Below are positions 1 to 64,000 of a stretch of 64,000 nt of DNA, in pieces. The position numbers and the translations under genes were made by a program. Origin of the DNA: Thiotrichaceae bacterium UBA973 (GTDB lineage: Bacteria > Pseudomonadota > Gammaproteobacteria > Eutrophobiales > Eutrophobiaceae); contig DBBX01000018.1 of the NCBI GenBank assembly GCA_002292815.1, positions 61,209 through 125,208 of the forward strand. Reading direction: 5' to 3'. How positions within the stretch are numbered: position 1 is the first letter of the stretch; every line of letters starts with the position of its first letter. The notes below the pieces were generated by a model, which made no database searches, had not been told where the DNA came from, and worked only from the letters and a program-made list of their open reading frames with translations.

Positions 1-1
1 A

Positions 2-463
2 ATGATTATAAATAAAAAAAATATTGGGATTATCTCGTCGATTTTAATATCTGCATTAGGTGGGTTTATTTTAATGCAGAGTGTCAGTGCAGAAACAGAG
101 ATGACGGTGTATAAGTCGGCGACTTGTGGTTGTTGCAATAAGTGGGTTAAACACATGGAGGATAATGGCTTTCAGGTAAAGGCCGTCGATGTGTTGGATG
201 TGAATATTGTAAAGCAGCAGTATGGTATTAGTTATGAACATGCTAGTTGTCATACTGCGGTGGTAAATGGATATGTGATAGAAGGTCATGTGCCTGCCTT
301 AGACGTGAAACGTTTATTATCTGAAAAACCTGATGTGCTTGGTTTGTCTGTGCCGGGTATGCCGGTGGGTTCGCCAGGTATGGAAATGGGTGATCGAGTA
401 GATCATTATTCCGTTATTGCCATCGACAAAGAGGGTAACGGCCGAGTCTTTAATCAATATTAA
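2..463 (+). CDS. DUF411-family periplasmic metal (copper)-binding protein with signal peptide
   Basis: N-terminal signal peptide; CGCCNKW and ASCH motifs typical of DUF411/CopG-like proteins; ATG at 2, stop at 461-463. Confidence 0.6.
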   Translation: MIINKKNIGIISSILISALGGFILMQSVSAETEMTVYKSATCGCCNKWVKHMEDNGFQVKAVDVLDVNIVKQQYGISYEHASCHTAVVNGYVIEGHVPALDVKRLLSEKPDVLGLSVPGMPVGSPGMEMGDRVDHYSVIAIDKEGNGRVFNQY

Positions 464-477
464 TTTTAAGTCGAAAC

Positions 478-1140
478 ATGCAACGCATCCCTGAGCCTGA
501 GTTAATGACCGATGAAGGTCAAGCCATCGCTTACGCGAATGCTGATTTTGAAGAACCGCATAATCATTTTATTAAATTATTAAAAGAGTCGATTGGCAAT
601 CAACTTTCTGAATCAGGAACTGCAATGGATCTGGGTTGTGGTGCGGCGGATATTAGTATTCGTTTTGCCAAGACGTTTCCAAATTATCAGATCGATGCTT
701 TGGATGGTGCTGAAGCCATGTTAGCTGAAGGATTAAAAGCGGTTAACGCGTCGGGATTGAATAAGAATATTAATCTAATTCAAGCAAAACTTAAAGAAAC
801 TACACTTGTTGATCATCAATATGACTTGATATTTAGTAATAGCTTATTACATCATTTACATGAACCAATGCTTTTGTGGAATGCGATTAAGAATGCCAAG
901 GGATGTCCTGCAATCTTTATTATGGATCTAATGCGACCCGAATCGGAGGTTGAGGTTGCTGCACTTGCAGATAAGTATGCACAGGGTGAACTAGAAATTC
1001 TACAGCGTGACTTTAAGAATTCATTGTTTGCTGCTTTTACAGCAGAAGAAATTAAATTACAGTTAAGCGCTGCTGGACTAGAGGTCTTCAAGGTTTCAGT
1101 AGTCTCTGATCGACACTTAACTATTAGTAGGACGATGTAG
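478..1140 (+). CDS. class I SAM-dependent methyltransferase
   Basis: Motif I-like MDLGCGAADISIRFA, motif II-like DLIFSNSLLHHL, Rossmann-fold spacing. Confidence 0.6.
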   Translation: MQRIPEPELMTDEGQAIAYANADFEEPHNHFIKLLKESIGNQLSESGTAMDLGCGAADISIRFAKTFPNYQIDALDGAEAMLAEGLKAVNASGLNKNINLIQAKLKETTLVDHQYDLIFSNSLLHHLHEPMLLWNAIKNAKGCPAIFIMDLMRPESEVEVAALADKYAQGELEILQRDFKNSLFAAFTAEEIKLQLSAAGLEVFKVSVVSDRHLTISRTM

Positions 1141-1231
1141 ATATAAAAACGCTGCTTCAGACTCCTCGGCTCTAACTCCTGCATCAATTTAGTCGTGTCC
1201 TCTCGCGACCGTACACTTCATCGATGGAAAT

Positions 1232-1265
1232 AAAAAAACCGGAGCTAGATAATCTAACTCCGGTT
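1232..1265 (-). terminator. rho-independent terminator downstream of glnII (also A-run/hairpin on + strand, possibly bidirectional)
   Basis: Inverted repeat ccggag(1239-1244)/ctccgg(1258-1263) flanked by an A7 run (1232-1238), which is a U-run on the minus strand. Confidence 0.6.
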
Positions 1266-1289
1266 AGTTTTAACTTGCCGTAAGGTTAT

Positions 1290-2306
1290 TTAAACGCCAG
1301 ATTCTTTCGTTGTTTTAACGATAGCTGCTGCGACCTTATAAGGATCTGCATTTGAAGCTGGGCGACGATCTTCCAAACGTCCTTTCCAACCATCTTCTAC
1401 AGTACCGATTGGAATACGAATTGAAGCGCCTCGATCAGATACACCATAGCTGAACTCATTGATAGATTGCGTTTCATGTTGACCTGTTAAACGTTGATCA
1501 TTTTCTGCGCCGTAGACACTGATGTGTCGTTGTACGTTTTTACCGAACTCATCACAGATTCTGGTAAATGTTTCCTGTTTGCCAGATTCACGCATAGCAT
1601 CATTTGAAAAGTTAGCGTGCATACCTGAACCATTCCAGTCGGTGTGACCTAGAGGCTTGGGATGCCATTCAATCGAGAGCCCATGTTTTTCAGCAGTACG
1701 TTCTAGTAGGTAACGACCAATCCAGGTTTCATCACCAGCACGTTTTGCGCTTTTTGCGAATACCTGGAATTCCCATTGACCTGCAGCAACTTCACCATTG
1801 ATGCCTTCAACATTGAGACCTGCTTCAAGACAGATATCAAGATGGTCCTCAACTATTTCTCTACCGTAAGCATTCATGGCACCTACTGAACAGTAATAGG
1901 GACCTTGGGGACGAGGGAAACCACCATGTGGAAAACCTGGAGGCAGATTAGATTCAGGATCCCAAAGAAAGTATTCCTGCTCAAAACCAAACCAGAAATC
2001 TTCGTCGTCATCTGCTTCGTCAATAGTTGCACGTCCGTTAGACTCATGTGGTGTTCCATCGGCATTTAATACTTCCGTCATTACCAGAAATGCATTCATG
2101 CGATCAGGATCAGGAAAAACAGCAACCGGTTTGAGCAGGCAATCTGAATCGTTGCCGTCAGCTTGTTCGGTAGAGCTGCCATCAAAAGACCACATTGGGG
2201 CATCTTCGACCTTACCACTAAAATCAGACTTAACTAGGGTTTTGCTTCTTAGACTTTGTGTTGGTCTGTATCCATCAAGCCATATATATTCCAACTTACT
2301 TTTCAT
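1290..2306 (-). CDS. glnII: glutamine synthetase type II (eukaryote-like GSII)
   Basis: About 340 aa with KLEYIWLDG N-terminus and GSII-like catalytic region (GMHANFS); likely start is the ATG at 2306 preceded by a GGAG RBS (the ORF-track start at 2318 is a GTG). Confidence 0.8.
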   Translation of the reverse strand: MKSKLEYIWLDGYRPTQSLRSKTLVKSDFSGKVEDAPMWSFDGSSTEQADGNDSDCLLKPVAVFPDPDRMNAFLVMTEVLNADGTPHESNGRATIDEADDDEDFWFGFEQEYFLWDPESNLPPGFPHGGFPRPQGPYYCSVGAMNAYGREIVEDHLDICLEAGLNVEGINGEVAAGQWEFQVFAKSAKRAGDETWIGRYLLERTAEKHGLSIEWHPKPLGHTDWNGSGMHANFSNDAMRESGKQETFTRICDEFGKNVQRHISVYGAENDQRLTGQHETQSINEFSYGVSDRGASIRIPIGTVEDGWKGRLEDRRPASNADPYKVAAAIVKTTKESGV

Positions 2307-2594
2307 GATGCGTTGCACTCCTCCAAATTATTTTTTCATTTTCAATCTAATGAAATTCTTAGAAAAGTAGAAGAGCAATATATGTTCCAGTCTTGTGCAT
2401 TTTGCCAAATAGACCAGTTATGAATAAAAAAATCGAAATACTATGATTTTTTATATATTAAAATCAATCATATAGTGAGATCAAAAGGAATTAATTAAAG
2501 CGGGATATAGTGTCTATTCGATTGTTATAGACTTGAACTTATAGCACGAAACGCACCAAAATAGAGCGGTAAATGGCTTTATCTGTTGTTTTCC

Positions 2595-2611
2595 GCGCTA
2601 TTATAGTGCAC
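2595..2611 (-). promoter_or_regulatory. palindromic operator-like motif GTGCACTATAATAGCGC (minus-strand reading) with embedded TATAAT
   Basis: Shares the 12-mer GCACTATAATAG with the site at 7021-7037; GCAC-N7-G(T/C)GC geometry resembles NtrC half-site spacing; lies between the Ser/Thr kinase stop and the glnII start. Confidence 0.35.
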
Positions 2612-2630
2612 TTAAATGTTAGCTTACTGA

Positions 2631-3584
2631 TTAAGACCAATCTTCTTCAAGAAGCCGAACTAGTTCTGTGCAGCTCTGCATTCTTTTATCTACCGATTTA
2701 TCAATACATTTCATAGCTGTTGATTCAAGTAAGCGAGGCACATGGATGTTTGTTAGTGTCGATGGTTTTGGCGGTGATTCATCTAAAATTTTCATTTTTA
2801 CTTCATCGACTGTCTCGCCTTCCGCCGGAGCTTGCCCTGCCAAGATTTCATACAGGACTACTCCCAAGCTAAAAATATCTGTTCTGAAATCAATATTGGG
2901 ATCTCGCCTAATTTGCTCAGGTGACATATAGGTGATGGTACCTTGTAGTTTTTCAGAATCTGTTATCGACGATACTTTTTCGTTCGAGATTGATTTAGTT
3001 GTGTTTGGTTCTTCCTTGCTGCTGCCGTCCGGATTCCATACTTTTGCCAATCCCCAGTCCAGTAATAACACTTCACCAAAAGGGCCAACCAGAATATTTT
3101 CTGGTTTGATATCACGATGGATTACCCTGTGGCTGTGGGCGTAATCTAATGCATAGCCGATTTGGATGACGACGTTAATTAATTGCTTCAGATCATAACG
3201 TTCTCGATAATCCAGAATTTCACGCAAGGTATAACCATGGACGAGCTTCATGGTGAAGTAGTACTGACCTTTTGAATCTCTTCCAAGTTCATACATTGGA
3301 ACCGTGTTAGGGTGCTGTAGCAGAGCACTTACTCGTGCTTCTCGCAAAAAACGCTGTTGTTCTATCGGGTCATTTGCGATCTCGGGGCGGAGTTTCTTGT
3401 AGCAGATTGTTCGTGATAGATGTAAATCTTTACAGGACTGAACAATGGCCTTTCCACCACGAGCAATAGTTTTAAAATAGGCATAGCGCATATTTTGGTC
3501 AAGTTTGAGTGGTAGTTCTTTGTCAGTATTTTCAAGATAGACAATGGCGTACTCATCACTTGGTGGTTCTGGAAAAGAGGTCAT
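2631..3584 (-). CDS. eukaryotic-like (Hanks-type) Ser/Thr protein kinase, kinase domain only
   Basis: VIHRDIKPENILV catalytic loop, DWGLAK (DFG-equivalent), SPE motif, Lys in ...KAIV... subdomain II; long activation-segment insert. Confidence 0.8.
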   Translation of the reverse strand: MTSFPEPPSDEYAIVYLENTDKELPLKLDQNMRYAYFKTIARGGKAIVQSCKDLHLSRTICYKKLRPEIANDPIEQQRFLREARVSALLQHPNTVPMYELGRDSKGQYYFTMKLVHGYTLREILDYRERYDLKQLINVVIQIGYALDYAHSHRVIHRDIKPENILVGPFGEVLLLDWGLAKVWNPDGSSKEEPNTTKSISNEKVSSITDSEKLQGTITYMSPEQIRRDPNIDFRTDIFSLGVVLYEILAGQAPAEGETVDEVKMKILDESPPKPSTLTNIHVPRLLESTAMKCIDKSVDKRMQSCTELVRLLEEDWS

Positions 3585-4028
3585 GTATTTGTGTTCATGT
3601 TAATCAATTTGGTCTCGTCAATTGCTGTTTACCAAACTTAATATTACCTGTGTCGTCTGTAATATTGAACGAATTTAAAATATTTATACGATATAAGCTC
3701 ACATATTGGCTCAGATCAATCACAATGGAAATAGTAGGGCACAGGCTACCAAAATGAAAGCACTGAGCTGCCAACTCATGCAACTCTTATGAGGGAACTC
3801 TAGTGCTTATTTTATAGTGCGGTTATACTCAATGGTCTGGAACAAATGCTCAAATAATAATAAATACCAAGCTGGAATGATTTTCATATTGAGCGAATAG
3901 AGAATTTGATTGAAATGCAGTGGCTAGAGCGATCTTGAGCAGGGGTCATGCACAGCTGATACATGATTTTATCTTATTACAACTAAACAATATAAAATTG
4001 ACTGAATAGTCAGTCTCAGGAGATAACG

Positions 4029-5435
4029 ATGTCGGATAATGTAATGAAATTAATAAAGGAAAACGATGTAAAATTTGTCGACATGCGTTTCTGTGATACC
4101 ACCGGTAAGGAACAGCACGTCACCATACCTGCCAGTACAGTTGATGCTGATTTTTTTGAAGAAGGCAAAATGTTTGATGGTTCTTCTATTGGTGGCTGGA
4201 AAGGTATAAATGAATCAGACATGGTCCTGATGCCAGAATGTGATACTGCAGTAATTGACCCTTTCTTTGATGATACTACTTTGATCATCCGTTGTGATGT
4301 TCTTGAGCCGGCAACAATGGAAGGCTATGGGCGCGATCCGCGTTCATTAGCAAAGCGTGCAGAAGCTTATTTGAAATCAACAGGTATTGCAGATACTGCT
4401 TACTTTGGTCCAGAACCGGAATTCTTTATCTTCGATGAAGTTCGTTGGGGTGATGAAATACATTCCGCATTCTATGAAGTTGATTCAGATGAGGGTTGCT
4501 GGAATAGTGATCGACTCGGCGAAGACGCTAATATAGGTCATCGTCCTGGTGTAAAGGGAGGTTATTTTCCTGTTCCGCCAGTGGATTCTGGCCAGAATAT
4601 TCGCTCAGCTATGTGTACGGTGCTTGAAGAAATGGGTGTAGGTGTAGAAGTACACCACCATGAAGTTGCAACAGCAGCACAAGCCGAAATTGGTACTGTG
4701 TTTAAAACATTGACCAGAAAAGCAGATGAAATATTGATCCTTAAGTATGTCGTGCAAAACGTCGCACACAGCTACGGTAAAACAGCGACGTTTATGCCGA
4801 AACCATTGGTTGGTGATAATGGTAGTGGTATGCATGTCCATCAGTCTTTGGCAAAGAATGGAGAGAACCTGTTTGCCGGTGATAAATATGGCGGTCTTTC
4901 GGATATGGCGTTACATTATATTGGTGGTATTTTCAAACATGCCCGTGCGCTCAATGCGTTTACCAATGCTAGTACAAACAGTTATAAACGATTAGTTAAA
5001 GGTTTTGAAGCGCCAACCATGTTGGCCTATTCAGCACGTAACCGTTCTGCCTCTTGTCGTATCCCTTGGGTCTCAAGCCCTAAGGCACGCCGCATCGAAA
5101 TGCGTTTTCCGGATTCATGCGGTAACCCTTATTTCACTTTCGCTTCATTGATGATGGCCGGCCTTGATGGTATCCAAAACAAGATTGATCCAGGCGAAGC
5201 ATTTGAAAAAGATTTATATGACCTGAGTATTGAAGAAGAAAAAGATATTCCAACCGTTTGTTCTTCTTTAGATCAAGCGTTAGAAGCACTCGATAAAGAT
5301 CGTGAATTCCTGACGGTTGGCGGCGTATTTACCGATGATATGATTGACGGATACATTGCCTTGAAGATGGAAGAGGTCACCCGTTTTCTTAGCACCACCC
5401 ACCCGGTTGAATTCGACATGTATTACAGTTTGTAA
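4029..5435 (+). CDS. glnA: glutamine synthetase type I
   Basis: 468 aa, canonical GSI N-terminus ([21 protein letters not shown]) and catalytic motifs ([10 protein letters not shown]); CAGGAG RBS upstream. Confidence 0.95.
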
Positions 5436-5500
5436 TATCGGGCAAGTGAGCATAATCGCTTCGGACTTCTCGGTTCTAGTTTCTACATCCATGTATATAA

Positions 5501-5527
5501 AAAACCTCCTTCGGGAGGTTTTTTTGT
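5501..5527 (+). terminator. rho-independent terminator of glnA
   Basis: aacctcc-ttcg-ggaggtt hairpin (5503-5520) followed by a T6 run. Confidence 0.75.
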
Positions 5528-5639
5528 TTAATAGGGACGTTAATGAATGTATGCGGGCGCAAGGACCTCGGCCCACCCTTGAGGGCTGTGCGCTGAATTA
5601 GAGATTGAACTGTTTATTAATAATGCGAGTCCTAATAGT

Positions 5640-6182
5640 ATGAAGATTAAATTTTTATTATTTATAAGCCTGATATTTATTCCGGCTGTTTATGCAGAGA
5701 CCGTCTATAAGACGGTGGATGCTGAGGGAAACGCCGTTTTTTCTGATGCCCCATCAGCTGGAGCCGAAGAGATAAAAGTCAAAGAGGCTCAAACAATTAA
5801 TCCCCCGAAAGCGAGATCATTTAAACTTTCGCCACCGGAAGATAATTCAAAGAAATTTAATTATACCAAGCTTGTAATAATTAACCCTGAAAACGAATCG
5901 ACGATTCATGGTGGAGAGGGCAACGTAAATATTACAGTCACACTAGAACCGGAGCTCACTGAAATGGATGTGATGGTGTTATACCTGGATGGAAAGGAAA
6001 TGCTAAGCGGAAAGGCACCGCAATTTTTATTGACGAATGTTGATCGAGGCACACATAGCATCTCGGTAGCGGTAAAAAATAAACTCGATAAAGAACTAAA
6101 ACGCTCCGCTAAAGTGACATTTCATGTTCGCAGAACATCCATCCTCAATTCAAATAAGCCATCGCTTCGGAGCACTAATTAG
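5640..6182 (+). CDS. DUF4124 domain periplasmic protein
   Basis: Signal peptide then ETVYKTVDAEGNAVFSD motif typical of DUF4124; position between glnA and ntrB, as in Pseudomonas-type gene order. Confidence 0.7.
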   Translation: MKIKFLLFISLIFIPAVYAETVYKTVDAEGNAVFSDAPSAGAEEIKVKEAQTINPPKARSFKLSPPEDNSKKFNYTKLVIINPENESTIHGGEGNVNITVTLEPELTEMDVMVLYLDGKEMLSGKAPQFLLTNVDRGTHSISVAVKNKLDKELKRSAKVTFHVRRTSILNSNKPSLRSTN

Positions 6183-6269
6183 ATCAACTCTTCACAAAAT
6201 CCTGATCCGACTGCTTTTTCCGGTGCGGTAATGTTTGTGGAAGTCTATCCAATTAGTTAAGCTCAACGT

Positions 6270-6788
6270 ATGCGTCTAATCATTAGCTTAATCTTACTAG
6301 CCAATATGGGCTCTGTCGTTGCAGAGACTGTTTATAAAACAGTGGATGAAAATGGTAATATTATCTTTACTGATAAGCCCTCCAAAAATGCTGAAGAGAT
6401 AAAACTTCAGAAATTACAAACGATTAAAAATCCTAATCCGGCTAAGCATACGCCCAGCCCAAAGCAGGCTAAAGATAAAGGGCCGATATATAAAAAGTTT
6501 TTGATCGCTAATCCAGAAAATGAATCAGGGCTTAGAAGCAATAATGGTGATGTCACTATCTCAGTAACGCTTGAGCCGCCTTTACGTGGAGGCCATCGAA
6601 TCATAATAACTTTGGATGGTGAGGAAGTGTCAAATGGTCCTGTGACTAGTGTTTCATTACAAGATGTTGATAGAGGAACACATAGCATCAGTGCCAGTGT
6701 GGTCGATGGGAAAGCCAAAAATATGATTTCAACAAGTAGTAATTTTACATTATTACGGCAGCCCGCCCCTAGAAAGACCCCGAGATAA
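6270..6788 (+). CDS. DUF4124 domain periplasmic protein (tandem paralog)
   Basis: ETVYKTVDENGNIIFTD plus conserved NPENES...VDRGTHSIS block shared with the upstream paralog. Confidence 0.7.
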   Translation: MRLIISLILLANMGSVVAETVYKTVDENGNIIFTDKPSKNAEEIKLQKLQTIKNPNPAKHTPSPKQAKDKGPIYKKFLIANPENESGLRSNNGDVTISVTLEPPLRGGHRIIITLDGEEVSNGPVTSVSLQDVDRGTHSISASVVDGKAKNMISTSSNFTLLRQPAPRKTPR

Positions 6789-7020
6789 GAAATTAACCTC
6801 AACAAGTAGAAGTTTTTCATTCTTGCGCACGTTGGAATAACGTTCTAATACCGTCTTTTTTAAACTCCTGCGTTTTCTTTTGTCCACGTGAGATATAGAT
6901 GGTCTGCTTCTTGCTCTAATCATTGTCATATTCAAACAGTTTTTTTTATTTTTCTAAGTAATTGTTTTTATTATATTAAATATAAAAAATAATTTAACCG
7001 AAATATTAATATGTGAAGGA

Positions 7021-7037
7021 CGCACTATAATAGTGCA
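7021..7037 (+). promoter_or_regulatory. perfect palindrome CGCACTATAATAGTGCA (GCAC-N7-GTGC) with embedded TATAAT, 16 bp upstream of the ntrB start
   Basis: Inverted GCAC/GTGC half-sites with the same spacing as the enteric NtrC site (TGCACCA-N3-TGGTGCA); TATAAT at 7026-7031 fits a sigma70 -10 box occluded by the operator. Confidence 0.4.
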
Positions 7038-7052
7038 ATAATAAATATATCT

Positions 7053-8120
7053 ATGGAGACTTCAGCACAAACAGCCCTACGTACAGTTGAAAATTTAGCA
7101 ACAGCTGTGTTGCTATTCGATAAGGACCTGCACCTGATTTCAATAAATAGTGCGGGTGAAACTTTGTTATCGGTTAGCCATAAGCGTGTTTCTGGTATGC
7201 AGCCCAACCAAATTTGGCCAAATTCATCATTTTTCTATGAAGCCATACAGCGTTCTTTGTATTCAGGAACAACTTGTATAGAACGTGGGATAGACCTGAA
7301 TCTGAATAACGGCCATCAGATAAAAGTAGATTGCATGATTACACCGGTTGTTGTGGATCATGCTGCTGAAGAGATTCTGCTCGAATTAGTTGATGCCCAT
7401 GGTTTTGTCAGGGTAATGCAAGAAGTGAGTCAAGAGACTGTACAAGCAGCAGCAAAAGAATCGGTGCAGGGTATGGCGCATGAAATTAAAAATCCCTTAG
7501 GTGGGATTCGTGGAGCAGCGCAACTACTCGAAAGGGAACTTGACGATAAAGACCTGCTTGAATACACCGGTATCATTATTAATGAGTGTGATCGTTTAAG
7601 AAAATTTATTGACCGTATGTTAACTACCAGTACACATCCGGTTAAATTAGACCTCAATATTCACGAGGTGTTGGAATATGTCGTTTCAGTAGTACATGCC
7701 GAAAACGCACATAAGGTGAATATCAAGAGAGATTATGATCCCAGTATTCCGAATATAAAAGCTGACCGCGAACAGATCATTCAGGTAATTTTAAATCTAT
7801 TGCGTAACGCAGTTCAGGAAATTGACAAAGATGGTCACATCACTCTAGTTACACGTATTCAACGTCAGGTGACAATCCAGCATAAATTGAATCGGCACAT
7901 AATTGTAATCGATATTATTGATGATGGTCCTGGTATACCACCAGAGATTGAGTCTGGCGCTTTTTATCCTTTGGTAACGGGTCGTGCTGAGGGAACCGGA
8001 CTTGGTTTATCAATTGCCCAACAACTTATTCAATCTCATGGTGGTTTAATAAATTATGAACGCAAAGACAATAACACCTATTTCAGTATCTTACTCCCAA
8101 CGGAGCAATGCGATGAGTAA
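7053..8120 (+). CDS. ntrB: nitrogen regulation sensor histidine kinase NtrB
   Basis: PAS-like N-terminus, H-box HEIKNPLGGIRGAAQLL, HATPase C-terminus (G-boxes GTGLGL); 4-bp overlap with ntrC. Confidence 0.9.
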   Translation: METSAQTALRTVENLATAVLLFDKDLHLISINSAGETLLSVSHKRVSGMQPNQIWPNSSFFYEAIQRSLYSGTTCIERGIDLNLNNGHQIKVDCMITPVVVDHAAEEILLELVDAHGFVRVMQEVSQETVQAAAKESVQGMAHEIKNPLGGIRGAAQLLERELDDKDLLEYTGIIINECDRLRKFIDRMLTTSTHPVKLDLNIHEVLEYVVSVVHAENAHKVNIKRDYDPSIPNIKADREQIIQVILNLLRNAVQEIDKDGHITLVTRIQRQVTIQHKLNRHIIVIDIIDDGPGIPPEIESGAFYPLVTGRAEGTGLGLSIAQQLIQSHGGLINYERKDNNTYFSILLPTEQCDE

Positions 8121-9516
8121 ACAAAAGAAAGTGTGGATAGTCGATGATGATAAATCAATTCGTTGGGTGTTAGAGAAAGCGCTAGAAAAAACGGATGTAG
8201 AGATCCAAAGTTTTTCCAATCCTGATGATGTCTTAAAAAAGATCCGTAACGAAGAACCGGATGTCATCATCTCTGATATTCGTATGCCGGGTATGGATGG
8301 GATAACTCTATTAGAGAAGATTAAGGAGCAGTCTCCAGGCGTTCCGGTAATAATAATGACAGCATACTCTGATCTCGATAGGGCTGTTTCTGCTTTTCAG
8401 GGTGGGGCATTTGAATATCTGTCAAAACCATTTGATGTCGACGAAGTCGTTAGTCTGGTCAAACGTGCTATTACACATAAGCAGAGTAATAATGATGCTC
8501 CTGTGGATGAAATAATCGATGCGAGTACATCGATCATTGGCTCAGCGCCGGCTATGCAGGAAGTCTTTAAAGCGATAGGCCGACTATCAAGTTCAAACCT
8601 GACAGTATTAATTACTGGTGAAACTGGCACGGGTAAAGAGTTGGTAGCCAGTGCCTTGCATGCGCATAGCCCCAGATCGACGCAACCCTTCGTTGCTATT
8701 AATACTGCCGCGATACCAAAAGATTTGTTGGAGTCTGAATTATTTGGTCATGAAAAAGGTGCCTTTACTGGCGCAACGGGGCAAAGGCAAGGACGCTTTG
8801 AACAAGCTAATGGTGGCACACTTTTTCTTGATGAGATTGGAGATATGCCCGCTGACTTGCAAACACGTTTACTTCGTATCCTTGCCCAAGGAGAGTTTTA
8901 TCGTGTTGGTGGGCATACACCGATTAAAGTTGATGTGCGCGTTATTGCAGCAACACATCAAGACTTGGAACAACTCGTCAAGGAAAATAAGTTTCGAGAA
9001 GATTTATTACATCGATTAAATGTTATTAGAGTTCATGTTCCGTCATTGAGAGATAGACGAACAGATATTCTTGAACTTACTAATCACTTTTTGAAGAGCG
9101 CGGCTAATGAATTAAGTGAAGAGACCAAAAGTTTATTGCCTGAGACGGCTGATTATCTTGCCGGATTACCATGGCACGGGAACGTGCGGCAGCTTGAAAA
9201 TTTTTGCCGTTGGATAACGGTAATGGCATCGGGTAGTGAGATTCATATCGATGATCTACCGCCAGAATTAAAACAGGAAACTGAGACGACAGAAGTATCG
9301 GGTGAATGGGAAACTACTTTTCGAAAATGGGTTGAGTCCAGTTTATTAAAAGGTGATACAGAAATTTTACGTGATGCTGTACCACGATTTGAATCAATCT
9401 TGATTAAAGAAGCGCTGAAAAAAACGAGTGGTCGTCGTCAGGATGCCGCGAAATTATTAGGTTGGGGGCGAAACACTTTGACGAGGAAGATAAAACAACT
9501 AGAGCTTGATGTTTAA
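8113..9516 (+). CDS. ntrC: sigma54-dependent nitrogen regulation response regulator NtrC
   Basis: Receiver domain (VWIVDDD...SDIRMPGMDG), AAA+ sigma54-activator domain (GETGTGKE, GAFTGA), C-terminal HTH; start at 8113 (MSKQKK) rather than the ORF-track 8056. Confidence 0.9.
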   Translation: MSKQKKVWIVDDDKSIRWVLEKALEKTDVEIQSFSNPDDVLKKIRNEEPDVIISDIRMPGMDGITLLEKIKEQSPGVPVIIMTAYSDLDRAVSAFQGGAFEYLSKPFDVDEVVSLVKRAITHKQSNNDAPVDEIIDASTSIIGSAPAMQEVFKAIGRLSSSNLTVLITGETGTGKELVASALHAHSPRSTQPFVAINTAAIPKDLLESELFGHEKGAFTGATGQRQGRFEQANGGTLFLDEIGDMPADLQTRLLRILAQGEFYRVGGHTPIKVDVRVIAATHQDLEQLVKENKFREDLLHRLNVIRVHVPSLRDRRTDILELTNHFLKSAANELSEETKSLLPETADYLAGLPWHGNVRQLENFCRWITVMASGSEIHIDDLPPELKQETETTEVSGEWETTFRKWVESSLLKGDTEILRDAVPRFESILIKEALKKTSGRRQDAAKLLGWGRNTLTRKIKQLELDV

Positions 9517-9520
9517 GTAA

Positions 9521-10564
<1,044 letters not shown>

Positions 10565-10618
10565 CTATAATTGTAACTCAAAAGCGTCATTGCAATAAAT
10601 GATAATAATCAAGCTACT

Positions 10619-11440
10619 ATGTATGAAATGACTCAATTCCAACTGTTTTTCATTGAAAATGAAGCAATGTTGAGACTATCCAGTTTTATCACTTTGCTAT
10701 TCATACTCATGGTGCTGCAACTAGCCCGGCCAAGACGTTTACCTGTGCAAGGTAATTGGTATCGACAAGTAAATAATATTTTATTGTTGGTAGTCAATAT
10801 AATTGTTGTTCGTCTCTTGGTGCCATTGGCATTGTTTGATGTCGCAGTTTATGCGTCTGAAAAGAATATCGGTCTTTTTAATTTCGTAGAAATGCCATTA
10901 TTAATTAATATCGTTTTAACACTAATCATCTTTGATCTGCTGATTTATATTCAGCATGTTATTACACACAAAGTTAACTTCTTATGGCGGATTCACCGCG
11001 TACACCACATCGACCGTGAAGTTGATGTTACCACAGGTATCCGTTTTCACCCCTTCGAAATAGTGCTGTCCGTGTTCTATAAAATGTTGGCAGTAGTCAT
11101 TATTGGGCCAGTAGCATTTGCGATTATTCTTTATGAAATATTGTTGAATGCCGCGGCATTATTTACACATAGTAATATCTTACTTAATCCTAAACTGGAT
11201 AATTTCCTTAGAACGATCATCGTTACGCCTGATATGCATAGAATCCATCATTCAGTTCTGAACGATGAAACGAATAGTAATTATGGCAATATATTTTCAA
11301 TCTGGGATAAATTATTCAAAACATATCGCCTTTTTCCAAAGGCGGGTTATGATGATATGGTGATTGGCCTCAACGAATTTCGAGAGCCCGCATCAGGTCA
11401 ATTATTACAATTATTGAAAACCCCCTTTATTAGCAGGTGA
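10619..11440 (+). CDS. sterol desaturase / fatty acid hydroxylase superfamily membrane di-iron enzyme
   Basis: Histidine boxes HVITHKVNFLWRIHRVHH and HRIHH within a polytopic membrane protein; alternative start possible at 10667. Confidence 0.7.
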   Translation: MYEMTQFQLFFIENEAMLRLSSFITLLFILMVLQLARPRRLPVQGNWYRQVNNILLLVVNIIVVRLLVPLALFDVAVYASEKNIGLFNFVEMPLLINIVLTLIIFDLLIYIQHVITHKVNFLWRIHRVHHIDREVDVTTGIRFHPFEIVLSVFYKMLAVVIIGPVAFAIILYEILLNAAALFTHSNILLNPKLDNFLRTIIVTPDMHRIHHSVLNDETNSNYGNIFSIWDKLFKTYRLFPKAGYDDMVIGLNEFREPASGQLLQLLKTPFISR

Positions 11441-11443
11441 AAT

Positions 11444-12565
11444 ATGAATAAAGAAAGTGCCGTTCTTGAACGTTATTCTGAAGGCGCAAATGAGCGCCAG
11501 GAATCTTTGTGTTGTCCGGTTAATTATCAAGTAGATTTATTAAAAATATTGCCGGAAGAAATTATTGAAAAAGATTATGGCTGTGGCGATCCATCACGTT
11601 ATGTTCGAGAAGGGGATGTGGTGCTCGACTTGGGTAGTGGCAGTGGCAAGATTTGTTATATGGCCGCACAACTAGTCGGAGATAATGGCATGATCATCGG
11701 TGTCGATATGAATAACGACATGTTGGCTTTGGCACGCAAATATCAAGCTGAAATGGCAGAGAAAGTTGGTAATGACCGCGTTCAATTTTTAAAAGGAAAA
11801 ATTCAAGACTTAGCTCTTGATGTTGACTTAATGGAATCATGGTTGAAATCAAATCCTGTTACGAGTGCAGATGAACTCGCAGCATTAGAAAATTGGAAAT
11901 TAAAACAGTCGCAACAATCGCCATTGATCGCAGACAACTCAGTTGACCTAGTAATTTCAAATTGTGTATTAAACCTGGTGAGTGATCAGGAGAAGCAACA
12001 ATTAGTTACCGAAATATTTCGCGTTACTAAACCCGGTGGCCGAATAGCAATATCAGACATCATCAGTGATGAAATAATTCCGGAATATTTAAAAAATGAT
12101 AAACAGCTATGGAGTGGTTGTATCTCAGGTGCGTTTCAGGAACTGGAGATGTTGCAGATGTTTCAAGAAGCCGGTTTTATTGCCGTCTCATATGACAAGT
12201 GGTCAGAAACACCCTGGCAGGTTGTTGAAGGTATTGAATTTCGTTCAGCAACGTTAACAGCGATCAAACGAGAACAAATAGAATGTGTCGATAAAGGTCA
12301 TACGGTTATCTACAGTGGGCCCTTTAGTCTTGTGGTCGATGATGAAGGACATCAGTTCCCGCGCGGTGAAAGAATGGCAGTTTGCGAACGGACCTTTAAT
12401 GTATTAATTAATGAACCGTATAAAGATGATTTTATTGCTATCGAACCATCAACCGAGCGTGAACCAGTGCCAGGGGATGTCCCCGCAGGAACTCGACGAC
12501 CAGCATCAGAAACCAAACATGCAAACTATACAAATAGTGATAAATCACCTGGATCATGTTGTTGA
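11444..12565 (+). CDS. ArsM/AS3MT-like SAM-dependent methyltransferase (all four ArsM-type cysteines present)
   Basis: VLDLGSGSG motif I; VISNCVLNL, FRVTKPGGR and LWSGCISGA blocks parallel ArsM; N-terminal CC pair and GCGDP cysteine; 4-bp gap to the upstream gene implies an operon. Confidence 0.65.
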   Translation: MNKESAVLERYSEGANERQESLCCPVNYQVDLLKILPEEIIEKDYGCGDPSRYVREGDVVLDLGSGSGKICYMAAQLVGDNGMIIGVDMNNDMLALARKYQAEMAEKVGNDRVQFLKGKIQDLALDVDLMESWLKSNPVTSADELAALENWKLKQSQQSPLIADNSVDLVISNCVLNLVSDQEKQQLVTEIFRVTKPGGRIAISDIISDEIIPEYLKNDKQLWSGCISGAFQELEMLQMFQEAGFIAVSYDKWSETPWQVVEGIEFRSATLTAIKREQIECVDKGHTVIYSGPFSLVVDDEGHQFPRGERMAVCERTFNVLINEPYKDDFIAIEPSTEREPVPGDVPAGTRRPASETKHANYTNSDKSPGSCC

Positions 12566-12677
12566 TTTAAAAAGATAAACTCATTCTTAGCTAAGATAGT
12601 TAACTACCTGTAAGTTTTAAAGAGTATAGAAACACAGTAATATTCTGATTAAGAATTATAATTTGGGGAGTATTTGT

Positions 12678-13544
12678 ATGAGTGCGACATTAATCGACGG
12701 TAAGGCTATTTCCGCAGCTGTTAGGACAGAATGGAAAAAACGAGCTGATAGGCTTAAGGAAAAAGGTGTACTACCTGGTCTTGCGGTTATTATTGTCGGG
12801 GATAATCCTGCGTCGAAACTTTATGTCAGTAACAAGATTAAGGCTTGTCATGAAGTTGGCCTGCATTCTGAGGTGCATGATCTACCCGAAGATGTATCTG
12901 AAAAAATGTTGCTGAAGTTAATCGAGGAATTAAATGAAGCAAAAAAAATAAACGGTATTCTGGTGCAATTACCATTACCGAAACACATTGATGAAAGCAA
13001 AGTGTTGGAAGCGATAAAACAGGATAAGGATGTTGATGGTTTCCATCTCTACAATGTCGGCGCATTGATGACCGGCAATACTGTTTTTCCACCGTGCACA
13101 CCGTTCGGTGTAATGCGCATGTTGAGTTATTGTAAAGTCCCTATAGCTGGACAAAATGCAGTTATTGTTGGCAGGAGTAATATAGTTGGCAAGCCAATGG
13201 CGATAATGTTGTTACAGGAAGATGCAACAGTAACAATATGTACTTCGAAGACGAAAGACCTGGAAAAACATACAACTAATGCTGATATTCTGGTTGTTGC
13301 AACTGGCCGACCAGAAATGATCAAGGCGGAGCATGTTAAGCCAGGTGCTGTAGTCATTGATGTTGGAATAAACCGTCTTGAAAGTGGCAAATTAGTTGGT
13401 GACGTTGATTTTGATGAGGTAAAAGAAGTAGCTAGCTTGATCACGCCAGTGCCGGGTGGTGTTGGCCCCATGACGATTACTATGCTGGTTGCAAATACGG
13501 TGATGGCGGCAGAGAGAGACAGCGGTAATATACCAACTGATTAA
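12678..13544 (+). CDS. folD: bifunctional methylenetetrahydrofolate dehydrogenase/cyclohydrolase
   Basis: [13 protein letters not shown]-terminus, GRS(N)IVGKP motif, about 289 aa; start at the ATG at 12678. Confidence 0.95.
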
Positions 13545-13554
13545 TCAAAATAGT

Positions 13555-14394
13555 CTATTTTGAGTTAGTGATAAAATCAGGTAGTGGAACAGTCTGACCT
13601 TTAATCGGCCAATTGTTTTTATCAGCTTGTATTTTAATCTTTCTGATTCGGTCATCACTTAAAGGGTGAGTACTAAAAAACTCAGGTGCAATGCTATCGT
13701 ATTCGTCTTCCAGTTTTAAGAATGCCTTAAACAATTCATCTGTTCCATTAACATGTCCGTAGTGTTCGGCTATTGCTTTTAATGCAATCTCATCAGCACG
13801 TTGTTCCTGTTTACGATTAAAACCAAGCACGGTTAATGTTCCCGCCTCACTTACGACATTGCCAACAAAACGGTCCGTACTACTACCAATAATTACCGTT
13901 AGAAATAAACCAACAACGACACCTCGACCTAAAGCAACAATCGGGTCCCTTTGTTGTATGTGTGCAATCTCATGCGCAATCACCATCGCCAGAGCATTTT
14001 CATTAGGTAACAATTCTATAAGACCACGATAGATTAATATCTGGCCACCCAGACTGGCAAAGGCATTTTCTATAGAGTCATCGACATAGCTTACATGCAC
14101 TGTGATTTCTTCAGGTAGAGTAATGTAGGGTAATAATTGTGATGTTAGGTTATTTAGATAGCCCTGGATTTCAGGGTTACTTATAACGGTATCCTCAAAC
14201 TCAATTGATTCGAGCAATTCATGCTCAACAGAAAAAGGGATGTGTAAAGCGAGTCGCTCGGCAAATAGCCCCAGTAAAAATGCAAACAGGGCAATGCTAC
14301 CCAACACACCTATTGAAAGAATAAAGAAATCCTTTAAGGGGTGTTGCTTGCTGGTATTAATGCCCTCCGGTATTTCTGGGTTGGTAAAGTCCAT
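13555..14394 (-). CDS. M48-family zinc metallopeptidase (membrane-anchored)
   Basis: HEIAHI zinc-binding motif (HExxH) plus a downstream E; N-terminal TM segment. Confidence 0.8.
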   Translation of the reverse strand: MDFTNPEIPEGINTSKQHPLKDFFILSIGVLGSIALFAFLLGLFAERLALHIPFSVEHELLESIEFEDTVISNPEIQGYLNNLTSQLLPYITLPEEITVHVSYVDDSIENAFASLGGQILIYRGLIELLPNENALAMVIAHEIAHIQQRDPIVALGRGVVVGLFLTVIIGSSTDRFVGNVVSEAGTLTVLGFNRKQEQRADEIALKAIAEHYGHVNGTDELFKAFLKLEDEYDSIAPEFFSTHPLSDDRIRKIKIQADKNNWPIKGQTVPLPDFITNSK

Positions 14395-14424
14395 AAAAAA
14401 TACACGTCGCCGTTTTACACCCGT

Positions 14425-14679
14425 TTATTCAGGTAATGAATTATATAACCAGGCAAAGATAGCGCCGCCAATACCGGCATCAACAATAGCGTACAGTGTC
14501 CCAACAATAATACTGCTAATACCTTGCATCGGTGTATAGCCTGGATAGATAGAAGCAACTACGGTTAGAAAAACAGCGCCATAATTTGGCCAGATTAGGT
14601 TTGATGCACTAACAATCAGAATGGCCAATCCCCAAATGATGCTACAGGTAATCGCAAATCTTTTGATTGATAATTTCAT
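14425..14679 (-). CDS. small integral membrane protein (84 aa)
   Basis: Two or three predicted TM helices; co-directional with and tightly spaced to its neighbours. Confidence 0.5.
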   Translation of the reverse strand: MKLSIKRFAITCSIIWGLAILIVSASNLIWPNYGAVFLTVVASIYPGYTPMQGISSIIVGTLYAIVDAGIGGAIFAWLYNSLPE

Positions 14680-14695
14680 AATTATTCTCCTTTTT

Positions 14696-14938
14696 TTAAG
14701 ACACTATCCGCAAGGCCAGGTAGGGTGCAACATTAAACAAGATTATGCTGAGTTTATAAAAAGCGATTCCGGCATAGTGAACCGTATCAAATTGTTCATA
14801 ACTCAGGTTGAACCACTTGCCATGCATTCGATAAGTCCAGTCATGAGCGAAAATTATAAAAACCCCCCACCATATTAATAAGCCGAGATTGATAACAGTG
14901 CTCCAACCCAGAAATTTAATCAGTAGTTCAATAGACAT
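14696..14938 (-). CDS. small integral membrane protein (80 aa)
   Basis: Two predicted TM helices, Trp-rich; same operon orientation. Confidence 0.5.
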   Translation of the reverse strand: MSIELLIKFLGWSTVINLGLLIWWGVFIIFAHDWTYRMHGKWFNLSYEQFDTVHYAGIAFYKLSIILFNVAPYLALRIVS

Positions 14939-14974
14939 GATGTTCTTCTCCTGTTAAATACGAAATGTAAACTT

Positions 14975-15454
14975 TTAATTTATCAAATTATTATGTTTAT
15001 TTGTTGATTTGGATTTAATAATCGCGGTGCCGTAGGCCAGTACTTCAACCGAGCCTATGCTATCTCTGCGTCCTTTAGAAATAGAAGAGGTTTCCATTTT
15101 CACATTGAATACATAGTTGGCACCTTGGCAAGCAGCCTGTTTCTTCATGCGCAAGATCGCTTCACGCCGAGCTCTATCAATCAATGTTTCATAACTGCTG
15201 ATGCGACCGCCTACGATCGATCTCATGCCAGATACAAATTTTTTAAAGAAATCAATAGATATGACGACATTTCCGTAAACCATTTTCGTAGAACAGGAAG
15301 TAAAGTCCCGAGGCAGGTGTTTTGTTGCTATTGCTGGGATATGTCTCAGGGATGATTCGCGATTAATTATCGATTTGTAATGCAGGGTCTCCAGGTATTG
15401 ACCAACACCAAAACCTAATGCTAACAGTGTTAAAAATAGTATCAGCTCATACAT
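14975..15454 (-). CDS. YbjQ/UPF0145 (DUF74) family protein with N-terminal TM anchor
   Basis: C-terminal YbjQ-like domain (GANYVFNVKMETSS...AYGTAI) preceded by a hydrophobic helix. Confidence 0.7.
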   Translation of the reverse strand: MYELILFLTLLALGFGVGQYLETLHYKSIINRESSLRHIPAIATKHLPRDFTSCSTKMVYGNVVISIDFFKKFVSGMRSIVGGRISSYETLIDRARREAILRMKKQAACQGANYVFNVKMETSSISKGRRDSIGSVEVLAYGTAIIKSKSTNKHNNLIN

Positions 15455-15455
15455 A

Positions 15456-15770
15456 TCAATCGAGCTTTACCGCAGTGCCGTAGGTAAATAGTTCGGACGC
15501 ACCTTGTGTTATGGATGATGTTGAGAAACGGATATTCAGAACAGCATTGGCTCCAATCGACTGCGCTTGCTCGGTCATTCGCGCGATAGCTTCTTCACGG
15601 GATTCATGCAGTAACTCGGTATAGCCTTTGAGTTCACCGCCAAAGATGTTTTTTAAACCAGCCATAATATCGCGACCAGCATGTTTTGCTCTGACGGTGC
15701 TGCCTTGAACAAGGCCAAGATGCTGAGTAATTGTTTTACCCGGTACACTTTCCAGTGTCGTTAGAATCAT
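15456..15770 (-). CDS. YbjQ/UPF0145 (DUF74) family protein
   Basis: 104 aa; DIMAGLKNIFGGE...GANAVLNIRFSTSS...TYGTAVKL typical of YbjQ; strong AGGAGG RBS. Confidence 0.8.
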   Translation of the reverse strand: MILTTLESVPGKTITQHLGLVQGSTVRAKHAGRDIMAGLKNIFGGELKGYTELLHESREEAIARMTEQAQSIGANAVLNIRFSTSSITQGASELFTYGTAVKLD

Positions 15771-15834
15771 TTACGCCTCCTGTGATTGACAGGTTTACGT
15801 CAATAGCTTACGACAAAATAACAAAAAGAGTTAG

Positions 15835-16551
15835 TTAGTATTGAGGATTAGGTAATGAACTAACCGTCGTTTCAATCCAGGTTTCGACTTCTGCGGTGAT
15901 TTGCTTGGCGCTTTTGTTGGTAGATTCAATAACTGGTCCAATAACCAATGTAATAATTCCAGGTTTTTTTATTAGATTATTTCGAGGCCATAAAAAACCG
16001 GCATTATGAGCAACGGGAATAACATTAGCCCCTGATTTGACTGCAAGCATGCCGCCGCCTGGCAGATAAGTCCCTTTTTCTCCTGGTGCAACACGAGTTC
16101 CTTCAGGAAAAATAATCACCCACAAACCATCTTTTAAACGTTGGCAACCCTGTGTAACAATTTGTCGAAATGACTTGATTGCAGAACCACGATCAATAGC
16201 GATTGGCTGCATCGAGGCAAGACCCCAACCATAGATCGGAATTTTCAATAGTTCGCGTTTTAATATCCATGCCTGTGGAACAAAGATCAGTTGTAGTGCT
16301 AATGTCTCAAACGCCGATTGATGTTTACACATCACGATACATGCTTTATCCGGAACATGGTCTAATCCTTCGATTCTATATTCTACATTGCAACATATCT
16401 TCAGCCACCAAAGATTGAAGACTGTCCAACGGGTAATGATGTAGTAGCGACTATTAAAACTTAAGGGAAAGGCAATAATACCAAGTGGTGCAAATAATAT
16501 TGTACTGATGATTTGGCCAGCATAAAAAAACAAGGAACGGATAAGGAGCAT
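15835..16551 (-). CDS. plsC: 1-acyl-sn-glycerol-3-phosphate acyltransferase
   Basis: HQSAFE (HX4D-like) and FPEGTR acyltransferase motifs. Confidence 0.85.
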   Translation of the reverse strand: MLLIRSLFFYAGQIISTILFAPLGIIAFPLSFNSRYYIITRWTVFNLWWLKICCNVEYRIEGLDHVPDKACIVMCKHQSAFETLALQLIFVPQAWILKRELLKIPIYGWGLASMQPIAIDRGSAIKSFRQIVTQGCQRLKDGLWVIIFPEGTRVAPGEKGTYLPGGGMLAVKSGANVIPVAHNAGFLWPRNNLIKKPGIITLVIGPVIESTNKSAKQITAEVETWIETTVSSLPNPQY

Positions 16552-16553
16552 GG

Positions 16554-17093
16554 TTATTTGGCAATCATAATTTCATCGACAAATTCAGCCAGATCATTAT
16601 AAATAGGGATTCCTGCTGGAACCAGACCTTGATCAATTTGAGTTTGCCCTTTGCCGGTACGCACTAGCACGGGTTTACCGCCAGCACTTTGTATGGCTTG
16701 AATATCAGTCATTTTGTCACCGACACAATAAACCTTATTCAACGAAACGCGGAGTCGTTCTGAAATATCATTATATAACCCCGGTTTTGGTTTACGGCAA
16801 TTACAGTTATCTTTTGGAATGTGTGGGCAGAAGAAGATTGCATCAATGACACCACCAAATTGGGCGAGGTGTGTATTCATCTTCATATGAATTGCATTCA
16901 GGGCTTCTATTGTAAAAAGCTTTCTACCCAGACCTGATTGATTTGTTACCACAATAACGCGATAGCCGTTTTGAGAAAGTTTGGCTATTGCCTCGAGACT
17001 CCCAGGTACAGGTTGCCACTCTGCCGGTGACTTTATATAGTCGTCGGAATCTTCATTGATTACTCCATCTCGATCTAGAATGATAAGCGCCAT
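16554..17093 (-). CDS. gmhB: D-glycero-beta-D-manno-heptose-1,7-bisphosphate 7-phosphatase
   Basis: HAD-IIIA motif ILDRDGVIN, CxC zinc motif (CNCRKPKPG), 179 aa. Confidence 0.85.
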   Translation of the reverse strand: MALIILDRDGVINEDSDDYIKSPAEWQPVPGSLEAIAKLSQNGYRVIVVTNQSGLGRKLFTIEALNAIHMKMNTHLAQFGGVIDAIFFCPHIPKDNCNCRKPKPGLYNDISERLRVSLNKVYCVGDKMTDIQAIQSAGGKPVLVRTGKGQTQIDQGLVPAGIPIYNDLAEFVDEIMIAK

Positions 17094-17095
17094 GT

Positions 17096-19171
17096 TTATC
17101 CTTGTAGTTTAGAAATATCTGCCGTTTCCAGAAACAATGAATTTAACTTGCTAAGTAATGCCAGGCGATTATTTTTAATATCATCATCGTCACACATCAC
17201 CATTACATTATCAAAAAAACTATCTACGCTTTCACGTAAGCCAGCTAATTCAGTCAATGCAGACTTATAATCTCGTTCTTTGATCATCGGCACCACTTTT
17301 TGCTGATATTCCTTTAATGTAGAGGCCAGCAAGATTTCAGATTCCTCAGCTAGCAAGTTGTCATTTACTTCCAAGGTATTATTAAAGTCAGATTTCTTAA
17401 GTATATTACTAATGCGTTTATTTGCCGCGGCCAGACTTTCTGCTTCGGCCAGTTTTCTAAATTCAGTCACTGCGGTGAGTCGATGATGAAAATCTAGTGG
17501 CTTGCTAGAGTTTATCGCGAGTACTGATTCAAAAGCATCATTACTCACACCCGCATCAAGATAATACCTGCGTAAACGTTCCATCAAAAATTTAAAGACA
17601 TCGCTAGTAATTTCTTTCGCCTTAATCTTGGATGGGTAATTTGAGGCTGCTAAATCGAGTAATTCATTTAAATCAATATCGATTTCGCATTCGATGATAA
17701 TACGTAGTAAGCCAATGGCGGAACGACGTAGCCCAAAAGGATCTTTATCACCAGTCGGTGCCTTGCCAATAGAAAATATACCTACCAAGGTGTCAATCTT
17801 TTCGCTTATCGCTAAACATTGACCCAGAGTAGTTGATGGTAGATTATCACCTGCAAATCTAGGTTGGTAATATTCTTCTAAGGCGATAGTAACGTCAGCA
17901 TCTTCACCATCAGCTTGTGCATAGTATTTCCCCATGGTGCCTTGTAATGCAGGAAACTCGCAGACCATTTCAGTCAACAGATCACAGAAGCATAATTGAG
18001 CAGCACGTTTGGCATTATTGGCATCTAGATTTAAAGGTTTTACCAAACTTAAAACAATATTGTTCAGGCGTTCAGACTTTTCGTGCAAAGTCCCCAGTTG
18101 TTTCTGGTAAACAACTTTATTTAATCCATCAATATGCTTTGCTAAGCCATTCTTTAGGTCTCGCTCCCAGAAAAATGCAGCGTCGCTAAGCCTGGGTTGA
18201 ATAACGCGTTCATTGCCCTGTTTTATAAAGACGGGTTGTTTACTTTCAATATTTGTTACACAAATGAAAGAGGCGAGTAATTCTTTTTGTTTATCAAGTA
18301 TAGGAAAATACTTTTGGTGGTCTTGCATGCTGGCAATCAAAACTTCTTTCGGCAACTTGAGAAAGTCCGGGTTAAAGTTGCCAATAAAACTGATGGGCCA
18401 TTCCACCAACGCAGTGACTTCATCAAGTAAGTCAGGATCAATGACTGCGATTCCATTATTCTTTGCCGCTACTTTTTCAACTTGATCTTTAATCAAGGAA
18501 TGCCGTTCATTGTAATCAACCAAAACCTTCCCGTTTTGTTTTAATGTTTTAGCATAATCAGCAGCTTGTTTAATAATGATCGCTTCAGGATGATGAAAAC
18601 GATGACCATAGCTATAGTTACCTGATTTAACGCCCATTATCTCGCAGTCAATAGTTTCTGTTCCCAGCAATAACAGCACCCACTTGATTGGCCGAACGAA
18701 TTCAAAATCGTTATTTCCCCAGCGCATACGTTTTGCAATAGGTAGGCGTTTTAATGCCATGTTGATCGTGTCAGGGATTAACTCTTGTGTTTGTTTACCC
18801 TTGACTAAAGTATCAAAAACCAGCCAGCTGCCTTTTTCGGTTTCCTGTTTTTCCAATTGCTCGACTGCAACGCCACATGATTTGGCAAATCCTTCAGTTG
18901 CTCGAGTCGGTTTTCCATCATCATCAAATGCAGCACTAATGGCTGGGCCTCGACGTTGTTGCTGCTTGTCCGACTGACTTATATCTAACTGCTTAATTAT
19001 TACGGCGAGTCTTCGTGGTGATGCAAGCCAACTTGTTTCGATAAAATCTAAATCATTATCTTTAAGTGCAGCGCAAATTTCCTGATGAAAAGCAGTCGCA
19101 AGTCGTTTTAGAGACTTCGGCGGTAACTCTTCAGTGCCGATCTCGATTAATAAATCCTGTTTCTTACTCAT
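17096..19171 (-). CDS. glyS: glycine--tRNA ligase beta subunit
   Basis: 691 aa, canonical GlyS N-terminus (LLIEIGTEELPPK). Confidence 0.95.
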   Translation of the reverse strand: MSKKQDLLIEIGTEELPPKSLKRLATAFHQEICAALKDNDLDFIETSWLASPRRLAVIIKQLDISQSDKQQQRRGPAISAAFDDDGKPTRATEGFAKSCGVAVEQLEKQETEKGSWLVFDTLVKGKQTQELIPDTINMALKRLPIAKRMRWGNNDFEFVRPIKWVLLLLGTETIDCEIMGVKSGNYSYGHRFHHPEAIIIKQAADYAKTLKQNGKVLVDYNERHSLIKDQVEKVAAKNNGIAVIDPDLLDEVTALVEWPISFIGNFNPDFLKLPKEVLIASMQDHQKYFPILDKQKELLASFICVTNIESKQPVFIKQGNERVIQPRLSDAAFFWERDLKNGLAKHIDGLNKVVYQKQLGTLHEKSERLNNIVLSLVKPLNLDANNAKRAAQLCFCDLLTEMVCEFPALQGTMGKYYAQADGEDADVTIALEEYYQPRFAGDNLPSTTLGQCLAISEKIDTLVGIFSIGKAPTGDKDPFGLRRSAIGLLRIIIECEIDIDLNELLDLAASNYPSKIKAKEITSDVFKFLMERLRRYYLDAGVSNDAFESVLAINSSKPLDFHHRLTAVTEFRKLAEAESLAAANKRISNILKKSDFNNTLEVNDNLLAEESEILLASTLKEYQQKVVPMIKERDYKSALTELAGLRESVDSFFDNVMVMCDDDDIKNNRLALLSKLNSLFLETADISKLQG

Positions 19172-19184
19172 TAGTTTATTTGTA

Positions 19185-20108
19185 TTATTGTTTCAGTAGT
19201 GGGAAGCCTAATGATTCACGACTTTCATAGTAGGCTTGAGCAACAGCACGCGCGAGTGTTCTGACACGTAATATGTAGCGCTGCCGTTCGGTGACCGAGA
19301 TAGCGCCGCGGGCATCGAGTAAGTTAAAGGCGTGTGATGCCTTCATAGTCATTTCATAAGCGGGTATTGGCAGACCTGCTTCGATCAGGTCTTGAGATTC
19401 CTGCTCATAGTTATCAAACCAGTTAAATAATGCTTCAGTGTTGGCCTGTTCAAAATTATAACGTGACATCTCTACTTCATTTTGATGATAAATATCACCA
19501 TAGGTGACGATATTCTGGTCATCTTGTGTCCAAATCAGGTCAAAGACATTGCTGCAATCTTGTAGACACATGGCGATACGTTCCAGGCCATATGTCATTT
19601 CACCTGTTACTGGTTTGCAATCTAAACCACCGACCTGCTGGAAATAGGTAAATTGGCTGATTTCCATGCCATCTAACCAGACTTCCCAGCCTAGGCCCCA
19701 GGCCCCGAGCGTTGGCGATTCCCAGTTATCTTCTACAAAACGGATGTCATGCACCTCGGAATCAATCCCGATTGCCTTTAGTGAATCCAGATAAAGCTGC
19801 TGAATATCATCTGGCGAAGGCTTGAGCAATACCTGGAATTGATAGTAATGCTGTAGACGATTCGGGTTTTCACCATAGCGCCCATCAGTAGGTCGTCTAG
19901 AAGGCTGAACATAGGCGGCGCGCCATGGTTCAGGGCCAATAGCACGCAGGAATGTGGCCGGATGGAAGGTTCCTGCGCCCATTTCCATGTCATAGGGCTG
20001 CATTATTACGCAACCCAAGCCAGACCAGTATCGCTGTATTTCAAAGATCAGTTGTTGGAAGCTCAGTGGCGTTCCGAAATCTCTATTTTGTTTTTTATCT
20101 TGAGCCAT
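19185..20108 (-). CDS. glyQ: glycine--tRNA ligase alpha subunit
   Basis: 307 aa, highly conserved GlyQ sequence ([13 protein letters not shown]...). Confidence 0.95.
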
Positions 20109-20639
20109 TAATTTTAACCATTTTGGGAGGCAGAATTATAGCGTGTGTGACCGCTGATGTGTATGGAGTGATCTTATCAATATCAATTCTGGGAATATGT
20201 TCGGAATGCCGACAAACAGGATAAGCAAGTAATCAAATTTTAGACAATAACGTGTGAGATATATAGCTATTAACATTCACGAAAAGATACATTGGCATGC
20301 CCTGATAGGTAAGCTTAATACCTGCCCCATCACTTATTACCGCACGGTATTGGTGATTTTGGTACTGCTTATTCTTCACTTAGTTATCTCAGACGGTCAC
20401 CATTTTCAAAGTTAAAGATTGATCAAAGTTTTATAGGTGAAATCATGCATTGTTAATGCGGTTATCGTATTGGCGCAGAATTTGGACTTATAAGTTTTGA
20501 GCAAAAGGTTGAAGATTAAAAAGCAGCTTGAATATCTAACAAAGCATGATTGTGATGTTTTCAGGGCTATTATTATAGCCGGCTTTTAGCAGCTTATGGA
20601 TTCTAACAGTGGGTAAAGCAGCATTAGGTAGAAGTGATC

Positions 20640-20680
20640 AATAAAAAATCAGCCAAGCTAGTTAACTTATTCTGATTTTA
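20640..20680 (-). terminator. possible rho-independent terminator overlapping the DUF4340 gene stop
   Basis: aaaatcag/ctgatttt inverted repeat with a U-run on the minus strand. Confidence 0.35.
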
Positions 20681-21740
20681 CAGAACTCTTGTCATTACGC
20701 ATGATGCTATCAGATCGTTTTTTGATGACATCATATTTGAAAGGAGGAATCTCGTACCACCAATTCAATGTTTGCGCATTCATATTCGCAACATAAGCTT
20801 TCACACCATCAATTTTTTCTTGATCTTCATCACCCGCAAGCAGGCTCTCATCAAATCTGAATTCAAACGAACCATAAGGTATATCGTCATGCTCAAAGGC
20901 AACAAGCTCGACAACAGTACCTTCGAAGGTGTGGATTAATACATTAATACTGTTTTCCTGTTTCTGCAGCTTTTCTTTAGACCGGGCACCATTGATTTGG
21001 ATGTCCTGTAAGATGCTTCCATAACGAGAAATAATAAGCTCTGAGGCCAGCTTTTTGCCAGATGGCAGGTTTTCCAGGCTAAATTTTTCTTGTCCTTTTT
21101 CATTTTTAAACAAGGTGTAGGTATCGCCATCTGCATGTTCAACACGAACAGCCCTAATTGCTTCAGCAGGTATGTCGAATAATGAACGTTCAATCCAGTC
21201 AGTCTTGGAAGAGGTTATGTCGACAACACCATCTACTAAATAAGATTGCTCATCATCAGGCTTGCGAATATATAAACCAGGAGTACTTTGAGACGCGCTG
21301 CTGAGACGTAGCTTACCGACAATCATCTCAACAATATTCTTTCTTTCAGCATCTTTAAGTGACAGCAATAAAGATGTTGAGTCTTCAACTTCTGGACCTT
21401 CTACACCAAGACGGTTATAAAGTCTCGGTAGTGTTGTTTTCGCAGCATTAATCTTTAAATCAGCTGCACCAAGCACGGTGCTTTTTACTTTGTCTGGTAA
21501 CGCAGGATAGCCATCAAATTCATCAATCACCCATGTATCATTTATACGCGAGAGATTGACTGAACCAGCATAGCCTTTAATTGATATGTGGTTTATCGCT
21601 TCTATCTCTGAAGACAGGCCTGGAAAGAAAGCGGCTCTCTCTTTTCCTGATTGAGGTGCGCGAAGTTTAACGAATACTGACGCAGCAATAATAACTACAA
21701 CAGTGACAAGGGCGAATACAATGAGTTTATTTTTAAACAT
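20667..21740 (-). CDS. DUF4340 domain protein (accessory component of a GldG-type ABC system)
   Basis: N-terminal TM anchor; last gene of the 4-gene ABC/GldG cluster. Confidence 0.7.
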   Translation of the reverse strand: MFKNKLIVFALVTVVVIIAASVFVKLRAPQSGKERAAFFPGLSSEIEAINHISIKGYAGSVNLSRINDTWVIDEFDGYPALPDKVKSTVLGAADLKINAAKTTLPRLYNRLGVEGPEVEDSTSLLLSLKDAERKNIVEMIVGKLRLSSASQSTPGLYIRKPDDEQSYLVDGVVDITSSKTDWIERSLFDIPAEAIRAVRVEHADGDTYTLFKNEKGQEKFSLENLPSGKKLASELIISRYGSILQDIQINGARSKEKLQKQENSINVLIHTFEGTVVELVAFEHDDIPYGSFEFRFDESLLAGDEDQEKIDGVKAYVANMNAQTLNWWYEIPPFKYDVIKKRSDSIMRNDKSSVKSE

Positions 21741-21753
21741 AGGTGTTGTTTGT

Positions 21754-23643
21754 TTACGTTCTTCTGTTTGCTCGGTAAATTCCGATGAATAAGGCCATTA
21801 GTGTTATTAATAATGGGATTAATCCGATATTTATAAAGCGCAATTGCGCACCAAGTTTTTCAATATTCTTTTTAAGCTCGTGTTGTACGCCACGTAATTC
21901 TTTTCTGGTGGCCACACGCTCACTTCTGAATTTTTCAATTTCTGCTGATAATTCATTATTTAACAAGTAAGATTTTTCACCACCTTGCTCTTGTTGTAAC
22001 TGGCGTATTTTTTTCTCAGTCTCATCTAAGCTTGCTTGTAACTCGGTTTCGCGTTCGCGAAATTCTGCTTCTGCTTCCCTGCGAATTTGGTCTACCATTT
22101 CAAATGGGCGGGAATATTTTTCGCGTCCGCGCAGACTGATTAGATCAGTATTTCCAGCAAGATTTTCAATACTGTTCATGACGAAGTCGCCATTATTAGC
22201 GATTGGTTGTGGTACAGCGACGCCAAACATTTCTTGAGAACGAATCCAGAAATGGTCTGCCATTATATCTGTGTCAGCTACCAGAATAAGGTTTAGCTCA
22301 CCCTCATTGACAAATTTCGGGTCTACGAATTTTTCAGCTTCTGCATCTTTTGCAGGTTTTCCCTCTGGAAAGTAACTTTTTGCCTTGCCGTTAATTCTTG
22401 CAGCAATAAGCATCTTCCTGTCTTCTGATTTGAAATTGCTCATGATGATATTCGGGTCACGTTGGAACAGTAATAAATCGCGTTCAAGTTTTGTTGATTG
22501 TTCAGATGTTTCTATCAACGGGGTAATGGTCAAACCTTTATCTTCTATGATCTCCAAAGAGCCCACAGTACCCATATGTATCAGGTTTAATTCACTGGTA
22601 GAGAAATCGTCTGCATTAAAATTCTTTTCAGTCATTCTTAACCAAGGAAGGTAATCGACACCTTGTGGATTACGTGGATCATCTGATTGCACACGCATAG
22701 CGGCATTGATGTCGCCAACAACCTTCTGTTTACTCATCTCCAGACCCCAAAGTTCTAGTAACTCTGGCAAGTATGATTCGATGTCGGGTACTACGTTTGG
22801 GTTGCCTGGGTCAGGTCGTGTTTGATCAAGTTCAGCAATTGGGTCTATAAAAATTATCGCTTTACCGCCACGTAAGAGATATTGATCAATTGCGTACAGA
22901 ACATCATTTTCTAGTTTTTTAGGATGAACCAGCATCAATACATCTATGTTATCTACATTGATGCTCTCAACCAGTGTGTCCGGGTTTTGGGACAGGTTGT
23001 GAACCTCAAAAGAATCTTGCAGTGCACTAATAATTGTCCAGTCACGTCCGTCCGGATCACCGGTGGTAGCCATAATCGGCAATTGAGACACTAGACCCAC
23101 CTTGCGTTTCTCAGGATAAGCCAAGTCAAAAATCATCTTGGTTATATCGTACTCAAGCGCAGACTCACGATTGGTCTGGAAAAAAGGAATCACCTTTTCA
23201 TCATCAGTTGAGTTGGTGCCGACGATGCCAAAATAGGCTCTATCGCCAGCAGAATTTGCTGATACAGTTCGCAGACCACTGGCGACAGCTTGGTCTTCAG
23301 CTTCAGAAAATGTATCTGGCTCGATAATATTAAGAATTAACTTTCCATTCGCATGGGTGGCAAATTCTTCCAGCATATCTCTAACGCGAGCACCATAATT
23401 AACCAATAACGGGAATTCACTCATAGCCTTCTGCGAGAAATAAAAATCAAGCTGAACCGGTTCTTCCAGATTGTTGAGAATGTTTTTTGTGCCTTCGGAG
23501 AGGGTAAACAATTTACTTTCTGTTAAATCAATACGCCATGTAGTCAGTGCAGTATTTGCAAGGATGATGGTGGCAACAAATAAACAGGTCGCTAATATCA
23601 AACCGCTACCTGAAACAAACTTACTTTTTAGTGAGACATTCAT
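21754..23643 (-). CDS. GldG-like ABC transporter auxiliary component (Gldg family)
   Basis: 629 aa with N- and C-terminal TM helices, large periplasmic domain, C-terminal coiled coil; sits between the ABC-2 permease and DUF4340. Confidence 0.75.
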   Translation of the reverse strand: MNVSLKSKFVSGSGLILATCLFVATIILANTALTTWRIDLTESKLFTLSEGTKNILNNLEEPVQLDFYFSQKAMSEFPLLVNYGARVRDMLEEFATHANGKLILNIIEPDTFSEAEDQAVASGLRTVSANSAGDRAYFGIVGTNSTDDEKVIPFFQTNRESALEYDITKMIFDLAYPEKRKVGLVSQLPIMATTGDPDGRDWTIISALQDSFEVHNLSQNPDTLVESINVDNIDVLMLVHPKKLENDVLYAIDQYLLRGGKAIIFIDPIAELDQTRPDPGNPNVVPDIESYLPELLELWGLEMSKQKVVGDINAAMRVQSDDPRNPQGVDYLPWLRMTEKNFNADDFSTSELNLIHMGTVGSLEIIEDKGLTITPLIETSEQSTKLERDLLLFQRDPNIIMSNFKSEDRKMLIAARINGKAKSYFPEGKPAKDAEAEKFVDPKFVNEGELNLILVADTDIMADHFWIRSQEMFGVAVPQPIANNGDFVMNSIENLAGNTDLISLRGREKYSRPFEMVDQIRREAEAEFRERETELQASLDETEKKIRQLQQEQGGEKSYLLNNELSAEIEKFRSERVATRKELRGVQHELKKNIEKLGAQLRFINIGLIPLLITLMALFIGIYRANRRT

Positions 23644-23645
23644 GA

Positions 23646-24380
23646 CTAACTTGCCTTCTTTGCTTCAATAACGACAACGTTAACGTATAACCAGAATATG
23701 ATTAATGCGCTAAAGTAAATTACATCGCGGATATCGATTACACCTTTCTTAATCGAGGTGAAATGAGTTAAAAAGCTAAATGATGCAATAGCATCCAGTA
23801 CCGCTTGTGGAGCCCAGCTTTGAAATATGTCCAGTACCATCGGGAAGCCACTCAGTATGAACATGAAGCAAATTACGACACTAATAACGAATGAGATAAC
23901 CTGACTTTTAGTAAGTGCTGATATACATGAGCCAATCGCAAGAAAGCCCCCGGCCATAATCAGGCTGCCTATATAGCTGGCGAGGATAACGGTATTGTCA
24001 GGACTACCAAGATAATTAACGGTAATCCACATTGGGAAAGTTAATGCTAGCGCAACGGCTGTAAAGCTCCATGCCGCGAGGTATTTTCCTATCACAGCGT
24101 CGGTAATTGATACCGGTAAGGTCATTAATAATTCAATGGTGCCACTTTTACGTTCATCTGACCAAAGACGCATGGAGATGGCCGGTATTAGAAATAGATA
24201 AAGCCAAGGGTGAAATCGAAAAAAGGGTTCCAGATCGGCCTGATTGGTTTCAAAAAAAGCACCAATATAAAAAGCAAAAATACCGGTCAGGAATAAAAAG
24301 ATGACGATAAAGACATAGGCGACCGGCGTTACAAAATAACTGGCGAATTCACGTTTATAAATAGAATACATGGGGCTCAT
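23646..24380 (-). CDS. ABC-2 family transporter permease
   Basis: Six TM helices, 244 aa; 4-bp overlap with the ATPase gene. Confidence 0.75.
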   Translation of the reverse strand: MSPMYSIYKREFASYFVTPVAYVFIVIFLFLTGIFAFYIGAFFETNQADLEPFFRFHPWLYLFLIPAISMRLWSDERKSGTIELLMTLPVSITDAVIGKYLAAWSFTAVALALTFPMWITVNYLGSPDNTVILASYIGSLIMAGGFLAIGSCISALTKSQVISFVISVVICFMFILSGFPMVLDIFQSWAPQAVLDAIASFSFLTHFTSIKKGVIDIRDVIYFSALIIFWLYVNVVVIEAKKAS

Positions 24381-25132
24381 GGTGCTGCTGTCTCCCGGTT
24401 TTCATCCGCACTGGAAGTTGTAATAACGCGGAAGGCATGCTCAATATCACTACGATCTGATTTTGCGATTAGTTCAGCGGGTGTGCCATCAAATAATATA
24501 TCACCAGAGGCAATAATGATTGCACGTGAACAAACAGCATCAACTTCTTCAAGAATATGTGTGGAAATGACAATCGCCTTGTCTTCTGACATTTCCTTGA
24601 TCAAGTTTCTAACCTCATGCTTTTGATTTGGATCAAGACCATCAGTAGGTTCATCAAGGATTAATACACTAGGATCATGCAGGATGGCCTGTGCGATTCC
24701 GACACGGCGTTTAAAGCCTTTTGACAGGGTTTCGATACTTTGGTCGATGACGTGTTTTATATTAATGATGTCGACAACTTCATCGATACGCTTTTGGCGG
24801 CTGCTACCAGTTAATTGTCGAACATCGGCAATAAAGTTGAGAAAACTTTTGACGGTCATCTCACCATAAGCTGGCGCACCTTCAGGTAAATAGCCTACAG
24901 AACGTTTAACGGCTATAGGGTTCTCCCGCACATCAAAACCATTTACCTCAACCGTGCCGCTGGTAGGTTCGAGAAAACCGGTGATCATTTTCATTGTTGT
25001 AGATTTACCGGCGCCATTAGGGCCTAGAAAACCTAGAACTTCACCATGATTTACGTCAAACGAGACTCCGCGTACCGCATGTATCGGGCCGAATGACTTC
25101 GTCAACGATTTTACTTTTATCGTTACAGGCAT
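24377..25132 (-). CDS. ABC transporter ATP-binding protein
   Basis: Walker A GPNGAGKST, signature LSKGFKRRV, Walker B ILDEPT. Confidence 0.9.
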   Translation of the reverse strand: MPVTIKVKSLTKSFGPIHAVRGVSFDVNHGEVLGFLGPNGAGKSTTMKMITGFLEPTSGTVEVNGFDVRENPIAVKRSVGYLPEGAPAYGEMTVKSFLNFIADVRQLTGSSRQKRIDEVVDIINIKHVIDQSIETLSKGFKRRVGIAQAILHDPSVLILDEPTDGLDPNQKHEVRNLIKEMSEDKAIVISTHILEEVDAVCSRAIIIASGDILFDGTPAELIAKSDRSDIEHAFRVITTSSADENRETAAP

Positions 25133-25358
25133 GATTATTTACTCAGGTACCTTCTAATTACGTCAATTATTCTTATATATGACTATTGCAGCTATATATC
25201 TAGCTCTCAGTCGAGTTTTACAGTTTTCCCCTAAGGGATTTTTATATGCTCGTCTCTGCGAGGTGCACTATTGTGCATAAAAATAACGCATCGTCAATTC
25301 TTGATTGATAGACAACCAAACGATTAGGCAGTTCCCAAGTTAGATGATGGTGGATAAA

Positions 25359-26225
25359 TTAATTTAAATTATTTTGTTTAAGACGAAACAACGCTGAAAT
25401 ATCCTCGTCACCAAAACCTTCATCCATCAGGCGTTGGTAATGTAAAAGGGTCATTTCGATGATGGGCAAGGCATTCTCACTGATGGATTTTGTCATGGAC
25501 TGACAAATTGAAAGGTCTTTATGATGCAATGCCAGTTTAAATCCGGGTTCATAAATCCCTGCCAGCATAGTTTTGCCACGATGATCTAAAAACCAGTTGC
25601 CAGCTGCACCAGTTGAGACGATGTCGACCACCTTATCCATAGGTAAATCCATCGCCTGACCAAAGGCCAGTGCTTCGGTCACCGCTTGATTAATCCCTGC
25701 GGCCATAATTTGATTTACGGCTTTGGTCGCTTGACCTGATCCGGTAGCACCAATAAAAACAATGTTGCCTGCTATGGAATCAAGTGTGGGACGTGCTTTT
25801 TCTAAAATGGCTTCATCACCCCCAACCATCATTGCCAAGCTGCCATTCTTTGCACCTTCAACGCCACCGGAAACAGGGCAATCAAGAAAATGGGCGTCAC
25901 ATTCTTGCAATAATGCCGCAGCCTGTTTAGCTGTATCCGAACTAACTGTAGAAGTATCAACAATAATAGTTCCTGCATTGGTGTCAGTCTTTATTGAGTT
26001 AATCATCTCCAGCACATCTTCATCGCGCGAAACGCATACAATAATAAGCTCACATTGTTTTGCTAAATCGGCGGGCGACAGTGAGATTGAACAGCCGCAT
26101 TCCTTTGCAATAGATTCTGCTGTCGATAATGTTCGGTTAAAAACGGTAACTAGATGACCCGCGCTAGCAAGATTTCGGGCCATATTTGCGCCCATTGCAC
26201 CTAAACCAATGACACCTGTCTTCAT
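25359..26225 (-). CDS. NAD(P)-dependent 3-hydroxyisobutyrate dehydrogenase-family oxidoreductase
   Basis: MKTGVIGLGAMGANMARNL dinucleotide-binding N-terminus; start chosen at 26225 (the ORF-track N-terminal extension is unlikely). Confidence 0.8.
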   Translation of the reverse strand: MKTGVIGLGAMGANMARNLASAGHLVTVFNRTLSTAESIAKECGCSISLSPADLAKQCELIIVCVSRDEDVLEMINSIKTDTNAGTIIVDTSTVSSDTAKQAAALLQECDAHFLDCPVSGGVEGAKNGSLAMMVGGDEAILEKARPTLDSIAGNIVFIGATGSGQATKAVNQIMAAGINQAVTEALAFGQAMDLPMDKVVDIVSTGAAGNWFLDHRGKTMLAGIYEPGFKLALHHKDLSICQSMTKSISENALPIIEMTLLHYQRLMDEGFGDEDISALFRLKQNNLN

Positions 26226-26391
26226 TACTATTCTCCAATAATTAGTTTTTCTTTGATAGATGACCTCCATCGAAGGCGGAAATATTGGCACCCATATAGT
26301 AGGCACTTTAAGCGATGCAGGACGCCTGCATGGCGGTAGGTGTTAGATAATGTCAGGAACATATTATCTAGTAATTACTAGTCCTCAGTCT

Positions 26392-27804
26392 CTATTTTGA
26401 ATGTTCATAATGTTTAGCGATGATCTCTGCTACGCAACACGTTAATTTTTTTGCAGTCGGTATATGCAGAAATTCATTCGGCCCATGTGCATTAGAACCC
26501 GGACCAAGCACACCCGTAATCAGGAATTGCGCATTGGGAAATTTTTCACCGAGCATTCCCATAAACGGAATTGACCAACCTTCACCTATATGAACCGCTG
26601 GTTTATTAAAATAGTTTAGCGATGCTTCATCCATTGCTTGCTCCAACCAAGGCGCAACTTCTGGAGCCATCCAGCCGCTAGCAGCCCAATCGGGCTCAAA
26701 ACTGATCTTAGAGCCATAGGGCGGGTTTGTTAATAGAAGCTCTTCAAGTTTTTTAATTGCAAATTCAGCATCACAAGTGGGTGGTAGCCGCATTGAAAGC
26801 TTTATAGAAGTTGAAGGGCGCATGACATTCCCTGCTGATTCAATATCAGGTAGGCCAGCCGCACCAATATAAGATAGTGCTGGTCGCCAGCTTCGGTTCA
26901 GGATCAACTCAACCGGATCTTCATCCATAGGACGCATATCTTCTTTCATAGGAAAACGCGTAAAAATGTTTTTACCCATCATCTCTGCAGCGAGTTTTGC
27001 CTGTTTCATTCGTTTTTCAGGAATCTCTGCATAAAATTCATCGGCGAGTATTTTTCCGCTTGCAGGATCTTCAAGTCGATCCAGCAATTGTCGAAGAATG
27101 CGAAAACTGGAAGGCACAATGCCGCTGGCATCACCCGAATGAATGCCTTCATTCAAGACATCAACAGTTAATGTTCCGCCAATCAAACCACGTAGCGAAG
27201 TTGTAGACCACAATTGCTCATAATTCCCACATCCAGAGTCGAGACAGACGATTAGCTCCGGTGTGCCGATACGATCAGAGAGATGATCAATATAATAAGG
27301 CAGGTCATAGCTGCCACTTTCTTCACAGGCCTCTATTATGACAACGCAGCGAGCGTGGGACACACCTTGTTTTTGCAATGTCTTGATGGCCAGTAACGAT
27401 GCGAAAGTGGCATAGCCATCGTCAGCGCCACCACGGCCATAAAGCTTGTCATCCTCTAACACCGGTTGCCACGGACCGAGTCCGTCTCGCCAGCCCGACA
27501 TCTCGGGTTGCTTATCTAAATGGCCATAGAGCAGAACGGTATTATCAATTTCACCAGCTATCTCCATATAAATGAGCGGAGTTCGGTTTGGCAGCTGAAC
27601 TACTTCCAGCGACAATCCTTTTATGCTTTGATTTTCACACCAGCTAGAAAACTGCGTAACCACTTGATCCATATAGCCATTCTCTAGCCAGTCAGGATCA
27701 AATGCAGGTGATTTATTTGGTATGCGGATGTATTCAATCAGCTCGGGAACAACAGATGATTCCCATTTTTCTGAGCAATAAGACTCAGTTAATTGTTTAT
27801 TCAT
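26392..27804 (-). CDS. M20-family metallodipeptidase
   Basis: 470 aa; GHLDKQP, GRGGADDG and catalytic E/H/D pattern of M20A dipeptidases. Confidence 0.8.
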   Translation of the reverse strand: MNKQLTESYCSEKWESSVVPELIEYIRIPNKSPAFDPDWLENGYMDQVVTQFSSWCENQSIKGLSLEVVQLPNRTPLIYMEIAGEIDNTVLLYGHLDKQPEMSGWRDGLGPWQPVLEDDKLYGRGGADDGYATFASLLAIKTLQKQGVSHARCVVIIEACEESGSYDLPYYIDHLSDRIGTPELIVCLDSGCGNYEQLWSTTSLRGLIGGTLTVDVLNEGIHSGDASGIVPSSFRILRQLLDRLEDPASGKILADEFYAEIPEKRMKQAKLAAEMMGKNIFTRFPMKEDMRPMDEDPVELILNRSWRPALSYIGAAGLPDIESAGNVMRPSTSIKLSMRLPPTCDAEFAIKKLEELLLTNPPYGSKISFEPDWAASGWMAPEVAPWLEQAMDEASLNYFNKPAVHIGEGWSIPFMGMLGEKFPNAQFLITGVLGPGSNAHGPNEFLHIPTAKKLTCCVAEIIAKHYEHSK

Positions 27805-27937
27805 AGGTATTTGTTAAGGGTCTTCTTAAATTACTGAGATATAGATCGAAAAAGGATTTTTGCATAGTTTTATTTTATCTGACAATGCCTATAGTATATA
27901 AGGTGTAACACATTATAAATAAAAGGGGAGTGGAACT

Positions 27938-28168
27938 ATGTTTTCTGTTATTAGAAATATAAGTTTGGGAATGATATTGGGCCTAGGGTTAACCGCTTGC
28001 GGTGATGATGATAAAGCTATGCCGGCCGCAAATGATACTGCAGCAGCACCAGCACCAGCCGCAGCGCCTGCATCAGGTGAAGATGACATTTTCTCATCTT
28101 TGAACATTGAAAAAGCAGAAGGTGTTATCTATCAAGATGAGATCTATGCTAACTGGCCTTATAACTAG
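27938..28168 (+). CDS. small lipoprotein (76 aa) sharing N-terminal module and IYxNWPY motif with the downstream cytochrome c lipoprotein
   Basis: Lipobox LTAC; Ala/Pro-rich linker; C-terminal VIYQDEIYANWPYN, paralogous to VVYQEEIYKNWPYT in the next gene. Confidence 0.55.
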   Translation: MFSVIRNISLGMILGLGLTACGDDDKAMPAANDTAAAPAPAAAPASGEDDIFSSLNIEKAEGVIYQDEIYANWPYN

Positions 28169-28196
28169 ATAGTAAAGATTTGGAGTTTTTGTAAGG

Positions 28197-29123
28197 ATGT
28201 TTAGATTGTTAAAAAGTAGTCTATTAGTACTCTTTTGTGTCAGCATTTTGGTAGCTTGTGGTGACAATGATGTGCCAAAGGAAAAAGGAACAGCGACTGC
28301 TATGCAAGAAACCGCAGTTCAGTTGCCTGCCGAAACACCGGATCTATCAGTTGTAGAGCTTGTTGAGGAAGCGTCGACAGAGACAGAAATGGTAGAAACG
28401 GAGATAACGTTTCTGCCAAATCATGTCGTCTATCAAGAAGAGATTTATAAGAATTGGCCTTACACGGAAGCACCTGCTGCAAACGGGTCTGATGAAGCGA
28501 TACAAAATGCAACGGACGCAATTGCTGAAGCAAAGGCTGCTGCAGAAGTGAAAGCCGCTGAAGCAAAAGCTGCTGCAGAAGTAAAAGCCGCTGAAGCAAG
28601 GGCTGCTGCAGAAGCGAAAGCCGCTGAAGCAAGGGCTGCTGCAGAAGCGAAAGCCGCTGAAGCAAAAGCTGCTGCCGAAGCGAAAGCCGCTGAAGCAAAA
28701 GCAGTTGCAGAAGCGAAGATCGCTGAAGCAAAGGCTGCTGCGAAAATTACAGCCACAGGAGATGCTAGTACAACAGCGACGGCAACTACCGGTGATAAAC
28801 CTTATCAAGTTGTCGATGGCAAAATCAGCGCCAATGCTATGGAGGGTTGGAAAACCTACAATGGTGGTGGTTGTGGTGCTTGCCATGGTAAAGGGGGTAT
28901 CGGTGCTGTTGGCCCTAATCTAGCTCAAAGTCTTACGACGAAACTAAGCAAAGCAGACTTTGTTAACATCGTTACCAATGGTAAGTCCGGCACAATGATG
29001 AGACCACATAAGACGAATAAACGTGTTATGTCTAACTTGGATAATCTATATGCCTATTTGTTAGCACGCGGTGATGGCGTACTGGGTCCCGAAAATCTAA
29101 TCAAATCTCCACTAGGCAAGTAA
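28197..29123 (+). CDS. lipoprotein with hendecad Ala/Glu/Lys repeat linker and C-terminal class I cytochrome c domain
   Basis: Lipobox LVAC; 6.7 copies of AEAKAAAEVKA; heme-binding CGACH (CxxCH) plus a downstream Met ligand region (GTMMRPH). Confidence 0.75.
   Translation: MFRLLKSSLLVLFCVSILVACGDNDVPKEKGTATAMQETAVQLPAETPDLSVVELVEEASTETEMVETEITFLPNHVVYQEEIYKNWPYTEAPAANGSDEAIQNATDAIAEAKAAAEVKAAEAKAAAEVKAAEARAAAEAKAAEARAAAEAKAAEAKAAAEAKAAEAKAVAEAKIAEAKAAAKITATGDASTTATATTGDKPYQVVDGKISANAMEGWKTYNGGGCGACHGKGGIGAVGPNLAQSLTTKLSKADFVNIVTNGKSGTMMRPHKTNKRVMSNLDNLYAYLLARGDGVLGPENLIKSPLGK
28524..28744 (+). repeat. 33-bp tandem repeat, about 6.7 copies (encodes an 11-aa AEAKAAAEVKA hendecad)
   Basis: Directly visible periodicity gctgaagcaaaRgctgctgcagaagYgaaagcc; also generates spurious antisense ORFs 28300-28886. 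Confidence 0.85.
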
Positions 29124-29138
29124 TAGTATTTAGTCTAT

Positions 29139-29176
29139 TGACCCTTCTATCAATATAGAAGGGTCATATTTTTTCT
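29139..29176 (+). terminator. rho-independent terminator after the cytochrome c lipoprotein gene
   Basis: 11-bp stem tgacccttcta/tagaagggtca with a 6-nt loop followed by tattttttc. Confidence 0.75.
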
Positions 29177-29262
29177 AACAAGCTTGCCATCGTTCTTTGT
29201 AATTCCGAACTTGAAACCGGCTTGTGTAATAATCTTTCCTTGTTCAATATAGATCTCACATA

Positions 29263-29790
29263 ATGACTATTAGAAAATACAAAGACATTTCTCCAGACAT
29301 TCACGCAACTGCTTATATTGATGAATCAGCAGTCGTCATCGGTGATGTCATGATTGGCCAAGATAGCTCAGTCTGGCCGATGTCCGTTATTCGCGGCGAT
29401 GTCAATTCAATCACGATCGGTGCGCGTAGCAATATTCAGGACGGTTCGATCCTGCATGAATCGCATACCAGCGAATTCTTTCCCGGTTATCCGCTCGTGG
29501 TTGGTGATGATGTTACCGTCGGTCATAAAGCGATCTTGCATGCGTGCACTGTGGGCAATATGTGTTTGGTTGGTATGTCAGCCACGGTCATGGACGGTGC
29601 GGTTTTAGGCGACTACGTGATTATCGGTGCGGGTAGTCTAGTGCCACCTGGCAAACAACTTGAATCAGGCTTTTTGTATGTTGGTAGCCCGGTTAAACGC
29701 GTTCGTGAACTAAACGAAAAAGAACGTGCCTTCCTCGAATACTCTGCGAAACATTACGCGAAATTAAAAGATCAACATAAAGCGTCATAA
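29263..29790 (+). CDS. gamma-class carbonic anhydrase family protein (hexapeptide-repeat, YrdA/CaiE-like)
   Basis: Left-handed beta-helix hexapeptide repeats; His ligands in ...DGSILHESH... and ...VGHKAILH... Confidence 0.85.
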   Translation: MTIRKYKDISPDIHATAYIDESAVVIGDVMIGQDSSVWPMSVIRGDVNSITIGARSNIQDGSILHESHTSEFFPGYPLVVGDDVTVGHKAILHACTVGNMCLVGMSATVMDGAVLGDYVIIGAGSLVPPGKQLESGFLYVGSPVKRVRELNEKERAFLEYSAKHYAKLKDQHKAS

Positions 29791-30081
29791 AGAAAACTAT
29801 GTTTTTATGAATATTCTGCGAGACCTTATTCATTTCCAATAAACACCTATTAAGAATAGTCTTAGTCATCAAAATTACAGGTGGTAGAAAGTCTGAATTC
29901 TTCCAACATAAGTATCAGAATTAAGCCATCATCTAATTTATCCATACCTTAAAAACGCTTTTTTGAGCTGTTTTTGATATAAATCAAAGTCAAATTGAAA
30001 TTAGTAATCACAATCGTATTAGACGGTTTGTGGAGGTCATTTTCTAACATTGCAATCGTCAATATTAAAGAGGAAATGTTT

Positions 30082-30756
30082 ATGCGTAACATAATTAGTG
30101 TTTTTGGTCGTTCACCCTTCGTGCCCTTGCAAATGCACATGGAAAAAGTTGTCGAATGTGTAGAGCAAATTCCGGTAATCATAGAGCTATACAGGCAAGG
30201 CGATAGTAAAAAAGTTGAATCCGCCGCCGCCAACATATCAAAACTGGAACATCAAGCGGATCAAATCAAACACGAGATACGTAATAGTTTACCGCGTGGA
30301 TTGTTTATGCCTGTGGATCGTAGCAAGCTCCTGAAAATACTTGCTCTTCAAGATGGTATTGCCAATCGCGCCGAAAATGCGGCGGTTTTACTTACCTTCA
30401 AGCAAGCTAAGACGGTTGCCGGCTTTGATGCTGCATTTGATCACTTTATGGGTAAATGCCTCGAAACATTTAATCTGTCTCGAAAAATTATTGGACTTCT
30501 GGATGAATTACTGGAAACGGGATTTGGTGGTCTTGAAGCAGATAAAGTCCATGAATTGATCGACGATGTTGGCCTGAAGGAACACGAGGCAGATGTTAGT
30601 CAGAAGGAATTACTCAGATTATTACTTGCCCATGAAGATAGCATCTCGTATGGCGATTTTTTCCTGTGGACTCGTGTAATACAACAAGTCAGCAGTATTG
30701 CTGATCGATCAGATAAATTGGCAGCGACAATAAGAAATACCCTTGAATCCAAATAG
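30082..30756 (+). CDS. DUF47 (TIGR00153) PhoU-like protein paired with the PiT transporter
   Basis: Typical DUF47 N-terminus (ISVFGRSPF); start at the ATG at 30082, 7 nt after the AAAGAGGA RBS; immediately upstream of pit. Confidence 0.75.
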   Translation: MRNIISVFGRSPFVPLQMHMEKVVECVEQIPVIIELYRQGDSKKVESAAANISKLEHQADQIKHEIRNSLPRGLFMPVDRSKLLKILALQDGIANRAENAAVLLTFKQAKTVAGFDAAFDHFMGKCLETFNLSRKIIGLLDELLETGFGGLEADKVHELIDDVGLKEHEADVSQKELLRLLLAHEDSISYGDFFLWTRVIQQVSSIADRSDKLAATIRNTLESK

Positions 30757-30791
30757 ACTTGTTTTTGACATAATTTAAAGAGATTAATTAA

Positions 30792-32225
30792 ATGGAAACA
30801 TACCTATACGTAATTATAGCTCTAGCAATTATATTCGGCCTTTATATGGCATGGGGCATCGGTGCCAATGATGTTGCCAATGCCATGGGCACTTCGGTGG
30901 GTTCTGGAGCGCTTACCTTGCGCCGCGCTGTCATCCTCGCCGCGATTCTGGAATTCAGCGGCGCATTTTTAGCGGGTACCCATGTCTCGGAGACGGTTAG
31001 AAAGGGTATTGTTGACCCGGCGATATTCGCCAATGATGGTCTGTCCTTTATGCTAGGTATGCTTTCGGCATTACTAGCAGCCGGAGTATGGTTACAAATA
31101 GCATCTTGGAAAGGTTGGCCGGTCTCAACGACACATTCCATTGTCGGCTCGGTTGTTGGTTTTGGTGCAGTCTATGGTGGTATTAGTGCCGTGCACTGGG
31201 ATAAAGTGGGTCAGATCGCGGCTAGCTGGATAGTTTCACCACTACTGAGCGCAACAATCTCCTATTTTATTTTCACCTTCATTCTACGAGCTATCTTTTA
31301 CGACGCCAGACCGCTTAGGTCGGCAAAGAAGATAGCGCCCTACCTGGTCTTTGTTGTTATCACGATGTTGTCATTGACGATGGCATTTAAGGGATTGAAA
31401 AACCTTAAGCTTGATTTGAGTTTGCCCGCTGCGTATGGTGTTGCTTCCTGTGTTGGTCTTGTTGCCGCGATTATAAGTGTCTGGCTAATTTCGAAGATAA
31501 ACTCCAAGGAAACTGCTACTGATGTTGAAGAAAGAGTGACCGACCCTAATGTTATTAAGTCCCTGGAAAAGGCGACGAAGCACTTAGAGAAAGTAAAGGC
31601 ATCAGCACCAGGCCATATGAAGGACGATATCACTGAAACATTAGAAGAAGTCAGACGGTTACAGTGGGAATCACAGCGTAATTATGATTTTCATACCAAC
31701 AGTGCCGAGTATCAGCAGGTTGAGAAACTGTTTGTTTATCTACAAATATTGAGTGCTTGTTTCGTTGCCTTTGCTCATGGTGCAAACGATGTTGCTAATG
31801 CTATTGGTCCTATGTCTGCAGTGTTGTCGGTAGCGATGGCCGGTGGAGACAGTATTGCTGCCAAGTCACCAGTACCTCTATGGGTATTGGCTTTGGGTGG
31901 GCTTGGTATTGTTGTTGGTTTGGCAACCTGGGGCTGGCGAGTGATGGAAACCATTGGCAGGAAGATTACACATCTGACACCTACTCGTGGCTTTAGTGCA
32001 GAATTTGGTGCAGCAACAACAATAGTTATAGCGACCAAGTTAGGTTTACCTATTTCCACAACCCATACGCTTGTTGGTGCCGTACTAGGTGTTGGACTTG
32101 CGCGTGGTATCGGTGCAGTCAACATGGGTACTGTCAGAGATGTTGTTGTTTCTTGGGTTATTACCATCCCGGCTGGTGCTGTGTTAGCAATATTTTTCTT
32201 TTATGCATTAAGAATGTTCTTCTGA
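30792..32225 (+). CDS. pit: inorganic phosphate transporter, PiT family
   Basis: Duplicated GANDVANA motifs at 24-31 and ~340, 477 aa polytopic membrane protein. Confidence 0.9.
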   Translation: METYLYVIIALAIIFGLYMAWGIGANDVANAMGTSVGSGALTLRRAVILAAILEFSGAFLAGTHVSETVRKGIVDPAIFANDGLSFMLGMLSALLAAGVWLQIASWKGWPVSTTHSIVGSVVGFGAVYGGISAVHWDKVGQIAASWIVSPLLSATISYFIFTFILRAIFYDARPLRSAKKIAPYLVFVVITMLSLTMAFKGLKNLKLDLSLPAAYGVASCVGLVAAIISVWLISKINSKETATDVEERVTDPNVIKSLEKATKHLEKVKASAPGHMKDDITETLEEVRRLQWESQRNYDFHTNSAEYQQVEKLFVYLQILSACFVAFAHGANDVANAIGPMSAVLSVAMAGGDSIAAKSPVPLWVLALGGLGIVVGLATWGWRVMETIGRKITHLTPTRGFSAEFGAATTIVIATKLGLPISTTHTLVGAVLGVGLARGIGAVNMGTVRDVVVSWVITIPAGAVLAIFFFYALRMFF

Positions 32226-32293
32226 ATCGCAATGATGAAATCTAGCTTGGGAAATTAAAGGCAATAAAATGACACCATTAATGTTGGTTTACA

Positions 32294-34096
32294 ATGTTTA
32301 AAAAAATAATATTACCATCAATATTTATCATCCTTGCTTACGGTTTTTGGATCAGTCCTGATTTCAAACAAATCGCTGCAGGCGTGGCAATATTTTTATT
32401 TGGTATGTTGTCACTCGAACAGGGGTTCAGGGCATTTACCGGCGGCGCTCTTGAAAAGATACTGCGACATACGACCGGATCGTTATGGAAGAGTTTGGGT
32501 CTTGGTGTCATGTCCACAACAATTCTCCAGTCAAGTTCTCTTGTCACGGTTATTACTATTTCATTTCTAAGTGCGGGTCTGATTGGATTAGCAGCAGGCA
32601 TAGGTATTATTTTTGGGGCAAACCTCGGCACAACCACTGGCGCTTGGCTAGTCGCCGGGTTTGGTTTGAAAGTAAAGATATCTGCTTATGCTATGCCGAT
32701 GTTGGTCTTTGGGGTCTTGTTGATCTTTCAAAAGTCGAAGGCATTGAATGGTATCGGTTATATTTTGGCAGGTCTTGGATTCTTGTTCCTTGGAATTCAT
32801 TATATGAAAGAGGGCTTCGAAGCTTTTAAGGACACAATCGATCTTTCTGCATTCTCCATTCCTGGTTATCGAGGTTTGTTCATCTATACCGGTATCGGAA
32901 TCTTCGCGACTGTTGTCATGCAATCAAGTCACGCAACGCTGGTTTTAATCATTACCGCCTTGGCTGCACAACAGATCTCGTATGAGAATGGGTTAGCGCT
33001 CGCCATTGGCGCTAATGTCGGCACCACCATTACCGCCATCCTTGGTTCATTGAGTGCCAACATACAAGGTAAGAGACTTGCCGGGGCACACATGATTTTT
33101 AATCTTGCTACAGGGTTTATCGCGATATTATTTATTCACCAGTTTGTACAAATTGTAGATGTTGTGAGTGCTTATGTTGGGATTGCCGATGATGATTACA
33201 CACTGAAACTTGCCGTGTTCCATACCATCTTTAACCTAGTTGGTATTATCGTCATGATCCCTTTTATCAACATGATGGTCGCTTGGCTTGAAACAACATT
33301 TAAGGAAAAGGAAGCGCCAGTAGAGCAAGCCAAGTTTCTAACTGACTCAGCGCTAGAGTTTGCAGACACAGCTGTAGAAGCCGTGCGCATGGAAACACTT
33401 CATCTCTATGATAATGCCATTGAAATAATTGCGAACACTATCGGTTTCAGTAAATCGGAAATTGGTTCAGACGCAGATCTGAAACAACTACTCAATTCAA
33501 GAAAGAAAATGCCAGAAGTAGATGTCGAAGCAAGATATGACAAGAATATAAAAGGCATCTACAGCGCAATTATCGCTTTTATTAGTCAAGTCCGATTTAA
33601 CTGGCAGCTTGAGCAATCAGCCGATTTACACTGGCTGCGCAGGGCGAATAGAAATATTGTTGAAGCTATTAAATCAACCAAACATCTACAAAAGAATTTG
33701 TTGTCGTTTAGTCAATCTTATAATCAACATGCCTCTGGAGAATATCAAAACATCAGGTTAAATCTCGCTATATTACTCAGAGAATTAGAAGACATCAGAC
33801 ATGAACCAGATCCCGATATCAAGATCCTTTCCATGGACGAAATCAAGATTTCCATGGGTGAAGCTGATGATAAACAAAATAATGCGATCGATGAGCTTAT
33901 TCGGAGTGGCAAGATAGTTCCGGAGACAGGGACATCATTGATTAATGACAGCGCTTACCTATTAGATATTAAAAGCAACCTGATACAATTCTTTGAAACA
34001 CTTTTTGTTGCGCAAGAACGCGAAATTACTAAAGCAGAGCGCAAGCTGGTACTTGATGATGATGAGATGACCGAGATTCGTAGTGCAAATGAATAA
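32294..34096 (+). CDS. Na/Pi-cotransporter family protein with C-terminal PhoU-like domain (YjbB-like)
   Basis: Two QSSS-type repeats characteristic of NptA/PF02690 (LQSSSLVTVI and MQSSHATLVL) plus a soluble helical C-terminal PhoU-like region. Confidence 0.8.
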   Translation: MFKKIILPSIFIILAYGFWISPDFKQIAAGVAIFLFGMLSLEQGFRAFTGGALEKILRHTTGSLWKSLGLGVMSTTILQSSSLVTVITISFLSAGLIGLAAGIGIIFGANLGTTTGAWLVAGFGLKVKISAYAMPMLVFGVLLIFQKSKALNGIGYILAGLGFLFLGIHYMKEGFEAFKDTIDLSAFSIPGYRGLFIYTGIGIFATVVMQSSHATLVLIITALAAQQISYENGLALAIGANVGTTITAILGSLSANIQGKRLAGAHMIFNLATGFIAILFIHQFVQIVDVVSAYVGIADDDYTLKLAVFHTIFNLVGIIVMIPFINMMVAWLETTFKEKEAPVEQAKFLTDSALEFADTAVEAVRMETLHLYDNAIEIIANTIGFSKSEIGSDADLKQLLNSRKKMPEVDVEARYDKNIKGIYSAIIAFISQVRFNWQLEQSADLHWLRRANRNIVEAIKSTKHLQKNLLSFSQSYNQHASGEYQNIRLNLAILLRELEDIRHEPDPDIKILSMDEIKISMGEADDKQNNAIDELIRSGKIVPETGTSLINDSAYLLDIKSNLIQFFETLFVAQEREITKAERKLVLDDDEMTEIRSANE

Positions 34097-34137
34097 CTTA
34101 CTGTGAGTAGCAATTTAATACATTTAAGGCCAAGACT

Positions 34138-34377
34138 ATGAAACAAAAAAAACTATTAGAAAAGCTAAAAGATTTTTTTGATTCAGATGCAAGGGAAAGA
34201 AATAAACATAAATCTGATATCAAAGATGTTCTCAAAAAACTGAAAAAAAAAGAACGACAACTTAAAGAGAAATTGGGAAAAGAAATTGATGAAGAAAAAC
34301 GCAACCGCATCCAACAAAAAATAGACGTTGTTTACGCACAACGTAAAAAAGGCATTAAATTAATTCAAGAGCCGTAA
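34138..34377 (+). CDS. hypothetical small Lys/Glu-rich coiled-coil protein (79 aa)
   Basis: ORF with an AAGG RBS-like sequence 10 nt upstream; extreme K/E content; could equally be non-coding. Confidence 0.35.
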   Translation: MKQKKLLEKLKDFFDSDARERNKHKSDIKDVLKKLKKKERQLKEKLGKEIDEEKRNRIQQKIDVVYAQRKKGIKLIQEP

Positions 34378-34523
34378 TGGAAAGTATTTTTTAGATTGCC
34401 GTTTGATGATCTATATCCAATTATTCTGGATAAACCATCATCTACAATGCTGCTCTCGTATCTGATTTAAAAATTCGTTATTATGCGACGCTTTTTGAAT
34501 AATACGTTTGAGGTGTAAGGGTA

Positions 34524-35366
34524 ATGTCATTGGATGAAAACTGGTTCTCAGAACCAGCTCAGGGTCATGCTCTGTCGCTGGATATAAACCAGAAGCTGTA
34601 TGAAGAAAAATCCCCTCACCAAACTATAACGATCTATGAGACCAAGACCTTTGGTCGTTTGATGACCTTAGATGGATTAACCATGTTGACGTCGCGTGAT
34701 AATTTCATCTATCACGAGATGATGTCGCACCCTGCTTTGTATAACCATCCCAACCCTAAAGATGTGGCCATTGTCGGTGGTGGTGATTGCGGCACCTTAA
34801 AAGAAGTATTGAAACATGAGACAGTAAAAGAAGTTACACAGATCGAACTAGATGAACGTGTAACCCGTGTTTCCGAACAATATTTTCCTGAGCTATGTGA
34901 GAGTAATAGCGACCCGCGTGCATCATTAGTATTTGAAGATGCCATAAGTTGGATACAAGGTGTAGAACCGGATTCGCTAGATGTGGTTATTATCGATATT
35001 TCTGACCCAGCTGGACAAGCAAAACGCTTATTTCAGGTACCCTTTTATCGGGATTGTTTAAATGCTTTGCGCAAAGGTGGAATAGTTGTCGCACAAAGTA
35101 AATCGCCATTATTAGATCTACAGGTCATCATCGACTTGCGAGCTGACATGCAAAAGGCAGATTATGTACAAATTCAGACGATTCAGTTTCCGGTCGCAAC
35201 CTACCCATCCGGTTGGTGGACTGCAACTATGGCGCGAAAAGGGCAGAAATTCGGTGATTTTCGCGAGCAGATGGCAAGGCACAAGCCATTTGATACCAAG
35301 TATTACAACGCCGACATCCATAAAGCTTGTTCAGCCCTGCCTCAATTCATGCAGGATGCCTTCTAA
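34524..35366 (+). CDS. speE: polyamine aminopropyltransferase (spermidine synthase)
   Basis: VAIVGGGDCGTLKEVLKH and DVVIIDISDP motifs of SpeE; 280 aa. Confidence 0.85.
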   Translation: MSLDENWFSEPAQGHALSLDINQKLYEEKSPHQTITIYETKTFGRLMTLDGLTMLTSRDNFIYHEMMSHPALYNHPNPKDVAIVGGGDCGTLKEVLKHETVKEVTQIELDERVTRVSEQYFPELCESNSDPRASLVFEDAISWIQGVEPDSLDVVIIDISDPAGQAKRLFQVPFYRDCLNALRKGGIVVAQSKSPLLDLQVIIDLRADMQKADYVQIQTIQFPVATYPSGWWTATMARKGQKFGDFREQMARHKPFDTKYYNADIHKACSALPQFMQDAF

Positions 35367-35428
35367 GGCCAATTATTTCCCTAGCTAGACTTACATTATT
35401 GTAGGCAATCGCTACAATAAGCGCCCTT

Positions 35429-37324
35429 ATGTCTACACATGCTGAAAAGTTCGACGTCATCATTGTTGGTGGTGGTCATGCTGGCACTGAAGCTGCTATG
35501 GCGGCTGCTCGGATGGGTGCGCGTACTTTATTGCTTACACACAGTGTAGAAACGCTCGGACAGATGTCCTGTAATCCGGCGATAGGCGGTATTGGCAAGG
35601 GTCATTTGGTTAAAGAGATAGATGCCATGGGTGGTCTAATGGCTGCTGCTGCTGACCAAAGCGGTATCCAGTTTCGTATTTTGAATTCTCGTAAGGGACC
35701 GGCTGTAAGGGCTACGCGCGCACAGATAGATCGTTCTCTATACAGGCAGGTTGTTCGACCTGCACTCGAAAATCAGAAAAACCTATTTATATTTCAACAA
35801 GCAGTAGATGACCTCATTGTGGAAGGTGAGCAGGTTCGTGGTGTAGTTACTCAAGCCGGACTGAAGTTTATGGCGCCAACAGTGGTGTTGACCGTGGGGA
35901 CGTTTTTAGGCGGCAAAATTCATATTGGTGATAGCAACCATGCGGGTGGTAGGGCAGGTGACCCACCTTCAATTGCTTTGGCGGATCGACTACGTGAATT
36001 ACCTTTTAATGTTGGGCGGCTGAAGACTGGAACGCCACCACGTATCGATGGCAGGACGATCGATTATAGTCAGTTGCAAGCGCAACCGGGCGATGATCCT
36101 GTGCCTGTATTTTCATATAGTGGTAATGTCGACCAACACCCAGAGCAGGTGTCTTGCCATATCACTTATACCAACGAACAAACCCACGACATTATTCGCG
36201 GTGCTTTGGATCGTTCGCCAATGTATAACGGCAATATAGAAGGTACCGGGCCACGTTATTGCCCCTCGGTTGAAGACAAGGTTATGCGTTTTGCCGATAA
36301 AGATGCACATCAAATCTTTATTGAACCAGAAGGATTGACTAGTAATGAGGTCTACCCGAATGGTATTTCGACATCATTGCCATACGACGCACAGATTGGT
36401 TTGGTGCGTTCGATAAAAGGTTTTGAAAATGCGCATATCACCCGGCCAGGTTATGCGATTGAATATGATTTCTTTGACCCACGTGAATTGTCTCCCTGGT
36501 TAGAGACACGTTTTATTAAAGGTTTATTTTTTGCTGGGCAGATCAATGGTACGACTGGATATGAAGAGGCGGCAGCGCAAGGTTTATTAGCCGGATTAAA
36601 TGCAGCGCTCCGAACGCAAGATCAAGAACCGTGGTTTCCACGTCGTGATGAGGCTTATTTAGGCGTATTAGTTGATGACTTGGTTACCATGGGTACGACC
36701 GAACCTTATCGGATGTTTACCAGCCGTGCAGAATATCGACTGATGCTACGAGAAGATAATGCCGATCTACGTTTAACAGAAAAGGCGCATGGATTAGGGC
36801 TCATTGATGACAATCGCTGGCGATTGTTTTCTGAAAAACGTCATGCGATTACAGCAGAATCGGAACGGCTGGAAAAAATCTGGGTCGGTTCACCAGCACT
36901 TGCACTTGAAGACACTGAGCGTCTACTTGGTCAATCATTGCGCAAGGATATAAACCTGCTACAGCTCTTGAAGAGACCAGAGATTACTTATGCTGACATT
37001 GCCAAGTTACCGAATATTGCTGTCGATGGGATTGATCCGAAGGTGTCAGAACAAGTCGAGATACAAGTGAAGTATTCCGGTTACATCCAGCGGCAAGAAG
37101 AAGAAATTGATCGTAATCGCCGTCATGAGGAATCTGAATTACCTGATGATATTGATTATCAGGAGGTTAGAGGTTTATCGTCCGAGGTCATTGAAAAATT
37201 ATCTAAACATCGGCCAATCAATTTGGGACAGGCTTCTCGTATCCAAGGCATAACACCTGCGGCAATTTCTTTACTGCGTGTACATCTGAAGAAGCAATCG
37301 CTGTTATTGCAGAAAAGTGCCTGA
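35429..37324 (+). CDS. mnmG: tRNA uridine-5-carboxymethylaminomethyl modification enzyme MnmG (GidA)
   Basis: 631 aa, FAD-binding [15 protein letters not shown], highly conserved throughout. Confidence 0.97.
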
Positions 37325-37341
37325 GCCTTTGGGCATTCTGA

Positions 37342-37962
37342 ATGCTAGAGGCGTTACAAGCAGGTCTTGATAGGCTAGATATTAAAGCTGAGCAGCCATT
37401 ATGCGACGCCTATCTAAGATATATTGAGTTACTCGTAAAATGGAATACTGCCTATAACTTAACCGCTGTAAAAGAACCGGAGGCAATGTTAAATCGCCAT
37501 GTTCTTGATTCTTTATCAGTTCACTCGTTTGTTGAAGGTAAGCACTGTCTGGATATTGGTACCGGTGCGGGCTTACCAGGAATGATATTGGCAATGGCGC
37601 AGCCAGAAAAGCACTGGACGCTACTGGATAGTAATCAGAAAAAGCTCCGGTTCCTGAGGCACGTTATCGTTGATCTCAATATCAATAATGTTGAGCTGGT
37701 TCATGGCCGTATCGAGGCATTTAAACCTTCGAAAGAATTCGACACAATAATCTGTCGTGCCTTTGCACCGTTGCTGCGGATGTTAGAACAGACTCAACAT
37801 TTACTGACAGCAGGGAATCAGTTGTTGGCGATGAAAGGGAGGCAGGTAGAAGCTGAGATTGACGAGCTAGGGAACCATGAATTTGTGATTAAGCTTAATG
37901 ACTTAGCGCATTCGGGTGATGAAACCTCGGCAAAACTGGTTCAAATAAGGCGAACAGCGTAA
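37342..37962 (+). CDS. rsmG: 16S rRNA (guanine527-N7)-methyltransferase RsmG (GidB)
   Basis: 206 aa, DIGTGAGLPG SAM motif; immediately downstream of mnmG. Confidence 0.9.
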   Translation: MLEALQAGLDRLDIKAEQPLCDAYLRYIELLVKWNTAYNLTAVKEPEAMLNRHVLDSLSVHSFVEGKHCLDIGTGAGLPGMILAMAQPEKHWTLLDSNQKKLRFLRHVIVDLNINNVELVHGRIEAFKPSKEFDTIICRAFAPLLRMLEQTQHLLTAGNQLLAMKGRQVEAEIDELGNHEFVIKLNDLAHSGDETSAKLVQIRRTA

Positions 37963-38047
37963 ATTTTTAGCTTATGGCAGCTGGGTTTCAGTATGCTAAA
38001 GTACAGTCATCAAAAATAATTAGATATCACGGTAAAACACGAATTTA

Positions 38048-38821
38048 ATGTCCAGAATCATTGCAATTGCAAATCAAAAAGGCGGGGTTGGTAAAACGAC
38101 CACGGGCGTGAATCTTGCCGCATCATTGGCTGCTGCCAAACGAAAGGTGTTATTAGTTGATTTAGATCCGCAAGGCAATGCCACCATGGGCAGTGGAATC
38201 AATAAGCAAGAACTGGAAATCTCCAGTTACGATTTATTAATGAATGATAAAACGGCAGAAGAAGTCATCGTCGAATCTCCTGAAGGCCAATATGACTTAA
38301 TCCCCACGAATTCTGATCTGACAGGTGCTGAAGTGGCATTGTTGGATGAGATGGCAAGGGAAATCAGATTACGCAATGCACTGCAACCGATTCAAGAAGA
38401 TTATGATTTTATTTTTATAGACTGCCCGCCATCATTGAATATGTTGACGGTCAATGCCTTGGTTGCTGCAAACTCAATTATGATTCCAATGCAATGTGAA
38501 TACTATGCGCTTGAAGGATTAACGGCCTTACTTGAGACTATCGAAAAGATTAAAAAATACTTAAATCCTGAACTAAAGATTGAAGGCTTGTTACGGACCA
38601 TGTATGACCCGCGTAACAATCTTGCGACACAAGTATCTGCACAGTTATTGGAACATTTTGGAGAGCAGGTCTATCGCACCATTATCCCGCGTAATGTTCG
38701 ATTAGCTGAAGCCCCGAGCCACGGCCTTGCCGCGCTTACTTATGATAAGTCATCTAGCGGTGCAGTTGCCTATCTTGCATTGGCTGGTGAAATGTTAAGA
38801 CGTGATGGCTTAGCGGCATGA
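38048..38821 (+). CDS. parA: chromosome partitioning ATPase ParA/Soj
   Basis: Deviant Walker A KGGVGKTT; 257 aa. Confidence 0.95.
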   Translation: MSRIIAIANQKGGVGKTTTGVNLAASLAAAKRKVLLVDLDPQGNATMGSGINKQELEISSYDLLMNDKTAEEVIVESPEGQYDLIPTNSDLTGAEVALLDEMAREIRLRNALQPIQEDYDFIFIDCPPSLNMLTVNALVAANSIMIPMQCEYYALEGLTALLETIEKIKKYLNPELKIEGLLRTMYDPRNNLATQVSAQLLEHFGEQVYRTIIPRNVRLAEAPSHGLAALTYDKSSSGAVAYLALAGEMLRRDGLAA

Positions 38822-38860
38822 ACATATCACCTCGTTATAACGAATTAAGGAATTAGTAAA

Positions 38861-39724
38861 TTGGTAAAGAGACGCGGTTTGGGCAAAGGTCTGGATGCAT
38901 TACTCGGCAATCCTGTTAGTAGAGCCTCTGAAGACAGTAATAATGATTCCTTAAAAACATTAGCCGTTGATCTATTACAACGTGGGCAATACCAGCCAAG
39001 AAAAGATTTTAATAAAGAATCTTTACAAGAGCTAGCAAACTCAATCAGTGCACAAGGTATCGTGCAACCAATAGTTGTACGTGCCTTACCACGTTCGAAA
39101 AAATTTGAAATCATTGCTGGTGAACGTCGTTGGCGTGCAGCACAACTAGCCGGCTTACAAGATGTGCCTGTTGTGATTAAGGATGTACCGGATAAAACGG
39201 TTATGTGTATTGCCTTGATAGAAAATATACAGCGCGAGGATTTAAACCCTTTAGAAGAAGCGCAAGCTTTAGCACGATTGATTGAAGAGTTTGACATGAC
39301 GCACGATACGATTGCCGAGGCAGTGGGTCGATCACGTTCGGGAGTGACAAACTTGTTACGTTTGTTGGAGCTCAATATCAAGGTTAAACAAATGGTCGAA
39401 TCGCGTCAGCTAGACATGGGGCATGCTCGTGCGTTATTGGCATTACCATTAAATAAACAGATGGGTGCTGCAGAGACAATAATAAAACAGGATTTATCGG
39501 TCAGGGCTACAGAAAAACTGGTCCAACAATTGTCGAGTGAGAGTAAGCAAGGAAAGGCAAAGCCAACCTCTAAAGATCCGAATATACAAAGCCTCGAAAA
39601 CAATTTATCCGAAAAGGTGGGTGCAAAAGTAACTATCAAGCAACACACCAAGGGTAAAGGTGTATTGCAAATAAATTACCATTCGCTAGATGAACTGGAT
39701 GGTATTATTAACCATATCAAGTAA
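38861..39724 (+). CDS. parB: chromosome partitioning protein ParB/Spo0J
   Basis: ParB box GERRWRAA, HTH region, 287 aa. Confidence 0.95.
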   Translation: MVKRRGLGKGLDALLGNPVSRASEDSNNDSLKTLAVDLLQRGQYQPRKDFNKESLQELANSISAQGIVQPIVVRALPRSKKFEIIAGERRWRAAQLAGLQDVPVVIKDVPDKTVMCIALIENIQREDLNPLEEAQALARLIEEFDMTHDTIAEAVGRSRSGVTNLLRLLELNIKVKQMVESRQLDMGHARALLALPLNKQMGAAETIIKQDLSVRATEKLVQQLSSESKQGKAKPTSKDPNIQSLENNLSEKVGAKVTIKQHTKGKGVLQINYHSLDELDGIINHIK

Positions 39725-40584
39725 TCAGGAATATTTAATTCCCAAGCTGCTTTACTGTCATGTAACTCAAGAAATCCGAGTAATATTTTTGATGTCTCCT
39801 CGGTTTCAACAGATTGGTCGTAATTTTTTTTCATCTATCAGATACCCACCGAGAGTATCAAAATCAATGGCGGGACTAAACAGGAAGCCCTGCAAACTAT
39901 CACATTCAAGTTCATTTAATATCAGTGGGCCAAACTGCTTGAGTGTAGTATGTGGGATATGACGATCCAGTGAAATTATAAGGTTAGCTTTTGACAGACT
40001 TCATAGCCATCCATCTCGGGCATTTTAATATTCAGCAGAATTAAATCCGGAGGTGTGTTTATGGCTGACTCAAGCCCCGATACTGAAGAGCCCGCAACAC
40101 GTACCCGCTAGCCATAATTACTCAATAATTCATGTAATAGCTTTAGATTCGATGGATTATCATCAATTATTAAGATTGTTTGCTGCGAATTGGTATCCAT
40201 CTGATTATTTTTTTTATCTGAACATCCAATTAAATTCGTTTCATTGGCCTGTGGATTGTTGTTATAGCGGTTAAAAATCACTCAGAAATTAGCATTATTC
40301 TTGGCGCTAAGCTTTGATGAGGAGGATTATACATGGCTATATTGTTTTACTTTGACTGGGTTTCATCATTCAACAAGGATTATTGTTGATGTCATTTTTT
40401 GCTTAAAACCGGGCATTGAACCCGCTATTTTAGAGAATGTTGCAGCGCAACGATTGATCATTTCCTAACAGGTCTTTATACTTGCCGTCCCCGAACAGTG
40501 AGGGGATGTAAAAAACATCGATATTTTACTGGCGCTATAGAATTTAGCCGATAGAATGTATCGCGATTTTTTGGAGTTGGGCGA

Positions 40585-40974
40585 TTGGCAGGATCAGAAG
40601 AAATAATAAAAAATCGCTCAATTGCATACAGGATGTTAATTTTTGAAGCCGGCACGATAGCATTGTGTGGACTTCTTTTTTTTGCGTTTACCAATCTTGA
40701 ATATGTTTATTCTGTGACTTTGGGTGGTTTGGCCTTTGTCGTGCCAAACGTATTATTTGTCGGGTTTTCATTGCGAACATCCACGACAGATTCAGGTAAC
40801 AGGACATTAGTCTGGTTTTTTCTAGGCGAAGTAATAAAGATTGTTACAACGATAATGATATTTGCTATTTCAATAATACTGGTTGAACCACTAAATATTG
40901 GAATGATGTTCGTTAGTTATGGATTCGTATTAATGATGAATCTAACGGGCCTAGCAATAATGATGAAACAATAA
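40585..40974 (+). CDS. atpI: ATP synthase protein I
   Basis: 129-aa hydrophobic 4-TM protein immediately upstream of atpB. Confidence 0.7.
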   Translation: MAGSEEIIKNRSIAYRMLIFEAGTIALCGLLFFAFTNLEYVYSVTLGGLAFVVPNVLFVGFSLRTSTTDSGNRTLVWFFLGEVIKIVTTIMIFAISIILVEPLNIGMMFVSYGFVLMMNLTGLAIMMKQ

Positions 40975-40981
40975 TAAATAA

Positions 40982-41896
<915 letters not shown>

Positions 41897-41912
41897 TTTT
41901 TTAATTTTGTAA

Positions 41913-42197
<285 letters not shown>

Positions 42198-42245
42198 TAA
42201 ATCATACAACGGCTTTAATAGTCATCCGACATATAGGTGATTTAA

Positions 42246-42716
42246 GTGAATTTTAATGCAACCTTAATAGGTCAGCTTGTAACTTTTGCTATCTTCGTTT
42301 GGTTTACGATGAAGTTTGTTTGGCCAATGCTGCTAAAACAAATGGAAGAGCGTGAAACACGTATCGCTGATGGTCTTGCTGCTGCAGAACAGGGTCAAAA
42401 AGACTTTGCTGAAGCACAAGAGAAATCATCTGCGGAGATAAACAAAGGTAAAGAGCAGGCAGCAACTATTATCGCGCAGGCACAAAAGCGCCACGATGAA
42501 ATAGTTGATGAAGCGAAAGATGACGCGAAAGCTGAATCAGATCGCATCAAGGAAAATGCACTGAGCGAGATCGAGCAAGAAAAAGAAAAAGCCAGGCAGG
42601 AACTGAGAAATCAGGTTGCCGCCTTGGCTATCGCTGGTGCGGAACAAATCCTGATGAAAGAAGTTGATCAAGCGGCACACAATGAAGTGCTAGCAAAGAT
42701 CAGTCAGCAGTTATAA
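42246..42716 (+). CDS. atpF: F0F1 ATP synthase subunit b
   Basis: N-terminal TM helix plus a long charged helix; 156 aa; GTG start. Confidence 0.9.
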
Positions 42717-42733
42717 GCGACAGGAATTAATAG

Positions 42734-43270
42734 ATGTTAGAAAAAGCAACCATTGCCCGACCTTATGCGAATGCGGCCTTCGATCAAGCGATTGAAGAAG
42801 GTAAGCTTGGTGAATGGTCAAGCATGCTTAATCTGCTTAGTATCATCGTTTCTGATGAGAATATGCGTGGCGTTATCAATAACCCAAAATTGAGTAGTGA
42901 ACAGCTTCATCAGTTCATCGCTGATATTTGTGGTGATAAGCTCAGTAAGACAGCTAATAACTTTACCAAGGTTTTAGTTGATGCTGAACGTATTGGTCTG
43001 GCTGCTGAAATTTTTGATCTGTTTGAACAGAAACGTGCTGCTGTAGAAGGTATTAGCGAGGTTGATGTGATTTCGGCTTATGCCTTAGATGATGCTCAGA
43101 TAAATGCAATTTCTGAATCAATTTCGAAAAGACTCAGCAAGAAAATCGATATCAATACAAAAGAAGATATTGATTTGATTGGTGGTGTGATAATTCGAGT
43201 GGGTGATTCTGTGGTTGATGCGTCTCTTCGCGGTCGTTTAAAAGAATTAAATAGTGTATTTGCGCAATAG
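42734..43270 (+). CDS. atpH: F0F1 ATP synthase subunit delta
   Basis: 178 aa, OSCP/delta family, conserved C-terminus IGGVIIRVGDSVVDASLRGRL. Confidence 0.9.
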   Translation: MLEKATIARPYANAAFDQAIEEGKLGEWSSMLNLLSIIVSDENMRGVINNPKLSSEQLHQFIADICGDKLSKTANNFTKVLVDAERIGLAAEIFDLFEQKRAAVEGISEVDVISAYALDDAQINAISESISKRLSKKIDINTKEDIDLIGGVIIRVGDSVVDASLRGRLKELNSVFAQ

Positions 43271-43292
43271 TTATTAAATAGAGGAAAGACAT

Positions 43293-44834
43293 ATGTCTAT
43301 CAGTGCAACTGAAATTAGTGATCTGATTAAAAAGAAAATCCAGTCAATGGATCTTGATACCGAAGCACGTACCGAAGGTACGGTAGTTAGTCTTGCTGAT
43401 GGTGTTGCCAGAATTCATGGCTTAAGTGATGTGATGCAGGGGGAGATGATTGAATTCCCGGGCAACACATATGGTTTAGCACTTAATCTGGAACGAGATT
43501 CTGTGGGTGCCGTTATTCTAGGTAGTTACGAGAACATCTCTGAAGGTGATGTTGTTAAATGTACTAAGCGTATTCTTGAAGTCCCTGTTGGTGAAGCCTT
43601 GTTGGGTCGCGTCGTCGACGCATTAGGTAATCCGATTGATGGTAAAGGTGACATCAACACAACAGAAAGTGCGCCAATTGAAAAGATTGCTCCTGGTGTA
43701 ATTGCAAGAAAGTCTGTTGACGAGCCTGTACAAACAGGATTGAAATCAATTGATGCGATGGTGCCGGTTGGACGAGGTCAACGCGAGTTAATCATTGGTG
43801 ACCGCCAAACAGGTAAAACGGCTGTTGCAATCGATGCCATCATTAATCAAAAAGGCACCGGTGTTAAATGTATCTATGTTGCTATCGGTCAAAAAGCATC
43901 TTCAATCAACGTTGTTATACGTAAGCTTGAAGAACATGGCGCAATGGAACATACCATTGTTGTTGCTGCTACCGCTTCTGAATCTGCAGCGATGCAGTAT
44001 GCTGCGCCTTATTCAGGTTGTTCCATGGGCGAATACTTCCGTGATAAGGGTGAAGATGCACTAATTATTTATGATGATTTGACCAAGCAAGCTTGGGCTT
44101 ATCGCCAGATGTCATTGTTATTAAAACGTCCGCCAGGCCGTGAAGCTTATCCTGGAGACGTATTCTATCTTCACTCCCGTTTATTAGAGCGTGCTTCACG
44201 TATTAATGCGGATTATGTTGAGAAGCTGACTGACGGAAAAGTAAAAGGTAAGACGGGTTCATTGACCGCTTTGCCCATTATTGAAACGCAAGCGGGTGAC
44301 GTATCAGCATTCGTACCAACAAACGTAATTTCGATTACCGACGGTCAAATCTTTCTAGAATCTGATTTGTTTAACTCTGGTTTCCGCCCAGCTATTAATG
44401 CGGGTTTGTCAGTGTCACGAGTAGGTGGTGCGGCACAAACCAAGATTATTAAGAAGTTGGGTGGTGGTATTCGTTTGGCCTTAGCGCAGTATCGTGAATT
44501 GGCGGCCTTTGCACAGTTTGCTTCTGACCTTGATGAAGCCACTCGCAAGCAGCTTGAGCGTGGTACACGTGTAATGGAATTGATGAAACAGAAACAATAT
44601 TCTCCACTCAATGTTGCGGAAATGGGCGTCAGTCTGTACGCAGTTGAGAATGATTTTATGGATGATGTCGCACTGGAAAAAATCGGTGCTTTCGAAGAAG
44701 CAATGCATGATTATATGAGAAGTGAACAGTCTGCCTTGATGGATAAGATTGGTGCTGAGGGTAATTATAACGATGATATCGAAAGTGGCTTGAAAGATGC
44801 TATCGCAAAATTCAAAGAAAACGGTACTTGGTAA
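43293..44834 (+). CDS. atpA: F0F1 ATP synthase subunit alpha
   Basis: 513 aa, Walker A GDRQTGKT. Confidence 0.98.
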
Positions 44835-47158
<2,324 letters not shown>

Positions 47159-47172
47159 TAGGTATTAGAGCT

Positions 47173-47598
47173 ATGACAGACACAATTCATGTCGATATCG
47201 TAAGCGCTGAACACGCAATATTTTCGGGTAGTGCCGAAATGGTATTTGCTCCTGCAGACTTGGGAGAAGTCGGTATTGCCCCTGGACACGCACCATTTGT
47301 GACAAAGCTGGGCCCTGGTGAAGTACGTGTTAGAGATGCTGAAGGCAAAGAATCAGCATTCTATGTTTCTGGTGGTATGCTTGAGGTTCAGCCCAAAGTA
47401 GTGACTGTCTTGACTGATACGGCGCAACGTGCAGAAGATCTGGATGAAGCCGCTATTCTCAAGGCGAAAGAAGAAGCTGAAAATGCATTTCATGATAAAA
47501 GTGATGCAATTGATTATGCCAAGGCAAGAGCATCATTGGCTGAAACAGCAGCACAATTACAAACAATTCAGCGTTTGCGCAAACGCGCAGGCCGTTAA
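47173..47598 (+). CDS. atpC: F0F1 ATP synthase subunit epsilon
   Basis: 141 aa, conserved N-terminus (HVDIVSAEHAIFSG). Confidence 0.95.
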   Translation: MTDTIHVDIVSAEHAIFSGSAEMVFAPADLGEVGIAPGHAPFVTKLGPGEVRVRDAEGKESAFYVSGGMLEVQPKVVTVLTDTAQRAEDLDEAAILKAKEEAENAFHDKSDAIDYAKARASLAETAAQLQTIQRLRKRAGR

Positions 47599-47611
47599 TC
47601 CTATCGAATAT

Positions 47612-47634
47612 AGCGTGGTAATTCTTTACCACGC
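47612..47634 (+). terminator. hairpin after atpC (weak or atypical terminator, no U-run)
   Basis: 10-bp stem agcgtggtaa/ttaccacgct with a 3-4 nt loop. Confidence 0.3.
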
Positions 47635-47719
47635 TAAATCAAACCTATATCCCGATCGTCAGCACGGATATAATCTTAAAAGAATTAAATTCATCTATAT
47701 GTACTGAGGAAAACGACAC

Positions 47720-49081
47720 ATGGGTCTTTGTATCGTAATTTTAGCTGCTGGGCAGGGTACGCGGATGTATTCCGATAAACCTAAGGTCTTGCATACGCTT
47801 GCAGGCAAATCATTACTAGAACATGTATACCAAACAGCTATGGGTTTATCTCATCGAGATATCTATATTGTTTATGGCCATGGTGGCGATCAGGTGCCTA
47901 ATGCCTTGCAGGATTTTCAAGTAAATTGGGTTGAGCAGGAAGAACAATTAGGCACAGGTCATGCTGTGCAACAAGTTTTACCTGATATCCCGGATGTTGA
48001 TAATGTTTTAATTCTCTATGGTGACGTGCCACTGATTACGGAAGAAAGTCTTAAGACACTGGTTGATGCTGCATCTGACACCGGCTTTTCCCTGCTAACT
48101 ACACATATTGAAGACCCCCATGGTTACGGTCGCATCATCCGTGATGAAGATAGTAATATCGTCGCTATCGTTGAAGAAAAGGATGCGACAGAAGAGCAAA
48201 AAAAGATTTTCGAAATTAATACTGGCTTCATGGTTGTTAAGGCCGATGTATTAAAGCGTTGGGTAAACGCTCTCGGTAATGATAATAAACAGAATGAATA
48301 TTATCTAACCGATATTGTTGCTAAGGCAGTAGCAGATAATGTAAATATTGCGCCTGTGTTAGCTGAGTCGAATATAGAAGTAAAAGGTATTAATAACCGA
48401 TCTCAGCTTGCAGAAGCAGAGCGATATTTTCAACTGGTACAAGCTCACCATCTTATGCATAGAGGTGTAGGCTTGTCTGATCCTGCGCGCTTCGATTTGC
48501 GTGGTGAACTTGAAATCGGGCGTGATAATGAAGTTGATATCAATGTCGTTATCGAAGGTAGGGTCAAACTTGGCAACAACGTTACTATTGGTGCCAACTG
48601 TTATATAAAAGACACGATTATTGCTGACAACGTTAATGTTCACCCTAATACGATGATCGATAATGCGGTCATTGGTAATGGTTGCAGTATTGGACCATTC
48701 GCCAGAATTCGTCCTGATACAACATTGGATGAAGATGTTCATATTGGTAACTTTGTTGAACTCAAAAAAACAGATATTGGTAAGGGTAGTAAAGTTAATC
48801 ACTTGACCTATATGGGTGATAGCCACGTTGGTACTGAAACCAATATTGGCGCTGGGACAATTACCTGTAATTATGATGGTGCTAATAAGCATCAAACGAT
48901 TATCGGAGATAAGGTCTTTGTCGGTTCAGACGTTCAGTTGATTGCACCCGTTAAGGTACATGATGGTGCGACCATTGCTGCCGGTACGACAATAACAAAA
49001 GATGTCGGAGAGAATGAATTAGCGATCAGCCGTACGGATCAAAAATCGATTCCAAAATGGAAGAGACCCACTAAAATTTAA
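47720..49081 (+). CDS. glmU: bifunctional UDP-N-acetylglucosamine pyrophosphorylase / glucosamine-1-phosphate N-acetyltransferase
   Basis: N-terminal LAAGQGTRM nucleotidyltransferase motif plus C-terminal hexapeptide-repeat acetyltransferase domain; 453 aa. Confidence 0.95.
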   Translation: MGLCIVILAAGQGTRMYSDKPKVLHTLAGKSLLEHVYQTAMGLSHRDIYIVYGHGGDQVPNALQDFQVNWVEQEEQLGTGHAVQQVLPDIPDVDNVLILYGDVPLITEESLKTLVDAASDTGFSLLTTHIEDPHGYGRIIRDEDSNIVAIVEEKDATEEQKKIFEINTGFMVVKADVLKRWVNALGNDNKQNEYYLTDIVAKAVADNVNIAPVLAESNIEVKGINNRSQLAEAERYFQLVQAHHLMHRGVGLSDPARFDLRGELEIGRDNEVDINVVIEGRVKLGNNVTIGANCYIKDTIIADNVNVHPNTMIDNAVIGNGCSIGPFARIRPDTTLDEDVHIGNFVELKKTDIGKGSKVNHLTYMGDSHVGTETNIGAGTITCNYDGANKHQTIIGDKVFVGSDVQLIAPVKVHDGATIAAGTTITKDVGENELAISRTDQKSIPKWKRPTKI

Positions 49082-49090
49082 TGCAGAATT

Positions 49091-49891
49091 ATGAAAGTCG
49101 GTTTTTATCAATTTAGACCATTGTTTGGTAATCCTGAACAAAATTGCAAAAAAATAATTACTGCATTAAAAAATGTTGATGCGGATTTGATAGTACTGCC
49201 AGAATTAGCCTTAACAGGCTATTACTTTAAGGATAAAGCAGAATCAATAAAGTACGCTGAAGACCCTGAGAATAGCGAACGGATTGATTCATTAATCAAC
49301 CTTGCAAACAAATGCAATATGCATATGGTTATTGGTTTTGCTGAGAAGCGCGGGGAGCAATGTTTTAACAGTGCCGCCTTGATTGGTCCTAGTGGTATTG
49401 AGCATATTTATCGGAAAGCACATCTTTTTAATGAAGAGAAGTTTTGTTTTGACCCTGGTGATACACCTTTCATCGTCAATGATATAAATGGTGTAAAAAT
49501 TGGGATGATGATTTGTTTTGATTGGGTATTTCCTGAAGTTGCGCGGGTATTGGCATTGCAGGGAGCGCAAATTATCTGTCAACCATCAAATTTAGTGTTA
49601 ACTTTTTGTCAACAAACAATGCTTGCACGGTGCATAGAAAATAAGGTGTTTGCTATTACTGCTAATCGTTACGGTGTTGATAAGAGGCCTCAAGGAAGCT
49701 TAAAGTTTACTGGAAAGAGTCAAGTCGTTGCGCCAGCTGGTAATTTATTACACCGTGCTGTTTCACAACGCGATGCCCTGTTTATCACCGAGATAGATCC
49801 TGAAGAAGCAAATAATAAAATGATTACTCAGTACAATGATGTGCTGATGGATCGTCGTCCAGAATTATATACATTACTTTACAATAAATAA
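49091..49891 (+). CDS. carbon-nitrogen hydrolase (nitrilase superfamily) family protein
   Basis: Catalytic triad context: E in LPELALTGY, K in YRKAHLF, C in ICFDWVFPE. Confidence 0.8.
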   Translation: MKVGFYQFRPLFGNPEQNCKKIITALKNVDADLIVLPELALTGYYFKDKAESIKYAEDPENSERIDSLINLANKCNMHMVIGFAEKRGEQCFNSAALIGPSGIEHIYRKAHLFNEEKFCFDPGDTPFIVNDINGVKIGMMICFDWVFPEVARVLALQGAQIICQPSNLVLTFCQQTMLARCIENKVFAITANRYGVDKRPQGSLKFTGKSQVVAPAGNLLHRAVSQRDALFITEIDPEEANNKMITQYNDVLMDRRPELYTLLYNK

Positions 49892-49903
49892 CAGGAAACA
49901 AAT

Positions 49904-50383
49904 ATGAGCTTTGCTACAGCTGACCTTTATGATGAATATGAAGAAGACCTGCAAATCGCGACACCAATGTTTAATGATTATGGCGGTATTAAGCAATTTT
50001 CTGGGCCAGCATCGACGTTAAAAGTGTTTGAAGATAATTCATTAGTCAGAGCCGCATTAGAAGAACCTGGACAAGGTAAAGTGCTGGTTGTAGAAGGCGG
50101 TGCTTCTTTACGTTGTGCGTTGCTAGGAGATATGTTGGCGGAATTAGGCGTCAAACATGGTTGGGCTGGTGTTATTGTCCATGGTTGTATTCGTGACTCG
50201 GTAGTGATTGGTAAGATGAATATTGGTGTAAAAGCGCTAAATACCAATCCACGGAAGAGCGTAAAGAAAGGTGTCGGTGATCGTGATGTTACGGTTACTT
50301 TTGCTGATGTGACGATTAATCCGGGGGATTATATATATGCCGATGAAGATGGATTTGTCGTCGCAAAATGCAAACTGAAGTAG
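49904..50383 (+). CDS. rraA: RraA-family protein (ribonuclease E activity regulator / HMG-CHA aldolase-like)
   Basis: 159 aa; TADLYDEY..., GDMLAELGV..., GCIRD motifs. Confidence 0.8.
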   Translation: MSFATADLYDEYEEDLQIATPMFNDYGGIKQFSGPASTLKVFEDNSLVRAALEEPGQGKVLVVEGGASLRCALLGDMLAELGVKHGWAGVIVHGCIRDSVVIGKMNIGVKALNTNPRKSVKKGVGDRDVTVTFADVTINPGDYIYADEDGFVVAKCKLK

Positions 50384-50409
50384 TGAATCTATATGCAGAG
50401 GGTTATGCA

Positions 50410-51099
50410 ATGAGAAAATTCAAGGTCGTTATAATAAGTTTTTTGTTATCTGTTTTTAGTTTTTCAAGCTATGCGCATGATAATGAGCCTCTTTTTAATC
50501 AGGTGAATTTACAAGCCCAGGCTGAACGCGAGATACCTAATGATCAGTTAACTGTCTTGCTTGCCTTAGAAGAAGAAGGTAAGGAAGCGGCAAAGATTGC
50601 CAATAAGATAAATCAAGACATGGATTGGGCATTAAAGATTGTTGGTAAAAAAAGTGAAGTTAACTCAAGCACCCAGGCCTATAACACGTATCCTATCTAT
50701 GACAAGCGTACTGTGATCGGATGGCGGGCCATTCAGAAATTAGAACTTAAGAGCACAAATATTACTGAATTATCAGAGTTGGTAGGTAAATTACAAAGCC
50801 GATTACAAGTAAAAAACATGCGTTTTAGCCCAACTCGAGAAACACGAGTGCAACATGAGAATGAATTGATAGAAGAGGCTATGATGGCGTTTAAGCAACG
50901 AGTCGATATTATAAAAAAACATATGGATGATAAAAATGTCCGCATTGTTAATATGCATGTGAATACAGGTGCAGGGCATAATCGATCGATCTATGCTGAA
51001 AGTCGGGTGATGGCAATGGATAGTAAAAGTGCGCCTGCAGTAGAAGCGGGCAAAAGCCAGATAACAGTGACTGTTTCTGGTTCAGTGCAATTTTTCTAA
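50410..51099 (+). CDS. SIMPL-domain (DUF541, YggE-like) periplasmic protein
   Basis: Signal peptide MRKFKVVIISFLLSVFSFSSYA, then SIMPL-like architecture; start moved to 50410. Confidence 0.75.
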   Translation: MRKFKVVIISFLLSVFSFSSYAHDNEPLFNQVNLQAQAEREIPNDQLTVLLALEEEGKEAAKIANKINQDMDWALKIVGKKSEVNSSTQAYNTYPIYDKRTVIGWRAIQKLELKSTNITELSELVGKLQSRLQVKNMRFSPTRETRVQHENELIEEAMMAFKQRVDIIKKHMDDKNVRIVNMHVNTGAGHNRSIYAESRVMAMDSKSAPAVEAGKSQITVTVSGSVQFF

Positions 51100-51132
51100 A
51101 TGATCATGAGTTTTTATTCGGCTGATATCTAA

Positions 51133-51825
51133 ATGGATAAAATAGAACAGCGTGAAAAGCGCTCAAATATAATTATTATGTTTGTGGGTGTTGCTCTGGT
51201 CATCGGTTTGTTGTTGATTAATCGTGAGGGCCTTACCTGGTTTTCCTCTGTTCGCTGGTCAGAAGTTTCAATTATTAGCTGGATTTTGATCAGTTCTATT
51301 CTTGCTGCTGCATTGGTATTCCAATATTTTTTTCTTATGTTGCTACGTCATAGTGTTATCAAATATTTGATACTTTGGTTTATACCCATTATTTGGCTGT
51401 TTAATAATGGCATTGTTGCGCTACATAGATTTTTTGATTGGACCACAGATATTGTTGCTCCTGCGGGATGGGTGCCTCTGGGTGATCTATTAGGATGGTT
51501 ATTAACTGCCGTATATTCCCCGCTACTTTTGGCCAGTGGTGTTGTTGTTGCTACGATCGATTCAAGTAGCGCAATGTTGAGCCAGAATTGTTATTACGCC
51601 GGAATTGCTATGGATGTTGCCAATATCTCACCGTGGAATATTGTTTCTTATAGCCTGAATTATCTCAGCGTGTTGTGGGACCTACTATCAAACTCCTTTG
51701 TCCAGGAAATTGCATCGTTGCAGACTGATAATCGACAATTTCTGGAGTTTAACTTGTCCAATACACTGAGCTTACCCTATTGGGTTTTAAATATTGGCTA
51801 TAGCTTTACATGCATCATGGTTTAG
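51133..51825 (+). CDS. hypothetical polytopic membrane protein
   Basis: 230 aa, about 5 predicted TM helices, Trp/Leu-rich; lies in a low-GC islet. Confidence 0.5.
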   Translation: MDKIEQREKRSNIIIMFVGVALVIGLLLINREGLTWFSSVRWSEVSIISWILISSILAAALVFQYFFLMLLRHSVIKYLILWFIPIIWLFNNGIVALHRFFDWTTDIVAPAGWVPLGDLLGWLLTAVYSPLLLASGVVVATIDSSSAMLSQNCYYAGIAMDVANISPWNIVSYSLNYLSVLWDLLSNSFVQEIASLQTDNRQFLEFNLSNTLSLPYWVLNIGYSFTCIMV

Positions 51826-51903
51826 CTCGTAGGAAGTGTCTTACCATCATATGGTAAGGGCAATAATTATATTTTGAGTAGTTACGTAATAATAACTAGC
51901 ATT

Positions 51904-52791
51904 TCAATATTTGATCGACATCAAACCTTTCATCTTTTTGTTTGTATTCACAAGTGCTGTCAAATCATCACTAGTAATAGCAAGAATGTTTTCGTACTTT
52001 TTTTCTAGGTTTAGAGGGGTTAGCTTGGGGTTTTCGCGGCCACGTGTTATTCCATAAAAACTATACTCTTTACCGAATAAGTCCTGCATTTTTTGATTTT
52101 TTAATTCTTCTCGAGTGGGCTCATTAAGCTCGAATATTATTGCAGGCTTGAAATTACTTATAACATTCTCTAGTCCGGTTAAAACCTTTTTTTCATATCC
52201 TTCGACATCAATTTTAATAGCTGATGGTTGAATACTATGTTCTTCAAAAATGTCGTCACCTTTTTTTATAGGTAGAATTACTAAAGATGTATTTTCGTTA
52301 CTATCATTAATTATAAAACTTCCCGTTCCATGATTATGGTTTTGCGGTATTTTATAGGGCAATTCGGTAGATTTATCGGAAAGGCCAACATCGAAGATGT
52401 TAATGTGTTTAATCTCGTTAATTGCCAAATTATGCTCAGCTTTATTTCTAACAAATTCCCATGGTTCAAACCCATAGCCAGCATCAATAATGTCAGCTAG
52501 AGCTATAAGGTGCATACCAACATTAGTTCCTATGTCAACGTATGTAGAATGTTGTCCAGTTTCTTTTTTACTTTGCAAAATTAATCTTAGTAATTGAACT
52601 GTGGCTGGTTCATACATGCCATAAATGTAAATTCTGTCGTCTATATAATTTCCTGTTTGTCCTTCATAACTTTGTCCAAATATGTTTATTTGAAAATTAT
52701 TTTCAGACGTCAATTTAATACGTTTCCCGACTTTCCTTCGTAGTGTTCTAGGTATTCGAGAATTCCTAGTAAAATTAAGACAAATGTTCAC
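51904..52791 (-). CDS. FkbM-family methyltransferase
   Basis: YVDIGTNVGMHLIALA motif characteristic of the FkbM domain; GTG start; about 33% GC. Confidence 0.7.
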   Translation of the reverse strand: MNICLNFTRNSRIPRTLRRKVGKRIKLTSENNFQINIFGQSYEGQTGNYIDDRIYIYGMYEPATVQLLRLILQSKKETGQHSTYVDIGTNVGMHLIALADIIDAGYGFEPWEFVRNKAEHNLAINEIKHINIFDVGLSDKSTELPYKIPQNHNHGTGSFIINDSNENTSLVILPIKKGDDIFEEHSIQPSAIKIDVEGYEKKVLTGLENVISNFKPAIIFELNEPTREELKNQKMQDLFGKEYSFYGITRGRENPKLTPLNLEKKYENILAITSDDLTALVNTNKKMKGLMSIKY

Positions 52792-52808
52792 AGATTAATT
52801 ATTTTTTA

Positions 52809-52976
52809 TTAGAATATACAGTTCTTTGTAAAGTCAGTTGCATCGTTAGCTGTCCAATCACCTTTTGGCTTTTCTTTCATTTTTTCACACCATTCTTTGC
52901 TGCCAACTTCTGGTGCACAGCCGCTAAGTAAAAATAATGAAAATGTGAATGACATTACGATTAAAAATTTATTCAT
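52809..52976 (-). CDS. DUF3012-family small lipoprotein (55 aa), absent from the ORF track
   Basis: Manual translation MNKFLIVMSFTFSLFLLSGCAPEVGSKEWCEKMKEKPKGDWTANDATDFTKNCIF: lipobox LLSGC plus a KEWCEKMKEKPKGDWTANDA...C motif. Confidence 0.55.
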   Translation of the reverse strand: MNKFLIVMSFTFSLFLLSGCAPEVGSKEWCEKMKEKPKGDWTANDATDFTKNCIF

Positions 52977-52988
52977 GATCTTTCTCCA

Positions 52989-54266
52989 TTAATTTAATGT
53001 GGAAAATACTTTTTTTGCAGCTTCTATAGTTTCATCTATATCATCATTTGTATGCGTAATAGAGATAAATCCTGCTTCATATGATGAGGGTGCGAGATAA
53101 ACACCTTGTTTAAGCATGGCGTGAAAGAATTGATTAAATCTTTCAGTGTTACAATTCATGACTTGTTCAAATGAAGTGATCGAGTCTTCTTCTGTAAAAA
53201 ATAATCCAAACATACCGCCAACATGATTTGTGCTTAGAGGAATATTATATGCGTCGGCTTGTTCTTGTAAGCCATTCAAAAGCCTTTCTGTCTTTGTGGT
53301 TAATAGTTCATAGAAAGAGTCATCAGATATGATATTAAGCGTAGTCAAACCAGCAGCCATTGCTATTGGGTTTCCTGATAATGTACCGGCTTGGTAGACT
53401 GGACCATCTGGGGCGATGTGGTCCATTATTTCTTTTTTACCACCAAATGCACCGACTGGCATACCGCCGCCAATGACTTTGCCGAGCACTGTCAAATCGG
53501 GAGCAATCTTGTAGATTGATTGCGCGCCACCGAGTGCGACGCGAAAACCTGTCATCACTTCATCAAAGATCAAAACAGATTGATGTTCAGTGCAAACCTT
53601 TCTAAGGGTGTTTAGAAAATCGGCTGAACCGGGCACACAATTCATATTGCCCGCTATGGGTTCGACAATGATGGCGGCTATTTGGTCACCAATTTCTGAA
53701 AAAACTGTTTTTACCTGTTCTGCATCATTGTAAGAGAGCGTGATTGTATGCTGAGCCAGATCGGCTGGGACACCAGGAGAAGTAGGTACCCCAAGAGTCA
53801 GGGCTCCTGAACCTGCTTTAACTAATAACGAGTCGGCATGTCCGTGGTAACAGCCTTCAAACTTAACAATTTTATCTCTGCTTGTGTAACCGCGCGCTAG
53901 CCTGATTGCGCTCATCGCTGCTTCCGTGCCTGAACTCACCATACGTACTTTTTCAATTGAGGGCATTAGTTCACATACCTTGTCTGCCATACTAGTCTCA
54001 ATCTCTGTTGGAGCACCGAAACTGAGTCCTCTTGCTGCAGCATTTTGAACAGCCTGTATAACATCAGGATACGCATGACCCAATATCATAGGCCCCCATG
54101 AGCCGACGTAATCGATATATCGTTTATTTTCGCTATCGTATAGATAAGGACCAATAGCATGCTTAATGAAGATTGGTGTGCCTGATACTGACTTAAAAGC
54201 GCGCACCGGAGAATTTACGCCACCGGGGATATGTTTTTTTGCTGCATTGAATAATTCGTTCGCCAT
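52989..54266 (-). CDS. hemL: glutamate-1-semialdehyde 2,1-aminomutase
   Basis: 425 aa, PLP-dependent class III aminotransferase, conserved N-terminus ([19 protein letters not shown]). Confidence 0.95.
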
Positions 54267-54276
54267 AATCTTTGTG

Positions 54277-54903
54277 CTATGTCATAAATAAATTGTTATA
54301 GGCCAATGTTGATGTGGCAGCATCTTTCGTAGAATAAATCCCATTAATGACTGCTAGATAATCAACCTCGGCGTTAATTAGTTGCTTTCCATTTTCCGGT
54401 GTTATGCCACCTATAGCAACCACAGGTATGTTAAATTTTTCTTTTGATTTAATAATCAGTTCGATATTTGCTTTGGTAGCGTCAGGTTTGGTGGTCGATG
54501 GGAAAAAAGAACCAAAAGCAATGTAATCGGCGCCAGATTTTTCTGCAAATATGGCACGATTAAAATCGTTATAACATGAAACACCGATAATTTTATCCCC
54601 AAGAACCCCTCTAGCAGTATCAATGTCTGTGTCATATTGTCCTAGGTGGATGCCATCGGCAGCTATATCTTTTGCGAGTTTCAGGTCATCATTAACGATA
54701 AACGGGGTTTTGTATTGCTGACAAAGAGACTGTAGGGCTATCGCAAGCGTTCGTTTGTTTTCTTGATCTTCAGTTTTATTGCGGTATTGGAAGAGTGCTA
54801 CGCCCACCCTTAGAATACTTTCGGTTTTATTTAATAATTCATCAGTTGTTAAATATTCACAATCTGTAATGGCATAGACGCCACCTGTGTTGGGCATATT
54901 CAT
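54277..54903 (-). CDS. thiE: thiamine-phosphate synthase
   Basis: 208 aa, ThiE fold motifs (GVYAITD..., [10 protein letters not shown]). Confidence 0.9.
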
Positions 54904-54933
54904 AAGGAAAGGTCAGTTGTAAGGTTGTCGTGC

Positions 54934-55716
54934 CTACTCATAGAAACGATTAGGTTGAGCTTGCCCATGACCAAGCTTCAGCCCATGTTTCAGTGATAAC
55001 CAAGTGTATTCTTGGGCTTTTTCTACCGATGTTTTCAAATCATTACCTAGTGCTAATTGTGCTGCAATCCTTGAAGATAAAGTACAGCCTGAACCATGAA
55101 ATGACTCTGGCAATCTTTCCCAATGATACTCGATAGGAGAGCCTTGTTTTGTATAGAAGGTGTTTATGACTTCATGTGTTTCAGCATGTGTGCCTGTAAT
55201 TAATACTGAATCAGCGTCATGACTCAGTAATGTGTTAGCGGCAGCAGTTAAGTTATCTTTCTGTGTAAGCAATGTCGCTTCTATACAATTTGGTGTAATA
55301 AGTGTTGTTAATGGTAACAATGACGTGAGCATTTTTTTACAAATGTCATCACCTGAAAATTGCTTTCCAGTTGTCGAGCTCATTACTGGGTCTAGTACTA
55401 CCGGTATATTTAACCCCGCCAGTTCGTTGACGATGACTTCCAAGAGCTTAATACTGCCAATCATGCCAATTTTGCAGGCAACGATGTCCATATCTTCTAA
55501 AATGAGTCTGATCTGATTTCTAAACGGTTCTGGCTTTTGTGGTATGACATCTAGAACCTTGTTTGTATTTTGGGTCGTTAGCGATGTGATTACAGTTGTA
55601 GCATGACATCCGGCACTTGAAATGCTCTCTATATCTGCCTGTATTCCGGCCCCGCCACTTGGGTCATGCCCCGCGATGACAAGCACAACAGGTTTTTGAT
55701 TATTGCTATTGGTCAT
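54934..55716 (-). CDS. thiD: hydroxymethylpyrimidine/phosphomethylpyrimidine kinase
   Basis: 260 aa, VLVIAGHDPSGGAGIQADI N-terminus, ribokinase-like fold. Confidence 0.9.
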   Translation of the reverse strand: MTNSNNQKPVVLVIAGHDPSGGAGIQADIESISSAGCHATTVITSLTTQNTNKVLDVIPQKPEPFRNQIRLILEDMDIVACKIGMIGSIKLLEVIVNELAGLNIPVVLDPVMSSTTGKQFSGDDICKKMLTSLLPLTTLITPNCIEATLLTQKDNLTAAANTLLSHDADSVLITGTHAETHEVINTFYTKQGSPIEYHWERLPESFHGSGCTLSSRIAAQLALGNDLKTSVEKAQEYTWLSLKHGLKLGHGQAQPNRFYE

Positions 55717-55778
55717 AATATCGTTATTCTACACGGCCATTATTATCACAGAAATAAAAATTAAGGAGTTGTTTGCCA

Positions 55779-55943
55779 ATGAAACAATATATGTGTGTTA
55801 TTTGCGGTTATATATATGATGAAGAAAAAGGTTGGCCGGAAGATGATATTGCCCCGGGCACCAAGTGGGAAGATGTTCCTCCTAACTGGGCGTGTCCTGA
55901 GTGCGGTGCTAGAAAAGAAGATTTTGAGATGATAGAGGTTTGA
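55779..55943 (+). CDS. rubredoxin (54 aa), absent from the ORF track
   Basis: Manual translation [54 protein letters not shown]: two CxxCG iron-binding knuckles; AAGGAG RBS 10 nt upstream. Confidence 0.8.
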
Positions 55944-56007
55944 TTTGTCACACAATTATTAGTTGTTTTAAATAACAGTTCAAATCAGAGTTCAATATGA
56001 AAAGGTA

Positions 56008-58077
56008 ATGTTCCGTTTTGCTTTAACGATCTTTATTAGTGCGTTTCTGTTGTTTCAGATTCAACCAATCATTGCCAAGTATATATTACCTTGGTATGGC
56101 GGTACTGCATCGGTATGGACAGTATGCCTATTGTTTTTTCAAGCGACATTATTATTAGGATATTGTTATGCGCACATACTGCGCATATGTTTAAAAATTC
56201 ATCATCAAGCAATTGTGCATGTATTTTTGATTGTGTGTGCCTTGGCTGTCTTACCGGTTACTCCGGATCTTTCGCTCAAACCTGTAACTCCTGAAAGCCC
56301 GTTGCTCGGAATATGGATAACTCTACTTGTCACTATTGGGCTTCCATACTGCTTAATATCTGCGTCAGGACCGTTGCTCCAATATTGGTTTAAGCAAAGG
56401 TTTCCATCTTCATCTCCATATCGACTCTATGCTTTATCAAATGTTGGTTCTTTATTAGCATTATTAACCTATCCCTTTTTAATAGAACCAATATTGACGT
56501 TACAGATTCAATCTTGGTTTTGGTCGACTGGTTTTTTCGTTTATGTTCTTCTCTGTTCAAGTTGCGCATGGTCGCTTCGCTTAGTATCTGAGAAAGATGA
56601 TCCATCAAGAAGATCAGAACAATCTGTGAATAGATGGGACGATCGAATATTGTGGGTTTTATTATCGGCATCAGCAACAACTTTGTTAATGTCATCTACG
56701 AACCAGATTTGTCAGAATGTTGCGTCAGTTCCTTTTTTATGGCTTTTACCGCTGAGTTTATATTTGCTGTCATTTATTATTTGTTTTGATAGAGCAAAGT
56801 GGTATGACCGTCGTTTCTGGTTGCCAGCATTATTCATTTCAGTCCTTTTTGGTTTGTATTGTCTACTGTCCGAAAGTTCTTCATCAATTCAATTTCAGGT
56901 ATTGGTCTATTCCAGCATCCTGTTTACAGGATGTATGTCTTGTCATGGAGAAGTGGTGCGCCTCAAACCTCATCCAGATCAACTAACGATATTTTATTTG
57001 TTGATTAGCTTAGGGGGAGCATTAGGCGGCATTTTTGTTACTTTAATTGCCCCACAGATATTTAATGGCTATTGGGAATTACAATTGATTTGTTGCGTTA
57101 TCTTAATCTTATTAGGAGCGTGTGTTTTTAAAGGATTAAGTAAGAAGCATTATTGGAGCAACATAGCTATGCAAGCGGGCTGGGTAACACTGTGTGCTTG
57201 CATAGCCATGTTTTTAGTAAAGCAGGTTTTTTTGTGGAGCCAAGACATAGTTGATGTAAAACGAAATTTTTATGGCGTACTAAGAGTACAGGATATAAAA
57301 AATATCGAGGATAGTCAGTTAGACATACGCAATTTAAAGAATGGCACTATTTTACACGGCAATCAGATGATTAATGCTCAGTATACTCGCCTATGGCCAA
57401 CGACATATTACGGTTACAAAAGTGGTATTGGTATAGCAATACATGAGCATCCTAAACATCTTTTAAAGACAAACTCTAATAATGAGTTTCGGATTGGTGT
57501 GGTAGGTATGGGCGTCGCTACCATTAGTGCTTTAGCCGCTCATAATGACGTGATTAGATTTTATGAAATAAATCCATCGGTTGTAGAATTTAGTAAAAAG
57601 TATTTTACTTATTTACAAGATACTTTAGCACGTTGGGAAATTGTTCTAGGTGATGCTCGTATTTCTATGGAGCAGGAGCTTGATATTGAAAACAAGCAGA
57701 ATTTTGATGTGCTTGCCATTGATGCATTTAGTGGTGATTCAATTCCTACCCATTTATTAACAATAGAGTCATTTAAAGTTTACTGGCAACATCTAAATGA
57801 AGATGGCATTCTCGCTATCCATATATCAAACTTACATGTTGATTTACGTCCAGTAGTTCGGCAGGCTGCAGCTGCATTGAATAAATCTATGATCCTCATC
57901 AAGAATATTGCCAATTATGAGACTTCAGCGGAGACTTCCGTTTGGGTTTTAATGACCAACAACAATGACTTCTTACAACGTGACGATGTAGTGATAAATA
58001 GTTCTAATGATACTATTATTAAAAATGTAGCTTTGTGGACAGATGATTACAGTAATCTGTTTTCAGTTTTAAAATAA
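56008..58077 (+). CDS. fused polytopic membrane domain + spermidine-synthase-like (aminopropyltransferase-fold) protein
   Basis: About 12 TM helices N-terminally; C-terminal IGVVGMGVATISA...VLAIDAFSGDSIPTHLLT...DGILAIHISN resembles the SpeE catalytic fold. Confidence 0.75.
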   Translation: MFRFALTIFISAFLLFQIQPIIAKYILPWYGGTASVWTVCLLFFQATLLLGYCYAHILRICLKIHHQAIVHVFLIVCALAVLPVTPDLSLKPVTPESPLLGIWITLLVTIGLPYCLISASGPLLQYWFKQRFPSSSPYRLYALSNVGSLLALLTYPFLIEPILTLQIQSWFWSTGFFVYVLLCSSCAWSLRLVSEKDDPSRRSEQSVNRWDDRILWVLLSASATTLLMSSTNQICQNVASVPFLWLLPLSLYLLSFIICFDRAKWYDRRFWLPALFISVLFGLYCLLSESSSSIQFQVLVYSSILFTGCMSCHGEVVRLKPHPDQLTIFYLLISLGGALGGIFVTLIAPQIFNGYWELQLICCVILILLGACVFKGLSKKHYWSNIAMQAGWVTLCACIAMFLVKQVFLWSQDIVDVKRNFYGVLRVQDIKNIEDSQLDIRNLKNGTILHGNQMINAQYTRLWPTTYYGYKSGIGIAIHEHPKHLLKTNSNNEFRIGVVGMGVATISALAAHNDVIRFYEINPSVVEFSKKYFTYLQDTLARWEIVLGDARISMEQELDIENKQNFDVLAIDAFSGDSIPTHLLTIESFKVYWQHLNEDGILAIHISNLHVDLRPVVRQAAAALNKSMILIKNIANYETSAETSVWVLMTNNNDFLQRDDVVINSSNDTIIKNVALWTDDYSNLFSVLK

Positions 58078-58087
58078 ATACTTTTGA

Positions 58088-58513
58088 TTAGGTTGGCTTT
58101 ATGACAGCTAATAAAATAATGGCAATCATTATTACTACCGGAACTTCATTATACCAGCGATACCATATATGGCTGTGTTTGTTTCGATTATGTTTAAAAT
58201 CCTTTAGTAAGAGCCAGCAGTAAACATGGTAAGCAATTAAAAACAGAATCAAGACGTATTTAATTTGTAACCACAGTTGTTCACTATATGCAGACAAACC
58301 GTTACTGAATAAAGTGCATAGTCCGAAAACTATCGTTAATAGTGCTCCCGGTGTCATGATGCCGTAAAAAAGCTTACGTTCCATAATTTTGAATCTATCA
58401 ATACTGATTTTGTCGTCACTCATTGCGTGATAAACAAATAACCTTGGTAGATAGAACAGTCCGGCGAACCAGGTCACCATAAATATCAGATGTAGAGCTT
58501 TAAACCAGAGCAT
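58088..58513 (-). CDS. hemJ: protoporphyrinogen IX oxidase HemJ-family membrane protein
   Basis: 141 aa, 4 TM; N-terminus MLWFKALHLIFMVTWFAGLFYLPRLFVYHA typical of HemJ (TIGR00701). Confidence 0.75.
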   Translation of the reverse strand: MLWFKALHLIFMVTWFAGLFYLPRLFVYHAMSDDKISIDRFKIMERKLFYGIMTPGALLTIVFGLCTLFSNGLSAYSEQLWLQIKYVLILFLIAYHVYCWLLLKDFKHNRNKHSHIWYRWYNEVPVVIMIAIILLAVIKPT

Positions 58514-58525
58514 TAGTATAGTTAA

Positions 58526-59050
58526 TCATGAAATTGTTGTTGGTGGTGTTTGGAGTAATTTTTTAATCTTGATCCGGAGTTGTTCAATATCCATTTCACC
58601 AGTCTTCTGTTGAATTATATTTCCAAAAGAATCAATCAAAAAGCTTGTCGGTGTGGCACTGATATTTCCAAACGCTTTCGAAGCGACGCCTTCAATATCA
58701 AGTGCGATCGGATAAGGGATCTCTTTCCTTTCTGTTAGTTCTAGCACGCGGTTTGGTGGATCGTATGGCATTGCTATACCGATTATTTCAAGACCGTCTT
58801 TGTTAAGTTGCTTATAAAGCTCAACTAGATGAGGCATTTCTTTTATACAGGTAGAGCAAGTCGTAGACCAAAATGTCACTAGTAAGGGATTACCTCGCAA
58901 AGAACTGAATTCGATCTTTCGACCATCAATAATATTTAAACTGATGTCGGGTGCTTTATCCGGGCCTTGCGAAGAGATAAAAAGTACAAAGCTTGATAGT
59001 GCGACAATAATTAAGGTCGCTATCGTCAAGGTCAATTTGGTTTTCATCAA
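58526..59050 (-). CDS. TlpA/ResA-like thiol:disulfide oxidoreductase (thioredoxin fold), membrane-anchored
   Basis: N-terminal TM anchor; WSTTCSTC active-site CxxC. Confidence 0.75.
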   Translation of the reverse strand: MMKTKLTLTIATLIIVALSSFVLFISSQGPDKAPDISLNIIDGRKIEFSSLRGNPLLVTFWSTTCSTCIKEMPHLVELYKQLNKDGLEIIGIAMPYDPPNRVLELTERKEIPYPIALDIEGVASKAFGNISATPTSFLIDSFGNIIQQKTGEMDIEQLRIKIKKLLQTPPTTIS

Positions 59051-59692
59051 CTAATCATTCGGGGGTTCAATTGATGAATCAAGTGCCAGCGAGCTTTTAT
59101 TTCCTTTAATAAAGTCTTTGAGTGTTGAAAAAATACGTTTGATACCACGCCAGATTTTAGGTAATAACCATATCATCAATATGATAAAGAGAATGAGAAA
59201 TATAACAAAAACCAATGGGTGTGTTAGTGCCGCCCACATGCCGGCAATAACTAAGAAGTCTTCACCAAGTGAAGTGAACCAATTACTTATTGGTTCAGGA
59301 GACGAATTGATTATGACGCGGCTCCCCGCTTTGGTTGCATGAGTTGCTGCCGTTAAACTACCCCCCGCGAGAAATGCGGCGAGTTCGACAGCAGGTGTCA
59401 TTTCACCAACGGCACTCATCGCTAAAACTGCGCCAAGTGGTATGCGGATAAAAGTGTGTAGGCTGTCCCATGCAGTATCAACCCCAGGAGTTTTATCGGC
59501 AAAAAATTCCACACAATACATCAGTCCCGCAGCGGACATTACTAGTGGGTCGGTGACCACCATCATTTCTGGTGGTAAATCAATATTACCGGTACTGCCA
59601 AGATAGCCCAGCATTAAAACTGCCGCGTAAAGATTAATACCACTTGCCCATGCCACGCCCATACTAAGAGCTATATATTGAACTGTATCCAT
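59051..59692 (-). CDS. DUF4126-family membrane protein
   Basis: 213 aa polytopic protein with Gly-rich helices characteristic of DUF4126. Confidence 0.7.
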   Translation of the reverse strand: MDTVQYIALSMGVAWASGINLYAAVLMLGYLGSTGNIDLPPEMMVVTDPLVMSAAGLMYCVEFFADKTPGVDTAWDSLHTFIRIPLGAVLAMSAVGEMTPAVELAAFLAGGSLTAATHATKAGSRVIINSSPEPISNWFTSLGEDFLVIAGMWAALTHPLVFVIFLILFIILMIWLLPKIWRGIKRIFSTLKDFIKGNKSSLALDSSIEPPND

Positions 59693-59953
59693 AAATAGAT
59701 ATTCTCACTTATCGTATTATTAACAACATACCGAAATTTTACGGAATCGCAATCACACTGTGCACTAAATCGATATATGCAAATAAAAACAAGTACTTAA
59801 ATTTAAGACAGGAAGTAGTATTGATCGTTCAAAGCGTATCATTGTACGGCTAATTGATTGCTTGACAGTATTTTCATCTGGCATTAACCTCACATTCGAA
59901 TTAACTGATTTATGCAGTTATTTCATTAAAATAATAATAAAAATCGAATTCAC

Positions 59954-59976
59954 AGCGGCTCCGGCCGCTTTTTTAA
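59954..59976. terminator. orphan A-run/hairpin/T-run terminator-like element in the 489-bp argC upstream region
   Basis: agcggc-tccg-gccgct hairpin preceded by aaaataataataaaaa and followed by tttttt; no annotated gene feeds into it on either strand. Confidence 0.4.
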
Positions 59977-60181
59977 TTATCTACATAGAATTAGTGTATG
60001 TCCCGGGACGGACGTGTGTCAGGCGCCACAAGGGTTAGAAATAGTCCGATGCGACTGTATGCAGAATGTACTTAAAATTACGCTAATGTTTCCCATTCTT
60101 CGTTTAGCCAATAAAACCACGATACTCAAGTAGTTTTATTCTGTAAAATTAAAACTTTATTAAAGTAATTAAGGCAAAAAA

Positions 60182-61219
60182 ATGATCAAGGTTGGTGTTG
60201 TCGGCGCAACGGGTTATACAGGAATCGAATTACTTCGATTATTATCAAAGCATGATGCCGTTGAGTTAGTAGTTGCCACTTCAAACGCTGAAAAAGGCAA
60301 GGCTGTTCGGGATGTCTTTCCAAGCTTGCGAATGCATGTGGATCTTGAATTTGTTGGTCATGATAGTGAACTCCTGAAGTCATGTGATTTTATTTTCTTT
60401 GCAACACCCCATGCAACAGCAATGTACCATGTACCCAAACTACTTGAGCAAGGTTGTAAGATTATAGACCTTTCTGCAGATTTTAGGATTTCAAATCCAA
60501 CGTTATGGGAGCAATGGTATCAGGTAAGTCATGCGTGTCCAGAACTGCTAAACCAAGCAGTATATGGATTACCAGAATTAAATAGACAAAAAATAAAGGA
60601 CGCCAATCTGATAGCCAATCCAGGATGTTATCCAACTGCAATTACGCTTGCGTTATTGCCCGCAGTTGAAAAGGGATTAATCAACATGGGCGATATTATT
60701 GCCGACGCTAAATCGGGTGTAAGTGGTGCTGGGAGGAAAGCGGCACTAGCAACTCAATTTTCTGAGGTTTCAGAATCTTTCAAGGCATATAGTGTTTCAG
60801 GGCACAGACACTTGCCTGAAATTATGCAAACGCTAAACAATGTTCAGACAGAGTCTGAAGCTAATTTGACCTTCGTGCCTCATTTGGTCCCAATGAACAG
60901 AGGCATTTTTGCCACACTGTATGTGAAGCCAATTGAAAATGCGGAGGGGTTGCATGAGCACTATGCCGCCTATTATGCACAGGAAAAGTTTGTTGATGTG
61001 ATGCCGCAAGGTTCGCACCCAAATACTGCGTCGGTCAGAGCAACAAACTCATGCAGGATTGCTCTTCACCCCGGTAAAAATCAGTCTCAACCTACGGTAA
61101 TCCTGTCGGTAATTGATAACTTAGTGAAAGGTGCTGCCGGTCAGGCGATTCAGAACATGAATATTATGCTGGGTTTGGATGAAAGTTTGGGCTTGGCTAT
61201 GCCCGGTCTGATTCCCTAG
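60182..61219 (+). CDS. argC: N-acetyl-gamma-glutamyl-phosphate reductase
   Basis: 345 aa; VGVVGATGYTG NAD-binding motif; catalytic Cys in GCYPT. Confidence 0.95.
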   Translation: MIKVGVVGATGYTGIELLRLLSKHDAVELVVATSNAEKGKAVRDVFPSLRMHVDLEFVGHDSELLKSCDFIFFATPHATAMYHVPKLLEQGCKIIDLSADFRISNPTLWEQWYQVSHACPELLNQAVYGLPELNRQKIKDANLIANPGCYPTAITLALLPAVEKGLINMGDIIADAKSGVSGAGRKAALATQFSEVSESFKAYSVSGHRHLPEIMQTLNNVQTESEANLTFVPHLVPMNRGIFATLYVKPIENAEGLHEHYAAYYAQEKFVDVMPQGSHPNTASVRATNSCRIALHPGKNQSQPTVILSVIDNLVKGAAGQAIQNMNIMLGLDESLGLAMPGLIP

Positions 61220-61230
61220 TCAGTTTTATT

Positions 61231-61944
61231 ATGCCTAAACTAGTTGTAAAAAAGCACCGTCCGTTTGAAATTGTTTTTGCTGTCATACTGTTCAGTGGTG
61301 CGATTTCTGTCGTGATATGGTTTCTATTAGATGCGAATCATTGGCGTTCTATTAAAAGCCAGCTAATACAGAGTGAAGACTCTCGTTTACTTTGGGAGGT
61401 AAATCAAAGTCTCGATATTGAGAATAAGCAGTTGCGAGAACAGGTCGTCATACTTGAACGTTCCACTCAAATTGATAATCAGGCTGCTGCCAGATTGCAA
61501 GATGATATTAAGGCACTTCAGGATCAGGTATACAGTCTCAAGGGTGAATTAGAGTTTTATCAAGGGATTATGTCGGCAACAACAGACTCAAAGGGACTTA
61601 ATATACAGGGACTTCATATTGAAGCGACTAGACAAGAAAGTTTGTACCATTTCAAGCTTGTGTTAACCAATGTCGCAAAAAGTGATAAAATTATCGAAGT
61701 TACAATGGAGATGTCAATTGAAGGGATGAATGAAGCGGGATCCCAGGTATTATCACTAGATAAGGTGATTGCAGGCAGTAAACTTGATCGTGAAATAAAA
61801 TTTAAGAACTTTGAACGAATTGAGGGTAATCTAAACTTCCCTAAGGGCTTCAAGCCATTGCGGGTGGTGGTTGGTTTGCGACAAAAAGGTTCGCAGAAAT
61901 CAACGGTAAAAAGAGTATTTGAATGGCCTGCTAAAGCAGGTTGA
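61231..61944 (+). CDS. hypothetical membrane-anchored coiled-coil protein (DUF6776-like)
   Basis: N-terminal TM helix, central coiled coil; conserved position between argC and bactofilin. Confidence 0.6.
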   Translation: MPKLVVKKHRPFEIVFAVILFSGAISVVIWFLLDANHWRSIKSQLIQSEDSRLLWEVNQSLDIENKQLREQVVILERSTQIDNQAAARLQDDIKALQDQVYSLKGELEFYQGIMSATTDSKGLNIQGLHIEATRQESLYHFKLVLTNVAKSDKIIEVTMEMSIEGMNEAGSQVLSLDKVIAGSKLDREIKFKNFERIEGNLNFPKGFKPLRVVVGLRQKGSQKSTVKRVFEWPAKAG

Positions 61945-61954
61945 GGAGTAAAAC

Positions 61955-62371
61955 ATGCTCGGAAGGTCTAAGAAACGTAAAGCAACACGCATCGACACGC
62001 TGGTTGGGCAACATAGTGAAGTACAAGGCGATATCCGGTTTACTGGTGGACTGCATGTCGATGGCACCATCAAAGGGAATGTCATCGCTGAAAACGATGG
62101 GCGTTCTATGTTGTCACTCAGTGAGTGTGGAACAATTGAAGGTGAAGTAAGCGTTCCATATGTCGTTATAAATGGCGTTGTAATTGGTGATGTGCATGGC
62201 AGTGAGCATGTGGAACTTGCATCTAAAGCAAGAGTCACAGGTAATGTGTACTATAATCTTATAGAGATGGCGATAGGTGCGGAAGTCAACGGGAAACTGG
62301 TCCACTCACTCGAGCCGAGTGAATCCCCATTAGCAATTGGCCATGGTGAACCGCTTGAAGCCAGTGAATAA
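61955..62371 (+). CDS. bactofilin-family cytoskeletal protein
   Basis: Beta-helical repeat pattern (GDIRFTGGLHVDGTIKGNV...GEVSV...VVINGVVIGDV) typical of bactofilin/CcmA. Confidence 0.8.
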   Translation: MLGRSKKRKATRIDTLVGQHSEVQGDIRFTGGLHVDGTIKGNVIAENDGRSMLSLSECGTIEGEVSVPYVVINGVVIGDVHGSEHVELASKARVTGNVYYNLIEMAIGAEVNGKLVHSLEPSESPLAIGHGEPLEASE

Positions 62372-62395
62372 TAATCATTAATTGGATATAAAACT

Positions 62396-62752
62396 ATGAG
62401 TACAGCAGCAGAAGAAGTAATCCCAGGCCCACTCGTGTTTAGCGAGGCAGCGGCCAGTAAGGTTAAAGAACTTATCGAAGAGGAAGGTAACGAGGAATTA
62501 AAGTTACGCGTCTTTATCTCCGGCGGTGGTTGTTCTGGATTTCAATATGGGTTTACCTTCGACGAGGAAGTTGGTGAAGGTGACACTATCGTTGAAAATG
62601 AAGGAGTTAAATTGTTGGTTGATCCTATGAGCTTTCAATATCTATCGGGTGCAGAGATTGATTATTCTGAAGGAATGGAAGGTGCGCAATTTGTTATCCG
62701 TAATCCTAACGCAGAAACTACCTGCGGTTGTGGCTCATCTTTTTCAGTTTGA
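62396..62752 (+). CDS. erpA: iron-sulfur cluster insertion protein ErpA (HesB/IscA family)
   Basis: 118 aa; GGGCSGFQY and C-terminal CGCGSSF cysteine ligands. Confidence 0.9.
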
Positions 62753-62771
62753 CCTTATTCGCTAGCTGATA

Positions 62772-63869
62772 TCAATAAGGTGAATAAACGCCTCCAAGTA
62801 GTACGGCCTTTGTAGCCCCCGTCACACTAGGTAAATTTGCTGTTTTATTTTCGAGGCGTTGTTTTGCGAGCCAAGCGAAGGTTACCGCTTCAATACAGTC
62901 AGGTGCCAATTCATAATCAGCGGTAGTTGACACATTCATCTCTGGAAGTAAATCTTGAATTGCTTGCATCAGTAGTGAGTTATAAGCACCACCACCACAA
63001 ACCAGTACTTGGTCGTAGTTAATAGCGTGTTCTTTAATCGCACTAGAAATTGTACTGGCTGATAACCTTAACAAGGTTGCTTGAATATCCTCAGGAGATA
63101 TTTCAGAGCTATATTTAATTAAATTCGTTTTTAGCCATTCCAGGTTGAAATATTCTCGGCCAGTACTTTTAGGTATTGCTTGAGAAAAGTACGAATCGTC
63201 CAATAACAATTCAAGTAGTTCACTGTTTATTGTTCCAGATTTAGCCCATAGACCATCTTTGTCATATTCTTTGTTTTGATTTAATTGTGTCCAATCATCG
63301 AGTAAACCATTGCCTGGACCGGTATCAAAGCCAATCACATTAGTATCATCGTTTGGTAGTAAGGTAATATTTGCGATGCCACCAATATTTAAAATGATAA
63401 TGGACTTGTTGTTTTGTTGAAACTGATATTGATGAAAGGCACTTGCTAGTGGCGCACCTTGACCGCCATGTGCCATATCCATTCTTCGAAAATCGGCAAC
63501 TGTGGTAATGCCCGTTTCAGCACAAATGACATTAGGATCAGAAATCTGTATTGATGTTTTATGTGTGGTATTTGGTTTATGTAAAACAGTTTGCCCATGA
63601 CTTCCAATGGCGATGACTTCTTCTGACTTGATCCCTGCTTCTTTTAATAAGCTAATCACCGCATTTGCAAACAGGAGACCTAACTTATGATCGAGATCAG
63701 CGATATGGCCTAGATCACTTTTCTCGTTAATCAATCTAATCTGATGTCGTAGAGAATTTTCGATTGGGTATTCACGGTAAAACTTTAGATTAGCCTTATC
63801 ATCAAACTCAACCAACGCGGTATCTAATGCATCCATGCTGGTGCCAGACATAAGTCCTATGTAGTACAT
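62772..63869 (-). CDS. anmK: anhydro-N-acetylmuramic acid kinase
   Basis: 365 aa; N-terminus MYYIGLMSGTSMDALD and ASKHA-fold ATPase motifs. Confidence 0.9.
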   Translation of the reverse strand: MYYIGLMSGTSMDALDTALVEFDDKANLKFYREYPIENSLRHQIRLINEKSDLGHIADLDHKLGLLFANAVISLLKEAGIKSEEVIAIGSHGQTVLHKPNTTHKTSIQISDPNVICAETGITTVADFRRMDMAHGGQGAPLASAFHQYQFQQNNKSIIILNIGGIANITLLPNDDTNVIGFDTGPGNGLLDDWTQLNQNKEYDKDGLWAKSGTINSELLELLLDDSYFSQAIPKSTGREYFNLEWLKTNLIKYSSEISPEDIQATLLRLSASTISSAIKEHAINYDQVLVCGGGAYNSLLMQAIQDLLPEMNVSTTADYELAPDCIEAVTFAWLAKQRLENKTANLPSVTGATKAVLLGGVYSPY

Positions 63870-63913
63870 GATGACCTTATGAAATTTTTTTCAATGGGAC
63901 GGAGTGATTAATG

Positions 63914-64000
63914 CTAACCGTCTTCCATTAAGGCACTTAACTGCTTGGAAGACTCTTTTGTTTGCTGAGAGGCGAGGGCACGTTTCCCTGTTAATTTGTT
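63914..64000 (-). CDS. 3' end of an unidentified CDS running off the window (possibly an M23 peptidase by Pseudomonas-like synteny)
   Basis: Open minus-strand frame ending at a TAG at 63914-63916 (...LSALMEDG*); identity not determinable from 28 residues. Confidence 0.3.
   Translation of the reverse strand, partial: NKLTGKRALASQQTKESSKQLSALMEDG

Follow-up and report, generated by a model that had tools for sequence, protein, structure and literature searches.

A conserved pairing of a sensor-less Hanks-type kinase with a type II glutamine synthetase in marine Gammaproteobacteria points to phosphorylation control of nitrogen assimilation

Background

Textbook accounts of glutamine synthetase (GS) control in bacteria cover the adenylylation of the type I enzyme (GSI), the inactivating factors of cyanobacteria and, in Bacillus, the action of feedback-inhibited GS on TnrA and GlnR. 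In the enterobacterial paradigm, the adenylyltransferase GlnE controls GSI by a fast, reversible covalent modification that is superimposed on transcription by NtrC and sigma-54. Rhizobia carry a type II enzyme (GSII) alongside GSI; their glnII gene has an NtrC-dependent sigma-54 promoter and lies next to the gene for a small protein, GstI. We know of no kinase gene adjacent to rhizobial glnII and, to our knowledge, the control of bacterial type II GS after its synthesis is largely unknown. Plant type II GS is phospho-regulated by Ser/Thr kinases and 14-3-3 proteins. A kinase encoded beside the genes of its target pathway is exemplified by AceK, a bifunctional kinase/phosphatase that switches isocitrate dehydrogenase by Ser/Thr phosphorylation. 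Among the Hanks-type kinases, PknG of Actinobacteria acts through the FHA adaptor GarA on KGD, GDH and GOGAT. A precedent for a Hanks-type kinase acting on GS itself is PrkC of Bacillus subtilis, which phosphorylates GlnA in vitro (PMC6213207).

Here we analyze a 64-kb stretch of DNA, termed the window, in which the gene for a Hanks-type kinase is adjacent to a gene for GSII. No description of such a kinase-GSII pair was found in the literature searched, and the adjacency suggests a phosphorylation switch, not previously described, that acts on a key enzyme of nitrogen assimilation. The pair was found in many marine gammaproteobacterial genomes, and its carriers are abundant, uncultured ocean bacteria that live with scarce, pulsed nitrogen. 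Such a switch, if true, would constitute a new mode of GS control, with a dedicated kinase (and in some lineages a phosphatase) encoded beside GSII, and the kinase would be among the few bacterial Hanks kinases with a single predicted metabolic substrate.

Gene content of the locus

The original prediction described a block of seven genes, comprising glnII, the kinase gene, glnA, two DUF4124 genes, ntrB and ntrC. All seven were recovered with the coordinates and identities that it had given (Table 1). Profile searches scored GlnA at 854 bits to PRK09469, NtrB at 314 bits and NtrC at 725 bits, and both DUF4124 proteins scored above the Pfam cut-off. The ntrC start is probably at 8113, since the receiver domain of the longer ORF starts only at residue 26. 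For glnII the start is the ATG at 2306 and not the GTG at 2318, which opens the mechanical ORF and overlaps the ribosome binding site. The GC content of the locus is unremarkable and its position is in the core, oriC-proximal region.

Table 1. Features of the kinase-GSII locus, in window coordinates
Feature	Position	Strand	Remarks
Intrinsic terminator 3' of glnII	1237..1265	-	13-bp stem, then T-run
glnII, type II glutamine synthetase, 338 aa	1290..2306	-	Domain searches and full-length alignments
glnII RBS, GGAGGAG	2318..2324	-	Kept in spacer alignment
Sigma-54 type -24/-12 promoter element of glnII, TGGAACATATATTGCT	2374..2389	-	
Proximal NtrC-box-like palindrome	2553..2567	.	GCAC-N7-GTGC with 1 mismatch
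Distal NtrC-box-like palindrome	2595..2609	.	42 bp centre-to-centre from proximal
Stand-alone Hanks-type Ser/Thr kinase, 317 aa	2631..3584	-	
Divergent glnA/kinase control region	3585..4028	.	
glnA, type I glutamine synthetase	4029..5435	+	Tyr397 kept; context of the kinase-GSII module
DUF4124 protein a	5640..6182	+	Signal-peptide-like N-terminus; context
DUF4124 protein b	6270..6788	+	Signal-peptide-like N-terminus; context
Perfect NtrC-box palindrome, GCACTATAATAGTGC	7022..7036	.	17 nt upstream of ntrB
ntrB (glnL), nitrogen sensor histidine kinase NR(II)	7053..8120	+	
ntrC (glnG), sigma-54 enhancer-binding response regulator NR(I)	8113..9516	+	ORF open from 8056

The kinase

Pkinase (PF00069; 143 bits against a Pfam cut-off of 31.7) covers residues 35-312 of the 317-residue kinase, and the domain search matched no second domain. 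This agrees with the original description of a kinase without a sensor domain. The generic model NF033483, for the PASTA kinases PknB/Stk1, gave 239 bits against an equivalog cut-off of 450, and the match covers model positions 6-265 of 563, that is, the kinase domain only. Neither a transmembrane segment nor a PASTA domain was found in the protein, which ends at residue 317, and it falls below every NCBIfam equivalog cut-off. Its N-terminus carries a family-conserved extension of 34 residues with the motif FPEPPxDxYxxxYLExTDxxLPxK, and, compared with PknB, its activation loop carries about 17 inserted residues.

The catalytic residues of the kinase align with those of PknB. K63 (in 'CYK') and E82, which are invariant in 21 members of the family, correspond to positions in the 'VAVK' and 'RREA' of PknB. 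The family alignment also shows invariance of H156, R157, D158, K160 and N163 in the catalytic loop (HRDIKPEN, residues 156-163), of SPE at 221-223 and of R301. D176 is retained in the DWG at 176-178, where Trp has replaced Phe across the family. The glycine-rich loop reads 'ARGGKA', a degenerate form in which G43 alone is invariant. It is of low confidence in the AF2 model, as are the first 58 residues of the protein and the activation loop. The possibility of a pseudokinase had been raised with the original prediction, in terms of the VAIK lysine and the HRD aspartate. Both are present as K63 and D158 and, since the family shows no variation at any catalytic residue, the protein does not appear to be a pseudokinase. 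The best Foldseek matches are PknB kinase domains (E 1.5e-16, probability 1.0); the TM reaches only 0.5-0.6, a consequence of the poor modelling of the N-lobe and activation loop. With dN/dS values of 0.04-0.07, the kinase is under strong purifying selection. As judged from its sequence, it is an intact, soluble, sensor-less enzyme of the Hanks type.

The type II glutamine synthetase

The window GSII carries the Gln-synt_N and Gln-synt_C domains and is about 50% identical over its full length to yeast Gln1 (3FKY) and Streptomyces coelicolor GlnII (4BAX), with residues 6-336 giving E-values of 7e-96 and 1e-95, respectively. In these alignments the motifs FGxEQEY, NxEVxxGQxEFQ, WNGxGxH, RGASIR and EDRRP are all present. 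The protein scored 394 bits to the NCBIfam GlnII model, under its equivalog cut-off of 500 bits. Members of the kinase-linked GSII clade are at least 79% identical to the window protein and other representatives are at most 56% identical. By predicted fold and domains the window GSII is a type II enzyme, yet it belongs to a distinct subfamily. Residues specific to the clade include T226, directly N-terminal of the DWNGSG active-site motif. The protein is an exact match to P0121/P0122, and the GSII region shows a mosaic ancestry relative to its flanks.

Conservation of the kinase-GSII adjacency

The kinase family is represented by at least 591 matching stretches among GTDB species-representative genomes. 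Of 81 kinase loci, 58 have GSII as the direct neighbour of the kinase, separated from it by 90-667 nt with no intervening gene. Four relative arrangements of the two genes were seen, and these fall in different clades of the kinase tree; the adjacency has therefore outlived at least three rearrangements. It persists over a range in which kinase identity falls to 62% and synonymous sites are saturated, and it is kept where glnA, DUF4124 and ntrBC are absent; the glnA/ntrBC context is missing from most kinase loci. The reverse test, anchored on 4 in-clade GSII proteins picked regardless of kinase, found Pkinase as the direct upstream neighbour at 5 of 5 loci, in three wider contexts. The conserved feature is thus the adjacency of kinase and GSII, which is kept in close relatives and well beyond, and not placement between two GS genes. 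The kinase as first described, wedged between GSII and GSI, is found in the window and its closest relatives only, many relatives having no glnA at the locus.

A PP2C phosphatase gene (Pfam PP2C_2), convergent with the kinase gene and directly after it, was found in 8 of 8 loci of the GSII>STK arrangement, in 7 of 7 divergent loci and in locus L063. Two rearranged clades therefore carry a GSII-kinase-phosphatase module. No PP2C phosphatase was detected in the window (tblastn, E<=1e-3), nor was a linked phosphatase found in the window's own STK>GSII clade.

One mostly coherent kinase clade of 19 loci, 61-66% identical to the window kinase, has heterogeneous neighbours and no GSII near the kinase within the available flanks. 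It keeps every family-specific feature of the kinase. In mirror-tree comparisons, kinase divergence correlated with that of flanking genes at r 0.70-0.77 and with that of GSII at r 0.41-0.55. The kinase tracks its flanking genes better than it tracks GSII, which gives no strong signal of co-evolution.

Transcriptional signals

The -24/-12 element of glnII, about 57 nt ahead of the start codon, is one of only two 1-mismatch matches in the window. Of the 28 closest GSII-containing loci, 26 keep an element at -64 to -92, and of 29 more distant loci 27 have related GG-N10-GC elements ahead of GSII. The two NtrC boxes precede the -24 element by about 165 and 205 nt. Among 57 loci, at least one NtrC box precedes GSII in 51 and at least two in 31; the background density in the window is 10 matches per 64 kb. 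Boxes and -24/-12 element alike are kept inside spacers that have otherwise diverged. The only perfect NtrC box in the window is the one upstream of ntrB. We predict that glnII forms a separate transcription unit with a conserved enhancer of two NtrC boxes and a sigma-54 promoter. From these predicted signals, GSII should be made under nitrogen limitation via the adjoining NtrBC, and the NtrC of the locus is the probable activator of the glnII promoter.

A search of the divergent glnA/kinase control region for NtrC boxes, allowing up to 2 mismatches, found none, and no convincing -24/-12 element was detected there. The region includes an inverted repeat, AATATTAC-N11-GTAATATT, at 3640-3666 upstream of the kinase and a palindrome, GACTGACTATTCAGTC, at 4000-4015 just ahead of the glnA ribosome binding site. 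Thus glnA appears to lack a conserved NtrC/sigma-54 enhancer-promoter of the glnII kind. The kinase gene should therefore have a promoter of its own that does not depend on sigma-54; kinase and glnII are never co-transcribed and always form separate units.

Proposed function and alternatives

From gene context we infer that GSII is the substrate of the kinase. The two proteins, joined in some lineages by PP2C, would form a functional module in which the NtrC-induced, non-adenylylatable GSII is reversibly phosphorylated, a proposal to which we give about an even chance of being correct. The kinase would phosphorylate GSII on Ser/Thr, adjusting its activity after synthesis, and the phosphatase would reverse the modification. 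A type II enzyme, which has no adenylylation loop, would in this way gain a fast covalent switch akin to the GlnE adenylylation that GSI retains. Our guess at the direction is that phosphorylation might turn GSII off after a nitrogen upshift. Candidate phosphosites are the clade-specific Ser/Thr residues, for example T226, which is a guess from conservation alone. Because the kinase has no sensor domain, its input may lie in the state or abundance of the substrate, in autophosphorylation of the long activation loop, or in the N-terminal motif acting as a docking segment. The extra layer of phosphorylation on nitrogen assimilation that was originally envisaged is retained here for GSII, to which the kinase is linked by adjacency, but not for GSI, NtrBC or the DUF4124 proteins. 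It had also been suggested that the kinase supplements or replaces GlnE/PII control. The module more likely supplements it, because GlnA keeps the adenylylation tyrosine (KDLYDL, Tyr397), and nothing tested supports replacement.

The same evidence of adjacency would also fit an arrangement in which GSII is a sensor or partner of the kinase, which would bind GSII, read its ligand-bound or feedback-inhibited state and phosphorylate other targets, in a manner resembling the signalling of B. subtilis GS to TnrA and GlnR. A kinase without a sensor domain would suit this scheme, as would the persistence of a kinase with all family features in the clade without nearby GSII and the closer tracking of genome background than of GSII. 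However, the pair has no conserved third partner gene, for an FHA protein or regulator for example, among the neighbours examined, and the adjoining PP2C suits simple reversible modification equally well; we consider a sensor role for GSII unlikely. Kinase and GSII might instead have been acquired jointly and kept together by inertia, the kinase serving an unrelated process. Both genes are "eukaryote-like", the GSII region is of mosaic ancestry, the kinase of one clade lies away from GSII, and co-transcription is never seen. Nevertheless, a pair that has survived at least three independent rearrangements and changes of wider context, down to 62% kinase identity, that PP2C has joined in two clades, and that resides in a core, oriC-proximal locus of unremarkable GC content is quite unlikely to be a historical relic.

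That the kinase acts on some other nitrogen component (GSI, NtrB/NtrC, PII or DUF4124) and lies near glnII merely through the clustering of nitrogen genes seems to us very unlikely. In its favour, the kinase gene of the window's lineage lies divergent from glnA and close to ntrBC, and PrkC does phosphorylate a type I GS in vitro. Yet most loci have lost the glnA/ntrBC/DUF4124 context while GSII adjacency stays, the DUF4124 proteins are unlikely substrates of a cytoplasmic kinase because of their signal-peptide-like N-termini, and GlnA, with its adenylylation tyrosine, is already under covalent control. Matches to the PADLOC PD-T4-6 (up to 217 bits) and mad6 (187 bits) models, and weak NCBIfam matches to MADS6 and PglW, raise the question of an anti-phage defence kinase of the PD-T4-6, Stk2 or MADS type. 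The PADLOC scores do not exceed that of the generic PknB model and the MADS6 and PglW scores are far under the NCBIfam cut-offs, which argues that all reflect general similarity of Hanks domains. Moreover, the gene is syntenic, strongly conserved by purifying selection and located in the core chromosome beside housekeeping genes, its family is rare to essentially absent in viral contigs, and the neighbours examined include no defence genes. A role in defence is therefore highly improbable.

If reversible phosphorylation of GSII by the adjacent kinase is correct, a sensor-less Hanks kinase and a PP2C acting on an NtrC-induced type II enzyme could be the first dedicated kinase/phosphatase switch for a bacterial GS. 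It would represent eukaryote-style phospho-control in widespread marine Gammaproteobacteria, running alongside GSI adenylylation or possibly replacing it where the locus no longer includes glnA. We advance this broader interpretation tentatively, as somewhat short of an even prospect.

Comparison with known systems

PknB, PrkC and Stk1 are the best sequence matches of the window kinase (E 1e-38, about 30-35% identity) as well as its best structural matches, and they share its catalytic fold and the motifs that carry the invariant catalytic residues. The window kinase differs from them in lacking a transmembrane, PASTA or other sensor domain, in having DWG instead of DFG, and in its activation-loop insertion and family-specific N-terminal motif. 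Whereas those kinases are pleiotropic, it is tied by gene context to one metabolic enzyme. PknG and GarA likewise place a Hanks kinase in control of flux at the glutamate/glutamine node, but the present pair has no linked FHA protein, and the kinase is presumed to act directly on the enzyme encoded next to it. Plant GS offers a parallel in the Ser/Thr phosphorylation of a type II enzyme, although that system is eukaryotic, its kinases are unrelated and its 14-3-3 proteins have no equivalent here. As in rhizobia, a type II GS accompanies GSI and is predicted to have a promoter of the NtrC/sigma-54 type; the window GSII differs in its adjacent kinase and in forming its own clade, below the GlnII cut-off. 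AceK resembles the proposed system in being a dedicated kinase, encoded beside the pathway genes of its target, that acts on a single enzyme of central metabolism; here the architecture is of the Hanks type and the phosphatase, where linked, is a separate PP2C. Relative to GlnE and GSI, the proposed switch would use Ser/Thr phosphorylation rather than Tyr adenylylation, an unrelated modifying enzyme and a different class of GS without the adenylylation loop, and it has no evident PII/GlnD input. The proposed logic is nonetheless alike, in that covalent modification of GS would be layered on NtrC/sigma-54 control.

Gene content of the locus

All of the ORFs of the original prediction, which had placed a Ser/Thr kinase gene between the genes for two glutamine synthetases, are present where it had located them, and their identities were confirmed by matches to Pfam and NCBIfam models.

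Features of the glutamine synthetase locus (window positions)
Feature	Position	Strand	Remarks
glnII, type II glutamine synthetase (GSII)	1290-2318 (ORF)	-	Gln-synt_N and Gln-synt_C domains
Predicted sigma-54 -24/-12 element TGGAACATATATTGCT	2374-2389	-	ribosome-binding site downstream
Putative NtrC boxes, GCAC-N7-GTGC palindromes	2595-2609; 2553-2567		42 bp apart, in the kinase-glnII spacer
Hanks-type kinase, 317 aa	2631-3584	-	Pkinase, 143 bits, residues 35-312; almost nothing beyond the kinase domain
Inverted repeat AATATTAC-N11-GTAATATT	3640-3666		approximately 56-82 nt upstream of the kinase start
Perfect palindrome/hairpin GACTGACTATTCAGTC	4000-4015		directly upstream of the glnA ribosome-binding site
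glnA, type I glutamine synthetase (GSI)	4029-5435	+	GlnA, 854 bits
DUF4124 proteins (two)	5640-6182; 6270-6788		Pfam/NCBIfam
Perfect NtrC-box palindrome GCACTATAATAGTGC	7022-7036		17 nt upstream of ntrB
ntrB	7053-8120		NtrB by Pfam/NCBIfam
ntrC	8056-9516 (ORF)		NtrC by Pfam/NCBIfam

The window GSII scores 394 bits against the NCBIfam GlnII model, short of the equivalog cut-off of 500 bits, and the kinase reaches no NCBIfam equivalog cut-off. GlnA keeps the tyrosine of the adenylylation site (KDLYDL, Tyr397). The real start of glnII is the ATG at 2306, replacing the GTG at 2318, because the latter overlaps a GGAGGAG ribosome-binding site and the proteins of relatives begin MKSKLEY; ntrC most likely starts at 8113. 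No credible Rfam family was found among RNA elements in the locus.

GC content is unremarkable over the whole block. The window also holds hemB, glyQS, mnmG-rsmG-parAB, the atp operon and a gene for a GlmU-type NTP-transferase/hexapeptide protein. Between 35429 and 49081, mnmG (gidA), rsmG (gidB), parA, parB, the ATP synthase genes and the GlmU-type gene follow the classical oriC-proximal order, which places the locus in a core, origin-proximal part of the chromosome. A 689-aa ORF at 56008-58077 had no Pfam match at E<=1e-5.

The tandem DUF4124 paralogues between glnA and ntrB share a mature N-terminus (ETVYKTVD...) that follows a signal-peptide-like start, and the pair is kept upstream of ntrBC throughout the lineage. 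The suggestion that these proteins might be substrates of the kinase is unlikely to hold, because both carry signal-peptide-like N-termini.

A distinct family of Hanks kinases

A search of 5.8 billion proteins with the kinase returned thousands of matches. The best 120 of these are all full-length, approximately 316-350 aa long and 66-93% identical, and derive from gammaproteobacterial and Pseudomonadales MAGs. An alignment of 21 family members shows K63 (the beta-3 lysine), E82 (the alpha-C glutamate), HRD 156-158, K160, N163, D176 (the DFG aspartate, here DWG), SPE 221-223 and R301 to be invariant and to line up with the corresponding residues of PknB. Among solved structures, the catalytic domains of PknB, PknA and Stk1 are closest in both sequence and fold. 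This invariance of all catalytic residues rules out a pseudokinase, an objection that the original prediction had itself anticipated. Values of dN/dS against close relatives are 0.04-0.07, similar to those of GSII and GlnA. The gene encodes a soluble Hanks kinase that is intact, lacks a sensor domain and is under purifying selection.

Two features are specific to the family: a 34-residue motif kept at the N-terminus, FPEPPxDxYxxxYLExTDxxLPxK, and about 17 extra residues inserted into the activation loop. AF2 confidence is too low for interpretation in the N-terminal 58 residues and in the activation loop, although the motif and the loop insertion are both conserved in sequence. The kinase represents a new, well-delimited family inside the Hanks superfamily.

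Linkage of the kinase to one clade of GSII

One genome per GTDB species was scanned, and at least 591 stretches were found to encode a relative of the kinase. The best 80 were taken with 10-kb flanks, every window protein was compared with them by tblastn, and a neighbor-joining (NJ) tree of the kinases was built. GSII directly adjoins the kinase gene in 58 of the 81 loci, counting the window, with gaps of 90-667 nt; in three others (L003, L027 and L063) the sequence ends on the side where GSII is expected. The pair occurs as STK>GSII>, the arrangement of the window (STK being the kinase; 42 loci), as GSII>STK> (8), divergently as <GSII STK> (7) and convergently as STK><GSII (1). Each arrangement falls in its own clade of the NJ tree, and at least three rearrangements have therefore left kinase and GSII together. 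The reverse search, anchored on four in-clade GSII proteins picked for contig size alone, found a Pkinase gene directly upstream of GSII in 5/5 loci, in three different wider contexts. The linkage of the kinase to this one GSII clade is thus specific, reciprocal and resistant to rearrangement.

The conserved unit is the kinase-GSII pair. Its synteny is kept in relatives, is reciprocal and has outlasted rearrangements, which dismisses a chance insertion of the kinase gene. The predicted position between two glutamine synthetase genes fared less uniformly: adjacency to GSII stands, but the glnA/DUF4124/ntrBC context was found only in the wider lineage of the window. Even there, many loci lack glnA at the position that it normally takes ahead of DUF4124-ntrBC, and DUF4124 directly adjoins the kinase or the kinase-GSII pair (L009, L011-L013, L016-L024, L026, L039, L088 and L089). 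Independent gene calls confirm the absence of glnA beside DUF4124 at L088 and L089.

The sole exception in the window's own clade is L008, where a transposase occupies the expected place of GSII. In addition, GSII is absent from the available flanks throughout one mostly coherent clade of the kinase tree (19 loci, 61-66% identity). Loci lacking GSII share no common alternative partner, their neighbours being a mixture of SDR, MBL-fold, TauD and unknown proteins. The kinases of the 19-locus clade keep every family feature, and essentially no specificity-determining positions separate GSII-linked from unlinked kinases.

The window GSII aligns along its entire length with yeast Gln1 (3FKY) and Streptomyces coelicolor GlnII (4BAX) at approximately 50% identity and keeps the catalytic motifs. 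GSIIs linked to the kinase group tightly in one clade, 79-98% identical to that of the window, and the next full-length GSII cluster representatives are at most 56% identical to it; the linked proteins are a distinct subclade of type II glutamine synthetase. Comparison of 57 kinase-linked GSIIs with 150 representatives identified residues fixed in the linked clade and rare elsewhere: T226 (as a rule Gly; directly before DWNGSG), T252, S7, F187 (usually Gly), A235 and N239 (usually Thr) and R314 (usually Tyr). These may be regulatory or interface positions; T226, T252, S7 and T337 are the predicted candidates for phosphorylation.

The nearest out-clade GSIIs (52-56% identity), which lie on short contigs, have no adjacent kinase. 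One such contig, L081, carries a PII-like C-terminal fragment directly upstream of GSII (2-202); in another, L082, genes for an NtrB-like histidine kinase and one other protein come directly downstream (1111-2740), a glnII-ntrB-like arrangement. No fusion of GSII to a kinase or phosphatase was found among 10 long GSII representatives. All of the relatives are MAGs, and the labels Nitrosopumilus, Myxococcota (L053) and Deltaproteobacteria (L069) probably reflect mis-binning. The MAG labelled Nitrosopumilus carries two inverted copies of the kinase-GSII locus (L037 and L038) about 40 kb apart on contig CAXQPB010000198.1, which probably results from mis-binning of a gammaproteobacterial contig or from an artefact of assembly.

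A PP2C phosphatase in two clades

At L052, a locus related to that of the window, the gene convergent with the kinase encodes a PP2C phosphatase (Pfam PP2C_2). By tblastn, homologues occupy the matching position in 8/8 GSII>STK> loci, in 7/7 divergent loci and in L063; none was detected in the window or the STK>GSII> clade. Both clades therefore have a three-gene module of GSII, kinase and PP2C, the mark of a GSII-linked system of reversible phosphorylation.

Predicted regulatory sequences

The 312-nt kinase-glnII spacer is weakly conserved overall, with conserved islands. Its two GCAC-N7-GTGC palindromes fit the classical NtrC box consensus, TGCACCA-N3-TGGTGCA. The predicted -24/-12 element TGGAACATATATTGCT is one of only two matches with one mismatch in the 64-kb window, and among the 28 closest loci having GSII, 26 carry such an element at -64 to -92. 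A relaxed scan, run without a chance control, found GGAAC, GGCAC or GGTAT followed by N5 and TTGCA upstream of GSII in 27/29 more distant loci; these matches span all arrangement types. Of 57 loci, 51 have one or more NtrC boxes upstream of GSII and 31 have two or more; the whole 64-kb window holds just 10 matches. The box GCACTATAATAGTGC before ntrB is the only perfect NtrC box in the window, consistent with autoregulation of ntrBC by NtrC.

The divergent glnA-kinase spacer (3585-4028) contains no NtrC box even at two mismatches, and neither of its strands has a credible -24/-12 element; control of glnA or the kinase gene by NtrC/sigma-54 was rejected on these grounds. The predicted NtrC/sigma-54 promoter architecture is thus found on glnII and is absent from glnA and the kinase gene. 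The type II enzyme, rather than GSI, looks like the NtrC-induced glutamine synthetase of this lineage. In rhizobia, glnII is under NtrC/sigma-54 control, following the same logic.

A terminator follows glnII in the window, and a strong terminator behind GSII in 8/8 GSII>STK> loci led to rejection of co-transcription of GSII and kinase in that clade. The kinase is therefore transcribed apart from GSII in every arrangement, and an operon does not account for their adjacency.

Other conserved elements were noted near the kinase and glnA. The palindrome GACTGACTATTCAGTC, which was flagged as resembling a terminator on the minus strand, is retained by the closest relatives (L001, L004-L006 and L010) and matched no Rfam family; it could act as an operator or form a structure in the 5' UTR. 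The inverted repeat upstream of the kinase is conserved in L001, L004 and L010 and in part in L005, and may be an operator or promoter-associated element. In the GSII>STK> clade (L040, L042, L044, L050, L054, L057, L059 and L060), the gap between the two genes carries a conserved motif, CTTGGGCTT ... TCTGTCAAACTA, which comes after the strong terminator and immediately before the start of the kinase gene; it may be a promoter, possibly of a leaderless or short-leader transcript.

Ancestry of glnII and the kinase gene

Mirror-tree comparison gave r of 0.41-0.55 for kinase versus GSII and 0.70-0.77 for kinase versus flanking genes, with a partial correlation of 0.52. There is no strong signal of kinase-GSII co-evolution, and the discordant gene is GSII, not the kinase. 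Relative to their flanks, glnII and the 3' part of the kinase gene have a mosaic ancestry (window 1500-3000 versus L001, L002, L004, L005 and L010). Relatives with nearly identical flanks (nucleotide identity of 0.85-0.92 from glnA to hemB) fall to 0.66-0.79 across this segment; L002 has more distant flanks (0.74-0.80) and a closer glnII (0.85-0.91). The pattern suggests that glnII was at the centre of an allelic replacement or recombination event. Movement of kinase and GSII as a single cassette is not supported overall, kinase distances tracking the flanks more than GSII.

Possible function of the kinase-GSII pair

We propose that GSII would be induced by NtrBC under nitrogen limitation, that the separately expressed kinase would phosphorylate GSII and so tune its activity, and that PP2C, where present, would undo the phosphorylation. 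As to direction, our guess is that the kinase inactivates GSII after a nitrogen upshift. We give this scheme as a whole roughly an even chance of being correct.

Other readings appear less probable. GSII might be the sensor or partner of the kinase, with substrates elsewhere, which we regard as unlikely; somewhat less likely again is a purely historical adjacency. That the kinase targets another component of nitrogen regulation seems improbable. The PADLOC PD-T4-6 models match the protein at 217 bits, as a defence kinase might; however, the generic PknB model does at least as well, the gene is a syntenic part of the core chromosome, and viral contigs are almost devoid of the family, making a defence role very improbable.

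Kinase/PP2C modules and covalent control of glutamine synthetase are both already known, and for phosphorylation of a glutamine synthetase by a Hanks kinase there is a single in vitro example, that of GlnA by PrkC (PMC6213207). Searches of the full-text literature turned up no account of a dedicated kinase gene next to that of GSII, whether accompanied by a phosphatase gene or not; the pattern is strong and widespread here. The proposed phosphorylation of GSII would be functionally analogous to the adenylylation of GSI by GlnE, a modification that GSII is structurally unable to receive.

Follow-up and report, generated by a model that had tools for sequence, protein, structure and literature searches.

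Predicted NtrC sites upstream of glnII and ntrB, and a modestly unusual candidate promoter architecture at ntrB, in an uncultured lineage of Gammaproteobacteria

The stretch of DNA analysed here, 64 kb in length and referred to throughout as the window (G+C content 41%), carries glnII, a Ser/Thr protein kinase gene, glnA, two DUF4124 genes, ntrB, ntrC and hemB, a gene neighbourhood that is as the preliminary description of the sequence had it (Table 1). The likely start of glnII is the ATG at 2306-2304, which follows a GGAGGA. The listed ntrC ORF overlaps ntrB by 65 nt from its start at 8056. As it aligns with E. coli NtrC and with many relatives only from residues 20-26 onwards, translation probably starts at the ATG at 8113, leaving an overlap of 8 nt with the ntrB stop. 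Related loci were collected by scanning the NtrC protein against one genome per species, which yielded 80 loci, all of them from uncultured Gammaproteobacteria and with protein identities of at most 93%. In the closest 14 loci the gene order is glnII (minus strand), kinase gene (minus strand), glnA where present, DUF4124 genes, ntrB, ntrC and hemB (minus strand).

Some further features of these loci may be recorded at this point. The gene for glutamine synthetase glnA is missing from the locus in L004-L006, L008, L009, L011-L013 and L023, where the kinase-glnII pair abuts the DUF4124 genes, and in Pseudohongiella-like loci a plus-strand glnII replaces glnA upstream of ntrB. The Ser/Thr kinase is a protein of 317 aa made up of the kinase domain only, and in the whole clade (window and 13 loci) its gene is the immediate upstream neighbour of glnII and has the same orientation, an arrangement which hints that the kinase may be functionally linked to glutamine synthetase II. 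The products of the two DUF4124 genes between glnA and ntrB are paralogous and secreted; past the stop codon of the second gene, at ~6795-6840, lies a degenerate duplicate of its 3' end, which in a different frame reads TSTSRSFSFLRTLE up to a stop.

Table 1. Genes and predicted regulatory features of the window. Positions are counted from the first letter of the window; PWM, weight matrix built from the ntrB sites of related loci.
Feature	Position	Strand	Basis
glnII, glutamine synthetase type II	1290-2306	-	NF041605, E 4e-118; 394 bits, below the curated cut-off of 500
Predicted sigma-54 type promoter of glnII, TGGAACATATATTGCT	2374-2389	-	TGGAA.A.ATATTGC invariant in 13 loci
Predicted proximal NtrC-type site of glnII enhancer, plus strand GCACCAAAATAGAGC	2553-2567	-	PWM 15.9 bits, conservation
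Predicted distal NtrC-type site of glnII enhancer, GCACTATAATAGCGC	2595-2609	-	PWM 15.9 bits, conservation in 13 loci
Ser/Thr protein kinase gene	2631-3584	-	Kinase-domain matches; adjoins glnII in 13 loci
glnA	4029-5435		
Two DUF4124 genes	5640-6182, 6270-6788		
Predicted sigma-54 type -24/-12 promoter of ntrB, TGGTCTGCTTCTTGCT	6900-6915	+	Invariant block in clade alignment
IHF-like site, minus strand AAACAATTACTTA	6955-6967	-	1 mismatch to WATCAANNNNTTR
Predicted NtrC-type palindrome before ntrB, solitary, perfect	7022-7036	palindromic, not applicable	Conservation, PWM 26.9 bits
AATAAT hexamer abutting the palindrome	7037-7042	+	0.6-1.2 bits per position over 45 loci
ntrB (glnL), sensor kinase NR(II)	7053-8120	+	NF008293, 314 bits, above the curated cut-off
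ntrC (glnG), NR(I)	8056-9516	+	TIGR01818, 725 bits
hemB	after ntrC	-	

The preliminary description had drawn attention to a 12-mer that occurs at two places, once before ntrB and once between the kinase gene and glnII, and both copies are present in the sequence. The ntrB copy is the plus-strand 15-mer GCACTATAATAGTGC at 7022-7036, a perfect 7+1+7 palindrome with arms (GCACTAT/ATAGTGC) that are complementary around a central A. Perfect symmetry had originally been claimed for 7021-7037; it holds for 7022-7036 but not for the outer pair, C...A, which is non-complementary. On the plus strand this region reads acGCACTATAATAGTGCaataataaatatatctATG. The 16 nt (7037-7052) that separate the palindrome from the ATG at 7053 agree with the distance given originally, and the palindrome centre lies at about -23/-24 from the ATG. 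The glnII copy, at 2595-2609, reads GCGCTATTATAGTGC on the plus strand, that is GCACTATAATAGCGC on the minus strand. It begins 21 nt past the stop of the kinase ORF, and glnII is located ~290 nt downstream of it.

With up to one mismatch allowed, the 12-mer has three matches in the 64 kb, namely the two exact copies and the other strand of the ntrB palindrome, against 0.34 matches in shuffled sequences, none of the 100 shuffles reaching three. The loose pattern GCAC-N7-GTGC with one mismatch shows no enrichment in the window (10 observed, 16 expected). Since the central bases differ between the two loci in relatives, the identity of the 12-mer in both copies is, on the evidence of these comparisons, a coincidence and an accident of this genome.

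Could the two copies themselves be chance matches in AT-rich DNA (41% GC), or form an RNA hairpin or terminator? The position of the glnII copy, 21 nt after a stop codon, and the ability of the ntrB copy to form a 6-bp hairpin would be in keeping with this. We nevertheless consider such an origin very improbable, as the 12-mer is over-represented, the site is kept in ~45 species, and the arms of the ntrB palindrome are invariant rather than covarying: a left-arm position that varies between T and C faces an A in the right arm throughout, and an uncompensated change of this kind argues for recognition of the DNA by a protein and not for an RNA stem. A hairpin or terminator was rejected, the candidate structures being no more stable than those of shuffled sequences (z = +0.55 and -1.6) and having no T-run after them, and the 64-kb window as a whole gave no match at the gathering score of any Rfam family.

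We suggest that both copies are very probably binding sites of the dimeric nitrogen regulator NtrC, whose gene lies 1 kb past the ntrB copy. For comparison, E. coli sites were read directly from a complete E. coli chromosome, and the half-site spacing of GCAC-N7-GTGC matches theirs, as the preliminary description had proposed. The E. coli glnL operator reads TATAAT, GCACTAAAATGGTGC and AAC in succession, with 19 nt between AAC and the ATG (22 nt between core and ATG), while the glnAp2 enhancer sites read GCACCAATATGGTGC and GCACTATATTGGTGC. In the relatives L003, L006 and L009 the ntrB site, GCACTAAAATAGTGC, has 14 of the 15 bases of the E. coli glnL operator. When set against the enteric-type box TGCACC-N5-GGTGCA, with its core GCAC-N7-GTGC, 7022-7036 is perfect, and 2595-2609 and 2553-2567 have one core mismatch each. 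The NtrC of the window is 61% identical to that of E. coli, contains GAFTGA and matches the NtrC family model TIGR01818 with 725 bits; its helix-turn-helix (LLGWGRNTLTRK) does not differ from the E. coli one, and this includes the recognition helix, GWGRNTLTRK.

Further to that, the ntrB sites of the relatives alone were used to build a weight matrix, which ranked 7020-7038 first in the window (26.9 bits), followed by 2551-2569 and 2593-2611 (15.9 bits each), and scored 10 bits or more at four places, compared with 0.5 in shuffled sequences. The matrix independently recovers paired sites before glnII and glnA. Across 1.44 Mb, comprising the window and the 80 related loci (81 orthologous regions), 166 matches scored 12 bits or more, and 154 of these fall into the 450 bp before ntrB (71), glnA (51) or glnII (32), with 12 matches elsewhere; the 71 at ntrB are partly circular, ntrB sites being the source of the matrix, whereas the 83 at glnA and glnII are independent. 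The fourth match in the window, at 61013-61031 (TCGCACCCAAATACTGCGT, 14.3 bits), is located within the 3' end of argC (60182-61219), 209 nt before an ORF with no NCBIfam match (61231-61944), and may be due to chance.

Both ntrB and ntrC are among the core members of the NtrC regulons predicted for 19 proteobacterial taxa (PMC5343134). This membership, together with the distribution of the matrix matches, identifies the motif as a general proteobacterial NtrC box, and the relatives' form of it is 1 base away from the E. coli glnL operator. The earlier suggestion of an operator specific to this lineage therefore has to be given up, while the underlying idea of an NtrC-type operator at nitrogen-regulated genes is supported by sequence, position and motif distribution.

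The right half-site is always TAGTGC as against the enteric TGGTGC, which leaves some room for a regulator other than NtrC, e.g. another Fis-type enhancer-binding protein or a LysR/Nac-like factor, as the protein that binds the palindrome. We regard this as improbable: the core and its spacing are identical to those of experimentally defined E. coli NtrC sites, the NtrC recognition helix does not differ from that of E. coli, and hardly any of the sites lie away from ntrB, glnA and glnII, with pairs of them upstream of -24/-12 promoters.

Alignment of the kinase-glnII spacer from 13 loci revealed three conserved blocks: the distal site (GCAC.A...T.G.GC), a second, proximal site 42 bp away (GCACTAT..T.GTGC), and TGGAA.A.ATATTGC. 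The last of these, at 2389-2374 in the window, shows the -24 GG / -12 GC spacing of sigma-54 promoters. Relative to the predicted glnII start at ~2363, the centres of the NtrC-type sites are at ~ -197 (proximal) and ~ -239 (distal). The two sites of the pair are 41-42 bp apart, and those of L012 and L013 30-32 bp, corresponding to four and three helical turns. The glnII copy of the 12-mer is an NtrC-type site, as the preliminary description had it, but that description missed the two-site enhancer, placed before a -24/-12 promoter, of which the copy would be a part. Two adjacent sites upstream of the promoter are present at glnII, where the canonical definition of an enhancer asks for at least two. 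An IHF-like motif is seen there as a partial match only.

A two-site enhancer combined with a -24/-12 promoter points to activation rather than repression, and the layout at glnII, as predicted from the alignments, is that of a textbook NtrC-activated gene. We infer that glnII is activated from the two-site enhancer. Phosphorylated NtrC (NtrC~P) would assemble on the site pair (2595-2609 and 2553-2567), loop to the -24/-12 promoter ~200-240 bp downstream and activate it under nitrogen limitation. This is similar to rhizobia, in which glnII is NtrC-activated (PMC10746234). As in glnAp2 and the rhizobial glnII enhancers, the two dyads are separated by whole helical turns (42 bp) and lie upstream of the -24/-12 element; unlike in those enhancers, each glnII site of the window has one half-site mismatch. 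The enhancer is also further from its promoter (~ -197 and -239) than that of E. coli glnAp2, whose sites are at -108 and -140, and the host is here an uncultured gammaproteobacterium whose glnII has a Ser/Thr kinase gene as its partner.

The region upstream of glnA in the window (3585-4028) contains neither NtrC sites nor a -24/-12 promoter, and the NtrC pair and the -24/-12 element are likewise absent in L001-L003. In distant relatives (compare L007 and L014-L027) glnA is preceded by two NtrC sites, an IHF-like site and TGGCAT-N5-TTGC, the IHF-like motif lying between the NtrC pair and the promoter; the gap between enhancer and promoter is the usual place for IHF sites. Direct NtrC control in this subclade appears, from these comparisons, to rest on glnII and not on glnA. 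A different palindrome, TGACTGAATAGTCA, is located at 3999-4012, right before the glnA Shine-Dalgarno sequence. It is kept in L001-L003 and largely in L007, and could be a hairpin of the 5'-UTR or a site for another regulator.

Upstream of ntrB, a perfect GCAC-N7-GTGC dyad is found in ~45 loci, down to 47% NtrB identity, with its centre at -18 to -33 and mostly at -23. The commonest form is GCAC(T/C)AAAA(T/C)AGTGC followed by AATAAT. The site is solitary, most loci having no further match that reaches 2 bits within ±120 bp. It had been supposed that a TATAAT embedded in the palindrome would be occluded by a bound dimer. This proved to be unsupported, as relatives mostly have TAAAAC, TAAAAT or CAAAAT in its place, and no plus-strand sigma-70 promoter using the embedded TATAAT was called in a promoter scan. 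The AATAAT hexamer that abuts the palindrome is fixed 9-10 nt before the ATG, most loci having no Shine-Dalgarno sequence, and is a possible -10 element of a near-leaderless sigma-70 promoter. No -35 element is conserved with it over the 45 loci and the promoter scan did not call it in the window; a -35-like GTGAAn is present at 18 bp from it in the close clade only.

The stretch at 6995-7021, upstream of the palindrome, is itself a clade-specific conserved block (AAGGATTAATACGTGAA, in L001-L018), which resembles a Shine-Dalgarno sequence plus GTG and might alternatively be the -35-like GTGAAn. Extension of the ntrB ORF from this AAGGA...GTG was considered; the extension is in frame in L001 and L002 and meets a stop in the window, L003, L006 and L009, and was therefore rejected as non-coding.

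The spacer between the DUF4124 genes and ntrB contains three conserved blocks, i.e. a -24/-12 element, an IHF-like block, and the palindrome with its flanks. The first of them would place a sigma-54 start at ~6926. This promoter was found in 41 of the 42 palindrome loci (40 by pattern, and L039 as CGGCAC-N5-TTGCT), at -146 to -176 and once at -127. The sole exception is L034, in which the palindrome and AATAAT come right after the glnA terminator, as in E. coli, and the sigma-54 promoter is absent; its keeping of the palindrome indicates a role that does not depend on sigma-54. The second block, TAAsTnATTGTTTTTATT at 6955-6972, resembles in its reverse complement the IHF consensus WATCAANNNNTTR. 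A site with at most one mismatch to this consensus was present in 25 of the 42 loci, always 68-71 bp from the palindrome centre. The exact IHF consensus has no match at 6955-6967 and no enrichment in the window, and the -24/-12 pattern by itself is not enriched in the window either; the -24/-12 elements of ntrB and glnII and the IHF-like site are therefore called from their conservation only.

Measured from the -12 C, the palindrome centre is 115 bp away in the window, 109 bp in the closest relatives and most often 118-120 bp; the majority of values are between 115 and 122 bp, with outliers at 109, 129 and 89 bp. Strict helical phasing of promoter and palindrome was considered as well and, given the spread of 89-129 bp, can be called suggestive only. 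Relative to the predicted start at 6926, the palindrome centre is at ~ +103 and the IHF-like site at ~ +35, a placement that the preliminary description had missed as well. With one site, ~103 bp downstream of the start, ntrB does not have the two or more upstream sites of a canonical upstream activating sequence (UAS).

Two groups of loci have NtrC-like sites in other positions. In L046, L057 and L063, a second and weaker NtrC-like site (12-14 bits) lies ~ -155 from the ntrB ATG, on the predicted sigma-54 start, in what looks like a governor-type arrangement. In the Pseudohongiella-type distant loci (L058-L080) an NtrC site precedes a TTGGTTTAYTTATTGCAT promoter by 70-100 bp, and in some of them there is also a weak site at -11.

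Overall, the best explanation of these observations, and one that we hold to be probable, is that NtrC sites act at glnII as an enhancer and at ntrB in autoregulation. At ntrB, the single, perfect palindrome is predicted to be a high-affinity autoregulatory NtrC site. It would nucleate NtrC~P, which would then activate the sigma-54 promoter from downstream via an IHF-assisted loop (positive autoregulation). Furthermore, an NtrC dimer lying against AATAAT, at 16 nt from the start codon, would silence a weak constitutive promoter or lessen read-through, a negative autoregulation of the kind seen at E. coli glnLp.

If the protein is indeed NtrC, we lean slightly towards an enhancer or dual role for the ntrB site, and the reading that we prefer is that of a downstream enhancer which may also act as an operator. 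Supporting an enhancer is the fact that no other NtrC-like site of conserved position was found within ~300 bp of the ntrB sigma-54 promoter, that an IHF-like site downstream of this promoter is only sensible with a downstream activator, and that a sigma-54 promoter of the ntrB type never occurs without the palindrome. The case is weakened by the single dimer site, which makes a poor enhancer, glnII and the relatives' glnA always having two sites; by the E. coli glnL operator, which is repressive and is also a single site; and by the distance between promoter and palindrome, which is not strictly in helical phase.

Again granting that NtrC is the regulator, a purely repressive role of the ntrB site seems doubtful to us, and as an explanation of the whole we think it rather unlikely that the site is nothing but a glnLp-type operator, as the preliminary description had it, or a governor or roadblock, with the sigma-54 promoter being activated in some other way. 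NtrC bound 16 nt before the ATG would in that case block a sigma-70 promoter or the elongating polymerase. Such a role agrees with the presence of a single, very strong site in a position equivalent to that of the E. coli glnL operator, to which it is identical at 14 of 15 bases in several relatives, with the fixed distance to the ATG, and with the conserved adjacent AATAAT, a possible near-leaderless -10. Moreover, L034 retains the site in the absence of any sigma-54 promoter, and the extra site over the sigma-54 start in L046, L057 and L063 suggests repression. That ntrBC can be under negative autoregulation is on record for E. coli as well as for rhizobia (PMC3870243, PMC10746234). Repression also carries weight because of a report on Methylomonas (PMC12799797), in which the region before ntrBC is bound by NtrC but positive autoregulation is not seen. 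Against pure repression, the embedded TATAAT is not conserved and a conserved -35 is absent; it would leave an invariant sigma-54 promoter with no activator site within ~300 bp, and would not explain an IHF-like site located downstream of that promoter at a fixed distance of 69 bp from the palindrome.

We return to the downstream enhancer doubling as an operator, which can be put forward only tentatively as an arrangement common to the clade: an ntrBC sigma-54 promoter whose sole enhancer would be a single-dimer site ~100 bp past the start and right before the ATG, assisted by an IHF bend, with the same site serving as the operator of a near-leaderless constitutive promoter.

Parts of this arrangement have counterparts in known systems. 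The operator-promoter of E. coli glnL (ntrB), glnLp, was reportedly described by Ueno-Nishio et al. in 1984 (cited in PMC4066584). The window shares with it a single NtrC dyad immediately upstream of ntrB (glnLp, GCACTAAAATGGTGCAA; clade, GCACTAAAAYAGTGCAA; window, GCACTATAATAGTGCAA), and a regulator NtrC with an identical recognition helix. In E. coli, glnLp is repressed by NtrC (PMC3870243). The two differ in that the TATAAT -10 of glnLp is on the 5' side of the site, while the -10-like hexamer of the window clade is on the 3' side; that glnLp has a leader of ~30 nt with a Shine-Dalgarno sequence, while the window site is 16 nt from the ATG with no Shine-Dalgarno sequence; and that glnLp has no sigma-54 promoter of its own, while the window clade has a predicted one, together with an IHF-like site, upstream.

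At PntrBC of P. fluorescens, a sigma-54 site is accompanied by a strong and a weak footprinted NtrC site, and autoactivation as well as autorepression via the second site was proposed by the authors (PMC8034625). The window resembles it in having ntrBC with its own predicted sigma-54 promoter and NtrC sites, and the distant loci L058-L080 match the PntrBC layout. In contrast, the window clade has no upstream site: its only site, a strong one, is downstream of the promoter, with the IHF-like site between the two.

Activation from downstream is not without precedent. Relocated NtrC sites were reportedly shown by Reitzer and Magasanik in 1986 to act from downstream of sigma-54 promoters, and the ftr elements for FlbD in Caulobacter are enhancers located downstream of sigma-54 promoters. 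The ntrB region would share with such downstream enhancers an activator site ~100 bp past the start and an IHF bend between site and promoter. These enhancers were demonstrated experimentally, whereas the arrangement in the window is predicted from conservation only and would consist of a single dimer site.

We conclude that the motif is known biology in an uncultured lineage, set in an architecture that is modestly unusual. Distant, uncultured, AT-rich Gammaproteobacteria have kept the enteric NtrC box, especially the operator next to ntrB, nearly base for base, and the NtrC regulons of such metagenome-assembled genomes are therefore predictable with a standard motif. The notable part is the order of predicted sigma-54 promoter, IHF-like site, single NtrC site and ATG, which is kept in ~40 species. 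If our preferred reading is true, one palindrome would provide positive as well as negative autoregulation, in a mirror image of the glnAp1/glnAp2 logic of E. coli. Should the site activate from downstream, it would be a natural downstream NtrC enhancer that joins positive and negative feedback, a case which would bear on how two-component systems set their own levels.

Follow-up and report, generated by a model that had tools for sequence, protein, structure and literature searches.

An ArsM-like methyltransferase operon with a membrane hydroxylase: a candidate for bacterial arsenic-lipid chemistry

In a marine gammaproteobacterium, two genes read from the same strand and separated by only 3 bp encode a membrane hydroxylase (FAH) and an ArsM-like methyltransferase (MT). 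Related genomes hold both genes within arsenic-sugar clusters, which makes the two together a candidate for a part in arsenic-lipid chemistry in bacteria. The explanation that we favor, and that we consider reasonably probable with both its parts taken jointly, is that the pair is a trimmed remnant of an organoarsenical cluster, in which an arsenic-acting methyltransferase would be joined to a lipid-acting oxygenase.

Arsenosugars and arsenolipids occur widely in marine biomass. Of their biosynthesis, however, we know of only the first two steps (ArsM and ArsS), both from a cyanobacterium, and we know of no genes for bacterial arsenosugar lipids of the mixed acyl/ether type. Some arsenosugar lipids, namely the mixed acyl/ether forms, were nevertheless proposed to be of bacterial origin in a survey of ocean particles. 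Relatives of MT are present in the genomes of at least 592 proteobacterial species, and the family is wired to ArsS, two glycosyltransferases, a disulfide reductase, an oxygenase of the lipid-hydroxylase type and a VTT/DedA membrane protein. Relative to the literature searched, the oxygenase and the VTT/DedA protein are new partners. The set as a whole provides specific genes as candidates for the lipid steps. If the arsenolipid reading is true, the arsenosugar lipids of the surface ocean would have a source so far unrecognised, in Proteobacteria that are abundant and live as heterotrophs, methanotrophs or iron oxidisers. Among the carriers, Methylotetracoccus oryzae C50C1 and Cupriavidus sp. 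NPDC089707 are cultivable, and an arsenic-lipid role could be examined in them.

The operon and its surroundings

The features of the locus are given below, in coordinates of the window, i.e., the whole 64-kb stretch of DNA that was analysed.

10535-10618, no strand: divergent intergenic region between hemB (minus strand) and FAH, 84 bp, presumed promoter region
10619-11440, plus strand: hydroxylase gene (FAH, ORF1), 273 aa, membrane di-iron oxygenase of the fatty-acid hydroxylase/sterol desaturase superfamily
10955-10969, 10994-11008 and 11237-11251, plus strand: histidine boxes HVITH, HRVHH and HRIHH, presumed di-iron ligands together with H144 and H184
11432-11446, plus strand: FAH/MT junction, with AGGTGA (Shine-Dalgarno-like), AAT, then the ATG of MT
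11444-12565, plus strand: methyltransferase gene (MT, ORF2), 373 aa, ArsM-like, BgArsM-type, SAM-dependent
11510-11515, plus strand: Cys23-Cys24, first catalytic cysteine position, invariant in 120 homologs and in 82 of 82 loci
11579-11647, plus strand: GCGD (Cys47), aligned to YGCG of CmArsM/AS3MT, then SAM motif I VVLDLGSGSG (11618-11647)
11816-11926, plus strand: insertion (residues 125-161, about 37 aa) absent from CmArsM/AS3MT, a two-helix hairpin
11957-12130, plus strand: SNCV (Cys174) and SGCISG (Cys226), matching the two As(III)-binding cysteines of CmArsM, family-invariant
12284-12385, plus strand: Cys281 and Cys314 of the C-terminal domain, 96-97% conserved in close homologs
12545-12565, plus strand: C-terminal tail SPGSCC and stop codon, flexible

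The operon described by the first-pass annotation, in which a membrane di-iron hydroxylase precedes an ArsM-like methyltransferase, is confirmed: both ORFs lie as listed, 3 nt apart, and the histidine boxes are complete. Translation places the hydroxylase stop codon, a TGA, 3 nt before the ATG of MT and within the AGGTGA sequence. Both genes are strongly conserved, and neither is a chance ORF. Upstream, the block around TGTAACTCAAA is largely kept in L004, L005 and L069, which are the closest relatives, and in part in two other loci (L006 and L001). A consensus scan of the divergent intergenic region returned a single weak promoter-like match, on the minus strand, and no terminator-like site; over the region, such promoter-like matches were rarer than in shuffled sequences, and none was oriented to drive the plus-strand operon. 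The scan found no terminator-like site between FAH and MT or after MT, and an Rfam search of the region matched no family.

The immediate neighbours of the pair are ntrBC, hemB, folD, an M48 peptidase and two YbjQ-like genes. No arsR-, arsB- or arsC-type genes were seen adjoining it, which bears out the earlier remark that MT is coupled to a hydroxylase rather than to ArsR, ArsB or ArsC. Relatives of ArsS, the glycosyltransferases, VTT and the FAD reductase are absent throughout the window, in which no ars genes were seen either, and a search for ArsS homologs found none on contigs of the window type among the best 120 matches, which scored near-identically. A comparison with plasmids, which bears on a mobile-element origin, gave no meaningful matches.

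The two proteins

ORF1 is a member of the FA_hydroxylase family (PF04116), with a score of 104.5 bits (cut-off 31), a multi-helix membrane core and the boxes HX3-4H, HX2-3HH and HX2-3HH, found on translation at residues 113 (HVITH), 126 (HRVHH) and 207 (HRIHH). The histidines H113, H117, H126, H129, H130, H144, H184, H207, H210 and H211 are invariant across 51 homologs. Family membership and histidine boxes are shared with the bacterial ornithine-lipid hydroxylase OlsE and with yeast Scs7p (PDB 4ZR0). OlsE (NF052566) is the best NCBIfam match, at 86.6 bits against an equivalog cut-off of 475, while FAH is just 16-18% identical to Scs7p and has no cytochrome b5 domain; a sequence search of the PDB with the hydroxylase as query gave no match. 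Unlike OlsE and Scs7p, FAH has arsenic-type genes as genomic partners, not lipid A or ornithine-lipid genes.

MT contains a class I SAM methyltransferase core, with motif I at residues 59-68 and matches to Pfam Methyltransf_31, 25 and 11. The solved ArsM/AS3MT chains of the PDB match it with E-values of 1e-32 to 1e-27, and phmmer aligns its residues 162-346 to their As-binding and C-terminal domains. When the AlphaFold2 model of MT (pLDDT 84.5) was submitted to Foldseek, the top 13 PDB matches were all ArsM/AS3MT structures, over 325-362 columns (E 1e-24 to 1e-21, the next match being at 2e-11). CmArsM and human AS3MT (PDB 4FR0, 4FSD, 6CX6 and 8XT7) have a three-domain fold like that of MT, with TM-scores of 0.55-0.69 over about 340 columns, although sequence identity is 26-30%, the N-terminus does not align, and MT differs by its helical insertion and by an invariant CC terminus. 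On this predicted structure, MT has the three-domain architecture with the ArsM-specific C-terminal domain, and its fold, domains and cysteine set mark it as being of the ArsM type. Its NCBIfam scores, however, lie below every curated cut-off: 356.4 for the arsinothricin ArsM (NF040538, cut-off 500), 185.4 for arsenite methyltransferase (NF008823, cut-off 263), which matches in two separate stretches, and 125.8 for NF038099 (cut-off 400). MT thus belongs to a family of its own, to which the arsinothricin ArsM comes closest. The original assignment to ArsM is therefore right as to fold, architecture and cysteines, but not in the sense of a canonical ArsM. The predicted substrate is trivalent arsenic or an organoarsenical. 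At present the family is annotated merely as "methyltransferase domain-containing protein," and is thus unnamed.

All four catalytic cysteines are retained, as had been proposed. Three of them, in YGCG (C47), SNCV (C174) and SGCISGA (C226), correspond position by position in the alignment to C72, C174 and C224 of CmArsM. The equivalent of C44 was found by a different route: Cys23-Cys24 is placed at Cys30 of BgArsM by identical spacing, and not by direct alignment to CmArsM. MT's 23/47/174/226 and the 30/54/181/233 of BgArsM are both spaced by 24, 127 and 52 residues, and all four positions are invariant across the MT family. Cys281 and Cys314 are also kept in many relatives of 31-52% identity, some of which lack the catalytic cysteines. 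The 40-aa insertion that had been singled out is real, at about 37 aa, and splits the HMMER match into residues 32-124 and 162-346; AlphaFold2 predicts helices at 127-136 and 142-158, with a pLDDT of 92-97 for the block. It is however not peculiar to MT, because the arsinothricin-ArsM model runs straight through it in a single stretch (residues 17-338). Much the same can be said of the SPGSCC tail (pLDDT below 50). Its terminal CC exists and is invariant in 120 homologs, being present in 80-82 of the 82 genome loci, yet it is a clade-wide or superfamily-wide trait rather than a peculiarity of this protein.

The closest characterized relative is BgArsM of Burkholderia gladioli (378 aa), an enzyme of arsinothricin biosynthesis which methylates a trivalent organoarsenical that a radical-SAM enzyme encoded next to it produces. 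It represents the top curated family for MT and has the insertion in common with it, while MT carries additional conserved cysteines at 24, 281 and 314. P0138, which passes NF040538 at 512 bits, also has a near-terminal CC and is about 39% identical to MT. In the arsinothricin system the partner is ArsL, whereas the MT family is partnered by ArsS; the neighbours of MT (hemB, FAH and folD) include neither ArsQ nor ArsL, nor an ars operon. A second point of comparison is the arsenosugar system of Synechocystis, whose enzyme AsSugarArsM (NF038099) belongs to another ArsM clade. Like the Synechocystis system, the MT clusters appear to follow a logic of ArsM-type methylation and then formation of a C-As bond by a radical-SAM enzyme. 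The proteobacterial clusters add the hydroxylase, VTT/DedA and a MerA-like reductase, which go unmentioned in the searched literature on the cyanobacterial system, while the window lacks the ArsS and glycosyltransferase of that system.

Cluster neighbourhoods and the strength of the link

Across 82 genome loci of the MT family, the gene directly upstream of MT is ArsS in 42, and MT orthologs precede both glycosyltransferases. The neighbouring ArsS scores 455.7 bits against TIGR04167 (cut-off 300), and the downstream glycosyltransferases 274.7 against TIGR04283 (cut-off 182) and 204.6 against TIGR04282 (cut-off 134). To our knowledge the "arsenosugar" names of these two glycosyltransferase families are themselves context-based; in the literature search, the three TIGR accessions turned up only in passing. 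A MerA-like FAD disulfide reductase (FADox) occurs in 36 of the 82 loci, and the VTT/DedA protein is a frequent further partner. Some of the clusters are flanked by transporters of the PHO4/PiT and phosphate-ABC-like kinds.

How tightly is FAH bound to these genes? In 8 of 11 loci the distance from FAH to MT is between -4 and +5 nt, and for 27 MT protein clusters the exact size of the longest contig is identical to that of a hydroxylase cluster. Trees were built by neighbour-joining on BLOSUM distances and carry no support values, so that statements about clades are approximate. In these trees, the arrangement with hemB beside FAH-MT is one derived clade within the MT family, and hence one evolutionary event. 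The same FAH orthogroup is nonetheless found inside the ArsS operons of four other MT clades (L022, L029, L070 and L038), where FAH usually adjoins the VTT/DedA protein. It takes three different positions in the ArsS/MT/glycosyltransferase operons, with overlapping genes or very short gaps, as in the orders FAH-ArsS-MT (L022) and GT283-FAH-GT282 (L029, genes overlapping). In an independent metagenome sample centred on FAH, 50 loci had flanks of 3 kb or more. Of these, 11 carried a gene for MT, ArsS or a glycosyltransferase, and in 15 a VTT gene lay directly downstream of FAH; one locus (L096) has the order FAH-VTT-FADox-ArsS-MT-GT-GT. To the question of whether the pair is conserved elsewhere, the answer is thus divided: adjacency of FAH and MT is limited to a single lineage, in which it can also be lost, but the FAH orthogroup recurs in the ArsS operons of the four other clades. 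No paper linking a fatty acid hydroxylase or sterol desaturase with an arsenite methyltransferase or ArsM was found in the literature search.

These neighbourhoods also bear on a simpler explanation, in which the genes share no pathway, FAH being a housekeeping membrane-lipid hydroxylase at hemB and MT a stand-alone arsenite detoxifier, co-transcribed by chance. It finds support in the confinement of the hemB arrangement to one clade, and in the loci where the link is broken: FAH is kept at the same syntenic position where MT is absent (L084), or stands beside a decayed MT pseudogene (L089), and MT is kept beside hemB where FAH is missing (L002 and L011). The link is thus facultative and dispensable in both directions. 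FAH orthologs moreover occur in unrelated contexts (L085 and L087), and about 60% of the FAH-centred loci show no cluster gene within the sampled flank. Against it stand the embedding of FAH in the operons of four other clades at three positions, the start/stop coupling in most loci, and the 11 of 50 FAH loci, drawn without bias, where a rough estimate would expect about 1% or less if each genome held one or two genes of this kind. We regard chance association as unlikely.

Interpretation and rival readings

The favored explanation, that of a trimmed cluster remnant, would operate as follows. The parent cluster, widespread in Proteobacteria and of arsenosugar or arsenolipid type, would in full comprise FAH, VTT/DedA, the MerA-like FAD disulfide reductase, ArsS, the ArsM-like MT and the TIGR04283 and TIGR04282 glycosyltransferases, in that order, and the pair would be a two-gene operon trimmed from it. 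MT, a putative three-domain enzyme of the BgArsM type, would use Cys174 and Cys226 to hold a trivalent arsenical and move a methyl group from SAM onto it, with Cys23/24 and Cys47 participating in a disulfide cascade. Its flexible C-terminal Cys-Cys tail probably captures or passes on the metalloid; the analogy is with ArsL, whose C-terminal RCCLKC tail binds As(III). The hydroxylase would serve as an O2-dependent membrane di-iron oxygenase acting on a lipid or another hydrophobic molecule of the same pathway, for instance by producing a hydroxylated lipid acceptor or by altering the lipid part of the product. The metalloid-lipid pathway suggested in the first-pass annotation thus gains comparative-genomic backing from ArsS, the arsenosugar glycosyltransferases and the recurrent FAH orthogroup with VTT/DedA, as a candidate drawn from gene content; its alternative, methylation of a thiol-containing lipid, found no support. 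In a bolder version, FAH and the ArsM-like MT would form the conserved centre of an arsenolipid pathway in bacteria. Working with VTT/DedA, ArsS and the two glycosyltransferases in genomes that have them, they would join a head group of methylated arsenic, an arsenosugar, to a membrane lipid that is hydroxylated or of the ether type, and Proteobacteria would then be the unrecognised marine source mentioned above. This version is speculative, and we think it rather improbable as it stands.

MT could also act on a soft nucleophile other than arsenic, for example selenium, tellurium, antimony, sulfide or a thiol metabolite, and the proteobacterial ArsS-type clusters would then lead to a non-arsenic product. 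Besides the scores below all arsenic-specific cut-offs, the lack of visible ars genes and the housekeeping nature of the immediate neighbours would fit such a role, as would the conservation of MT, whose identity of at least 58% across several proteobacterial classes is unusual for an accessory detoxification gene. Superfamily relatives include selenoprotein variants, judging from NCBIfam model names, and rhodanese genes adjoin a sister clade of FAH, a hint at sulfur or selenium chemistry. Against this stand the full four-cysteine arsenic-binding signature, spaced as in an enzyme proven to methylate a trivalent organoarsenical, the neighbouring ArsS equivalogs above cut-off, and the phosphate (arsenate) transporters and ArsC-like/MIP pair near some family members. 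A non-arsenic substrate accordingly strikes us as quite improbable.

A role in tetrapyrrole metabolism was also considered, with oxygenase and methyltransferase modifying, e.g., a porphyrin intermediate in divergence from hemB. In many loci hemB is indeed adjacent to MT or within about 3 kb, with FAH, FADox or ArsS as partners. However, rho-trx-hemB is ordinary conserved synteny, and the fold and cysteine set of MT are those of ArsM, with no resemblance to tetrapyrrole methylases. This role, which we give almost no credence, was rejected because the hemB synteny persists whatever the partner of MT, and because hemB is lacking near most of the MT loci that are linked to ArsS.

The gene pair and its surroundings

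The operon proposed by the first-pass annotation is present with exact coordinates, its two genes lying 3 nt apart, and is followed on the same strand by folD.

10619-11440, + strand: FAH (ORF1), fatty-acid hydroxylase/sterol desaturase-superfamily protein, 273 aa
11444-12565, + strand: MT (ORF2), ArsM-like methyltransferase, 373 aa
12678-13544, same strand as MT: folD (ATG at 12678 a likelier start than TTG at 12663)

FAH ends in AGC AGG TGA, MT starts 3 nt further on, and AGGTGA, which spans the FAH stop, could plausibly serve MT as ribosome-binding site. FAH scores 104.5 bits against Pfam FA_hydroxylase (cut-off 31) and carries HX3H, HX2HH and HX2HH boxes plus additional histidines; ten of its histidines are invariant among 51 homologs (46-88% identity). 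The pair is divergent from hemB (porphobilinogen synthase, 503 bits), and a tetrapyrrole role for it seems very improbable. Upstream lie ntrB and ntrC, while folD, an M48 peptidase and two YbjQ-like genes lie downstream. GC content is uniform at about 40% throughout the window, and the nearest relatives are MAGs of uncultured marine Gammaproteobacteria.

The 112 bp between the MT stop and the folD ATG (12566-12677) hold no terminator-like site, and in relatives (loci L008, L050, L003) this gap is down to 8-36 bp, so that co-transcription of MT with folD, a one-carbon-metabolism gene, is possible. The window also contains two pairs of tandem paralogs, both syntenic in relatives: secreted DUF4124-type proteins of 180 and 172 aa (5640-6788), a label taken from syntenic genes in L001, L084 and L089 as the window pair has no NCBIfam match, and YbjQ-like "putative heavy metal-binding" proteins of 159 and 104 aa (14975-15770).

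A methyltransferase related to ArsM

MT matches solved ArsM/AS3MT chains with E values of 1e-32 to 1e-27. The catalytic cysteines read earlier from the sequence are borne out: Cys47 (YGCG), Cys174 (SNCV) and Cys226 (SGCISGA) align at residue level with Cys72, Cys174 and Cys224 of CmArsM, a canonical As(III) methyltransferase, while Cys23 is assigned by spacing, since Cys23/47/174/226 are spaced identically to Cys30/54/181/233 of BgArsM, the arsinothricin-biosynthesis methyltransferase of Burkholderia gladioli. The 13 best PDB fold matches of the AlphaFold2 model (pLDDT 84.5) are all ArsM/AS3MT (E 1e-24 to 1e-21, about 340 columns), with the C-terminal domain included in the alignment; the first match of another kind comes at 2e-11. 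The reported insertion of some 40 aa measures about 37 aa, breaks the HMMER match at residues 124 and 162, and is modelled as two confident helices.

MT falls below the cut-offs of all three arsenic methyltransferase models: 356 bits against 500 for NF040538 (arsinothricin ArsM, aligned in one unbroken stretch across the insertion), 185 against 263 for NF008823 (arsenite methyltransferase) and 126 against 400 for NF038099 (arsenosugar ArsM). It is therefore filed in the ArsM superfamily, in an unnamed family, rather than as ArsM proper; the expected ArsM affiliation holds for fold and cysteines, but not for these thresholds. The representative relative P0138 passes NF040538 (512 bits), yet is only 39% identical to the window MT, whereas representatives about 50% identical to MT score as it does, which from sequence comparison places MT in a separate family, sister to the arsinothricin ArsM clade. 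BgArsM methylates a trivalent organoarsenical in vivo and in vitro, and MT is predicted to work like BgArsM or ArsM.

All ten MT cysteines are 96-100% conserved across 120 homologs with identities of 67% or more. The C-terminal Cys-Cys that had also been pointed out is found in 80-82 of 82 genome loci, within a tail predicted to be disordered, and recurs in many relatives of 31-52% identity, some devoid of the catalytic cysteines. ArsL binds As(III) through its C-terminal RCCLKC tail, and by analogy the MT tail may be a metalloid-capturing arm. Six relatives (P0165, P0194, P0195, P0228, P0243 and P0257; 31-37% identity) no longer have the catalytic cysteines of ArsM and retain Cys281, Cys314 and the terminal Cys-Cys, so this C-terminal four-Cys module seems to predate the arsenic-binding site and to be the more general of the two. 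The window MT lacks the near-invariant Trp344-Cys345, a would-be eleventh conserved cysteine, since residues 343-346 (12470-12481) read P-G-D-V in place of the x-W-C-A of 113 of 121 family members; the close relatives L004, L005 and L069 retain TGG TGT there, and P-G-D-V may reflect true allelic variation or a local difference in assembly.

ArsS clusters and the place of the hydroxylase

When one genome per species was scanned, at least 592 carried MT relatives, including Gamma-, Beta- and Zetaproteobacteria and Magnetococcales; the best 80 of these relatives are all 57-88% identical to MT. ORFs within 5 kb of MT were clustered at 82 loci.

Recurrent neighbours of MT (loci out of 82)
ArsS equivalog, ~320 aa (TIGR04167, 455.7 vs 300): 42, same strand, median 51 bp upstream
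MerA-like FAD oxidoreductase (FADox): 36, farther upstream
VTT/TVP38 membrane protein (VTT): 10, farther upstream
TIGR04283 glycosyltransferase (GT283; 274.7 vs 182): 19, mostly downstream
TIGR04282 glycosyltransferase (GT282; 204.6 vs 134): 16, downstream

The normal setting of the family is thus the cluster named "arsenosugar biosynthesis" by NCBI, in whose naming the association of ArsS with glycosyltransferases is already recognised. Directly upstream of ArsS-MT stand a PHO4/PiT gene at L012, L023, L028 and L046 (PHO4, 199 bits) and an ABC permease and ATPase at L017 and L019, which match the generic ABC_tran and BPD_transp_1 and are PstB-like by our own motif reading; phosphate-transporter-type genes here are consistent with arsenate entry via phosphate uptake. 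In another arrangement, (rho-trx-)hemB is divergent from FADox-MT without ArsS (L044, L049, L057, L058, L060, L062, L063, L065, L067, L071, L075, L077, L079, L082; several labelled Pseudomonadales, Porticoccaceae or Oceanicoccus, some without hemB in the available stretch), so that MT is often partnered solely by the disulfide reductase.

The window-like order, hemB divergent from FAH-MT, occurs at 11 of the 82 loci, and in eight of these the two genes are separated by -4 to +5 nt. For 27 MT protein clusters, the longest contig exactly equals in size that of a hydroxylase cluster. In a neighbour-joining tree the methyltransferases of this arrangement form one clade nested among ArsS-linked ones, which argues for a single derived event with loss of ArsS adjacency; the clade also takes in L002 and L011, where MT stands beside hemB without the hydroxylase. 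At L002 (3710-4757) a MIP channel and a low-molecular-weight phosphatase, whose best matches are arsenate reductases under cut-off (TIGR02689, 94.9 vs 157.6), adjoin hemB and form a weak extra arsenic link.

The FAH orthogroup also occurs within ArsS operons of four other MT clades, in three different positions. Independently, a hydroxylase-centred set of 80 metagenome loci confirms this membership: of the 50 whose flanks span 3 kb or more, 15 have VTT directly downstream of FAH and 11 contain one or more of MT, ArsS, GT283 and GT282. With one or two of these genes in a genome, we would roughly expect to meet them in no more than about 1% of random windows of 16 kb. ArsS and the hydroxylase also occur together without an adjacent MT (last line below).

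FAH in ArsS operons
L022: hemB divergent from FAH, 23 bp, ArsS, 41 bp, MT
L029: FADox-VTT-ArsS-MT-GT283-FAH-GT282, FAH overlapping both neighbours
L070: FAH-VTT-FADox-ArsS-MT-GT283-GT282
L038: FAH upstream of VTT...FADox-ArsS-MT-GT-GT
L096 (hydroxylase-centred): FAH-VTT-FADox-ArsS-MT-GT-GT
L100, L106, L143 (hydroxylase-centred): FAH-VTT-ArsS-GT283-GT282, no MT of the window family in the operon

The FAH-MT link is facultative. At L084, FAH occupies the identical syntenic position and MT is absent; at L089 (order hemB, FAH, pseudo-MT, folD) an intact FAH is followed by an MT pseudogene (6809-7100), with codons 1-3 joined to residue ~284 onward, an in-frame stop and an end still reading ...ACC*. 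Other FAH orthologs lie in unrelated contexts or next to rhodanese genes.

Possible roles of the pair

What, then, would such a pair do? We lean towards a trimmed remnant of a proteobacterial ArsS-type organoarsenical cluster, reduced to FAH-MT, in which MT would methylate As(III) or an organoarsenical through the ArsM thiol mechanism and FAH would serve that pathway as a membrane oxygenase with a lipid or hydrophobic component as its substrate. The existence of FAH-only and MT-only relatives speaks for the two enzymes sharing no pathway, which we consider unlikely. That MT acts on a non-arsenic soft nucleophile is a distinctly doubtful alternative, favoured by its scores under the arsenic-model thresholds, the housekeeping genes around the pair and the strong conservation of the family.

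As for the remnant of an ArsS cluster, two recurrent partners, FAH and VTT/DedA, belong to superfamilies of lipid-handling membrane proteins, and so a lipid-linked arsenical is a plausible product. The metalloid-lipid pathway first suggested for the pair is partly supported: it gains from the ArsS, glycosyltransferase and VTT clusters of relatives, but the link is facultative and neither ArsS nor a glycosyltransferase, VTT or FAD-reductase gene lies within the 64-kb window. Recurrence of the FAD disulfide reductase is in keeping with the disulfide-cascade mechanism of ArsM, for which PMC8552651 points to its reference 21. In the literature searched, no description was found of the MT family as a proteobacterial ArsS partner, of the recurrent hydroxylase and VTT components of ArsS clusters, or of the reduced FAH-MT operon. 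An ocean-particle preprint describes arsenosugar lipids whose chains are mixed acyl/ether and suggests that bacteria make them; these genes are concrete candidates for such chemistry.

A sister clade of FAH adjoins rhodanese-domain genes (L086 5391-6750, L088 6001-7777, L120 1073-2415); at L088 FAH and the rhodanese gene overlap stop to start, with MerC 4 kb off. Among NCBIfam models the rhodanese scores highest with NF045521, "rhoda_near_glyco" (75.9 vs 145), a name which suggests a tie to the same glycosyltransferase clusters.

What the first reader, a model, noticed from the sequence alone, without database searches (positions are those of the whole stretch)
27938..29123. Paralogous lipoprotein pair; the larger one is a cytochrome c tethered by an 11-residue (hendecad) Ala/Glu/Lys repeat
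Both genes encode lipoproteins with a lipobox Cys and a shared V(I/V)YQ(D/E)EIY(A/K)NWPY motif. The second continues into 6.7 near-perfect AEAKAAAEVKA repeats (33-bp DNA period) and ends in a mono-haem class I cytochrome c domain (CGACH). Eleven-residue periodicity is the hallmark of 11/3 amphipathic or rigid single alpha-helical spacers, so this looks like a haem domain held at a fixed distance from the membrane. The smaller gene resembles an N-terminal module duplicate. The perfect DNA-level repeats are slippage-prone and may vary in copy number, and hence tether length, between strains.
Basis: seen in the sequence. Interest (0 to 1): 0.55.

Follow-up and report, generated by a model that had tools for sequence, protein, structure and literature searches.

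The report
Lipid-tethered cytochrome c with partner peptide
These two genes are a conserved cassette of uncultured marine Gammaproteobacteria: a tiny lipoprotein that carries one almost invariant 20-residue peptide, and a membrane-tethered cytochrome c electron carrier whose stalk has been lengthened here by a slippage-prone repeat; in other genomes a copper protein replaces the haem domain.

Summary
ORF A (27938-28168) and ORF B (28197-29123) are both lipoproteins that share the V(I/V)YQ(D/E)EIY(A/K)NWPY motif. B contains 6.6 in-frame copies of a 33-bp unit (AEAKAAAEAKA) and ends in a mono-haem class I cytochrome c (CGACH, invariant distal Met268).

- **Stalk:** AlphaFold2 predicts the repeat as one 90-residue helix (pLDDT 93-98). 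It sits between disordered segments, and tether length across the family runs from 40 to 179 residues, the window being the longest. It extends reach; it does not hold a fixed distance.
- **Copy number:** it does vary: 2.6, 3.6, 5.6 and 6.6 copies in relatives.
- **ORF A:** it is not a decayed duplicate. It is a conserved family made of a lipid anchor, an Ala/Pro spacer and a nearly invariant C-terminal peptide, and it lies directly upstream of the tethered carrier in most loci with a tethered cytochrome.
- **Motif:** the same motif and N-terminal module also tether pseudoazurins, in one case at the same genomic slot.
- **Soluble twin:** most genomes with both loci also encode a soluble 140-aa copy of the cytochrome, usually next to regB/regA-type genes.

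Best reading: a lipid-anchored periplasmic electron shuttle with interchangeable Fe or Cu heads, analogous to cytochrome cy versus c2 and to Neisseria Laz. It also carries an undescribed motif that probably docks on a partner. This is a new variant of a known kind.

The parts
27925..27930 (+). Shine-Dalgarno-like GGGGAG, 7 nt upstream of the ORF A start codon
   Evidence: Read from the sequence.
27938..28168 (+). ORF A: small lipoprotein, 76 aa (mature form about 56 aa)
   Evidence: ORF list. 87 homologous clusters of 60-104 aa, one 100% identical on 47 contigs. No Pfam family and only sub-threshold NCBIfam noise.
27938..28000 (+). ORF A signal peptide and lipobox (LTAC; Cys21 codon 27998-28000)
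   Evidence: Cys21 is invariant in 52 aligned homologues; A20 and G22 are at least 90% conserved.
28001..28105 (+). ORF A Ala/Pro-rich acidic spacer, variable in length and sequence between homologues
   Evidence: Sequences listed.
28106..28165 (+). ORF A C-terminal peptide IEKAEGVIYQDEIYANWPYN; the protein ends immediately after it
   Evidence: V63, Y65, D67, Y70, W73 and P74 are invariant. E58, K59, A60, G62, Q66, E68, I69, A71, N72, Y75 and N76 are at least 90% conserved in 52 sequences. It is C-terminal in 17 of the 18 genome-collection loci where a motif ORF lies upstream of the cytochrome.
28182..28185 (+). GGAG ribosome-binding site, 11 nt before the ORF B ATG. Only 28 nt separate the two ORFs, so co-transcription is likely
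   Evidence: Read from the sequence. The same tight gene order occurs in L001-L005, L045-L047 and others.
28197..29123 (+). ORF B: lipid-tethered mono-haem cytochrome c, 308 aa
28197..28259 (+). ORF B signal peptide and lipobox (LVAC; Cys21 codon 28257-28259)
   Evidence: Cys21 is invariant in alignment A1; A20 and G22 are at least 90% conserved.
28260..28424 (+). Acidic leash predicted to be disordered (aa 22-76, net charge -11)
   Evidence: AlphaFold2 pLDDT <50 for aa 22-70; charge computed.
28425..28463 (+). Internal copy of the motif, VVYQEEIYKNWPY (aa 77-89)
   Evidence: I83, Y84, W87, P88 and Y89 are invariant in 33 motif-bearing cytochromes. The same motif lies in pseudoazurin tethers. 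AlphaFold2 pLDDT is about 60.
28482..28751 (+). Predicted continuous alpha-helix, aa 96-185 (90 residues, about 135 A at 1.5 A per residue)
   Evidence: AlphaFold2 DSSP helix H96-185, pLDDT 93-98 per 10-residue block.
28524..28741 (+). 33-bp tandem repeat, 6.6 copies, encoding AEAKAAAEAKA hendecads. Units 3 and 4 (28590-28655) have identical DNA
   Evidence: TRF; unit list. One unit is missing in L045 and L050. The orthologous arrays have 2.6 copies in L001 and 3.6 in L004.
28752..28796 (+). Thr/Ala/Gly-rich hinge ATGDASTTATATTGD (aa 186-200)
   Evidence: AlphaFold2 pLDDT 40-57.
28797..29120 (+). Class I cytochrome c head, aa 201-308, net charge +8
   Evidence: PF13442. The closest solved structure is XoxG 6ONQ, by sequence (E=2e-6) and by fold (Foldseek E=1.8e-3, probability 1.0). 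52 columns are invariant across the 308-aa protein in alignment A1, 46 of them in the head.
28872..28886 (+). Haem-binding CGACH (Cys226, Cys229, His230)
   Evidence: Invariant.
28998..29000 (+). Met268, the inferred distal haem ligand
   Evidence: Invariant in A1 and A4; aligns with the VMPAF methionine of XoxG.
29139..29176 (+). Intrinsic-terminator-like hairpin (12-bp stem) followed by a T-run, 16 nt after the ORF B stop codon

Best explanation
ORF A and ORF B form a two-gene cassette for a lipid-anchored periplasmic electron shuttle.

ORF B architecture (shown):
- a lipoprotein anchor;
- an acidic disordered leash;
- a conserved 13-residue aromatic motif;
- a spacer;
- a basic mono-haem class I cytochrome c head with His230/Met268 ligation, whose closest solved relative is XoxG/cL.

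Relatives (shown): ORF B is the membrane-tethered twin of a soluble 140-aa paralogue found in the same genomes. In other genomes the same N-terminal tether carries a pseudoazurin head, in one case at the same genomic slot.

This lineage (shown): the spacer grew by slippage of a 33-bp unit to 6.6 copies. The result is a predicted 90-residue Ala/Glu/Lys helix of about 135 A, the longest tether in the family. Copy number differs between relatives.

Mechanism (inferred): the head carries single electrons between membrane-associated respiratory complexes while the lipid anchor confines it to the membrane surface. By analogy these would be a bc1-type donor and oxidases, reductases or peroxidases. 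Tether length sets how far the head can reach, and each repeat unit adds about 16.5 A of stiff rod.

ORF A (architecture shown, role inferred): it is a lipid anchor, a flexible Ala/Pro spacer and the nearly invariant peptide IEKAEGV(I/V)YQDEIYANWPYN. Because the same motif sits in the tethers of two unrelated carrier folds, it most likely docks on a shared third partner rather than on the head. This is the weakest step.
For: - Haem domain: PF13442 scores above its cut-off; CxxCH and Met268 are invariant; XoxG is the best match by sequence and by fold.
- Family architecture: 89 lipoprotein homologues combine a highly conserved head with a hypervariable tether. Tethers have a median net charge of -16 and heads +5.
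- Soluble paralogue: 10 genomes in the genome collection carry a second locus. In L008 it encodes a 140-aa protein with a cleavable signal peptide. In 8 of about 11 such loci it is followed by ActS/PrrB/RegB- and ActR/PrrA/RegA-like genes.
- Cassette conservation: a motif ORF lies directly upstream of the tethered cytochrome in 18 loci of the genome collection, always beside a divergent M20 peptidase gene. This holds even where the cytochrome lacks the motif, as in L006, L011, L012 and L013.
- Head swap: in L047 a lipoprotein pseudoazurin (PF00127, E=2e-14) follows the 76-aa motif lipoprotein at the same slot. Its first 84 aa are 47% identical to ORF B aa 1-89, E=7e-23. At least 54 tethered pseudoazurin clusters were found, at least 33 of them with the motif.
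- Helix: AlphaFold2 gives pLDDT 93-98 over aa 96-185.
- Copy number.
- Functional precedent: R. capsulatus has soluble c2 plus membrane-anchored cy (30-aa TM helix, 69-aa linker, 100-aa head), and linker length decides which partners cy can serve (PMC7876108). Neisseria has the lipid-modified azurin Laz (PMC6277709).
Against: - No redox partner is encoded within +/-6 kb in any locus. Neighbours are an M20 peptidase, an NAD-binding dehydrogenase, an ABC transporter, a hexapeptide protein and PhoU/PiT genes. The donor and acceptor are therefore unknown.
- Nothing has been expressed: haem attachment, lipidation and inner- versus outer-membrane location are all unverified.
- The head's best named relatives are dedicated acceptors of PQQ methanol dehydrogenases, not general shuttles.
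- AlphaFold2 gives the motif only pLDDT about 60, and no partner was identified, so the docking role is conjecture.
- Some tethered cytochromes (L022, L027, L029) have no small lipoprotein gene upstream.
- The 5.6-copy allele comes from short-read assemblies (k127 for L045; the method for L050 is unknown), which can collapse perfect repeats.
Confidence: 0.7

Rival explanations
1. ORF B is a dedicated XoxG/cL-type acceptor for a periplasmic PQQ-dependent (lanthanide) alcohol dehydrogenase, held at the membrane to pass electrons on to the respiratory chain.
For: The best NCBIfam hit is TIGR03874 'c-type cytochrome, methanol metabolism-related' (E=4e-11), and TIGR03872 MoxG also hits. The best PDB match by sequence and by fold is XoxG 6ONQ; cL entries 2D0W, 2C8S and 7C90 also appear.
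Against: The scores are far below the family cut-offs (42.8 against 161.75 bits; 19.3 against 147.8). The two extra cysteines of the '4cys' family are absent. No PQQ dehydrogenase, xoxJ or pqq gene lies in the flanks of the 44 genome loci or in the 64-kb window. The head is swapped for pseudoazurin in the same tether, in one case at the same locus, which suits a general carrier better. The soluble twin sits next to regB/regA-like respiratory regulators.
Confidence: 0.15
2. The hendecad helix is an oligomerisation element, not a monomeric rod. Its two Ala stripes and the periodic V/I/M at unit position 11 would pack into an Ala-coil or hendecad coiled coil, making the carrier a dimer or trimer (Lpp-like) or bundling it with other helices.
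For: On an 11/3 wheel, Ala occupies two opposite stripes (positions 1-5-9 and 3-7-11). Relatives carry M or I at exactly 11-residue spacing (P0001 and P0003). The segment is only about 35% charged and has no E->K i+4 pairs, unlike true SAH domains.
Against: There are no large hydrophobic core positions in most units. Ala-based E/K peptides and A(EAAAK)n linkers are monomeric helices (own knowledge). Only a monomer was modelled, so this was not tested. Most family members have no such repeat, so oligomerisation cannot be essential to function.
Confidence: 0.2
3. Both proteins are anchored in the outer membrane, and the long tether lets the head hang down across the periplasm to inner-membrane complexes. 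In that case the helix is a periplasm-spanning strut, as in TolA domain II, and its length tracks periplasm width.
For: The residue after the lipid Cys is Gly, not Asp, in both proteins and across both families (CG[DE]x[DE]). By the E. coli rule this means outer-membrane sorting (own knowledge). The repeat gives weak TolA hits (PRK09510, E=1e-4). A 135-A rod plus about 70 flexible residues could span a periplasm.
Against: Sorting rules differ between Gammaproteobacteria, and the conserved acidic +3/+4 residues could themselves be a retention signal (own knowledge, untested). Family members with 40-aa tethers could not span the periplasm. There is no experimental localisation.
Confidence: 0.25
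4. ORF A is a degenerating tandem duplicate of ORF B's N-terminus with no function of its own, which is the sense of the first reader's 'module duplicate'.
For: The N-terminal modules are homologous, and no domain family matches ORF A.
Against: There are 87 clusters of the same 60-104-aa architecture, all intact, with a nearly invariant C-terminal 20-mer and a stop codon right after it. The gene is present upstream of cytochromes that lack the motif, and upstream of a pseudoazurin.
Confidence: 0.03
5. The motif binds the carrier's own head, in cis for ORF B and in trans for ORF A, as a cap or auto-inhibitor of the haem edge.
For: The motif is aromatic and acidic while the head is basic. The two genes are always adjacent.
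Against: The same motif accompanies two unrelated head folds. AlphaFold2 places it with only pLDDT 58-66 in both a long-tether and a short-tether protein. Contacts could not be inspected, so this test is inconclusive rather than negative.
Confidence: 0.1
6. The 5.6-copy versus 6.6-copy difference between near-identical strains is an assembly collapse of the two identical units, not a biological polymorphism.
For: The missing unit is exactly one of the two identical units. L045 comes from a k127 de Bruijn assembly, and the 3000 bases upstream are otherwise identical.
Against: Two independent assemblies (L045, L050) share the deletion together with a linked A212G substitution that is absent from the 6.6-copy sequences. 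Copy number clearly differs between species whose units have diverged and cannot collapse.
Confidence: 0.3

Closest known systems
[quoted passage not shown]
   Same: A class I mono-haem head on a long flexible linker fixed to the membrane, coexisting with a soluble carrier. In cy, linker length (69 aa against about 45 aa) decides which partners can be served (PMC7876108). Here the tethered and soluble forms are true paralogues, 80-90% identical in the head.
   Different: The anchor is a lipobox lipid, not a transmembrane helix. The head is nearest to XoxG/cL, not c2. The tether carries a conserved aromatic motif and, in this lineage, a tandem-repeat helix. A partner mini-lipoprotein gene accompanies it. 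The bc1-to-cbb3 role is not demonstrated.
Neisseria lipid-modified azurin Laz and the Lip (H.8) lipoprotein
   Same: A lipoprotein electron carrier (PMC6277709) whose Ala/Glu/Pro-rich N-terminal region is shared with a second small lipoprotein made of that region alone (AAEAP repeats; own knowledge, Woods et al. 1989). It is likewise a pair of a carrier and a 'tether-only' lipoprotein.
   Different: The repeat and motif are different, there is no sequence similarity, and the two Neisseria genes are not an adjacent cassette. In the family studied here the shared element is a short invariant peptide, not the repeat.
XoxG / cytochrome cL (PDB 6ONQ, 2D0W; TIGR03872, TIGR03874)
   Same: The closest solved and named relatives of the head: 26% identity over 119 columns, with a shared NK.VM...LY.YL.AR..G C-terminal helix.
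   Different: Scores are far below the family cut-offs. There is no PQQ-dehydrogenase context and no extra Cys pair. The protein is lipidated and tethered, and its head is interchangeable with pseudoazurin.
Pseudoazurin/cytochrome c550 and plastocyanin/cytochrome c6 interchange
   Same: A copper carrier and a haem carrier doing the same job (own knowledge). Here both heads occur on the same tether, in one case at the same locus.
   Different: In the known cases these are separate, differently regulated genes for soluble proteins. Here the exchange is a domain swap behind a conserved lipoprotein tether module.
TolA domain II and designed A(EAAAK)n rigid linkers
   Same: Ala/Glu/Lys-rich sequence predicted to form one long helix that acts as a spacer. 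There are weak TolA profile hits (E=1e-4).
   Different: This is compositional resemblance only (21.5 bits against a cut-off of 213). The salt-bridge pattern is K->E at i+3 and i+4, and the unit is 11 residues (5+6), not 5.

Membership tests
Class I c-type cytochrome (Pfam PF13442 / PF00034) | The profile score reaches the curated cut-off | tested here: met
   PF13442 scores 37 bits against a cut-off of 27, E=4.2e-9, aa 212-288. PF00034 scores 18.8 against 21.3, just below its cut-off.
Class I c-type cytochrome (Pfam PF13442 / PF00034) | A single CxxCH near the domain N-terminus and a distal Met about 40 residues downstream | tested here: met
   C226-G-A-C229-H230 and M268 are invariant in 33 and in 44 homologues. 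M268 aligns with the XoxG Met.
Class I c-type cytochrome (Pfam PF13442 / PF00034) | All-alpha class I fold | tested here: met
   Foldseek top hits are XoxG, cytochromes c6, and the c-domains of NirN and NirS, with probabilities of 0.85-1.0 for the top 20 but modest E-values (the best is 1.8e-3). The apo model has low pLDDT around the haem site.
Class I c-type cytochrome (Pfam PF13442 / PF00034) | Covalently bound haem and redox activity | not testable with these tools
   Needs expression, haem staining and spectroscopy.
XoxG / cytochrome cL (TIGR03872, TIGR03874) | NCBIfam equivalog score at or above the cut-off | tested here: not met
   TIGR03874 scores 42.8 bits against 161.75; TIGR03872 scores 19.3 against 147.8.
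XoxG / cytochrome cL (TIGR03872, TIGR03874) | Gene neighbourhood containing a PQQ methanol or alcohol dehydrogenase (xoxF/mxaF, xoxJ) | tested here: not met
   None was seen among the conserved neighbours of the 44 genome loci (about +/-6 kb each) or among the window ORFs that were annotated. The rest of each genome was not examined.
Bacterial lipoprotein | An N-terminal signal peptide ending in a lipobox [LVI][ASTVI][GAS]C | tested here: met
   LTAC in ORF A and LVAC in ORF B. The Cys is invariant in both family alignments. This was judged by pattern only; no SignalP/LipoP-type predictor was available.
Bacterial lipoprotein | Lipid modification and the membrane (inner or outer) of residence | not testable with these tools
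   The +2 residue is Gly and +3/+4 are acidic; the sorting rule for this lineage is unknown.
Membrane-anchored cytochrome cy type carriers | An N-terminal transmembrane-helix anchor | tested here: not met
   The anchor is a cleavable lipoprotein signal peptide. ORF B is therefore a functional analogue, not a CycY family member.
Membrane-anchored cytochrome cy type carriers | A long linker plus a class I head, with a soluble counterpart in the same organism | tested here: met
   The tether is 179 aa and the head 108 aa. A soluble 140-aa paralogue lies at a second locus in the same MAGs.
Membrane-anchored cytochrome cy type carriers | Electron transfer between bc1 and terminal oxidases | not testable with these tools
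   There is only indirect support: the soluble twin lies next to regB/regA-like genes.
Charged single alpha-helix (SAH / ER-K) domain | Very high E/K/R content with dense E->K/R i+4 pairs | tested here: not met
   The 78-residue repeat segment has 44 Ala, 13 Glu and 14 Lys+Arg. It has 0 E->K pairs at i+3 or i+4, 6 K->E pairs at i+4 and 6 at i+3.
Charged single alpha-helix (SAH / ER-K) domain | Forms a stable monomeric helix in isolation | tested here: inconclusive
   AlphaFold2 predicts one helix at pLDDT 93-98, but a monomer prediction cannot distinguish a single helix from a coiled coil.
YQ(D/E)EIY(A/K)NWP motif lipoproteins (family defined in this report) | Lipobox, low-complexity spacer and the motif, encoded next to or within a tethered electron carrier | tested here: met
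   Both ORF A and ORF B fit. The family matches no Pfam or NCBIfam model, and no paper in the searched library contains the motif string.

The most novel reading that the evidence does not exclude
The mini-lipoprotein (ORF A) and the tether motif are a previously unrecognised 'plug' system. In it, a nearly invariant lipid-tethered peptide, IEKAEGV(I/V)YQDEIYANWPYN, docks on a respiratory membrane complex. The same peptide, built into carrier tethers, recruits interchangeable haem (cytochrome c) or copper (pseudoazurin) heads to that complex. Tether length would be tuned in evolution by repeat slippage. This would be a modular way of wiring periplasmic electron transfer in abundant uncultured marine Gammaproteobacteria, and possibly of switching between Fe and Cu carriers.
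Probability: 0.3. Interest if true: 0.7.

Novelty: new variant of a known kind. Interest (0 to 1): 0.55.

Why it matters
Membrane-tethered cytochromes are known, and work on cytochrome cy shows that tether length decides which partners a carrier can reach. Three things here are new.

- A natural series exists in which tether length changes in 11-residue steps (about 16.5 A if helical) through a slippage-prone repeat. That is a ready-made ruler for testing distance dependence in periplasmic electron transfer.
- A conserved genomic slot, together with a shared N-terminal tether module, can carry either a haem head or a copper head. This bears on iron and copper economy in the ocean.
- A tiny lipoprotein consists of little more than an almost invariant 20-residue peptide that no database family describes. 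Its partner, once found, would probably identify the respiratory complex these carriers serve.

All carriers of the cassette found here are uncultured MAGs, so none of this has been seen experimentally.

Tried and rejected
- Rfam gathering-threshold scan of the whole window: no RNA family.
- Full-text search for the motif strings IYANWPY, IYKNWPY, YANWPYN and EIYKNWP: no paper contains them.
- Exact-sequence cluster look-up of ORF B and its two allelic forms, to count length variants: none is in the collection. I used locus retrieval through ORF A and a flank DNA pattern instead.
- AlphaFold2 of ORF B and of the short-tether homologue P0023, to see whether the motif docks on the head. The motif gets pLDDT 58-66 only, and contacts and PAE are not returned, so the result is inconclusive.
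- Search for a redox partner in the neighbourhoods: the flanks are housekeeping genes or variable (IS3-type transposases, a hybrid histidine kinase, a LuxR-type regulator), and nothing is respiratory.
- P0181 (2657 aa, 41 matched stretches) and P0219 in the profile search are low-complexity or repeat artefacts and were ignored. P0217, P0225 and P0230 match only the signal-peptide and spacer part.
- NCBIfam hits of the repeat to TolA, EntC, DivIVA, DnaX and others are compositional and far below the cut-offs.
- The JGI label 'major membrane immunogen' on two ORF A homologues was treated as an unspecific lipoprotein annotation.
- No sigma-70-like promoter was found upstream of ORF A on the + strand; the consensus scan returned no more sites than shuffled sequence.
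Full report
**1. What is in the sequence**

The region holds two same-strand ORFs 28 nt apart. ORF A is 27938-28168 (76 aa) and ORF B is 28197-29123 (308 aa).

- Both begin with a hydrophobic signal sequence ending in a lipobox: LTAC in A and LVAC in B.
- A ends in ...IEKAEGVIYQDEIYANWPYN-stop. B has VVYQEEIYKNWPY at aa 77-89.
- Tandem Repeats Finder gives a single array at 28524-28741: period 33, 6.6 copies, 90% matches, no indels, score 338. The only other array in the 64-kb window is much weaker (42982-43021, 1.9 copies of 21 bp, score 52).
- The array is in frame. It encodes AEAKAAAEVKA x2, AEARAAAEAKA x2 (identical DNA), AEAKAAAEAKA, AEAKAVAEAKI and AEAKAA.
- A 12-bp hairpin plus a T-run follows ORF B at 29139-29176.

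**2. The haem domain**

- Pfam PF13442 matches aa 212-288 (E=4e-9, above its cut-off).
- CGACH is aa 226-230. Met268, in GT(M/L)MRP, is invariant in alignments of 33 and 44 homologues. It aligns with the axial-Met region of XoxG.
- The closest solved structure is XoxG (6ONQ), by sequence (E=2e-6) and by fold (Foldseek E=1.8e-3, probability 1.0, 119 columns, 26% identity). Cytochromes cL and generic class I cytochromes follow.
- The best NCBIfam model is TIGR03874, 'methanol metabolism-related c-type cytochrome'. The score is 42.8 bits against a cut-off of 161.75, so this is a relative, not a member.

**3. The family and its tether**

A search of 5.8 billion proteins found 89 true homologues of 171-306 aa. 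All share one plan:
- a lipobox;
- a low-complexity tether;
- a very conserved 108-residue head: DKPYQVVDGKISANAMEGWKTYNGGGCGACHGKGG...MRPHKTNKRVMDNLDNLYAYLVARGDGVLGPGNLIKSPLGK.

Tether length from the lipid Cys to the head runs from 40 to 179 aa, with a median of 89. The window protein is the longest. Tethers are acidic (median net charge -16) and heads are basic (median +5; window +8).

Tether chemistry is heterogeneous: Glu/Val/Ala-rich, Pro-rich, Gln/Ser-rich and helical-looking, or very short. AEAKA-type hendecads occur only in the window's closest relatives (P0001-P0006, L001, L004).

**4. The repeat as a helix**

AlphaFold2, run with a 33-sequence alignment, predicts aa 96-185 as one helix with pLDDT 93-98. 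That is 90 residues, or about 135 A at 1.5 A per residue. The regions around it are weak:
- aa 22-70 have pLDDT <50;
- the motif region scores about 60;
- the ATGDASTTATATTGD hinge scores 40-57.

The rod is therefore embedded in a flexible leash. It adds stiff length but cannot fix the distance from the membrane.

The repeat segment is 56% Ala and about 35% charged. It has six K->E i+4 pairs, six K->E i+3 pairs and no E->K pairs. This looks like Ala-based helical peptides, A(EAAAK)n linkers or TolA domain II (weak TolA hits). It does not look like a classical ER/K single alpha-helix.

On an 11/3 wheel, Ala forms two opposite stripes. Relatives have I or M at exact 11-residue spacing. Self-association therefore cannot be excluded, and it was not tested.

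**5. Copy number varies**

- Retrieving contigs through the 100%-identical ORF A gave L046 (NCBI GCA_030835525.1; ORF B 308 aa). It also gave L045 (ENA k127 assembly; ORF B 297 aa).
- L045 is identical over the 3000 bases upstream and lacks exactly one of the two identical units.
- A DNA-pattern scan of JGI metagenomes found a further contig, L050, with the same 297-aa allele. It carries the same linked A212G substitution. That argues for a real strain allele, although collapse in short-read assembly cannot be ruled out.
- Between species the orthologous array has 2.6 copies in L001 (96% matches) and 3.6 copies in L004.

**6. ORF A is a conserved partner, not a relic**

Eighty-seven clusters of 60-104 aa share its architecture:
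- a signal peptide and lipobox;
- a variable Ala/Pro spacer;
- an almost invariant C-terminal 20-mer followed directly by the stop codon.

An exhaustive profile search of 1.84 billion representatives found only 53 clusters. No Pfam or NCBIfam model describes them, and the motif string appears in no paper in the searched library.

In the genome collection, all 44 loci come from uncultured MAGs, nearly all labelled as marine Gammaproteobacteria and some as 'Thiotrichaceae UBA4486'.
- In 18 of these loci a motif ORF lies immediately upstream of a tethered cytochrome.
- These loci always sit beside a divergently transcribed M20 peptidase gene.
- This includes loci whose cytochrome lacks the internal motif: L006, L011, L012, L013, L021 and L031.
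- Three tethered cytochromes (L022, L027, L029) have no such neighbour.

**7. A soluble twin**

Ten MAGs carry a second locus whose product matches only the head, at about 80-90% identity. In L008 it is a 140-aa protein with a cleavable signal peptide.

In 8 of about 11 such loci it is followed by genes whose best matches are ActS/PrrB/RegB and ActR/PrrA/RegA redox regulators. Both score below the equivalog cut-offs, 268 against 350 bits and 190 against 250 bits.

A tethered form paired with a soluble form is the arrangement known from R. capsulatus cy and c2. There, linker length (69 against about 45 residues) decides whether the reaction centre or only the oxidase is served (PMC7876108).

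**8. Interchangeable heads**

The profile search also returned longer proteins in which the motif precedes a cupredoxin domain (P0190, P0211, P0228).
- P0228 (PF00127, E=2e-14; best NCBIfam pseudoazurin) lies in L047 at the same slot as ORF B. The order is M20 peptidase, then the 76-aa motif lipoprotein, then the carrier.
- Its first 84 residues are 47% identical to ORF B aa 1-89 (E=7e-23).
- A search with P0228 found at least 54 lipobox-bearing tethered pseudoazurin clusters. At least 33 carry the motif, and some carry it twice. About 60 soluble pseudoazurins were also found.
- In L048 and L049 a two-motif pseudoazurin has no separate small gene called upstream, and it keeps the downstream hexapeptide-protein gene seen in the window.

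The constant parts are therefore the lipid-anchored tether module and the motif. The redox head is exchangeable between a haem fold and a copper fold.

**9. Mechanism**

Shown:
- the architecture;
- conservation of the cassette;
- the soluble paralogue;
- the head swap;
- the predicted helix;
- the copy-number variation.

Inferred:
- ORF B is a single-electron shuttle confined to a membrane surface.
- The tether sets its reach.
- The motif is a docking element for a shared third component.

The last inference rests on three observations. The motif accompanies two unrelated heads. It is more conserved than either head. And it exists on its own as ORF A.

AlphaFold2 gave the motif only pLDDT 58-66 in both a long-tether and a short-tether protein. 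It forms a small hairpin plus a one-turn helix. This gives no support for docking on the head in cis, but the test is weak.

No donor or acceptor is encoded nearby. The rest of the window is origin-proximal housekeeping: mnmG, parB, atp genes, glmU, glnA, glyQS. Whether the anchor sits in the inner or the outer membrane cannot be told. The +2 residue is Gly and +3/+4 are acidic throughout both families.

**10. Comparison with known systems and verdict**

Functionally this is the cy/c2 principle with a lipid anchor, as in Neisseria Laz (PMC6277709) and in Bacillus lipoprotein cytochromes (the latter from my own knowledge). The pairing of a carrier with a 'tether-only' lipoprotein recalls Neisseria Laz and Lip/H.8 (own knowledge).

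It is not a member of CycY (no TM helix), of XoxG/cL (below cut-off, no PQQ context) or of the SAH domains (composition).

The new elements are the invariant-peptide mini-lipoprotein, the motif shared by haem and copper carriers on the same tether module, and the repeat-driven extension of the tether.

I rate it a new variant of a known kind, with interest 0.55. The hendecad observation alone would rate lower; the cassette and head swap raise it.

Noticed in passing
window 29120-29228 (the 46-aa ORF at 29164-29304 on the minus strand): This stretch aligns at 83% with L001 6806-6914, which includes the last ~65 nt of a 575-aa hybrid histidine kinase gene that is intact in L001 (6850-8577, minus strand). 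The window keeps only this 3' remnant (...LLHKPVSSSELQRTMASLLEKI). The kinase has been deleted here, and in L001 IS3-type transposase genes lie next to it.
   Followed up: partly
L008 5971-6393 and 8817-10605; similar in L015, L017, L023, L026, L028, L030, L034: The soluble 140-aa paralogue of the cytochrome head lies between a cinA-like gene and a RegB/PrrB-like histidine kinase plus RegA/PrrA-like response regulator, followed by panD, panC, panB and folK. In three loci a TonB-dependent receptor gene is inserted between the cytochrome and regB.
   Followed up: partly
L047 6001-6696; L048 984-1976; proteins P0228, P0190, P0231-P0280: This is a large set of lipoprotein-tethered pseudoazurins. 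Many carry one or two copies of the YQ(D/E)EIYKNWP motif, and in L047 the pseudoazurin occupies the same genomic slot as the tethered cytochrome. Soluble pseudoazurins of about 145 aa are their closest untethered relatives.
   Followed up: partly
proteins P0193, P0208, P0212: These are head-less lipoproteins with two tandem copies of the motif. P0193 looks like the N-terminal module of a carrier fused to the C-terminal peptide of the mini-lipoprotein. A more distant subgroup has an extended conserved stretch, (L)EAYDPDVPSMVVEDNGV...EEIYK.WP.
   Followed up: no
protein P0013 (303 aa): A different lineage lengthened its tether another way, by an exact duplication of a ~52-residue segment (DAPVMNETIADVSQMVDQAIAPVTEQAQ...VVVVPPP) rather than by short-unit slippage. 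Its sister P0016 (251 aa) has one copy.
   Followed up: no
window 56008-58077 (+): This 689-aa ORF has no Pfam family at E<=1e-6. It gives only a weak NCBIfam match to fused MFS/spermidine-synthase proteins (NF037959, 50.8 bits, above that model's cut-off of 40).
   Followed up: partly
window 1290-2318 (-) and 4029-5435 (+), with 2631-3584 (-) between them: Two glutamine-synthetase-family genes lie close together: a full-length GlnA, and a shorter, divergent 342-aa copy with weak domain scores. A eukaryote-type Ser/Thr protein kinase gene sits between them.
   Followed up: no
window 35429-47158: The genes mnmG (gidA), parB and the atp operon lie together, followed by glmU at 47720-49081. This is an origin-proximal chromosomal region, so the cassette sits a few kb from the likely replication origin neighbourhood.
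   Followed up: no
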